Source of the DNA: Ktedonobacterales bacterium
GTDB taxonomy: Bacteria > Chloroflexota > Ktedonobacteria > Ktedonobacterales > JADMIN01
Direction of reading: 5' to 3'
Assembly: GCA_030167145.1 (NCBI GenBank)
Contig: CP126532.1
Location: forward strand, 1,170,001 to 1,202,000
Length of the DNA: 32,000 nucleotides
The translations under genes were made by a program, and so were the position numbers. Below are positions 1-32,000 of this stretch, in pieces. Position 1 is the stretch's first letter. Every line of letters begins with the position of its first letter. The notes beneath the pieces were generated by a model that did no database searches, had not been told where the DNA came from, and saw nothing but the letters and a program-made list of their open reading frames with translations.

Positions 1-808
1 ACTGAAACAGCCCCTTGCCGTAGACCCGCTGACCGCTGCCCGGCGCCCGCCAATACTCCTGCTCTTTATCCTGACCGGCCATCCAGGCAAAGAAATCCCG
101 GCATATGAAATCGTAGTAGAGGTACGACTTGTCCCGGTACTGGTAGGTCTCGATGAACTGGTAGGCCAACGTGTCTATGAGCAGGCCGCTAATTGGCACC
201 GACCACTGCTGCTTCCATGCCCGCATCATCCGGCACAGGCGCATCAGGTTGTCGTTGCAGGCCGCGTTCCGGGTGCGCATCGCTGCGATCTCGGGTTTGG
301 GGTTCGTCGTTTTCCAGCTGCCGCCGCCGTTGGTGTCCGGAAATGTGTAGCTGTCGTCGGTGTTGCGGAAGGCCGGCAGGACTTCAAAGCTGATCCCGTC
401 GTCCCAGTTCACCTGCACGACTTGCCCGTCGGCACCGATGTGTGACGTGGAGTACGTCTTCGCCATCGAGTTGCGCACTGCTTGCAGGAGGGCGGACTGC
501 CCATTGCCGGCATGACCGTCGTACTGCTGGTAGACCGCGTACGGCAATTGAAAGAGCATATCGACGTCGCTGGGCCCGGCGATCGCCGTGTTCCGCCCGT
601 AGGAGCCGACGTACAGACTGTGCTCGGTGTCCGAGGTCGTGGTCCAGAAATCGGTGTTCAGCTGCCCGGTGATGCGCTGGTAGCGATACGAGATGGTGTT
701 GCCGTCTTTGTTTTGCAGGTTTGCACAGAACGTGCTGAACCAGCCGGCCAGTCCCATTTCCTTGCCTCCCGCGCCAACAAATATGCTGCCGGAGGGCGCG
801 GCAGTCAT
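1..808 (-). CDS. Partial Pol-beta-fold nucleotidyltransferase, SMODS/CD-NTase-like; C-terminus lies beyond the left window edge
   Basis: Not in the ORF track because it is open at the edge. My minus-strand translation from ATG (808-806) reads MTAAPSGSIFVGAGGKEMGLAGWFSTFCANLQNKDG...SLYVGSYGRNTAIAGPSDVDMLFQLPYAVY...GISFEVLPAFRN...WKTTNPKPE...LMRLCRMMRAWKQQW... and stays open for 269 codons to position 1. The GS-x-x-R-x-TA-I...S-D-V-D motif plus a later acidic residue in the FEVLP strand matches the catalytic layout of minimal NTases and cGAS/DncV-like enzymes. GAGGTG lies about 7 nt upstream of the ATG. Alternative start ATG at 757. Confidence 0.6.
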   Translation of the reverse strand, partial: MTAAPSGSIFVGAGGKEMGLAGWFSTFCANLQNKDGNTISYRYQRITGQLNTDFWTTTSDTEHSLYVGSYGRNTAIAGPSDVDMLFQLPYAVYQQYDGHAGNGQSALLQAVRNSMAKTYSTSHIGADGQVVQVNWDDGISFEVLPAFRNTDDSYTFPDTNGGGSWKTTNPKPEIAAMRTRNAACNDNLMRLCRMMRAWKQQWSVPISGLLIDTLAYQFIETYQYRDKSYLYYDFICRDFFAWMAGQDKEQEYWRAPGSGQRVYGKGLFQ

Positions 809-910
809 GTAGCCACACCTCGTCCAGGACACAGGCAGCACGTGTCGTCTGCCCTTCCAGTGCCAGATGGGGCTGCTCTGTGCGGTACGTGTCCCTGCAT
901 TGCTGCTCAG

Positions 911-940
911 ATTGTATCACAAAGCGAAGGAGCGTTCGAA
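911..940 (-). promoter_or_regulatory. Candidate sigma70-type promoter with extended -10 for the CD-NTase-like gene
   Basis: Minus strand reads TTCGAA (940-935), an 18-nt spacer ending in TGa, then TACAAT (916-911), about 100 nt upstream of the ATG at 808. The 12-mer TTGTGATACAAT is identical to the one at 29073-29084. Confidence 0.35.
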
Positions 941-1324
941 CACGTGTACCAGTGCGCATTGATGCTCACAGAGGCAGCGGGTCAAGCCGGTCAGCCACAT
1001 GTCGCGCACGATCACCAACTTGAGCGGATTGGCGGGATTCTTAAAGCGCTTGGCGATATCATCGCGGCCCTTCTTATTGCGAATGTGCGGCTGCCAGTCG
1101 AGCGGATCAGTGGCCGAGCCGGTCATGACGACTTTGAGCGCGCCGCTCGCGTCATCGTCGCTGTGCCACTCAGGTCGCAGCCGGATGAGCGCGCGGTCGA
1201 CTTCAATGGCGGGACTCTCACGGCTCTTGGCATCCAATATCGTTAAGATCCGAAACCGTTGCCTGCTCGCCAGGTTGTCACTTTCTGCAATGCGTGCCAG
1301 GACACGGTATGCGCGAATCGTCAC
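917..1324 (-). pseudogene. hsdR: Relic of a type I restriction enzyme R subunit (HsdR); internal/C-terminal helicase-region fragment only
   Basis: The 135-aa ORF contains [65 protein letters not shown]. This block is characteristic of HsdR proteins, which are normally about 1000 aa. Similarity is lost after WLTG, and the fragment is bounded by unrelated genes on both sides. Confidence 0.7.
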
Positions 1325-1350
1325 ACAAGGTCGCGCGCCGGGGCCGGACG

Positions 1351-2553
1351 TTATGCGCTCCGGGACAGAGCGTTCGGGCCAATCTCGTCGACATTACGGT
1401 ATCCGCTGAGCCCGACTGTTAGGTCGAAGTCCGCGAGCAGGCTACGCAGGACGTGTCGCACGCCTCGCTCGCCACCCTGACCCAGCCCGAACGCTACTGG
1501 GCGCCCAACCAAGACTGCCCGGGCACCAAGCGCGAGCGCTTTGAATATGTCCGAACCACTGCGTATTCCGGAATCGAAAAGCACTTCCAGACGGTCACCC
1601 ACGGCCCGAACGATGTCTGGAAGAACATCCAAGGAGCCCACAGCGCCGTCTACCTGGCGCCCACCATGGTTGGATACCACAATCCCGTCCGCTCCAACAT
1701 CTATTGCGAACAACGCATCATCTGGATGCTGGATTCCCTTGAGTACCATTGGCCCACCCCAATGCCGCCGCAAGAATTCCACATACTGCCATGTCCGATC
1801 AACGTCATTAAATATCTCGGACCATCTCTTTACTGCCGCTACGAGGTCGACAGTCGGTGGCGCATCAAGCTGCGAGAGAAAGACTGGATCGGTGAATGGT
1901 ATGGCCGACCCAACGCCTAGGTTGAAAGCGGGATACGCACCGTCTAGATCGTTAGGTCGCCAACCAAGAGACCAGCAGTCGATGGTTACAACAAGCGTCG
2001 TGAATCCGGCACTCTCGGCCCGACGAAGCATGCTCAGACAAAGCTGTTCGTCGTTCGGCCAGTAAAGCTGGAACCACCTAGGTCCGTCTCCGCAGGCTGC
2101 TGCAACCTCCTCAATTGAGCGTGACGCGGTGGTTGAAAGCACCAACGGTATTCCCAGCGATGACGCCGCACGTGCAGTAGCCAGTTCACCATCCGGATGC
2201 ATGACGTTCTGGATCCCAATTGGTGCGACTAGCACTGGTGCCGGCATGTACGTTCCAAGAACTGTGCGAGCGAGACTGCGCACCGTTGCGCCGCGCAACA
2301 TGCGGGGCACGATTCGCCATCGGTAGAAAGCTTCGCGATTGGCTCGCATAGTTGCGCCAGTGCCCGCCCCTCCAGCGACGAACCAATATGCGCCGGGGCT
2401 CATGTTTTCGCGGGCTTGTACTTCGAGCTTGGTTGCATCCGTACTGAGACCAGGCTTGACGCCGCTAACCCCGAGGTCGTAGATCTCGGACTGGTACTTC
2501 CAGAACGGTTCGCTCATAGGTGGCACAACCTTTCCGCGTTCTCCGATTTGCAT
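1351..2553 (-). CDS. FMN-dependent alpha-hydroxy-acid oxidase/dehydrogenase (lactate 2-monooxygenase/LldD-like)
   Basis: 400 aa. Motifs seen: [29 protein letters not shown], and an N-terminal ...[19 protein letters not shown] segment, all typical of the FMN-dependent dehydrogenase family. Last gene of a tightly packed minus-strand operon. Confidence 0.85.
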
Positions 2554-2561
2554 CTCACTCG

Positions 2562-3785
2562 CTATAACGGGGTGCCGCGCTTTAACGCAGGCCCTAGGAC
2601 TTGGGCCATTATCTCCACCGCGCCACCGAAATAATCCACGTCTCGGGCCAGCGCCAGTCGCAACATGTTCCGCATAATCCAGGTGTCGTGGAAAAACACA
2701 CTTCCCGCCACGACGCCTACATCAGCGTCCAGCAATCGGAGTCGCGCATGCTCGTCCCGATAGCCCTCCGGTAGGGTCAGCACAACGAGCGAGCCCGCAA
2801 GAGGACTCCGCACCTCAATCCCGGTACCCATTAGCGCCAGTTCGAGCGTTTGAAGATTCTCACGACATAGCCTACGCAAAACATCGACGTATTCACGATC
2901 CCTTGCTACCTCGAGGATACGCGAGAAGGTCATCTTCTGCCGAACAGAAATGTCGAATTGTGTCACCGCGAGCGCCTCCTCGACGTACCGGCTGACTTCA
3001 TCGTTGGAGGTGATGATGAAGCCCAACTTGTCGCCAGCAAGCCCGATTGTCTTTCCTGTGTCCCAAAGGCCAACCCACAGGTTGCTATCATCAGCCGCAT
3101 CCCACACTCGCGCCGGTATATCTTGGTGGACTCCAGCTAAGAGGAATGAATGATCGACCAGCAATGGGGCATCGTGCTCAGCGCAAGCCCGAGCGACGAA
3201 GTGAAGTGCATCGGAGTCCCAGAGGAAGCCGGTGGGGTTCTCCGGGGACGCGAGTAGTACAAGCCGCCCGTCATCCGGGAAGGCCTGCCGTAGCCAAGCA
3301 AGACGATCAACGAGGGCCTGGGCATCAAGCTCGCCAAGCGCTTGCCCGCGATTGCTTCGCACGTAGTGCGCACGTACGTGTGAGTGCTCAGCAAGAAGAA
3401 GGCCCATTATATCAATACAGGGTGAGGTGGTGACGACTTGGACAACCTTACGACCGCGACTTTTGAGCAGATTGATCATTCCAGTTAGAGCCCGATCGAG
3501 CGCTATGCTTCCAGAGTATGTGGAAAACACTTTCCAATCCGACGAGTCGCCTCGCATACCGAGAAACGAGCGAACGGCCTCATCTAAACGTTGCGAAGCG
3601 TCGTGCCCCAGATCGCTGTGCCCCACTTGGCCATTGAATGTGTCGAGCCACCCAGCATCCGAGTATGCGTCGAGAATGTAGTCCGGAACCATGATCTGGG
3701 CGTAGCCAGACCCAAGGTCGTAGTGCGCCAAGGACGCCGACTTTAGCTGCGACGTCAACGTAACGGCGGGGTCAACTCTCATCAC
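2562..3785 (-). CDS. PLP-dependent aminotransferase-like enzyme (fold type I, class I/II-like)
   Basis: 407 aa. SPENPTG motif, LLVDHSF, and a candidate PLP lysine in WDTGKTIGLAGDKLGF. Its start overlaps the stop of the upstream gene (GTGATG context at 3785-3780). The likely true start is the ATG at 3782. Confidence 0.65.
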   Translation of the reverse strand: MMRVDPAVTLTSQLKSASLAHYDLGSGYAQIMVPDYILDAYSDAGWLDTFNGQVGHSDLGHDASQRLDEAVRSFLGMRGDSSDWKVFSTYSGSIALDRALTGMINLLKSRGRKVVQVVTTSPCIDIMGLLLAEHSHVRAHYVRSNRGQALGELDAQALVDRLAWLRQAFPDDGRLVLLASPENPTGFLWDSDALHFVARACAEHDAPLLVDHSFLLAGVHQDIPARVWDAADDSNLWVGLWDTGKTIGLAGDKLGFIITSNDEVSRYVEEALAVTQFDISVRQKMTFSRILEVARDREYVDVLRRLCRENLQTLELALMGTGIEVRSPLAGSLVVLTLPEGYRDEHARLRLLDADVGVVAGSVFFHDTWIMRNMLRLALARDVDYFGGAVEIMAQVLGPALKRGTPL

Positions 3786-6229
3786 GCACTCTGCCGACTG
3801 GGTGGATAAATCGCAATGCGAAATCCGAGATCAAAATACGAGCTGTATGGCGGATCGCACAGGCGATATGCCGGGTTCCAGCTTGCTTCCTCGTCAACCG
3901 AGAAGAAGGATCCTCCGCGCACGGCCCGAAACGAAAGGTCGTTCAGGTCCGACGTCCTCTCCCTGAATTCATGGGAGATTAGCCGCTCCTGAAAGATGTC
4001 TACTGGATCCCAGGCTGTCGCGCCGAACGAAGTGGACATCTCATCCGACGGCACGATCGTCCCAAACACGCGAGATCTAGTCCATTCCCAGACGTTGCCA
4101 ATCATGTCTGTGGGACCAGCCCCTACGGGAACGGGAAAGACGCCAACGTGAAGTGGACGCAAGATGCTGCGTGCCCTGCCTTGCGCCAGACTTGAGCCTT
4201 CACCTTCGTCGCCGCGACGAAGGTGGGCTGGGTATGCATGATCACGTAGCAGCCGCGACGCTTGCGGCGTTTGCGCTGCCTCGTAATACAAGCGTCGTAT
4301 GCCTTCCCACTCCCAGTCGGTAAGAAGGTCAGCACGCGATCCCGGCGGGAATCCGGCTGTAGGAAGAATGTTTGCAGTCCACCAACGACAAAATGCCATG
4401 GCCTCCCACCACGTAACGCCGACGACTGGGTTCCCCTTTGCGCTGTAGCGATCGTCGACCTGCGTTGGGTCCCACAGTGCAACTCTTCCTCGTGGATGCA
4501 GTGCCCTATCGCGAGCCACATCCAACGGATCGCGAGAGCCATCAGACCTTCGGATGACGGCACTCTCGCGGCGTTCTTTCCAGAAACACCTTTCCGCAGT
4601 TAGCTCGAACGAGCGCTCGATTTCGCGCAGCAGGTTTTCGTCCTGCTCAATCCATTGCTTCCCTGTGGCTGTGAAGTAACGATCCCGGCCCGGAGCATGC
4701 CAGAACGCACGGAACTGTTCCGTCGCCACCAAGAAATTCGCCACCCATAGCGGCCCAATTGTGACTTCCTGTGGAAAATACGGAGCCACAGGCTTGGCTA
4801 GGTCTGAGCGGTGAGGCATGCGTTCGATGCCGATGGGGACGTTCTGGTTCTCAACATACGTGAAGACCCCGCTTGGTGCGGCGGAGCCGACGGGAATATA
4901 CGTGCGCGGATCACCGAGGAGAGAAAACGCGTCAGAGAGGTCCCACCAAAGCGTTGGGCTATCGAACTTCTTGCGCAAGTCGGAGGGTACCCCGTTGTTG
5001 GTTTCGGTCGCTCTCTCTCGGACTAGAGTCGAGCACCGGCTGATAACAACGTCGGTAAGCCCCCCCTGGATTCGCTCCAGCTCGGCAGCTACCAGCGCTT
5101 GGATGTAGACGACGTAAGGAATATCGTTAAGGCCATCAGTGGCGAGCACAAAGCGCTTTAAGTGCTCAATCAGGAGGCCAACCACGCCAGTCGCTTGACC
5201 GATGTCGTGCTTCTGTACGATGTGGTTCAAAAGCAGACGCACGGCGGGGACGCTGTTTGGCGTGCGAGCCATCTCCTCGAACTCGATCTTCCCGAGCAGT
5301 ACGCCAACGGCTAGAGCAACTGCTCGATAGCCATCATGCAGAAAGCCGGTATCGTCCACTATACCTTCAATAGGCGTGTGGAACTTGCTGGGGTTGCGGT
5401 TTGCTGCGATTTCAAGCAGCGAATCGAATCGGCCAGCGCCCAACCTTGAATCTATGGACATTTGGAAAAGTTCCAAGGGGGTGCTGTTGGCGAAACCTTC
5501 GCCTAGAATTCGATCCTTGATCGCCCGCGCGAGCACGCCGAAGTAGAAGGGCGTTTCAAGGAAGCCCGGCAGATCGCCAGCCAGATCGCGCAGCATTGAG
5601 GTCTGCAGAGTGTCCAATCCATAGCGATCAGCAACCGTGTCCAAGCAGTCGAGGAAAATGGGCGTGCCAGCCTCGAAGGGAAGCAGCGTGACGGCCGCGT
5701 CCGGCACGCGTTCTATCCACTGGCCGGCTGCATCGAATGTTCCAGGTCGCGCAAGAGCAACGACGGGGCGCGCTCGTAACTCCTGGTTAACCTTCTTGGC
5801 GAACTCTTGCGGAGGATCAAGATCGCTTGCTTCCATTATGGTGCAGCTGCTAAGCCAACCGGACGCTAGGCGATCCGATCGATGAATGTCTGCTGCCTTT
5901 TGCCTTATCTGCTTGAGTAGAAGGCCAGCAACGGTAGTCTTGCCTATACCAAGCTCGCCTCTCACAAACGCCAGGAACGAGTCTCGCCCAGCAGCGTGGG
6001 CGGTCTCCAACTCGAGGAGTAGACGGTCGACGATCGGAGGCTCAATCTGAAAACGGTCGACGCCGTTGAGGCTATCTTCCCACCTGTACGCCCACTTGAA
6101 CCGCGATGTGTTGGGAGTGCTTGGCGAAGAATGATCTTGTGTGGTCGGAGGTGTTGGCGGTGCGGGTGGCCTAGGCGTGCCATCGGCCGGCATTCGCGGC
6201 CCCCACTTGCCGAAAAGACGCTTGGACAT
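3782..6229 (-). CDS. P-loop NTPase (STAND/AAA-like N-terminal region) fused to a C-terminal FGE-sulfatase (SUMF1/FGS) domain
   Basis: 815 aa. Pro-rich N-terminus. Walker A GELGIGKTT (nt 5933-5959). Long helical middle region. The C-terminal ~300 aa carry GNPVVGVTWWEAMAFCRWW, GNVWEWTRS and VRGGSFFS, which are hallmarks of the FGE-sulfatase fold. The Cys pair of true formylglycine-generating enzymes is not evident. Confidence 0.75.
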   Translation of the reverse strand: MSKRLFGKWGPRMPADGTPRPPAPPTPPTTQDHSSPSTPNTSRFKWAYRWEDSLNGVDRFQIEPPIVDRLLLELETAHAAGRDSFLAFVRGELGIGKTTVAGLLLKQIRQKAADIHRSDRLASGWLSSCTIMEASDLDPPQEFAKKVNQELRARPVVALARPGTFDAAGQWIERVPDAAVTLLPFEAGTPIFLDCLDTVADRYGLDTLQTSMLRDLAGDLPGFLETPFYFGVLARAIKDRILGEGFANSTPLELFQMSIDSRLGAGRFDSLLEIAANRNPSKFHTPIEGIVDDTGFLHDGYRAVALAVGVLLGKIEFEEMARTPNSVPAVRLLLNHIVQKHDIGQATGVVGLLIEHLKRFVLATDGLNDIPYVVYIQALVAAELERIQGGLTDVVISRCSTLVRERATETNNGVPSDLRKKFDSPTLWWDLSDAFSLLGDPRTYIPVGSAAPSGVFTYVENQNVPIGIERMPHRSDLAKPVAPYFPQEVTIGPLWVANFLVATEQFRAFWHAPGRDRYFTATGKQWIEQDENLLREIERSFELTAERCFWKERRESAVIRRSDGSRDPLDVARDRALHPRGRVALWDPTQVDDRYSAKGNPVVGVTWWEAMAFCRWWTANILPTAGFPPGSRADLLTDWEWEGIRRLYYEAAQTPQASRLLRDHAYPAHLRRGDEGEGSSLAQGRARSILRPLHVGVFPVPVGAGPTDMIGNVWEWTRSRVFGTIVPSDEMSTSFGATAWDPVDIFQERLISHEFRERTSDLNDLSFRAVRGGSFFSVDEEASWNPAYRLCDPPYSSYFDLGFRIAIYPPSRQSA

Positions 6230-6238
6230 ATCGGCGAC

Positions 6239-6664
6239 CTACCTCGTCACCTTTCCCGTGAACTTCTTAACCCGCTTTCGACCCGTCAGGTCAGAAAAGC
6301 GCAACTCGACACTTACATGAGCCTCCGACCCAGGCAGACTGGCCGCCGGCGTCCAAGCGAAGGCATGCTTTCCTGGCGGGATTATGCCAGCAATCGTGCT
6401 GTTGATAGTGTCCTCCATCTGTACCGAGTCGAGGTCCCAGCGTAGGAATACTTCCCATTGGTATATCGGGTAGTCTGTTACGTTGGACATCACGAGCGAC
6501 CATGCGCTGGGAGAACTGGTCGCCTCTACCCAGGCGAATACCGCGCCTAGCCTAGCCTCACGCGCGTCGTTGAGTGCGCGCATGGAGAAGACCAAGGCTG
6601 TAATTACAGCACCGAGACTGCCGAGTCCTGATACCCACTCGGCTACAGAACCCCACTGGATCAT
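6239..6664 (-). CDS. Hypothetical small protein with an N-terminal transmembrane helix
   Basis: 141 aa. Hydrophobic segment WVSGLGSLGAVITALVF near the N-terminus. Only 9 nt and 11 nt gaps to the flanking operon genes support real coding status. Confidence 0.5.
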   Translation of the reverse strand: MIQWGSVAEWVSGLGSLGAVITALVFSMRALNDAREARLGAVFAWVEATSSPSAWSLVMSNVTDYPIYQWEVFLRWDLDSVQMEDTINSTIAGIIPPGKHAFAWTPAASLPGSEAHVSVELRFSDLTGRKRVKKFTGKVTR

Positions 6665-6675
6665 GTGGGAATAAC

Positions 6676-7692
6676 CTAGTTGTAAAGCGGGTTGGATGCC
6701 ATTTCAGCATTCCACTCACCGCGGCTCATTGCCTTGAGTCCATTGATCACGTTGTCTCGAACTTCGACCTCCACTGTGGCAAGGTCGAAATCGAGGCCTT
6801 GCTGTGGTCGCGGCTCGCCCGGTACACGCACTTGCCGTTCGGGGTCAAGAGGCCTACTTTGTTTAATCTCTTTAAAAAGACGTGCAGCTGCTTCGGCAAA
6901 GCTTCGACTTCCGCCAGTACGCGCAGGATCGATCGAAAGGAGCACCGCACCGAGATCGAACTCAGATTCCACCTCCAAACCCGCCTTTGCACCGACTAGC
7001 GGGCCGCACAACAGCTCGATAGCGACGTTCAGCGCGGAGCCCTTTGCTCCACCGAACGGAAGAACCGCGTTCACTTCCTCCGGTCTCGTCGTGAAGGCTC
7101 CAGCAGCGTTGAGGAACGTGTCCGCTGGGAGCGCCCGGCCCTCAAGGGCGGCTTGGCGAATTTCGCCCCAGACGACCTTCGACGTGGAGAAGTCGAAGGT
7201 CCGTATCCCAGATGACGACGGGAAGGAAAGGCAGATTGGGTTGGTGCCTGTAATTGGATCGGCCGAGCCGAACGGAGCCACCGCAGCGGGACCCGCTGAG
7301 CTCATGAGGATTCCCACGTAGCCGGCCGCCGCAACAATTTCCGTGTAGGGACGCAGCATGCTGTAGCGGCTAAAGTTGCGGGCCGTTACGATCGCCACTC
7401 CGAATTCCCGTGTTACGTCCACGGCCATGTTCGCGAGCCGACGCAGCAGGGCATAACCGTTACTGCTGTTTCCGTCAGCAGTGACCAAAGGGCCAACGGC
7501 ATGGATGTTCACCGGGGCCGCAGGGTCGCCGAGGTTCAGGGACAGCAGTTTGCCGACGCCGTGGGTCTTCTTGCCCAAGAGCTCGGCCAGCACGGCTTCT
7601 CTGGCCATCTGGGCAGCGGTCTCGCTTGGCACCTGTCGAGCGATGAGCGCGGCAGTCGCGAGCGTTTCCAGATCTGATGCTGTGATGCGCAC
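6676..7692 (-). CDS. Ldh2-family (malate/L-lactate dehydrogenase type 2) oxidoreductase
   Basis: 338 aa. The N-terminus ...AREAVLAELLGKKTHGVGKL... together with overall length and composition resembles the Ldh_2 family. First gene of the minus-strand operon. Confidence 0.75.
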   Translation of the reverse strand: MRITASDLETLATAALIARQVPSETAAQMAREAVLAELLGKKTHGVGKLLSLNLGDPAAPVNIHAVGPLVTADGNSSNGYALLRRLANMAVDVTREFGVAIVTARNFSRYSMLRPYTEIVAAAGYVGILMSSAGPAAVAPFGSADPITGTNPICLSFPSSSGIRTFDFSTSKVVWGEIRQAALEGRALPADTFLNAAGAFTTRPEEVNAVLPFGGAKGSALNVAIELLCGPLVGAKAGLEVESEFDLGAVLLSIDPARTGGSRSFAEAAARLFKEIKQSRPLDPERQVRVPGEPRPQQGLDFDLATVEVEVRDNVINGLKAMSRGEWNAEMASNPLYN

Positions 7693-8521
7693 GAAAAATC
7701 CCCCTGACCTAAGGGTCCAGTAGACTAATTAGAGGACGGAGCCGCACATGATAGCAGGCTGAGATCAGTGTTGTCCGAACTAGTGTGCGTTTCAAGATCA
7801 CTGTCCGCCGCTCCATTGTAGTATATACTGTAACTTAACTGATGTCAACCTTGCATGTTATCTTGCGTAGATAGACATACGGCTGCCAGTAGTGGTGCGC
7901 TCGCTCTGACAGATAAGGAGGGCGAGCGTGACTGGGGGTTCCCTTGGTTGAGGTGACGGCCGAGCAGCGCGGCCGGCGCGGCGTGTGCGCGACAGACGGC
8001 AGTATCAAGTCGTGCTCTTGCTGGCCACAGGCTGGTGCTGCGGTGCAGCAGGCGGTGAGATGTGGACGCACGCGTGCCTGTGCCTGGACAGCAGTATGGT
8101 GTGCGCGGGGACTGGCCGGGGTGACTAGCTGGCTACACGAGGTGGACAACCCCGCCGGAGATGTCATGTTTGTTCATAGTCATAAGCCTATAGTGACGCA
8201 AACAGCCGTCTCTCGCAATGATGGCAGAAGCTACGGGCGTCTGTAAGGTGCCGACAATGGCGGCGGGGACTACTTCGCGCGCGAGGGGGAAGTGCTCGGT
8301 ATCAGCCTCGGTCGCGTCGGCTAGCGATCACCAGTGTCGACGCGAACCCCGTGCTCCTGCACGCGAAGATGCGCACTATACCTCGCGTGCATAGGTAGCT
8401 CTGCGTGCGCCTAACAACACCGCGGCGCACGCAGGCGAGAAAGCAGGATGGTTGCCAAACAGGGCATCGAGTAGACGGAGCGCCTCGGGCGCCACCGGTG
8501 TCCCGGACGGCAGTGCATGCG

Positions 8522-8962
8522 TCAGGAGAGTTCCTCGGCCAGCGCGACGATGATGCCCGCAGGGCCTCGCATGTAGCAGAGCCGGTACAGGTTCTCGTAC
8601 TGGGCGACCTCGCCGATGAGTTCAGCGCCGTGGGCGCGCAGGCGAGCGACCGTGTCGTCGACGCTGTCGACGGCAAACATGACGCTCCGGAGGCCCAGCG
8701 TGTTCGGCGGGGCGATCGCCGGTTCGCTCTCGACCAGTTGTGGATGGCGAAACTTCGTCAGCTCAAGCCGCCCGTGGCCATCTGGGGTCCGCAGCATCAC
8801 AATGTCGACTTGGACACTTTCGAGCCCATTGACGCGATCCACCCACGGGCCCTCGACCGGCATCTCGCCTTCGAGCGTCATGCCGAGTGCGGTGAAGAAG
8901 GCAATGGCGGCTGGGAGGTCGTCGACGACGACGCTGACATGGTCCATTCGCTTGATCGTCAT
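8522..8962 (-). CDS. VOC-family (glyoxalase/bleomycin-resistance/dioxygenase fold) protein
   Basis: 146 aa. MDHVSVVVDDLPAAIAFFTALGMTLEGE... is a typical VOC N-terminal beta-alpha-beta module. Confidence 0.85.
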   Translation of the reverse strand: MTIKRMDHVSVVVDDLPAAIAFFTALGMTLEGEMPVEGPWVDRVNGLESVQVDIVMLRTPDGHGRLELTKFRHPQLVESEPAIAPPNTLGLRSVMFAVDSVDDTVARLRAHGAELIGEVAQYENLYRLCYMRGPAGIIVALAEELS

Positions 8963-9038
8963 GTCCCTAATTTAGTAAGGGCAATGCGCGACTGTCAAGG
9001 TTGACGGTGCTGACGCGTTGGCTGTCCAACAGAACCGG

Positions 9039-9340
9039 TTAGCCGAGGAAACCCAGGGAGATGAGGGCGTAGCCAAGCTGCAAGACGGCCACATGCATGT
9101 CGGCGCGGTGCTCGGAGCGGATCGTCAGGCGCCGGAAGCGGTTGAGCCAGGAGAGGCTGCGTTCAACCACCCAGCCTCAAGACCTATTGGACACTTTTCG
9201 TCAGTCATGCGGGCAATCCGCTCCACGTGGTGTCGGTGTCCGGTGGGCTTGCGTCCAGCGGCGGCGCGTTTCGCCGGTGATGTCGCGCTGGCGGCCCAGG
9301 GCATCACGGCGCATCACTACCGTCAGTAGCTCTTGTAGCA
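9039..9340 (-). mobile_element. Degraded IS4/IS5-type (DDE_Tnp_1) transposase remnant, C-terminal end only
   Basis: My minus-strand translation of 9176-9039 is GWVVERSLSWLNRFRRLTIRSEHRADMHVAVLQLGYALISLGFLG*. This is the characteristic C-terminal WVVER-x-F/L-x-WL-x-RFRRL block of IS5-family transposases. An in-frame TGA lies immediately upstream, and only fragmentary transposase-like text appears in other frames up to about 9340. The upstream boundary is uncertain. Confidence 0.6.
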
Positions 9341-9511
9341 CTGAAGCGTGCTAGCTTTCGGTTTAACTAGTGTCCCATCGGGTGCACCATTTCCGGCTCA
9401 TCTGTTAAGTCGTTGTAATTTCCGCAGACATGCAAGTGCCTGCATTTTTTGTCTCGGTTGAGGCGGTTAGCGTCTCGTCAGGGTCATTGCGCAACGAGCG
9501 CATCCTCGATG

Positions 9512-10552
9512 CTAATACGTTAGGAATATCTTCTGCTGCTGCGCATCCACGCGAGCCGCACGGCCCATCGGTAGCACGACCTGCGGGTCAGTGTGTCCAA
9601 AGTCCAGGTTCTGAATCACCGGGATGGCGGCGTTGTACGCGCGCACGACCTTGAGAACCGTCTCCCGTTGCGCTTGGCGGTAGGATGCTTTCTGTTCGGT
9701 CGTCCGCGGCTTATCAAACTCCCAGGCTTTCGGCCGCCCGACGAGGACAGCCTGGAACGTATCGAACCAGCCACGTTCCCCGAAGCCGGTCAGCAGGTAT
9801 TCGACGATCCAAGGCTCAGGGATGTCCTCGGCGGTTTCAATGAACAGGATGGTGCCGTCCAGCTCGTCGTCGGTCGGCAGGTAGCGGCCAGCGGTGGCCT
9901 GGACAATGAGCGACTCGACGCAGCCACCCCAGAGAATGCCCGTGGCGCTGGTGTTCCCGTCCCAGTACAGGCCGTCGTTTAGCTCCATCTTGCGGGGCTG
10001 CGACAGGTTGTCACGGACCGACCAATCAAGTCCCTCGTCGTTGTACTCCTGGGCCACGTCGAGCTCGTACTCACCGCTATCGAACAGCGCGTGCCGGAGC
10101 GCGGTAACGGTCAGGTCGTGCATCGCCACGTTCATGCCGAACTGGTTCATGATGCCACCGCCATAGTAGGACGGGACGCCGAGCCGCCATAGGAAGTTGT
10201 GCAGGTGCGTATTATCGCTAAAGCCAAAGAAGGGCTTCGGGTTGGTTAGGAACACCTGCGGGTCGAGGTACTTGATGAGTTTGATTTGATCGGAACCCCC
10301 AATCGAGGCGAAGACCGCTTTGTTCTGCGGATCGGCAAAGGCGGCCATGATGTCGCGGGCTCTGTCTTGGAGGGACGAACCCATTTGCCGTGTCGTGGGA
10401 TACTCCTTAGGGCTCAGGCCAAAGGCACTACGCAGTCGCTCGAGACCCAAGTCTTGGACCCACGGAAATAGACCGGGCAAGCCAGCGGCGGGTGAGATGA
10501 CGGCGACGTGGTCGCCTGGTGAGAGCTTGGATAGTTGCGTGAATGACTTCAT
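9512..10552 (-). CDS. S66-family LD-carboxypeptidase (LdcA/MccF-like)
   Basis: 346 aa. LSPGDHVAVISPAAG N-terminus, GFSDNTHLH (nucleophile Ser context) and C-terminal NLDFGHTDPQVVLPMG. Confidence 0.85.
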   Translation of the reverse strand: MKSFTQLSKLSPGDHVAVISPAAGLPGLFPWVQDLGLERLRSAFGLSPKEYPTTRQMGSSLQDRARDIMAAFADPQNKAVFASIGGSDQIKLIKYLDPQVFLTNPKPFFGFSDNTHLHNFLWRLGVPSYYGGGIMNQFGMNVAMHDLTVTALRHALFDSGEYELDVAQEYNDEGLDWSVRDNLSQPRKMELNDGLYWDGNTSATGILWGGCVESLIVQATAGRYLPTDDELDGTILFIETAEDIPEPWIVEYLLTGFGERGWFDTFQAVLVGRPKAWEFDKPRTTEQKASYRQAQRETVLKVVRAYNAAIPVIQNLDFGHTDPQVVLPMGRAARVDAQQQKIFLTY

Positions 10553-10605
10553 GGCCCTATTCTAGCAAACCGTCATGCAGGAACCGTGACTCGCCGTGGC
10601 ACCTC

Positions 10606-10887
10606 TCACTGCCATCGCCGCCGCATGCCATGCTCGCGTAGTAGCTTCCTCACGCTCTTGACGTTAATGCTGTAGCGCGCTGCCAGTTCGGTCGTGGCAA
10701 TTCCTGTTTGGTATGCCATCACTAGCCGGACGATATCTCGCTCACGCAGTCGATCACGTAACCGCCAACAGGACCTGCGGTACGTAATGGATTTGTTGTC
10801 GCTGCTACATCGCATTGAAGTAGACGGATGCTCTCTGAGCCACCAGATGAGCTGCGGGTTTACTTTGTATCCCGTCACCCGCACCAA
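10606..10887 (-). pseudogene. C-terminal relic of a second large serine recombinase (HTH tail only)
   Basis: The 93-aa ORF aligns by eye with the last ~90 aa of the 691-aa recombinase at 20934-23009. NPQLIWWLREH...WRLRDRLRERDIVRLVMAYQTGIATTELAARYSINVKSVRKLLREHGMRRR matches NPQLSRYLQTH...WRIRDKLSEQDIVRLIVAFKVGAPKQVLADHYGIGMKSVKKILRQYGVKKR. No catalytic or recombinase domain lies upstream. Confidence 0.6.
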
Positions 10888-10903
10888 GCGGACACAAATT
10901 AAA

Positions 10904-10940
10904 GCCCCATACAGAGGTCGTATGGGGCCTTTTTGTATTT
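10904..10940. terminator. Orphan hairpin plus T-tract (rho-independent-type, potentially bidirectional)
   Basis: GCCCCATAC (10904-10912), loop AGAGGTC, GTATGGGGC (10920-10928), then CTTTTTGTATTT. The reverse strand gives the same stem followed by TTTAATTTG. It sits exactly at the truncation point of the recombinase relic. Confidence 0.5.
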
Positions 10941-11119
10941 CGGGTTAGCAAATATGGTCCAAAAGTATGCGGCGTTCCTGCCCGCCACCTCTGAGCGGAG
11001 TTTAACGTCGCATCAGGGGGCCTGATGTTGCATGTTCAAGCTCGCCCCCACAGGAACCAGCGTTGTTTTAATATGTACAAGATGCATCCATTTGCTAGTG
11101 TTGGATAAGGATCCGAACG

Positions 11120-12160
11120 ATGAGTACTGGGGATTTGAGCGCTTACGAAGTCACCGTTGAGCAAGAAATTGCCATGATCCTTCAGGGCAAGCCTCACATC
11201 CTGCTTCTTGGAGCTGGCGCGAGTAAGGCTGCCCTGCCCAATGGCGATAAGCACGGCCGAGCAGTGCCATTGCTGCGGGAAGTGGCAGAAGACTTGACGC
11301 TCGTAGACATATTCCCAGACGACCTAAAGGGATTAGCAGTACGGGACTTTGAGGCGGCCTACTCAAAGCTGTTTGATCAACGGTCATCTGACGAGCTTGG
11401 CAAGATAGACACCCGGATACGCGAGTATTTCTCAAGCTTCGAGCTTCCTGACGAGCCAAATCTCTATGATGTGATCAACCTATCGCTGCGCGACAAAGAT
11501 GCGATCTTCACATTCAACTGGGATCCGTTTCTGGTTCAGTCCCAAAGACGCTTGGCTAAGCGAGGTATAACCACTCGCCTTCCAAAGCTGTTCTTCTTAC
11601 ATGGCAATGTAGCGGTGGGATTTTGCACGAAGGACAGCACGAGTGGATTGGTAGGGCGACCGTGCAGTCGGTGTCACCAGCCGTTTTCGCCTTCCGTCTT
11701 GCTCTTTCCAGTTGAACATAAGGACTACCAGTCAGACAGTTTCATTGCGCGAGAATGGGAAGCGGCCAGGCAGTATTTTCGTGACTGCTTCATGCTCAGT
11801 GTTTTCGGCTATAGCGCTCCCACGACTGACCAAGAGGCGATAGACCTGTTGAAGAAGGGCTGGGGCGATATCAGCGAGCGCGCAATGGAGCAAACTGAAA
11901 TCATCAATCGGCCAGGCGCTGATCGCGACAAGCTTCGGCAAACATGGGCTCCTTTCATTCATACACACCACTATGACGTGATCGAGAGCTTCTACGACTC
12001 CTTCATCGCCAAACACCCTCGGCGAACGCTGGAGGCTTATTGGAACCAGTACTGGGAAGCCAAATTCATTTCTGACAATACGGTGCCGCAACAATTCGCG
12101 ACCTTTGAAGAAGTGGCAGCGTGGTATAAGCCACTGCTCGATGCCGAGACGGCTCAGTAA
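11120..12160 (+). CDS. SIR2-like (SIR2_2/DSR-type) domain protein, stand-alone
   Basis: 346 aa. ILLLGAGASKAA (GAGxS-like NAD pocket), TFNWDPF (equivalent of the TxNxD motif), FFLHGNV (candidate catalytic His), CSRC, and FGYSAPTTDQEAIDLL. No SLOG or other fused domain is recognisable. Confidence 0.55.
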   Translation: MSTGDLSAYEVTVEQEIAMILQGKPHILLLGAGASKAALPNGDKHGRAVPLLREVAEDLTLVDIFPDDLKGLAVRDFEAAYSKLFDQRSSDELGKIDTRIREYFSSFELPDEPNLYDVINLSLRDKDAIFTFNWDPFLVQSQRRLAKRGITTRLPKLFFLHGNVAVGFCTKDSTSGLVGRPCSRCHQPFSPSVLLFPVEHKDYQSDSFIAREWEAARQYFRDCFMLSVFGYSAPTTDQEAIDLLKKGWGDISERAMEQTEIINRPGADRDKLRQTWAPFIHTHHYDVIESFYDSFIAKHPRRTLEAYWNQYWEAKFISDNTVPQQFATFEEVAAWYKPLLDAETAQ

Positions 12161-13318
12161 TCTGTCCCTGCGCCAACTATCTTTCTGTATGCCTCTGGGT
12201 CAGTGGCACCTTCAGTCGAGATGACGACTACATGTGCGTCGGAGGTCAGCCCGAGAGCCTGGCGATACTCATCAGCCTTAGCTGTTTTCAAGAGCGCGAG
12301 CAATCCCGCCAAACCAGCTGAGCCGGTCTCGCCCGATACCACACCAGCTTTGGCGAGTTCGCGCATCGACTCGCGCGCCCAGGCATCATCAATGGCAACG
12401 AAGACGTCGATACCCTTGGAAATAATCGGCCATGCCACGAGCGACGGTATGCCGCAGCATAGACCTGCCATGATGGAGTTGTGCGGGCCAGGAGTCTCAA
12501 CGATATGTCCGGCTTGCGCAGATTCGAGCACGCAGTCGGCAACAAGCGGCTCAGCACCAACGATCCTTGGCTTGTCGGTGAGTTCGGGCCGGCGATAGTG
12601 CCAGACCACAGCGGTTGCCAAGCCACCGACGCCCATCTGAGCCGTCGCAACATCAACCCGCGTGTCGCCTTTCGCGGCCAGCTGTTCGTCGAGTTCGCGG
12701 AGAATGGTGGTGTAGCCTTCCATGATCCAGCGCGGCACTTCAGTGTAGCCTTCCCAAGCGGTATCGGAGATAACCAACGCTCTATCTGACGCTAAACGTT
12801 CCTGATTGCGCCACAGCATCGTCATAGTTGCCGTTGACGATCGTGACCTCGGCACCTTCACTCTTGATGGCATCAATGCGCGCCTGGGTCATTTCCTGCG
12901 GCACCAGAATGTGGGCGTCGAAGCCCAGGAGGTTGGCCATCCGCGCCACTGCCCGACCGTGGTTGCCATCAGTCGCGGCGACGAGCGTTAGTGGCTTGAG
13001 CGGCGCGAACCGGTCTTTCAGATCGTCAAAGGTATACCATAGTTCAATCGTTCCACCGATCTGCATGAGCAGCGCACGATAGACGGCCCATGATGCACCG
13101 AGGAACTTAAACGCTGGCAAGCCGAATCGGCTCGACTCGTCTTTAACCCAGACCTTGCCGACGCCGAGCGTCGCGGCAATGCTTGGGGCATCAATGAGCG
13201 GTGATCGCTGGTAGCCAGGAAGCTTTTGGTGAAAGTCAAACGTCTCACAGCTGGAGAAAGCGTCCTCGAGATTAGCAGTTGCCTGGGGGTTCGGAAAAAC
13301 CTTCGTGTCATTGGACAT
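12154..13318 (-). pseudogene. Diaminopropionate ammonia-lyase-like PLP enzyme (DpaL/YgeX-type) split by a frameshift
   Basis: Two overlapping ORFs in different frames (12782-13318 and 12154-12876). The N-terminal part has SRFGLPAFKFLGASWAVY and ...VNGNYDDAVAQ. The C-terminal part resumes with ...LVISDTAWEGYTEVPRWIMEGYTT. The frame switch maps to about 12797-12815. Confidence 0.7.
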
Positions 13319-13557
13319 AGCCTTAGATCCTTACGCCAAGCAACAACCCAATCTACTCGTCATTGCCAAGCAACGCCCCTTGATGAAGAACGGTGGGTTC
13401 AACTGCTCACTGCTATGGCGTATGAATTTGCATGGCAACGGAAAGCAAAAGCTAACGGCGATCCTTCAAGCCGGGATAAACCAGCGTTGCCAGATGAATA
13501 GCTTGTGGCCACCTATGCAACTTCAAGCCGTGAGATGCGGTGCTCATGATCGGCGAC

Positions 13558-13743
13558 TTAATGACTCAGGTCAGTCACAGCAGCCTTCACGACTTTCATA
13601 TCTTGCTTGAGTTCGGCGATATCTTCTCTCATAGTCGGGATCATGTCAACCAGGGTCTTCATATCAGCAACAGCTTCAAGTACCGCTTTGTTTTGGTCGC
13701 GGATCTCTTCGAGTAGTATCGCCGTGTCATCCTTGTCTGCCAT
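13558..13743 (-). CDS. Hypothetical small coiled-coil protein
   Basis: 61 aa, heptad-like acidic/basic pattern (EEIRDQNKAVLEAVADMKTLVDMIPTMREDIAELKQDMKVVKAAV). AGGAG lies immediately upstream but the spacing to the ATG is very short. No recognisable family. Confidence 0.4.
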   Translation of the reverse strand: MADKDDTAILLEEIRDQNKAVLEAVADMKTLVDMIPTMREDIAELKQDMKVVKAAVTDLSH

Positions 13744-14067
13744 ACTCCTAGCCTAGCGCAGCTCTAGACGGCCGAAAAGCGACTTGCCGCTACTCGCTCC
13801 ATCTCTCATGCCGTGGCCCTTCTGAACCCTCCCTTCCCACTGACCTGCTGCTCACCGCAGCGGTCTAGCATAAAGCACGGGGAGAAGGTTAGCAGGACAA
13901 ACAGATCGTGCCTCCCCCGATCGGGCTAGCTGGCATACTGGAAGGATAATTGGGGGCAAGTCAACTGAAATAGATCAAAAGGTTCGTCACACCTTACTCA
14001 GGTCGTAGCGCTGCCGCCACCTGGCAGTCTCCGTCCACACCACGAACATGTCATGACAGACGAGGGA

Positions 14068-15198
14068 TCAAAGCCCGTATTTGTATGCCCCCTTCTCTTT
14101 AGCGCCGTCGAGGTGGGTAAGCGCGTCGTCAAGGAGTGACACCGCCTCCTTATCCTTGAGCTTCTTAAGGTGTTGGCGCTCTTTTCGAATCTCAGTCGCC
14201 GACAAGATCTCTGGCTCCTCGCGGGCAATATCTGCGAGCGCCCTCGCTGCGTATTCGCGAACGTCTGCCGCAGAGCTGTGAAGTCGTTGGAAGAAGACAT
14301 ATAACACATCCCGCTGACGCCCAACGAGCGTTTTCAATGCTGCAGTGGCAGGCGCTTCTACATACCAGTCCTCATCAGGTACAGCAAGCCGGGTAAGAAC
14401 ATCTATTGGCACCAAGTCGGGAGCGATATTCGCAAGCTTCATACAAATGCTCGCTGCCGAAGATCGAACAGAGAATACTTGATGCTGTGCCATGCGAAAC
14501 AAAATGTCGTGGCTACTGAGCCAAGGAGCTAGGCCGATACATGCCTCTATCGTTTCTCCCGCTCCCCAAGAATACTCCTCCTCAGTTGGTACGCTCAAAT
14601 TGTACTCTACCAGTGAATTGAATGGCTCATTGTGCCCGAATCTGTCCGTGCGCCGGAGCACCTCCAGTGCAGCAACGTAGGCCTTATCCCAGTCTCCAGG
14701 ACCAATACCGTCAATGAGCGCACTAACCTGATCATTCAGCACGCTTCGATTTGGCGCTACATCGTCTGAGGTCACGGTGGTTCCACGACGCCCCAACGCT
14801 TCCAATACATCGTTTACGATGTCTGTCGCGCCGCGTGCATCTGATGATACAGAGCGTGCGTGTATTTTCTGCAGAAACCATGGCAAATCTCTGAAACTAG
14901 TGTTGTCAATGATGAACGGCATTATCAGTGAGCGTTTCTTTTGAATCTCTAACAGTTTGGCTTGTTCGACCTCTTCACGAACCCAACCCGAATCAAGCGC
15001 TTTCTTAGAAAAGAGGACGATGAATAGGTCCATAGTATCAAGCGCTTCGCCAATACTTTGGAATATGTCCTCTCCAGAGATAATGTGTTCGTGGTCAATC
15101 CACGGGTCAGTTGTGTTGTCGCGCAGGTTTCGAACAACACGGGTAGCGAAGTCCTTATCAGAAGCGGAGTGGCTTATGAAGATGCGCGCCGGTTTCAT
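14068..15198 (-). CDS. TIR-domain protein with C-terminal HEAT/ARM-like repeats
   Basis: 376 aa. N-terminal ARIFISHSASDKDFATRVVRNL...DPWIDHEHIISGEDI...LFIVLFSKKALDSGWVREEVEQA shows the TIR layout, including the conserved Glu after the S-x-W motif. The C-terminus has HEAT-like repeats (...VREYAARALADIAREEP...). Confidence 0.8.
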   Translation of the reverse strand: MKPARIFISHSASDKDFATRVVRNLRDNTTDPWIDHEHIISGEDIFQSIGEALDTMDLFIVLFSKKALDSGWVREEVEQAKLLEIQKKRSLIMPFIIDNTSFRDLPWFLQKIHARSVSSDARGATDIVNDVLEALGRRGTTVTSDDVAPNRSVLNDQVSALIDGIGPGDWDKAYVAALEVLRRTDRFGHNEPFNSLVEYNLSVPTEEEYSWGAGETIEACIGLAPWLSSHDILFRMAQHQVFSVRSSAASICMKLANIAPDLVPIDVLTRLAVPDEDWYVEAPATAALKTLVGRQRDVLYVFFQRLHSSAADVREYAARALADIAREEPEILSATEIRKERQHLKKLKDKEAVSLLDDALTHLDGAKEKGAYKYGL

Positions 15199-15581
15199 AG
15201 CTGTGCCCTACCCAGTTCAAGCAGATGCATATTGATCCCCCATCCTACATAATATACGGCACCTTGCCAAGCCCAGACCACCAGATTACGGTTTAGGATT
15301 CATGCTATTAGACGATTTCTCAAGAACAGAGATAGTTCAGGATTGAATTTAGAGCCCATCACCTCACAGAAATTCGGGATCTCACGGGCGCATACTACAA
15401 TGACCGAGGCAAAGTTGGTATTGTTTGCGTGGGGTGTAATCTTGAGTCCCAACACCTACTGCTTGTACATGACTTGGAGCGAATGATGGCATCTCAACTC
15501 ACTACATCAACCGGCAGATGTGGTATAGTGGCAGTGGCTTTGAGGTGACTAACTGCGTATCGTGCCCGGCGTTCTGTGTGA
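15199..15581. promoter_or_regulatory. Divergent control region between the two TIR genes
   Basis: Visibly more AT-rich than the flanking genes. A candidate extended -10, TGgTATAGT (15521-15529), faces the + strand operon. A TTGGCA-17nt-TAGGAT arrangement lies on the minus strand upstream of the TIR-HEAT start. No experimental support. Confidence 0.35.
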
Positions 15582-17312
15582 GTGATAGAAAACGAGGGTA
15601 GCATGAAGCTGTGGCTTTTCGGACGGAAGGAGCAGCTACGTAGACACTCCTCTGCGGTGCACCGGGGTGCCTTTATTAGCCACGCGAGCGCCGACACAGC
15701 AATGATCGATCCCTATATAAGGGCGTTGCGTAGGCAGGGTTTCGATGTTTGGTATGACCAAGATAATCTAACGGGGGGCGATAGTCTCCCAGTAGTAATT
15801 CAGGAGGAACTCCAGAGGTGCAGCGTCTTCATCGTCTTTCTCACGCAGGCGTCTCTATATTCCAAATGGGTGCAACTCGAGACTGCCACATTTCTCGCAC
15901 TTTTGATGCAGGATCCAGACCGCATGATTATCCCAGTACGGGCCAGCCGTGTCCCGGTGCCGCCCTTCTTACGTACATTCAAGTGGATCGAGGCGACAGA
16001 ACTCAGCCAGCGCCAGGTACTTGAAGAGCTTGTCCAGAAGATCGAGGGCAGCTCGCACCAACACTCCCTGCCTATAGCCGAAGCAAATACACCACCGAGT
16101 GATGGGCGCGTGGGCACGACCGGAGCTGTCCCCTCTGGTCAGCAAGTACTGCACATCGAAGCTGTCCAGGAACACGTCCGCCACTTCTGCGAGCAGTGGC
16201 TGCCGCAATCTCACGGCGACGGCGAGGCGCGCAGTCATCTGTCTCTGCGGAAAAGCAGTTACCTGGATCCCCTGCCACAGAAGGCACGCGCCACGTACGA
16301 TGAGGGCGACTATGAGCAAGCCATCTTATTCTTTGATGAGTTGGTGACGGATATATCACGCGTCAACGCTCTGTCTAACCAGGAAACCGCGCAGTGTCTG
16401 TACTACCTCGCCAAGACGTTACTCAAACTGAATTGGTACAACTCACTGAGCGAGCTGATGGCGGGGCCATACCACCGATTCTCCCGTCTGTCCCAGCACG
16501 AACTCGATGCTGAAGTGTTGCAGATCGAAGGCACAGGCTTTCGCCAGGCGGGTAATATCGGCAATTCGCTTACCTGCTTCGAGGAGGCGACGTATCTGCT
16601 GGAGCAGGCCAGGGCGGCCCGCCCTGATGCTCAGCTCACCCTCGCCTTAGCCGATGTGCTTGTTCTCAAGTCTCATGCCTACCTGGATCAGGCTCTCTGT
16701 GTCGGTGGCACGCCTATCGTGCGTGAGGCGGCCCTTGGCCTGGCCAAGCAGTGCCTCACACACGCCGGAGCGCACTATGATGCGTTTCGCGTTCAGTCGG
16801 GAGGTCATCCAACGCACTATGAGGGGCGTCTGAAGGGAGCGCAAGGCTTCACGACCGTCGCCGAGAGTATCATCTTCCCGAATCGCCTGACAGAGAAACG
16901 CTGGTCTGATACGGAACTCAACGCGCGCGGTGCCTTCGAGCCAGAGCATGAGCGCAAGGCATTCGGCATCGTTGCGGGGAAATATGCACTGGCGGTCATT
17001 TGGCTCGCCAAGGGCCAATGGTTCTTGCAGCAGAAAACCGTTCCCAACGCGGCCGAACGAGCACTCCACTGTTTTCGTGACGCGCTCAATATGCTAGCAC
17101 AAACGTACAAAGAGCACGTGGTCTCAGGACGTGTCTTCTTGGGGCCGCGATTCGAGCTGCCCAAGATGAAGAGATTGCTCCTGGCTCTGCACACCGAAGT
17201 CACTGCACTGGGCTACACACCGTACCAGTCGCTCGATAGCCTCCATCTCGGTGCGGACGAGCTAGATGCCCTTGCGAACGCGCCAATTTGTGTCTACACG
17301 CCGATCGCGTGA
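15582..17312 (+). CDS. TIR-domain protein with C-terminal TPR-like helical repeat domain
   Basis: 576 aa. GAFISHASADTAMIDPYIRALRRQGFDVWYDQDNLTGGDSL...VFIVFLTQASLYSKWVQLETA is a TIR domain with the conserved Glu. Downstream are TPR-like segments (YDEGDYEQAILFFDELV..., ...NIGNSLTCFEEATYLLEQA...). The ATG at 15603, preceded by GAGGG, is a likely alternative start. Confidence 0.8.
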   Translation: MIENEGSMKLWLFGRKEQLRRHSSAVHRGAFISHASADTAMIDPYIRALRRQGFDVWYDQDNLTGGDSLPVVIQEELQRCSVFIVFLTQASLYSKWVQLETATFLALLMQDPDRMIIPVRASRVPVPPFLRTFKWIEATELSQRQVLEELVQKIEGSSHQHSLPIAEANTPPSDGRVGTTGAVPSGQQVLHIEAVQEHVRHFCEQWLPQSHGDGEARSHLSLRKSSYLDPLPQKARATYDEGDYEQAILFFDELVTDISRVNALSNQETAQCLYYLAKTLLKLNWYNSLSELMAGPYHRFSRLSQHELDAEVLQIEGTGFRQAGNIGNSLTCFEEATYLLEQARAARPDAQLTLALADVLVLKSHAYLDQALCVGGTPIVREAALGLAKQCLTHAGAHYDAFRVQSGGHPTHYEGRLKGAQGFTTVAESIIFPNRLTEKRWSDTELNARGAFEPEHERKAFGIVAGKYALAVIWLAKGQWFLQQKTVPNAAERALHCFRDALNMLAQTYKEHVVSGRVFLGPRFELPKMKRLLLALHTEVTALGYTPYQSLDSLHLGADELDALANAPICVYTPIA

Positions 17313-17365
17313 ACCGGCCGTGTGGGACCGTCAGATCGTCCTGCACCGAGAAGGGATGAGCGAGC

Positions 17366-17815
17366 ATGACGACAGGAGAGCAGCACCCGAGCCTCTACAT
17401 CGGGGGCGCCTTTTCCTTCATCTTCAACGCGCGGGGAGAATTCCTCATCTTGCGCGAAGATGACCGAACGCGCAAATACGAATGGGATCTCCCGGGTGGT
17501 ACGTTGGAGCACGAGGAATCGCCGCTCGATGGGCTCCGTCGCGAGATCGTGGAGGAGACCGGACTCACGGTTCAGCTCATAACACCAGCGTGCTTTCTCA
17601 AGTGGGATCGGCACGAGAGCGGACGTCCGATTCTCGTGGCATTCTACCTGACCGTTCCCGCATCGGAAGAGATTGCGTTATCTCCTGAGCACGTTGCTTT
17701 CCGCTGGGTCTCGAGAAGCGACGTCGAAGCCGAAGGGATCCATCTAGCGCCTTCCGAGCACATCATTGACGCCGTTTTCACGTTGTATCACCAGGTGACG
17801 AACTATGCGTCCTAG
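17366..17815 (+). CDS. NUDIX hydrolase
   Basis: 149 aa. Complete Nudix box GGTLEHEESPLDGLRREIVEETGL. Starts 53 nt after the TIR-TPR stop, with GAAGGGA upstream of the ATG. Confidence 0.85.
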   Translation: MTTGEQHPSLYIGGAFSFIFNARGEFLILREDDRTRKYEWDLPGGTLEHEESPLDGLRREIVEETGLTVQLITPACFLKWDRHESGRPILVAFYLTVPASEEIALSPEHVAFRWVSRSDVEAEGIHLAPSEHIIDAVFTLYHQVTNYAS

Positions 17816-18749
17816 CCTCGCCGTCACCGTGATGGGAGACCTGAACATCGAGATTGCGTCCGAGCTCAAGGACCACGCCTTCGTTACGCTAGACCATGAT
17901 CTCCTCGTCTACGGCAATGTGCAGCTCGAAGTTGGCGGCACCGCAGCCAATTTTGCGATGGCGGCCCGCGGTTACTTCGGCGAGATCCACGTGATCGGGA
18001 AGGTTGGCACCGATGACCTCGGGCCGATAATCACGCATCGGCTTGCAGGTATGGGCATTCACGTGCACTGCAGCACAAGCTCGTCAACGCCGACGGGGCT
18101 CGCTATCTACCTGCGAGATGCACACTCTTCGCGGCCCAAAGGTACTCGCCTCCTCATCGTGCAGCCAAACTCGGCAAACCAGGCACTGACGACATCAGAT
18201 ATTGAGCAACAGGCACAGGTCTTCGCGGACAGCGATTTGCTCGTCCTAGACGGCTATTGCATGCTGCAGCAGCCCCGACGCGATGCGAGCCTGCTGGCCA
18301 TGCAGATTGCTCACGCCAGCGGCGCGTTGATCGCGTTCGACATCGTTCCGCATGACGCGTACAACTTGTACAGCCTGGATGCACTGTTGTCGATGACTGC
18401 CCTCGCAGACGTTATAATCGTCGAGGTCGGAGCCATTCGGCGCTTCCTCGGCCGTCCCGTACCCGATGGGACGATAGACGTCGACATTGCCTTGGAGACA
18501 GCAGAGGTATTGCGTTCTACGTTAGCCGAGAAGGCGTACCTGCTGAGGTTTGGTTGGGGCGGTAGCGATCAGTCCCTCGTATGTCTGCCAAAAAGCGCGC
18601 CGCGTCATAGTTTCACTGGCTACCGACAGGCGGCGGGATCTCGCGGGTTCGGTGATCAGCTCGCGGCGCGCGAACTGGCTGATATTACGCCGACACTTAG
18701 AACGGTTGGGACGCAGGGGCACGGCGATAGACAAGGTGGAGGAGAGTAG
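17805..18749 (+). CDS. PfkB/ribokinase-family sugar or nucleoside kinase
   Basis: 314 aa. VTVMGDLNIE start, GGTAANFA motif, and a C-terminal GSRGFGDQLAA segment resembling a divergent DTxGAGD motif. Overlaps the NUDIX gene by 11 nt. Confidence 0.7.
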   Translation: MRPSLAVTVMGDLNIEIASELKDHAFVTLDHDLLVYGNVQLEVGGTAANFAMAARGYFGEIHVIGKVGTDDLGPIITHRLAGMGIHVHCSTSSSTPTGLAIYLRDAHSSRPKGTRLLIVQPNSANQALTTSDIEQQAQVFADSDLLVLDGYCMLQQPRRDASLLAMQIAHASGALIAFDIVPHDAYNLYSLDALLSMTALADVIIVEVGAIRRFLGRPVPDGTIDVDIALETAEVLRSTLAEKAYLLRFGWGGSDQSLVCLPKSAPRHSFTGYRQAAGSRGFGDQLAARELADITPTLRTVGTQGHGDRQGGGE

Positions 18750-18752
18750 GCG

Positions 18753-20303
18753 ATGAGCACCTCGGAATGCGTACTTTCAGAACAGATCCGGCCTTACATA
18801 CGTCGCGCGCTTGCAGCCGGTGATCACAACTACACGGCGTGTGGAGCGACCGACGAGGAAGCTGGAACGGAACTCGCCATTGCCCGATCGATCGAGCGAG
18901 CATATATTATGGGCGTCAGCGAGCCATCTCCGGCAACACCACATGGCGAACCCGCGCTGGTGGTACCTGTGAACGTTGGCTCCCAGGCACTATTGGCAGC
19001 TGTGTTCCGCACCGAGTCCGGGTATCAGGCAGTGCTGCGGGACCTAGGCCAGGGTAAGTTTGTCTTCGGTGACGACAACACAACCTTCGGACGATGGAAC
19101 GCACTCGCGGCATGTACGCCAGCAGGGCAAGTTATCGAGATCTTCCGGGGGCATGGTGGGGAGATCATTCCCGGTAAGCTATCTGATCATATCGAACGTC
19201 TCCGCGACAACGTCAGGGGCGGGCAGCGTCGACCGGTACAGATGGACATCGACATAAGTATGGCGTGCGCGTCGCGGTGCAGTTTCTGCTTTTCGGCCGA
19301 CTACCGTGCCACGCGTAAGCGTGACATGATGATGGACCAGCAGGTGATGCTCGGCCTGATACGAGAATGGGCCGAACTGGGCGTGAAGGTTGTCCGTTTC
19401 GACGGGGGCGGCGACCCGTTGACACATCCTCACATCTTGGAGGCCATCCGGCTGTCTACGGACCTCGGCATGCAGACAGCGGTCCTCACGAGCGGTGATC
19501 TGCTGGACGAGCGGCAGTTTGAGACACTTGTCACCTGCCGCACCTATGTGCGGATAAGCCTCAATGCCGGCTATGATGCTACCCGCCTTCTGCTGCACGA
19601 TCCGGTTTCGACCCGGTATGACGTTTCACGGGTACTGGCCAATGTCCAGCGTTTGAGCAGCCTGCGCATGCAGACCTATGGTCCCTCGGCTCAGCAGCAG
19701 ATGTTACTCGGTGCCACATGTATGCTCCACCCGGCGAACGGCGGCGAAGTCTATCGGATCGCTGAACGAGCGAAAGAGGCTGGCTTCGATCACCTATCGT
19801 TTCGGGTGATCCTCGGGGCGAAGCATGCGGTCCAGTTCACAAGCTCCTTGCAGGATGCAGTAGACGAGCAATTCGCGCGCATCGGCAAAGACCTCGTGGA
19901 TGAATCGTTTCTCGTCTTCTTCCCCACGCGTCCGCTTACTGACACTGGCTACGTCCCTCAAGAGTTCTTCCCTGAATGCCTGGCCTGTACACACCGCATG
20001 CTGATCGAGGTCGGTCATCGCTCGGACGTGGCAGCTCTTGTCCCCTGCGGGCGGTATCGCGGTCACGGCTTTCGCTGGTCGGCTGAAAACGCTGAGCGTG
20101 TCACCGTCTTCGGGCATGTCCAGCCTCCGGGGCGGGTTGCCGATATCTGGATGAATGACCGAATGCGCAGCCTAATTGCGAGTTTTCCGCAGGCATGCTC
20201 GGACTGTATTGACAGGTCTGCCAACCTGTTCTTTGGCCATATCACAGGGGTCCTGCACCGTCATGGTGATGCGCAGTTCTACAGGTTCGCTACAGTGGAC
20301 TGA
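18753..20303 (+). CDS. Radical SAM enzyme with an uncharacterised ~170-aa N-terminal extension and a Cys-rich C-terminal region
   Basis: 516 aa. CX3CX2C cluster motif CASRCSFC (Cys172/176/179, nt 19266-19289), GGGDP (GGE-like SAM motif), then VLTSGD and RISLNAG strands as in MoaA/viperin-like cores. C-terminal cysteines are CLAC...PCG...CSDC. Starts 3 nt after the PfkB stop. Confidence 0.8.
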   Translation: MSTSECVLSEQIRPYIRRALAAGDHNYTACGATDEEAGTELAIARSIERAYIMGVSEPSPATPHGEPALVVPVNVGSQALLAAVFRTESGYQAVLRDLGQGKFVFGDDNTTFGRWNALAACTPAGQVIEIFRGHGGEIIPGKLSDHIERLRDNVRGGQRRPVQMDIDISMACASRCSFCFSADYRATRKRDMMMDQQVMLGLIREWAELGVKVVRFDGGGDPLTHPHILEAIRLSTDLGMQTAVLTSGDLLDERQFETLVTCRTYVRISLNAGYDATRLLLHDPVSTRYDVSRVLANVQRLSSLRMQTYGPSAQQQMLLGATCMLHPANGGEVYRIAERAKEAGFDHLSFRVILGAKHAVQFTSSLQDAVDEQFARIGKDLVDESFLVFFPTRPLTDTGYVPQEFFPECLACTHRMLIEVGHRSDVAALVPCGRYRGHGFRWSAENAERVTVFGHVQPPGRVADIWMNDRMRSLIASFPQACSDCIDRSANLFFGHITGVLHRHGDAQFYRFATVD

Positions 20304-20310
20304 CCGCTCT

Positions 20311-20330
20311 TCCCCGCGGTGGGGGCTTTT
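20311..20330 (+). terminator. Weak candidate terminator after the radical SAM gene
   Basis: tCCCC-gcggt-GGGGg short GC stem followed by CTTTTG, 8 nt after the stop codon. The stem is only 4-5 bp. Confidence 0.3.
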
Positions 20331-20448
20331 GCCCGACGATAGCCACCGCTGCTAGATTTCGCTGGGAGGACACATGTGGAAGGCACAAGAGCGGTTGCAC
20401 GGTTTCCGTCCGAGTGTCGACTAGGCGCACCACTGCTCTGGTGCTAAC

Positions 20449-20880
20449 ATGAGGAGAATGGACATGCCATCGCACGGAATCGTCGCCCTGATACGCAACG
20501 ACCTTGAACAGTACTTGCTACTCGAGGACGCCCGGGAACCCATGCTGGGCTACTGGGCGCCACCTCATGGCCGTTGCGAGCCGACGGATACCTCAGAAGA
20601 GCAAAGTATCGTGAGGGAAGTCCTAGAAGAAACGGGGCTCACAGTGACGCCTCTCGAAAAAGTCTTCACCCAACCAGCCGACACTAAAGTCAAGACTGTC
20701 TCGTTCTGGCTGGTCCACGCAGCATCGGCCTCAACTATAGGACTCAATGACGAGTCATCTGCTTATGGATGGTTCGATATCGAGAGTCTGCTCAAGCTAA
20801 GACTCTACCCGGGAACCAGGACATTCTTTGAGCGAGTCCTAAACGGTGAGGTTAGGCTTGGCCAAGACGAACACTCATAA
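20449..20880 (+). CDS. NUDIX hydrolase (second copy, divergent from the first)
   Basis: 143 aa. Nudix box PPHGRCEPTDTSEEQSIVREVLEETGL. Separated from the radical SAM gene by 145 bp. Confidence 0.8.
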   Translation: MRRMDMPSHGIVALIRNDLEQYLLLEDAREPMLGYWAPPHGRCEPTDTSEEQSIVREVLEETGLTVTPLEKVFTQPADTKVKTVSFWLVHAASASTIGLNDESSAYGWFDIESLLKLRLYPGTRTFFERVLNGEVRLGQDEHS

Positions 20881-20933
20881 CCGCCCCACTCGTCGAGATA
20901 CCAAACAAGTAGCTTCTCCACCTACGAAGCTTA

Positions 20934-23009
20934 TCACGGCTGCACATCAAACCTCGACCGTTTCTTCACGCCGTACTGCCGTAGTATCTTCTTGACGCTC
21001 TTCATACCAATGCCATAGTGATCCGCGAGCACCTGTTTCGGTGCTCCAACCTTGAACGCGACAATGAGCCGCACAATATCCTGCTCGCTCAATTTGTCAC
21101 GGATTCGCCAAATTCGTCGTCTAGGGAACAACAACGCCCGTGCCTGAGATTGCTGCTTCAGAATAGTGGTCGAGTGCGTTTGCAGGTAGCGCGACAACTG
21201 CGGGTTCAAATTGAGTCGCGTCAGCCCAACCAAATGATGTATGTTCGAACCCTGGACCCTCTGCCGGCCAGGGTTTTGCTTATCTATCGGCAGTGGCCCG
21301 CGTGGCCGCTCAGCATACGGTCGCTCCCGCGTCTCAGCGAGCGTATCCAGCAGGTTTAGGGTGGACTGGCGCAGGCGGTAGTACATGTCGTCCTCGCCGC
21401 CTACCGCCGTGGCAGGCTTGCGCTGTTCCGCAAAGGCCAATTGGGCGTCGAGTGTTAACAGTTCCGCGAATGGTTCGGTGAGTTCGCAGCCAGCAACGGC
21501 GGTGTCCAGGACCCAGAGCTTCTCGAAGACGGTCTGCACGAGCAGCAGTTTGAGCCCTTCCGGCAGGGCATCATACAGCACTTGTGGGCTCTCGGTGAGC
21601 ACCAGCGCGGTATCGAGTGCCTGGGTGATGCTCTCCAGCTCCACGCTCCACTGGGCAATGATCGCGTCAGCCGCCTGAATGCCCTGCCGAAATGTCGCCT
21701 GCTCCGCTTTGAACTCGTCCAGGTCGAGCACCCCGGCGTAGTAGGCGGCCTTAGCCTTCTGCCGCCGCTGCTCGAGGGCGACGATCCGGCGCTGCTGCTG
21801 CTCGATTTCGACCGCGCCTTGCTCGTGTTTGCCGGCGAAGTTCTCCAGGATGGCCGCACGTAGGGCGTGCCGGCGTGCTTCGGGGATGCGCACGCGGGCC
21901 CACTGGGTGCGCACTGCGCGCACGACGTCGGCGACTGAGATGTACCCCTGCGGACAGCGGTTTTTGTCGACCTGGCGGCCCAAACAGAAGAAGTAGGGAT
22001 ACGCTCTGCCGATACGCCGATTCTTGGCGACGGTGATGCCGAGCCGCCGGCCGCACCGCGCACAGTAGAGTACACCCTTCAGGTGGTGTGGCCGCTTCTT
22101 TGATTTGTCCTTATTCTGAGCGCGCGCATCGAGCAGGGCCTGCACCCGGTTGAACGTGGCCTCATCGATGAGCGGCGGATGTGCTCCCTGGTACGCCACT
22201 CCGCTGAACCACACCCAACCGGCGTAATAGCGATTCCGGAGCAGCCGTTGCATGGTTTGCCGATTGGTCGGTCGCTCGGGCAAGCGCCGGTTGGCAGGCA
22301 GCCGTAAGCCTTGATCATTGGCGTAGGCCGCGACGTCCGCCAGGGTATAGAGGCCGCTGTCGTAGCGCTTGAAGCAGTCGGTCACGATCGGTCCGAAGGT
22401 CTCGTGGACGCGCACGTCGCCGATGTCCTTGCCGAGCTTCGTGATCTTCACGCGCACGTTCTCGTACCCGATGGGGACGAAGCCGGGGGTGCCGCCGTTC
22501 TCGGCTTTCTTACGCATCCCCTTCTTGGCTTCCTCACTCAGGTTGGCGGAGTACCACTCCGCGATGTCGGCCATGATGCCGTGGACCAGCCGACCCGAGG
22601 GACTGTCGTCGATGTTCTCAGTGCAGGAGACGAGCCGCACGCCGTTCTTGGCGAGCAGCAAGCCGATCTGCACGTCGTCTTCGCGATTTCGCGCCAGCCG
22701 GTCGAGCTTGTGGACCAGGACGTACTGGATGTCAGTGTCTTCCTTGATGCGGGCCAGCATGGCTTGCAAGGCGGGGCGGTCCGCGGTGCGGGCACTCTTG
22801 CCGCGGTCCACGTATTCGTCTACGAGCTGCACGCCTAGCTCGGCAGCTTTTCGCTGGCAGTAGTCACGCTGCGCCTGGATGGAAAAGCCGTCCTCGTCGT
22901 AGCTGGTGTTGGCTTGGTCGCTCGTCGAGACGCGAAAGTAGGCGACACCAACACGCAGGCCGTTGACCGGCGCGCGCTGTGGTTCCGGGTGGGCGCGCTT
23001 GGCGGGCAT
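20934..23009 (-). CDS. Large serine recombinase (resolvase/invertase N-domain, recombinase domain, zinc ribbon and coiled-coil) with an extra C-terminal HTH tail
   Basis: 691 aa. VGVAYFRVSTSDQ (catalytic Ser), LVHKLDRLARN, Cys-rich YCARCGRRLG...FFCLGR...CPQG, then a long helical region. The C-terminal ...DIVRLIVAFKVGAPKQVLADHYGIGMKSVKKILRQYG is HTH-like. Confidence 0.9.
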   Translation of the reverse strand: MPAKRAHPEPQRAPVNGLRVGVAYFRVSTSDQANTSYDEDGFSIQAQRDYCQRKAAELGVQLVDEYVDRGKSARTADRPALQAMLARIKEDTDIQYVLVHKLDRLARNREDDVQIGLLLAKNGVRLVSCTENIDDSPSGRLVHGIMADIAEWYSANLSEEAKKGMRKKAENGGTPGFVPIGYENVRVKITKLGKDIGDVRVHETFGPIVTDCFKRYDSGLYTLADVAAYANDQGLRLPANRRLPERPTNRQTMQRLLRNRYYAGWVWFSGVAYQGAHPPLIDEATFNRVQALLDARAQNKDKSKKRPHHLKGVLYCARCGRRLGITVAKNRRIGRAYPYFFCLGRQVDKNRCPQGYISVADVVRAVRTQWARVRIPEARRHALRAAILENFAGKHEQGAVEIEQQQRRIVALEQRRQKAKAAYYAGVLDLDEFKAEQATFRQGIQAADAIIAQWSVELESITQALDTALVLTESPQVLYDALPEGLKLLLVQTVFEKLWVLDTAVAGCELTEPFAELLTLDAQLAFAEQRKPATAVGGEDDMYYRLRQSTLNLLDTLAETRERPYAERPRGPLPIDKQNPGRQRVQGSNIHHLVGLTRLNLNPQLSRYLQTHSTTILKQQSQARALLFPRRRIWRIRDKLSEQDIVRLIVAFKVGAPKQVLADHYGIGMKSVKKILRQYGVKKRSRFDVQP

Positions 23010-23011
23010 CG

Positions 23012-23662
23012 CTACACCGCTTCCCCCAGCAGGTAGACTGGCGTGCGCAAGCGGAAGTAAGTGCTCGTCGCCCGCTTGGATTCGTCCGCATCTTCCAGCA
23101 ACCCCATCTGGCGCATGCGGACATCCATGGCGCTGACCGACACTTCAAACAGGGTGGCGAGGTTGTAGACATCCTGGATGCCATTGGCCCAGCTGTTCTT
23201 GACCCAGGTTTTCGGCATCAGAAAGCAGGCCGCGAAGTGCTGACACAGCGCTTCCACGTGCGCGCGCCGTTTCTCGTCGTCGCCGTAGCCGAAGCGTTGG
23301 TAGGCCAGCCGGTCGAGGGAGTGGTCAATGACGTGCTTGAACTCGTGCGCCAGGGTATAACGCCGGCGGCCGTGAATGTCATTCTTATCGACGAAGATGG
23401 TCCAGTGACCCTTATTGAAGTGGCTGATCCCCGCGAAGTGGTTCATCAGGTAGCTCGGTTCGAGCTCGACTTCGAGATTCGGCAGCTGCAGCAGCTTGTC
23501 GTACCGGACGGGTGGCGCCTGAATATCGAGCAGCTCCAGCAGCTTGTAGGCCTGCCGCTCGGCCACGCTGTAGGCTTCCATCAGCGTCAACGGCCGGCGC
23601 GGCATGAGGTCGCGCACTTGCTCAATGACCGTTCGCTCGTTCGCTGCCTGCATCTGCCCCAT
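23012..23662 (-). CDS. ImmA/IrrE-family zinc metallopeptidase (anti-repressor protease)
   Basis: 216 aa. HEFKHVIDH (HExxH). Located between an XRE repressor and a recombinase, as in ImmR-ImmA-Int modules. Only 2 nt separate its stop from the recombinase start. Confidence 0.85.
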   Translation of the reverse strand: MGQMQAANERTVIEQVRDLMPRRPLTLMEAYSVAERQAYKLLELLDIQAPPVRYDKLLQLPNLEVELEPSYLMNHFAGISHFNKGHWTIFVDKNDIHGRRRYTLAHEFKHVIDHSLDRLAYQRFGYGDDEKRRAHVEALCQHFAACFLMPKTWVKNSWANGIQDVYNLATLFEVSVSAMDVRMRQMGLLEDADESKRATSTYFRLRTPVYLLGEAV

Positions 23663-23704
23663 ACCGTCACCCTCCTTGTCATTAGTTGCTTTCTATTCCT
23701 TCGT

Positions 23705-24067
23705 TCACGGTGCGCCATGATCACGGTCGTACTTGTCCAGAATGTCCCGCAGCGCCTCGCTCGCCGCCGCTAGCGCCTCGGGCGGCAGCCGGTACTTGGC
23801 CCGCAGGTACGGCGTCAGGCTCGGCAGCTTCTCGCTCGGCCGGTAGCCGACAAAGGCGAAGAGGTCGTCGCTGTCCAGCTCCAGCGCCTCGGCCAGTCGG
23901 TGCAGCAGGTCGGGGCTGGGATTTTCCAGCTCGTCGTGCTCGAGCCGGAGCAGCAACTGCCGCGACACGCCAACGATCGCTTCCAGGTTGCGCAGCGAAA
24001 AGCCAGCGCGTTCCCGGGCCTGTCGGATGGTCGTGCCGAGGGTACTGGGTAGGGGGTGGTCAGTCAT
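23705..24067 (-). CDS. XRE-family helix-turn-helix transcriptional repressor (ImmR-like)
   Basis: TIRQARERAGFSLRNLEAIVGVSRQLLLRLEHDE is an HTH_XRE. I prefer the ATG at 24067 (AGGAAG RBS, promoter-like elements at 24093-24123) over the ORF-track TTG start at 24136. Confidence 0.85.
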   Translation of the reverse strand: MTDHPLPSTLGTTIRQARERAGFSLRNLEAIVGVSRQLLLRLEHDELENPSPDLLHRLAEALELDSDDLFAFVGYRPSEKLPSLTPYLRAKYRLPPEALAAASEALRDILDKYDRDHGAP

Positions 24068-24092
24068 AGCCGCTTCCTTGCTTACTGCTGCC

Positions 24093-24123
24093 AGTGTAGC
24101 ACAGTTGTCACGCAGTCGTGACA
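24093..24123 (-). promoter_or_regulatory. Candidate autoregulated promoter/operator of the XRE-ImmA-recombinase operon
   Basis: The minus strand has an extended -10, TGcTACACT (-10 hexamer 24098-24093). A perfect inverted repeat, TGTCACG-cagt-CGTGACA (24106-24123), overlaps the -35/spacer region. The half-site CGTGACA recurs at 24217-24223, within a tandem TGACACCAATT repeat (24219-24229 and 24231-24241). Confidence 0.4.
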
Positions 24124-24274
24124 GTGAAATCGACAACGGGTCGGTGGATTGATGGCGTGTATCGAGGTAAGCGTTGAGGACAGTCTGTGCTGAACGCGGG
24201 CGAAGGGTAGCGAATGCGTGACACCAATTTTGACACCAATTGGAGCGAACGAACGCGAATTTCGGCGGCCGAGC

Positions 24275-24318
24275 GCGAACAAACGAAACGCGGGAACCCA
24301 GAAATGCCGGGCTCCCGC
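24275..24318 (-). terminator. Rho-independent terminator of ssrA
   Basis: The minus strand reads GCGGGAGCCCGG-CATTT-CTGGGTTCCCGC, a 12-bp stem including two G-U pairs (hairpin 24318-24290). It is followed by GTTTCGTTTGTTCG and starts about 20 nt after the tmRNA CCA end. Confidence 0.55.
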
Positions 24319-24339
24319 GCTCGTGCTCCCGAGGAGCGG

Positions 24340-24706
24340 TGGTGGAGATGGGGGAGAGTCGAACTCCCCGTCCAAACAGGCGACGAAGACGATATGCTAC
24401 AGGCGTAGCCGATGTGTTGATGACGCGCGGCGGCCTCCCATCGGCAAAATGCCGCCGCGCCTACCCGCTGCTCTTGATAGCCGTTAGCGGGCGGTCCCGA
24501 CTATCACAGCCCGACTTGGTGACGCCCGTACCCGACCCATCAGGCGGAGGTCGGACGGACGCGCTTCACTGGTGTTTAAGCAGCGAGAGCGAGAGCTGGC
24601 CGATTGTTGGCAGCTATTGTTTTGCCAGTTGTTTTACGAGGCTGCGATACTGGCACCTCGGCCTGCAAACGTCCACTTCCCCTGCCTGTCGAAACCCGAC
24701 ATCCCC
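24340..24706 (-). ncRNA. ssrA: tmRNA (transfer-messenger RNA, SsrA)
   Basis: The minus-strand 5' end GGGGATGTCGGGTTTCGACAGG (from 24706) and 3' end GGACGGGGAGTTCGACTCTCCCCCATCTCCACCA (ending 24340) form a tRNA-Ala-like acceptor stem with a G3-U pair and a T-arm. The internal tag ORF GCC AAC AAT CGG CCA GCT CTC GCT CTC GCT GCT TAA (24610-24575) encodes ANNRPALALAA. The gene lies 40 nt downstream of smpB. Confidence 0.92.
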
Positions 24707-24745
24707 GGAAAGCGACGAACACTCCCCCAGTATACCACAAAGCCG

Positions 24746-25216
24746 TCAACCGCGCATGTGTTGCTTGGTGATGCGCGCTAGTTCGCGCTGCGACTCGCGC
24801 TCGGCGATGGCTTCGCGCTTGTCGTAGAGCTTCTTGCCGCGACACAGCCCTAGCTCCACCTTCACGCGGTTCTCGTGAAAATACAGCTTCAGCGGCACCA
24901 GCGTCTGCCCCTTCGCCTGCACGCGCCCGATCAGTCGGTCAATCTCGCGACGGTGCAGCAGCAGTTTGCGGGTGCGGGTCGGCTCGTGATTCAGATACGT
25001 CCCTTGCTCGTATTCGGCAATGTGCATGCCTTCGATCCACACCTCGCCATTGCGGATGTGCGCGTAAGCGCCGCGCAAATTCACACGCCCCCCGCGAATA
25101 GACTTGACCTCGGTGCCGCGTAGCGCGATCCCCGCCTCGATGGTTTCGTCCACAAAATAATCGTGGTACGCCTGGCGATTGGTCGTCACCGTATAGGAAT
25201 GTTCGGCCATCAGCAT
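24746..25216 (-). CDS. smpB: SsrA-binding protein SmpB
   Basis: 156 aa. ...NRQAYHDYFVDETIEAGIALRGTEVKSIRGGRVNLRGAYA...LVPLKLYFHENRVKVELGLCRGKKLYDKR is the canonical SmpB sequence pattern. Confidence 0.95.
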   Translation of the reverse strand: MLMAEHSYTVTTNRQAYHDYFVDETIEAGIALRGTEVKSIRGGRVNLRGAYAHIRNGEVWIEGMHIAEYEQGTYLNHEPTRTRKLLLHRREIDRLIGRVQAKGQTLVPLKLYFHENRVKVELGLCRGKKLYDKREAIAERESQRELARITKQHMRG

Positions 25217-25512
25217 CTATCTCTTTCCGCACGCATTCCGCGCCTGCCAGACGTTTCCGCATTGCCGCGGATGTCCCGGCTCGCCGGAGCGCGCTATAAC
25301 TCTACATGAGACCCCCGCGCCCGCGCGACACACAGCGCGGCAACGAGCGGAGGCATAGCAAACCTTTGTGAAAATGTAGACAAAGACGATACACATAGTG
25401 GTGGTCCGCGCTTCGTGGCGCAGAGCGGCGCGCGGTACACCCGGTCATTTTACGCTGGCGCGCTTGACCACGGCAAGCCGCGCCTGTGCAGTAGAGATAG
25501 CGGGGCGCAGAG

Positions 25513-27840
25513 ATGTTTTACCGGCTCGGCGTGGCGATGGTGCGTCTGCGCTACTGGATTGTCGGCTTCTGGCTGGTTATCGTGCTGGCTGGTCTGCCCT
25601 TCGCGCCGCGTGTCGCCGAGGCACTCGCCCCTGGCGGCTTCTCCAGTGACAGCATGCAATCGCAGCAAGCGGTGGAGGCGCTGCAAGCAGGCCTGCATAC
25701 GTCTTTTACCAATGTGCTCGTCTTCTTCACCAGCCCCACGCTGACCGCCGATGACCCACGCTTCGCGGCGCAAGCGGATGCGGCGCTGGCGAAACTGAAA
25801 AGCTGGCCGGAGGTTTCGGGCATCGTACCCTTCACCGTCAATCCCGCGCAGATCTCGCGCGACCGGCATGCCGCGTATACCGTCGTGCTGCTCAAAGCCG
25901 ATCCCGACACCGCACCCAAAGTGCTGCCGCAACTCGACGCGAAACTGAGCCAGCCCGCCGATCTGCGGATGACGGTAGGTGGTGGTCCGGTCTTCTATGC
26001 CGACATCCAGAGCGTGAGCGAGGCGGATCTGCGGCGCGCGGAGTTGCTGGCATTTCCCTTCGCGCTGATCGCGCTGCTGCTGGTCTTCCGTTCGGTGATC
26101 GCGGCGGCGCTGCCCGCAGCGGTTGGCGGATGCAGCGTGATCGTCTCGCTGGCGATGCTCTACGGGCTGGCCAACGCCACGCAGGTCTCGGTCTTCGCGC
26201 TGAACGTGACCACGCTGCTCGGACTGGGCCTGGGTGTAGACTACTCACTCTTCATGGTCAGCCGCTTCCGCGAAGAGCTGGCGCACGGCAGAAGTGTCCC
26301 CGATGCGGTGGGCGCGACGATGGCCACCGCCGGGCGCGCGGTGTTCTTCTCTGGTCTGGCGGTCTCCATCGGCCTGCTAGGGCTGATTCTCTTCCCGCTT
26401 AACATGCTGCGCTCGGTGGGTATCGGCGGCATGCTTACCGTTGGCCTGTGCATCCTGGCAGCGGTGACGCTGCTTCCCGCGCTGCTCGGCTTCCTGGGCG
26501 CACAGGTGAATGCGCTGCCGGTGCGGCTGCCTCGGCTGCGCCCAGCCCGCGCCAGCACCCCTGTCGCGCAGAGCGAAGAGAGTGGCTTCTGGCACCGGTT
26601 GGCGATGGGCGTCATGCGCCATCCCATCGCGACGCTCGTGCCAGTGCTGACCATCTTGCTGCTGCTGGGGCTGCCCTTCCTGAGTGTGCGGCTCGCCGCG
26701 CCCGACGCCTCGATCCTGCCCACCTACGTGAAGTCACGCGCGGCCTACGATATTCAGGTCAAGCAATTCGACGAGAACGCGCTCGCGCCGATCATCCTAG
26801 CGGTGAAGACTCAGGGCAGCCCGCTCGAAAAACAAAATCTCGTCGCGCTGGATACACTGGTGCGCCGGTTGCAGGCTGACCCGCGTGTCGCGAACGTCAC
26901 CAGCATCGTTTCGCTCGATCCGCGCCTGACACTGGACCACTACGAACTGCTCTATAGTCATCCTGATCTCATCGCTGACCCGTTCATTTCCACCTCGCTC
27001 CAGGCATATGCGGGCACGAACATCAGCATGGTGCAAGTAACGAGCAAGTATGGCCTGCTGGACCCGCGCTCCGAGGCGCTGGTACAGGCGATTCGCGGGA
27101 CGGCCCCACCCGCTGGACTGACAGTGTTGGTAGATGGCGCGACGGCGGGCGTGATTGATTACGTGAATACGCTCTACGGCGCCTTCCCTATCGCGCTGCT
27201 GGTCGTCGCGATCATCACCTATATCGTGCTTATGCTGCTCTTCCGCTCGCTCGTATTGCCGCTGAAGGCCATCGCGATGAATGTACTCTCGATTCTGGCC
27301 AGCTACGGCGCACTGGTGTTTCTCTTCCAGCAGGGACACTTCAGCGGCCTACTGCACTTCACGCCGTTGGGGTATGTGGAGGCGTCCGGCCCAATTCTGA
27401 TGTTCTGCGCGCTGTTCGGTCTCTCGATGGACTACGAAGTCTTCCTGCTCTCGCGGATTCGCGAATCCTATGAGCAGACCGGCGACAATACCCGCGCGGT
27501 GGCGGCTGGCCTGGAGCGGAGTGGGCGTATCATCACCAGCGCGGCAGCCATCGTCATCGTGGTGAGCATGGCTTTCGCGACGGCGGATATGGTCATCGTC
27601 AAGGCGTTGGGCGTGGGTATGGCGCTGGCGGTGCTTCTCGACGCCACTCTGGTACGTGGCCTGCTAGTGCCCGCGACGATGCGCCTGCTCGGCGACCTCA
27701 ACTGGCTCTGGCCCGCACCATTCAATAAGCTGCTGCCTGGCGTGGTATTCCATGACGCGCATGGCATCCCGTCAGGTGTGAGCACAAGCTCAGCCACGGA
27801 AACTCCACGCGATGAGGCGCTGCCGGTGGGAGGCAACTGA
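25513..27840 (+). CDS. MMPL-family (RND superfamily) membrane transporter
   Basis: 775 aa. Two repeated 6-TM halves with LGLGVDYSLFMVSRFREEL and FGLSMDYEVFLLSRIRE motifs typical of MMPL proteins. Confidence 0.9.
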   Translation: MFYRLGVAMVRLRYWIVGFWLVIVLAGLPFAPRVAEALAPGGFSSDSMQSQQAVEALQAGLHTSFTNVLVFFTSPTLTADDPRFAAQADAALAKLKSWPEVSGIVPFTVNPAQISRDRHAAYTVVLLKADPDTAPKVLPQLDAKLSQPADLRMTVGGGPVFYADIQSVSEADLRRAELLAFPFALIALLLVFRSVIAAALPAAVGGCSVIVSLAMLYGLANATQVSVFALNVTTLLGLGLGVDYSLFMVSRFREELAHGRSVPDAVGATMATAGRAVFFSGLAVSIGLLGLILFPLNMLRSVGIGGMLTVGLCILAAVTLLPALLGFLGAQVNALPVRLPRLRPARASTPVAQSEESGFWHRLAMGVMRHPIATLVPVLTILLLLGLPFLSVRLAAPDASILPTYVKSRAAYDIQVKQFDENALAPIILAVKTQGSPLEKQNLVALDTLVRRLQADPRVANVTSIVSLDPRLTLDHYELLYSHPDLIADPFISTSLQAYAGTNISMVQVTSKYGLLDPRSEALVQAIRGTAPPAGLTVLVDGATAGVIDYVNTLYGAFPIALLVVAIITYIVLMLLFRSLVLPLKAIAMNVLSILASYGALVFLFQQGHFSGLLHFTPLGYVEASGPILMFCALFGLSMDYEVFLLSRIRESYEQTGDNTRAVAAGLERSGRIITSAAAIVIVVSMAFATADMVIVKALGVGMALAVLLDATLVRGLLVPATMRLLGDLNWLWPAPFNKLLPGVVFHDAHGIPSGVSTSSATETPRDEALPVGGN

Positions 27841-28979
27841 TGCGCACACGATCCGCTTTGTCGCTTTCCTTGGTCGCCCTGCTCACGGGGCTGAGTCTGC
27901 TGCTTGTGGGCTGTGGCATGCCAGGCACCGTGCCCTCGGGGGGCAGTCTGCCGCACGTCGCCGCCGCACCCAGCCCTACGCCGCTGCCACCGATCCAGTT
28001 TCCGCAGGACGAAGCGCCACACCACAACCTCACCGAATGGTGGTATTACACCGGCCATCTGCACGGCACAGATGTCAGCGGCGCGCAGCACATGTATGGC
28101 TTCGAGTTGACGTTCTTTCAGACGCTACGCGGCCAGTTCTCGCCGTACTACGCCGCACATTTCGCCATCAGCGACATTACCCGCCAGCAATTCCATTACG
28201 ACCAGCGCGCAGGCTTCGCGCCGCTCTCGGTCATTCCGCCTCCCGGCTCGACCGGAGGATTCAACGTCTCTTTGGATGGCTGGAGCGCGCAAGGGTTGAA
28301 CGGCCACGACACCCTGAAAGCGGCGATGGATGGCTATAGCATCACGCTGCAACTCAGCAGCGACAAACCGGCGGCGCTGCACGGCGGCAACGGGTTGATT
28401 ACTTACGGCTCCGGCGGTTTCTCGTACTATTATTCGCGGCCATTGATGCATGTGAGCGGCACAGTACAAGACGCAGGCGTGCAAGTAGCGGTGACGGGTC
28501 AGGCGTGGATGGATCACCAGTGGGGCAACTTCGTCTCGCTGGCTGGCGCGGGCTGGGATTGGTTCAGTATTCAGCTAGCCAATGATACGCAGTATATGTT
28601 CTATATCATCCGCGACGCCGACAAGCGCCCACTCTCGGTCGTCGGCACCGCCATTGGCGCCGATGGCTCTGCCAGCGAGATCCCTGCGACGGAGATCACC
28701 ATCACTGCGCTCGGCTCCTGGACTAGTCCGCATACTGGCGGCGTCTATCCTTCCGGCTGGCGTGTCGTCGTGCCATCGCACCAACTCACGCTCACACTCA
28801 CACCGCTACTGCTTGACCAGGAACTCATCACCACGCAGTCCACAGGTGTGGCATACTGGGAGGGCGCGGTCGGCATCATCGGAACCGCTCAGGAGAAGGC
28901 AATCTCTGGCGAGGGCTACGTCGAGTTGACTGGCTATGCTGCGCTGCCTTCTGGATCGGCCAGCGCAGCGGTCCCCTGA
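27840..28979 (+). CDS. Lipoprotein with AttH/CrtC-like (lipocalin-like hydratase fold) domain
   Basis: 379 aa. Signal peptide with lipobox LLLVGC. FPQDEAPHHNLTEWWYYTGHL...FELTFFQ and MDHQWGNF motifs as in AttH/hydroxyneurosporene-synthase-like proteins. Its start overlaps the MMPL stop (TGATG). Confidence 0.75.
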   Translation: MRTRSALSLSLVALLTGLSLLLVGCGMPGTVPSGGSLPHVAAAPSPTPLPPIQFPQDEAPHHNLTEWWYYTGHLHGTDVSGAQHMYGFELTFFQTLRGQFSPYYAAHFAISDITRQQFHYDQRAGFAPLSVIPPPGSTGGFNVSLDGWSAQGLNGHDTLKAAMDGYSITLQLSSDKPAALHGGNGLITYGSGGFSYYYSRPLMHVSGTVQDAGVQVAVTGQAWMDHQWGNFVSLAGAGWDWFSIQLANDTQYMFYIIRDADKRPLSVVGTAIGADGSASEIPATEITITALGSWTSPHTGGVYPSGWRVVVPSHQLTLTLTPLLLDQELITTQSTGVAYWEGAVGIIGTAQEKAISGEGYVELTGYAALPSGSASAAVP

Positions 28980-29056
28980 GCGCAACAGTTCATGCATGGT
29001 ATGGCCGAAACTTGGTGGCCCAAACGTGCAAAACGGCGAATACACATAACACGTCC

Positions 29057-29084
29057 CTTGAATACCTGGTCAGTTGTGATACAA
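29057..29084 (+). promoter_or_regulatory. Candidate sigma70 promoter with extended -10 for the chemosensory cluster
   Basis: TTGAAT (29057-29062), a 16-nt spacer ending in TGa, then TACAAT (29079-29084). Confidence 0.4.
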
Positions 29085-29176
29085 TGGTCCGGGTCAGTGG
29101 AAGGACCGTTGACTTTGGTCCATAGTGGCCAACAATCGGTGAAGGGCTGGCGGGCGGCGTATCATACGCGCCCATA

Positions 29177-30598
29177 ATGCTCATGTGTTGCAGTCCAAAA
29201 AGCCTGGGGGGGAAGATGGAGCCACAGGGGCGGATACTCGATGGTAATCTGGAAACCCTAGGATTGCAGGCTACATTAAAGATGCTGGCGCTCGGCGGCA
29301 AAACGGGAGTATTGAGTGTACATTCTGGTCCGGAGCGCCTGACGGTTTTTCTAGAGAGCGGCAAGATTGTTGACTTAGATGAACCTGGCGCTGCCCTACC
29401 AGATTTGGTGGACATGTTCCGCCTGTTGGGAAGGATTCCTCGCCCCCAAGCCGCCGAGCTTCGCCGTCTTCCCAACGCTACCCCCGCCCACACCCTCACC
29501 TTGCTCCAACAAATGGGCATCATCGCGCCGATGGAGGCGCAGCAACGCGCGGAGTTTCGCATCATTCAGGCGATCAGCCGCGCGGTGCGCTGGGAGCGCG
29601 GACGCTTCGAGTTTCACCGCGACATCTCAACCATTCAGTCGCGTGTCAGCAGTCAGCGTTCGTTCGATGTAGATCATGTGCTGCTCGAAGCGTTGCGTCT
29701 GGCCGATGAATGGGGCCGTGACGGCGGCCCTGCTATCTCGCGCAACACTGTCGCGCGTTGGGTGCCCGAATTCAATGGCGACGTAGCGCAACTCAACCTC
29801 GGTCGCGATGATATTGGTGTACTCTGCCTCTCCAACGGACACTTTCCCCTCTACGCCGTTGCCTTCGCCCTCTTGATCCCCGAACCCTCCGTGGCCATGG
29901 TTATGCGGAAGCTGCTGGAGCTTGGCCTGATTGAGGTTGTGGACGCCCATCTCGAAATCGAGATGGAAAGCCATCTCGCGGAGGTCGTGCTGCGGAGCCA
30001 GGAGCAATTCTCGCAACGCGAAACCCGTCCATCGCCAGAGAAGCGTATGCTCGCATTAGTGCGCGCCATGGGTATCTGCGTCAACGGCTTGCTCGAACAC
30101 CATGGCATTTATGCGCGCCCCTTGCGTGGCCGGGGCGAAATCTCGCGCGAGGACGCCGCACGCTATCTGACGACCACTTGTGCGCCCTTGCTTACACGCT
30201 TGCAGATTGACTTCCCACGCATGGACGAGGTGGTGCGCTTTATAGATGGGCGGCTCAACTATCAGGACGTAGAAAGCCTGCATCAGGTGGTGCGAGGACA
30301 AGAATTGACGGAATGTTACTGGGACGCCGTGGGCCTCCTCTCCCAAATGCAACGCCTGCTCTTCGACCGCATTGTCGGTGACGAAGTAGGACGATCTCGC
30401 GGCGGCAAGCCCTATGAAGAGGCTTGGAACGCTTATTTGCGCGATATTGATGAGGAGATCACGCGCCTGACCCACCAACGCGCAGCGGCGGCTGTGCAGG
30501 CGGAACGCGCGGGCCAGCTACGGCCAGCGATGAGCGGACGAGATGGCCAGCCCTATACCTATGGAGTGGCTCAAGATGCGCAAAGGAGGTTTAGTTAG
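29177..30598 (+). CDS. PATAN/DUF4388 domain protein
   Basis: 473 aa. The N-terminal GNLETLGLQATLKMLALGGKTGVLSV matches the DUF4388 signature. The likely true start is the ATG at 29216, preceded by GGGGGGGAAG. Immediately followed by a PatA/PilG-type receiver gene. Confidence 0.65.
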   Translation: MLMCCSPKSLGGKMEPQGRILDGNLETLGLQATLKMLALGGKTGVLSVHSGPERLTVFLESGKIVDLDEPGAALPDLVDMFRLLGRIPRPQAAELRRLPNATPAHTLTLLQQMGIIAPMEAQQRAEFRIIQAISRAVRWERGRFEFHRDISTIQSRVSSQRSFDVDHVLLEALRLADEWGRDGGPAISRNTVARWVPEFNGDVAQLNLGRDDIGVLCLSNGHFPLYAVAFALLIPEPSVAMVMRKLLELGLIEVVDAHLEIEMESHLAEVVLRSQEQFSQRETRPSPEKRMLALVRAMGICVNGLLEHHGIYARPLRGRGEISREDAARYLTTTCAPLLTRLQIDFPRMDEVVRFIDGRLNYQDVESLHQVVRGQELTECYWDAVGLLSQMQRLLFDRIVGDEVGRSRGGKPYEEAWNAYLRDIDEEITRLTHQRAAAAVQAERAGQLRPAMSGRDGQPYTYGVAQDAQRRFS

Positions 30599-31042
30599 GT
30601 GGAAGAGCCAGTTGTTTTGGTCGTGGACGATAGCCCAACCGTCCGAAAGATTGTCCAGCTTACGCTTCAGCGCGAGCGTATACGAGTTGTGACCGCCGGA
30701 GATGGCCTCAGCGCATTGGCTACGGTGGCCGACGAACAACCTGATTTGATTCTGCTCGATATTATGCTGCCAAAGATGGATGGCTACAATATTTGCCAGG
30801 TCGTGCGGAAGAATATGGCCTATCGTGATCTGCCGATCATCATGCTCAGCGGCAAAGATGGGCTTTTTGACAAGATGCGCGGCAAGCTTGCCGGATCAAC
30901 CGAGTACATGACTAAACCGTTCGATTCAGCCGAGTTGGTGCAAACCGTCAAGCGACACCTTGATATGACCCTGGTGCGCGAACGCGCGGCGCAACGTGCG
31001 GCGCAATATCAGCGGAAGATGCAGCGCCGTTTAGCCTATTAG
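30599..31042 (+). CDS. Response regulator receiver protein (PilG/PatA-like CheY domain)
   Basis: 147 aa. VLVVDDSPTVRK...DLILLDIMLPKMDGY...MLSGKDG...YMTKPF carries the phospho-acceptor Asp, Thr/Ser and Lys signature. GTG start directly after the upstream stop. Confidence 0.9.
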   Translation: MEEPVVLVVDDSPTVRKIVQLTLQRERIRVVTAGDGLSALATVADEQPDLILLDIMLPKMDGYNICQVVRKNMAYRDLPIIMLSGKDGLFDKMRGKLAGSTEYMTKPFDSAELVQTVKRHLDMTLVRERAAQRAAQYQRKMQRRLAY

Positions 31043-31237
31043 GATAGAGTGGATAGCATATTGGCCTATGATAGTTGTATGAACTCACTCGCCTGCGTCT
31101 TATTGTTAGAGCGTGTTTTTGCGGCGTTTCACGGCATGGTGGACGCCGGTCTAGTCTAGTTCCACGGTAGCCGGTTTGGTGGGCGCACGGTTGGCAATGG
31201 CGCCAGTGGCCACTGTCGGCACAGGAGAGTTAAGAGG

Positions 31238-31603
31238 ATGCCCGCACCGAAAGTCCTGGTAGTTGATGATAGCTGGACCGATCTTACCTTGATCGCCACA
31301 CCGCTACGTGAAAGCGGCTACGACGTAATCACCGCAGTGGACGGCGATGAGGCGCTGGAGAAGGTGCAGCGTGAGCATCCCCAATGCGTATTACTCGATG
31401 TGATTCTGCCCCGCCAAAACGGATTTCAGCTCTGCCGACGCTTGAAGCAGATGGAACAGAGCCGCGATATTCCGATCATTTTGGTCAGCGCCAAGAATAC
31501 TGACCTCGACAAGCGCTGGGGATTGCAACAGGGCGCGGACATGTACATCACCAAGCCCTTCAGTCGCGAGGAATTGCTCGCCAGCGTCCGCAGCTTGATC
31601 TGA
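31238..31603 (+). CDS. Single-domain response regulator (CheY/PilH-like)
   Basis: 121 aa. VLVVDDSWTD...VLLDVILPRQNGF...LVSAKN...YITKPF. Confidence 0.9.
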   Translation: MPAPKVLVVDDSWTDLTLIATPLRESGYDVITAVDGDEALEKVQREHPQCVLLDVILPRQNGFQLCRRLKQMEQSRDIPIILVSAKNTDLDKRWGLQQGADMYITKPFSREELLASVRSLI

Positions 31604-31657
31604 TCGCCCGCGTAGGAATCACCATGAGGCTGATTCTTATTCGATCATGGAGGCCGC

Positions 31658-32000
31658 ATGAGTGATTTCCCATCCCCCTACTCACCGCTGGATTCGTCGA
31701 ATGACGAACGGAACCAGCGGCGTTCGGCTATGGCCGAAACGCTCCAGCAGGCGTTACGCAGCTTGCAGTCTGGCCAGCAGAGCGCGGGTGGAGCAGGTGG
31801 CGCGCCGCTCACCCCCGAGCAGCTCACCTTGCTTGCACAACGTGCCGGACTCTCAGTGGGCGCACCCGGAGACTCCACTCGCGGCATAGACCCCGGCCTC
31901 ATCATCCCCAGTATGAATCTCACTGGCGAGCCGCAGTACATCGTCTTCGCACTCTATAGCGTGGAGTGCGCCTTGCCAGGCAACTCGGTACAGGGCGTGG
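31658..32000 (+). CDS. Partial CheW-like coupling protein; C-terminus lies beyond the right window edge
   Basis: Not in the ORF track because it is open at the edge. My translation from ATG 31658 (GGAGG 5 nt upstream) reads MSDFPSPYSPLDSS...GEPQYIVFALYSVECALPGNSVQGV. The last segment resembles the start of a CheW domain (QYLVFxLxxxxYAxxxxxVxEI). The position after two CheY genes fits. Confidence 0.5.
   Translation, partial: MSDFPSPYSPLDSSNDERNQRRSAMAETLQQALRSLQSGQQSAGGAGGAPLTPEQLTLLAQRAGLSVGAPGDSTRGIDPGLIIPSMNLTGEPQYIVFALYSVECALPGNSVQGV

Follow-up and report, generated by a model that had tools for sequence, protein, structure and literature searches.

A rare radical SAM-NUDIX cassette with an exchangeable receptor-effector gene, apparently an undescribed conflict system, in a Ktedonobacterales genome

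Results

The window, that is, the whole 32,000-nucleotide stretch of Ktedonobacterales DNA that was analysed, carries five intact open reading frames within 15582-20880, all on the forward strand. They encode a receptor-effector protein with TIR and TPR-like regions (gene 1, 15582-17312, 576 aa), a NUDIX hydrolase (NUDIX1, 17366-17815, 149 aa), a PfkB/ribokinase-fold kinase (PfkB, 17805-18749, 314 aa), a radical SAM enzyme (rSAM, 18753-20303, 516 aa) and a second NUDIX hydrolase (NUDIX2, 20449-20880, 143 aa). The genes are spaced in order by a 53-nt gap, an 11-nt overlap of PfkB with NUDIX1, a 3-nt gap and a 145-nt gap. ORF calling and Pfam searches, the latter assigning the four enzymes, reproduced exactly the gene order, spacing and motif coordinates of an earlier sequence-only reading, and the cassette is confirmed as an observation. 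The grouping is not due to chance because the same genes co-occur in dozens of independent loci. The catalytic motifs are present (the Fe-S cysteine triad and GGGDP of rSAM, the Nudix box, the GG pair and Asp of PfkB and the TIR Glu), and with these motifs intact the enzymes look active.

In gene 1, an N-terminal TIR domain of NADase type is joined by a variable linker to a TPR-like receptor module that is conserved. The TIR domain (TIR_2, Pfam E 2e-20; aa 31-143, 15672-16010) contains the presumed catalytic Glu100 (15879-15881) within SKWVQLE. Its closest solved structures include the NAD(+) hydrolase AbTIR (8g83, 7uwg) and bacterial TIRs (7uxr, 3h16). Glu100 lines up with the WxxxE glutamate of AbTIR, which we take to be the catalytic residue of that enzyme. 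The start of gene 1 is uncertain, being GTG at 15582 in our call and Met41 in the JGI call; the Met41 start would truncate the TIR domain. The protein is 73% identical to its orthologue in a second Ktedonobacterales genome (L001).

The receptor module (aa 222-576, 16245-17309) was modelled by AF2 (pLDDT 85.8) as an all-alpha, TPR-like superhelix, and its best PDB match in Foldseek was the TPR domain of LGN/Pins. The TIR-TPR architecture with a conserved Glu that had been proposed for gene 1 is thus upheld. Family-invariant motifs are THYEGRxxG (16812-16838), RKxFGIVAGKY (16953-16985) and a C-terminal tail ending in YTPIA (17295-17309). The module is rare: a search of 1.84 billion representative proteins gave only 48 matches at E<1e-3. 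Its C-terminal half is more conserved than any other part of the cassette (86% identity to L001; 70-78% for the enzymes), and H412, R416, R458 and several Gly do not vary even in homologues of about 18% overall identity. The receptor is conserved and not diversifying, which fits a conserved small ligand or partner.

NUDIX1 (Pfam E 4e-17) has the complete Nudix box reported for gene 2 (G45-L67, 17498-17566), and P43, G45, R59, E60, E63 and E64 are kept throughout the two rSAM clades described below. Among solved proteins it is closest to MutT-related and Ap4A-type hydrolases. NUDIX2 (Pfam E 1e-14) is divergent, as had been noted, with the variant box Gx5Dx8REUxEExGU (G41-L64, 20569-20640). It is similar to the NUDIX part of the HAD-NUDIX fusions that distant relatives carry, and is 45% identical to the NUDIX domain of a HAD-NUDIX protein (L010). 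Both NUDIX proteins are nearer to MutT/Ap4A types than to ADPR pyrophosphatases.

The PfkB assignment of gene 3 holds at Pfam E 3e-14 (53.3 bits against a 25.8-bit cutoff), the match being limited to aa 9-218, and adenosine kinase and sugar kinases match it best in the PDB. The GG pair (17934-17939) and the FGD of the GFGD motif (18648-18656), with the presumed catalytic Asp284, are invariant in the family, as are N49, DGY, PRR, VPH, E207, RFG and TG.

The Radical_SAM match of rSAM (Pfam E 3e-16) covers aa 169-305, and the N-terminal extension of about 170 aa is therefore real. It includes a family-specific beta-rich domain (aa 63-160, 18939-19232). The cluster motif CX3CX2C (CASRCSFC, 19266-19289), GGGDP (aa 218-222, 19404-19418), the extension and the additional C-terminal cysteines described earlier were all recovered. 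A search found 55 homologues, and across the family GGGDP and four C-terminal cysteines (C409, C432, C482 and C485, within 19977-20207) are invariant. The AF2 model (pLDDT 86.6) matched DesII (E 1e-13, TM 0.5) and BlsE best in Foldseek, with viperins at about E 1e-9; the SPASM/twitch peptide maturases SkfB, SuiB, PqqE, anSME and ChlB were also among its structural neighbours. A Pfam search for SPASM in rSAM gave no match. The nearest folds, DesII, BlsE, MoaA and viperin, are enzymes acting on nucleotide-linked sugars or nucleosides.

The gene neighbourhood of rSAM homologues is strongly conserved, as the sequence-only reading had proposed to examine. In about 27 non-redundant loci of Chloroflexota, Actinomycetota, Bacteroidota and Armatimonadota the family has the same neighbours; homologues at 29-73% identity lie next to NUDIX and receptor-effector genes. 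The homologues come from Ktedonobacterales, Streptomyces, Amycolatopsis, Micromonospora, Actinocrinis, Knoellia, Pimelobacter, Fimbriimonadales, Lewinellaceae and metagenomes. A dedicated SAM synthetase gene adjoins the Micromonospora cassette. Starting from receptor-module matches, a NUDIX or HAD-NUDIX gene was adjacent in all five look-ups and a radical SAM gene was present in all four with enough flanking DNA, the fifth being a 3.2-kb contig; three of these were confirmed as family members by profile and one (L039) by Pfam only. The invariant core is rSAM, NUDIX and a receptor-effector protein.

In a second rSAM clade (B), fusions of TIR_2, a CAP12-type TIR or apparent TM segments to a middle domain X and NUDIX lie directly upstream of rSAM. 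With an hhalign probability of 0.1%, domain X shows no relation to the TPR-like module, so the TPR-like receptor is not universal. PfkB is missing from many rSAM-family loci and is a clade-specific accessory, not part of the core. Some relatives that lack it have a HAD phosphatase instead; the two never occur together in the loci examined, and several cassettes have neither, a pattern that is hard to fit to a single simple pathway.

The receptor module carries TIR in the window and in L001. On the same module in other loci are found a CHAT protease (L002, L004, L011, L038), a TCAD9/APH kinase-like domain (L003, L005, L016, L032), HAD-SIR2 or SIR2 (L017, L020, L033) and HD-CE (L035, L039). EAD11 and EAD7 adaptors also occur on the module, and a bare receptor accompanies a separate TIR-FGE gene or has a 2TM protein after it (L012, L030, L031). 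A census of 31 receptor homologues counted HD (10), SIR2 (5), CHAT (4), TCAD9 (2) and EAD (2). The swapped cassettes keep receptor, NUDIX and rSAM, and most of those in clade A keep PfkB too.

By blastn, window positions 15504-20773 match 4728-9982 of L001 colinearly at 73% nucleotide identity, and the flanks are unrelated, which marks the cassette as a discrete transferable unit. NUDIX2 lies inside the colinear block, protein-level similarity reaches 20859, and the gene is a cassette member in the Ktedonobacterales pair. The window cassette is neighboured by a large serine recombinase (20934-23009), ImmA/IrrE, an HTH gene and tmRNA, and that of L001 by a TnpB-like gene and a SLATT 2TM gene. 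The defence island envisaged earlier stands in part: the recombinase and a second TIR gene (TIR-HEAT, 14068-15198) were confirmed, but none of the window ORFs tested gave a Pfam or PADLOC match to a SIR2-like protein, a CD-NTase or an HsdR relic. PADLOC found no known defence genes, and no enrichment of them, around the Streptomyces loci tested, and several actinobacterial copies are located among housekeeping genes.

Discussion

A role in biological conflict, which the sequence-only reading had also suggested, is the best reading of the cassette because the domains that lineages exchange on its receptor module are classic immune effectors. We tentatively favor, as an account close to but still short of probable, that the window cassette belongs, as an intact copy, to a rare and modular type of conflict system that most likely acts against phage by abortive infection and in which a nucleotide-derived product of the enzymes is sensed by the TPR-like module and fires the effector. 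In the mechanism that we infer, rSAM would act on a nucleotide or nucleoside-diphosphate-linked substrate, and NUDIX together with PfkB or HAD would set the phosphorylation state or lifetime of its product. In gene 1, the half of the TPR-like module that is highly conserved and rich in His, Arg and Lys would bind the product and thereby switch on the N-terminal effector. In the window genome this would be the TIR NADase, which would deplete NAD+ and halt growth of the infected cell; NUDIX2 may be a second trimming enzyme or an off-switch. TPR arrays usually bind peptides or proteins, and direct recognition of a phage protein or partner enzyme therefore fits the fold equally well.

That last point bears on an unlikely alternative, a two-pronged defence without signalling, in which direct sensing of a phage protein by the TPR-like module triggers the effector, and rSAM, NUDIX and PfkB independently make an antiviral nucleotide analogue. 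By this viperin-like logic, the kinase and hydrolases would set the phosphorylation state of the analogue or protect the host pool. The module is indeed nearest to the peptide-binding LGN/Pins and to MalT domain III, the rSAM core is matched by pVip HMMs and viperin structures, pVips often adjoin nucleotide kinases, and the hydrolases closest to the NUDIX proteins are of MutT/NTP type. However, the most conserved part of the receptor is its C-terminal half, with basic and Gly motifs invariant across phyla, unlike fast-evolving sensors of phage proteins; rSAM lies under the viperin thresholds; and independent arms need neither strict receptor-rSAM-NUDIX linkage nor the clade-B fusion of NUDIX to the effector protein. 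Much less probable still is the metabolic channel first proposed, in which TIR cleaves NAD+ and an ADPR-derived moiety passes through NUDIX and PfkB to rSAM, yielding a toxic or signalling nucleotide. The intact Glu of the NADase-type TIR and the tight gene packing are consistent with it, and by the established chemistry of their families NUDIX and ribokinase-fold enzymes might handle ADPR or ribose. The swapping of TIR for CHAT, SIR2, HD, TCAD9/APH, EAD7/EAD11 or nothing in orthologous cassettes that keep rSAM, NUDIX, receptor and mostly PfkB contradicts this scheme: TIR is therefore an effector and not a first step, and cannot be an obligatory substrate source. The MutT/Ap4A affinity of the NUDIX proteins and the dispensability of PfkB in many loci also count against it.

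We consider it improbable that rSAM is a maturase of a small peptide or of the receptor-effector protein, whose strikingly invariant C-terminal TP[LI]x tail would be one possible site, with NUDIX and PfkB ancillary. The SPASM/twitch neighbours of rSAM point in this direction, its four invariant C-terminal cysteines could hold an auxiliary cluster, and in one defence system, HXS, the effector is matured by an rSAM enzyme (PMC13128918). However, clade B keeps the rSAM features without the TPR-like module or the tail, its partner ending in a NUDIX domain; the universally linked partner, a NUDIX with intact catalytic residues that is frequently joined to HAD, suggests a small molecule of nucleotide type; and Pfam gave no SPASM match. 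Equally doubtful is a non-immune function with a TPR regulator, in which this small cassette would either synthesise or salvage a modified nucleoside or sugar or mediate developmental cell death in filamentous bacteria. Most hosts are filamentous bacteria that differentiate, DesII and BlsE take part in antibiotic biosynthesis, and such a function is consistent with the actinobacterial copies among core housekeeping genes and the Streptomyces loci without adjacent known defence genes. Against this, receptors fused to TIR, SIR2, CHAT, HD and EAD with 2TM/SLATT neighbours are a signature of conflict systems, unexpected for biosynthesis. The cassette also has a rare and patchy distribution over four phyla, its flanks are unrelated, mobile elements lie nearby, and no transporter, resistance or tailoring genes were conserved with it among the family loci compared.

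The earlier comparison of rSAM with viperins does not extend to membership. A viperin identity was rejected at 37.5 bits against the 180-bit cutoff of the NCBIfam model, and the closest solved folds are DesII and BlsE. The pVip profile of PADLOC covers just the cluster-binding N-terminal part of the rSAM core, and rSAM is about 200 aa longer than viperin, with extra N- and C-terminal domains. No matching named system was found in PADLOC, NCBIfam or the searchable literature, the first two returning domain-level or far sub-threshold matches only, which supports the earlier view that this gene combination is no named defence system. A TPR domain has been proposed as the nucleotide-signal receptor of ThsI, the type VIII Thoeris effector (bioRxiv 10.64898/2025.12.03.692087). 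Set beside these systems, the cassette is apparently a rare, undescribed bacterial conflict system.

Results

The cassette (15582-20880, forward strand) is shared as a block with L001, a locus in a second Ktedonobacterales genome. Positions 15504-20773 of the window are colinear with L001 at 73% nucleotide identity (blastn), and the flanks are unrelated. The similarity starts just upstream of gene 1, which encodes a TIR domain and a TPR-like receptor module (15582-17312). It ends within the second NUDIX gene (NUDIX2, 20449-20880), at 20773 in blastn and at 20859, near the end of the gene, at the protein level. Because of the extent of this shared block, NUDIX2 was placed in the cassette and the neighboring TIR-HEAT gene outside it.

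The partners of the signature radical SAM enzyme (rSAM, 18753-20303, 516 aa) were counted in a profile census of 55 rSAM homologue clusters and of their loci in genomes and metagenomes. Almost every member of the rSAM family has two neighbors, a NUDIX gene and a gene that matches gene 1 aa ~222-576 over its last ~350 aa. The exceptions were very short contigs, L006 (truncated rSAM) and L019 (a 5.8-kb contig, unexplained); in L017 and L020, HAD is fused to the receptor protein and NUDIX was not seen. From the receptor side, a NUDIX or HAD-NUDIX gene adjoined the receptor in all five look-ups, and a radical SAM gene was present in all four that had enough flanking DNA, the fifth being a 3.2-kb contig. 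Three of these four radical SAM genes were confirmed by profile as family members, and the one in L039 was recognized by Pfam only. The PfkB kinase is a clade-specific accessory: it was found in most loci of the Ktedonobacteria/Actinomycetota type and in one distant locus, and it is absent in several others. In some of the relatives lacking PfkB, a HAD phosphatase occurs as a fusion with either NUDIX or the receptor protein. The operon that the sequence-only reading had singled out is real. Its conserved core is better given as rSAM, NUDIX and a receptor-effector protein, with TIR as one of many outputs and PfkB as an accessory.

The effector, which precedes the receptor module in the protein, varies widely among these loci. 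It is a TIR domain in the window and L001, a CHAT protease in three Streptomyces loci and one metagenome, and a TCAD9/APH kinase-like domain in Amycolatopsis, Micromonospora and two metagenomes. The receptor module of other relatives carries a HAD-SIR2 or SIR2 domain, an HD/HD-CE domain, or an EAD11 or EAD7 adaptor. A bare receptor is accompanied either by a separate TIR-FGE-sulfatase gene on its 5' side or by a conserved 2TM coiled-coil protein after rSAM. One core combined with many killer domains is a hallmark of prokaryotic conflict systems. Because the effector domain varies on the same receptor module, this comparison shows the TIR of the window cassette to be an output domain. The TCAD9 and EAD Pfam families are presumably those of Kaur et al. 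2020, in whose main text neither name appears.

Further genes accompany the core at particular loci. In the Ktedonobacteria loci L012, L014 and L015, a gene fusing TIR_2 to FGE-sulfatase lies directly upstream of the bare receptor gene (5792-7093 in L012), and in the window a protein of 815 aa carries an FGE-sulfatase domain at its C-terminus (3782-6229, reverse strand). FGE-sulfatase domains may be sensor modules in these organisms. After the bare-receptor actinobacterial cassettes of L030 and L031, a conserved coiled-coil protein of 350 aa that has two TM helices is encoded (10556-11614 and 10582-11634, respectively). L001, the nearest relative of the window cassette, has a SLATT_1/SLATT_3 2TM gene (10420-11439) after its cassette and a TnpB/Cas12f-like gene (2838-3983) before it. 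The L030 2TM protein has a faint match to DUF4231, and BLASTP found no similarity between it and the L001 SLATT protein. The window cassette has no such 2TM membrane gene. In the Streptomyces CHAT-type loci, a conserved protein of ~245 aa with no Pfam family is encoded directly upstream of rSAM and the CHAT-receptor gene (L004 7141-7878, L002 1745-2485, L011 9124-9879). It gave a colinear match to PADLOC bGSDM (E 0.003, aa 14-165 to profile positions 11-175 of 257) that is too weak for any safe threshold, and neither Pfam nor PDB profiles gave a match. A CHAT protease together with a gasdermin would make up a known death module. In the Micromonospora locus L005, a full-length MetK-like S-adenosylmethionine synthetase of 474 aa (13649-15073, reverse strand) adjoins the TCAD9-receptor gene and could supply SAM to rSAM. 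An 852-aa CofH/FO-synthase-like radical SAM gene (6179-8737) directly upstream of the family rSAM in L032, a TCAD9-type locus, is probably there by coincidence.

A second, more distant clade of rSAM (clade B, ~30% identity) has a different partner, a directly upstream fusion of TIR_2, a CAP12/Pycsar-type TIR or apparent TM segments to a 300-aa domain X and NUDIX. At an hhalign probability of 0.1%, homology of domain X to the TPR-like module was rejected, and no solved structure related to X was found. The distant homologues P0053-P0055 of clade B have the cluster motif CX4CX3C (CASRDCGGFC), as against the canonical CX3CX2C.

In the window, the five ORFs, their spacing and their motif coordinates are exactly as the sequence-only reading had described them, and its domain calls (TIR_2, NUDIX, PfkB, Radical_SAM and a second NUDIX) were all upheld by Pfam. 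TIR_2 matches gene 1 aa 31-143 with 73.8 bits (cutoff 28 bits). The nearest solved relatives of this domain include the NAD(+) hydrolase AbTIR, and in the alignment Glu100 (SKWVQLE) falls on the glutamate of the WxxxE motif in both AbTIR and 7uxr; in AbTIR we take this glutamate to be the catalytic residue. Having the TIR fold and a Glu in the WxxxE helix, by which TIR NADases are defined, the gene 1 TIR is a predicted NADase. NUDIX1 contains a complete Nudix box at G45-L67 (definition GX5EX7REUXEEXGU), in which REx2EE does not vary among 18 sequences of the family; in NUDIX2 the box is slightly shifted, a Gx5Dx8RE.. variant. Both score above the Pfam cutoff and belong to the NUDIX hydrolases. 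The ADP-ribose pyrophosphatase subfamily was considered for both and rejected: their best NCBIfam and PDB relatives are MutT-related, Ap4A and NTP-type hydrolases, from which substrate specificity cannot be confidently predicted, and the NudE and NadM-Nudix models of NCBIfam reached only 17-25 bits, far under their cutoffs. PfkB scored 53.3 bits in Pfam (cutoff 25.8 bits) over its N-terminal two-thirds, the C-terminal third lying outside the match. Kinases of this fold are defined by a GG motif near the N-terminus, a C-terminal GxGD anion hole that holds the catalytic Asp, and an NxxE motif. GG44-45 and F282-G283-D284 (with the GFGD aspartate) are invariant in its family; in the NxxE motif the Asn is not conserved and E207 alone is kept. 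By fold, the protein is a predicted member of the PfkB/ribokinase group.

In rSAM, Pfam Radical_SAM matches aa 169-305 of 516 with 60.5 bits (cutoff 29.5 bits), and the N-terminal extension of ~170 aa noted in the sequence-only reading is real, as the match begins at aa 169. The enzyme belongs to the radical SAM superfamily: it has the [4Fe-4S] motif CX3CX2C (C172/C176/C179, encoded at 19266-19289), an invariant glycine-rich SAM-binding motif (GGGDP, aa 218-222) and a fold that matches radical SAM structures, the core of which is a partial TIM barrel. Four further cysteines, C409, C432, C482 and C485, are invariant in the C-terminal part. The SPASM/twitch subfamily is defined by a Cys-rich domain at the C-terminus to which one or more auxiliary Fe-S clusters bind. 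SPASM/twitch enzymes are among the structural neighbors, and Pfam SPASM gave no match. An exact database match of the protein (Ktedonobacterales MAG, Chloroflexota) is annotated as a hypothetical protein.

The structural model of rSAM is confident (pLDDT 86.6). Its closest solved folds are DesII and BlsE (E 1e-13 to 1e-12), followed by SPASM/twitch peptide maturases and then by viperins and MoaA; all matches have a query-normalized TM of 0.5 or less and an identity of 19% or less. DesII acts on a TDP-sugar and BlsE on cytosylglucuronate, a nucleoside sugar acid. DesII is aligned over most of the rSAM length (about 400 columns). However, the identity of rSAM to DesII and BlsE is only 15-19% at a TM of about 0.5, their NCBIfam models scored far too low (BlsE 35.7 against 400, DesII 19.1 against 450), and the cassette lies in a context without sugar or antibiotic pathway genes. 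Every NCBIfam model stayed far under its own cutoff on rSAM, which is a new radical SAM family and not a viperin. Plasmid and phage collections yielded generic matches to the radical SAM core and no members of the rSAM family, and a viral structure library yielded generic matches only.

The receptor module (gene 1 aa 222-576) was modeled as an all-alpha TPR-like superhelix (pLDDT 85.8), with the LGN TPR domain as the best match. Its motifs THYEGRxxG and RKPFGIVAGKY and its C-terminus, ..TP[LI]x, are invariant and enzyme-like. When the window is compared with L001, the C-terminal half of the receptor is 86% identical, the highest value in the cassette; the enzymes reach 70-78% and the linker 38%. 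A word-indexed protein search returned just 7-8 close relatives of the module, even with a profile query, so that an exhaustive HMM search was needed; it yielded 48 representatives at E<1e-3 among 1.84 billion proteins.

Downstream of the cassette and on the reverse strand follow a large serine recombinase of 691 aa (20934-23009), an ImmA/IrrE-type M78 peptidase (23012-23662), an HTH protein (23705-24136) and a tmRNA identified by Rfam (24340-24706, tag ANNRPALALAA), and then SmpB. The run from recombinase to tmRNA has the look of an integrative element that inserted next to ssrA, on its 3' side. No att-like duplication was found by direct-repeat search or by blastn-short with the tmRNA 3' end; serine recombinases need no long repeats. 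In Pseudomonas aeruginosa, a hotspot flanked by tmRNA has been described as one for defense (PMC10250203). Upstream of the cassette and divergent from it, a 376-aa TIR-HEAT-repeat protein (14068-15198, reverse strand; matches to TIR_2, ThsB_TIR, CAP12-type TIR and HEAT_2) may be an independent single-gene defense candidate. The region around its gene (11-16 kb) has a GC content of 0.50-0.53 as compared with about 0.59.

The genes between 1 and 13 kb are mostly metabolic (FMN dehydrogenase, aminotransferase, the FGE-sulfatase-domain protein, Ldh_2, LD-carboxypeptidase and a split PALP enzyme), and others are without matches. The PLP-dependent PALP enzyme is divided between two overlapping ORFs (12782-13318 and 12154-12876; together 12154-13318, reverse strand) and is probably a frameshifted pseudogene or the result of a sequencing error. 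A 93-aa ORF (10606-10887, reverse strand) resembles the C-terminal HTH region of the serine recombinase (aa 594-684, E 4e-19); it is either what is left of a second recombinase or a small HTH gene that stands alone, and the edge of an older island could lie here. The SIR2-like, CD-NTase and HsdR-relic neighbors reported by the sequence-only reading were not detected by Pfam or PADLOC on the window ORFs tested. A 346-aa ORF (11120-12160, forward strand), which had no match in Pfam, PADLOC or PDB sequences, may be what was taken for the CD-NTase or SIR2-like gene. Rfam found only the tmRNA in the window and no riboswitch ahead of the operon, and a promoter/terminator scan was uninformative.

Discussion

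The cassette is probably a conflict system, a role that had been proposed from the sequence. An anti-phage defense system is defined by measured protection against phage and by statistical enrichment beside known defense genes; for the cassette as a candidate of this kind, effector-domain swapping, the mobile-element context and the TIR-HEAT neighbor are indirect evidence. That it serves metabolism or development and has no immune function is improbable, although some family members lie in housekeeping contexts and PADLOC found no known defense systems among the neighbors of the two Streptomyces loci tested.

What the analysis shows for the cassette is its gene content, its linkage, its intact active sites and its modularity; a defense role, a substrate class, a signaling role and a receptor role are our inferences. 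The specific signal-receptor mechanism, the best-supported reading, is proposed tentatively, with less than even confidence. In it, rSAM and NUDIX, in some loci together with PfkB or HAD, would form an enzyme module that acts on a small molecule, a nucleotide or an NDP-linked one; the TPR-like module would sense the product; and sensing would release the TIR NADase, resulting in NAD+ depletion. The idea of a TPR receptor has a precedent because the TPR of ThsI in type VIII Thoeris is proposed to be a receptor of cADPR, a nucleotide signal (bioRxiv 10.64898/2025.12.03.692087). It is possible, if doubtful, that the cassette represents the first immune pathway with a second messenger made by a radical SAM enzyme. 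Upon infection, rSAM would turn a metabolite that is a nucleotide or linked to an NDP into a radical-modified molecule, TPR-like receptors of a new class would read this molecule and respond through TIR, SIR2, HD, caspase-like or pore effectors, and NUDIX with HAD or PfkB would process the signal or switch it off.

Since the C-terminal half of the receptor is the most conserved stretch of the cassette, its conservation favors a conserved ligand or partner more than it does recognition of a fast-evolving phage protein. Direct sensing of a phage protein by the receptor, combined with a viperin-like antiviral nucleotide made by rSAM, is for us an unlikely explanation. The conserved tail of the receptor might also be the substrate that rSAM matures; this idea is weakened by clade B, which keeps rSAM without the tail or the TPR, and we consider it quite improbable. 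The sequence-only reading had proposed a channel from NAD through TIR, NUDIX and the kinase to rSAM. Because TIR is a swappable output domain, such a channel cannot be the conserved logic of these loci; effector swapping contradicts it and leaves it very improbable.

If the cassette is defensive, it adds radical SAM chemistry beyond viperin and a new receptor class to bacterial immunity. It would be a compact and testable case: point mutants are clear for its five genes, and nature provides variants that couple one core to TIR, SIR2, HD, caspase-like or membrane effectors. Through CHAT variants that may include a gasdermin, the system would be linked to regulated cell death in Streptomyces. 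Once identified, the product of rSAM could prove to be a new nucleotide-derived signal or an antiviral compound. If the cassette is not defensive, it is still an uncharacterized, tightly co-evolving rSAM-NUDIX enzyme pair.

PADLOC and NCBIfam recognized only generic domains in the cassette, and full-text searches of the literature turned up no account of this gene set. Prokaryotic viperins (pVips), which stand alone or together with a nucleotide kinase, are likewise radical SAM enzymes in a conflict context. A viperin is defined by a full-length model match above the curated cutoff that includes the C-terminal NTP-binding extension. On rSAM, the NCBIfam model viperin_w_prok scored 37.5 bits against a cutoff of 180 bits and covered aa 168-278 only, PADLOC pVip matched at profile positions 9-116 of 262 (E 9e-12), over the cluster-binding N-terminal part of the core, and viperin structures gave a Foldseek E of ~1e-9 at a query-normalized TM of ~0.37, ranking below DesII, BlsE and the peptide maturases. 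In addition, rSAM is longer (516 aa as compared with about 300 aa) and has an N-terminal beta domain specific to its family and a C-terminal domain with four Cys; its kinase is of the PfkB fold and not an NMP kinase; and it is obligately linked to NUDIX and the receptor-effector.

The cassette shares with Thoeris an NADase-class bacterial TIR, immune effector domains (SIR2, TIR and caspase-like CHAT) coupled to a sensor domain, and the predicted outcome, an NAD+ depletion in the style of abortive infection. Type IV Thoeris connects TIR to a caspase-like protease, and type VIII has ThsI, whose TPR domain is the proposed nucleotide-signal receptor. However, the definition of Thoeris requires a separate, signal-making ThsB TIR and an effector of the ThsA type that binds the signal through a known domain (SLOG, Macro or others), whereas in the cassette TIR is joined to the receptor as an exchangeable effector and the conserved enzymes are rSAM and NUDIX. 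Only the TIR domain matched Thoeris models, far under their cutoffs (E 3e-11 or weaker; ThcB4 17.5 bits against a cutoff of 220 bits), Pfam found no SLOG or Macro effector in the cassette, and no other known Thoeris sensor is present. Bacterial gasdermin-protease systems are relevant to the Streptomyces CHAT variants only; the window lacks the ~245-aa candidate gasdermin.

CBASS, Pycsar and type III CRISPR also combine a conserved enzyme module with a receptor fused to interchangeable effectors (TIR, SIR2, HD, protease or 2TM), and the cassette hydrolase could be an off-switch like the ring nucleases. The cassette differs in having no CD-NTase, cyclase or Cas10, the putative signal maker being a radical SAM enzyme, and in a receptor that is TPR-like and not SAVED, STING, CARF or CNB; signaling is our proposal here. 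CBASS is defined by a CD-NTase as signal synthase, and no CD-NTase or SMODS match was obtained on the window ORFs tested with Pfam or PADLOC. The NTP-dependent conflict systems of multicellular prokaryotes (Kaur, Burroughs, Iyer & Aravind 2020, eLife, PMC7159879) share its effector and adaptor vocabulary (TIR, CHAT, SIR2, TCAD9, EAD7, EAD11 and FGE-sulfatase) and its bias to filamentous Actinomycetota and Chloroflexota, but the cassette has no STAND, vWA-MoxR or GTPase core. In that work, radical SAM occurs just as an effector in FtsH ternary systems, Nudix is mentioned in generic terms only, and the rSAM-NUDIX-receptor triad is not described. On these comparisons, and with strong comparative genomics in its support, we rate the cassette as a putative new kind of system, which falls outside the definitions of Thoeris, viperin and CBASS and resembles them in its signaling logic.
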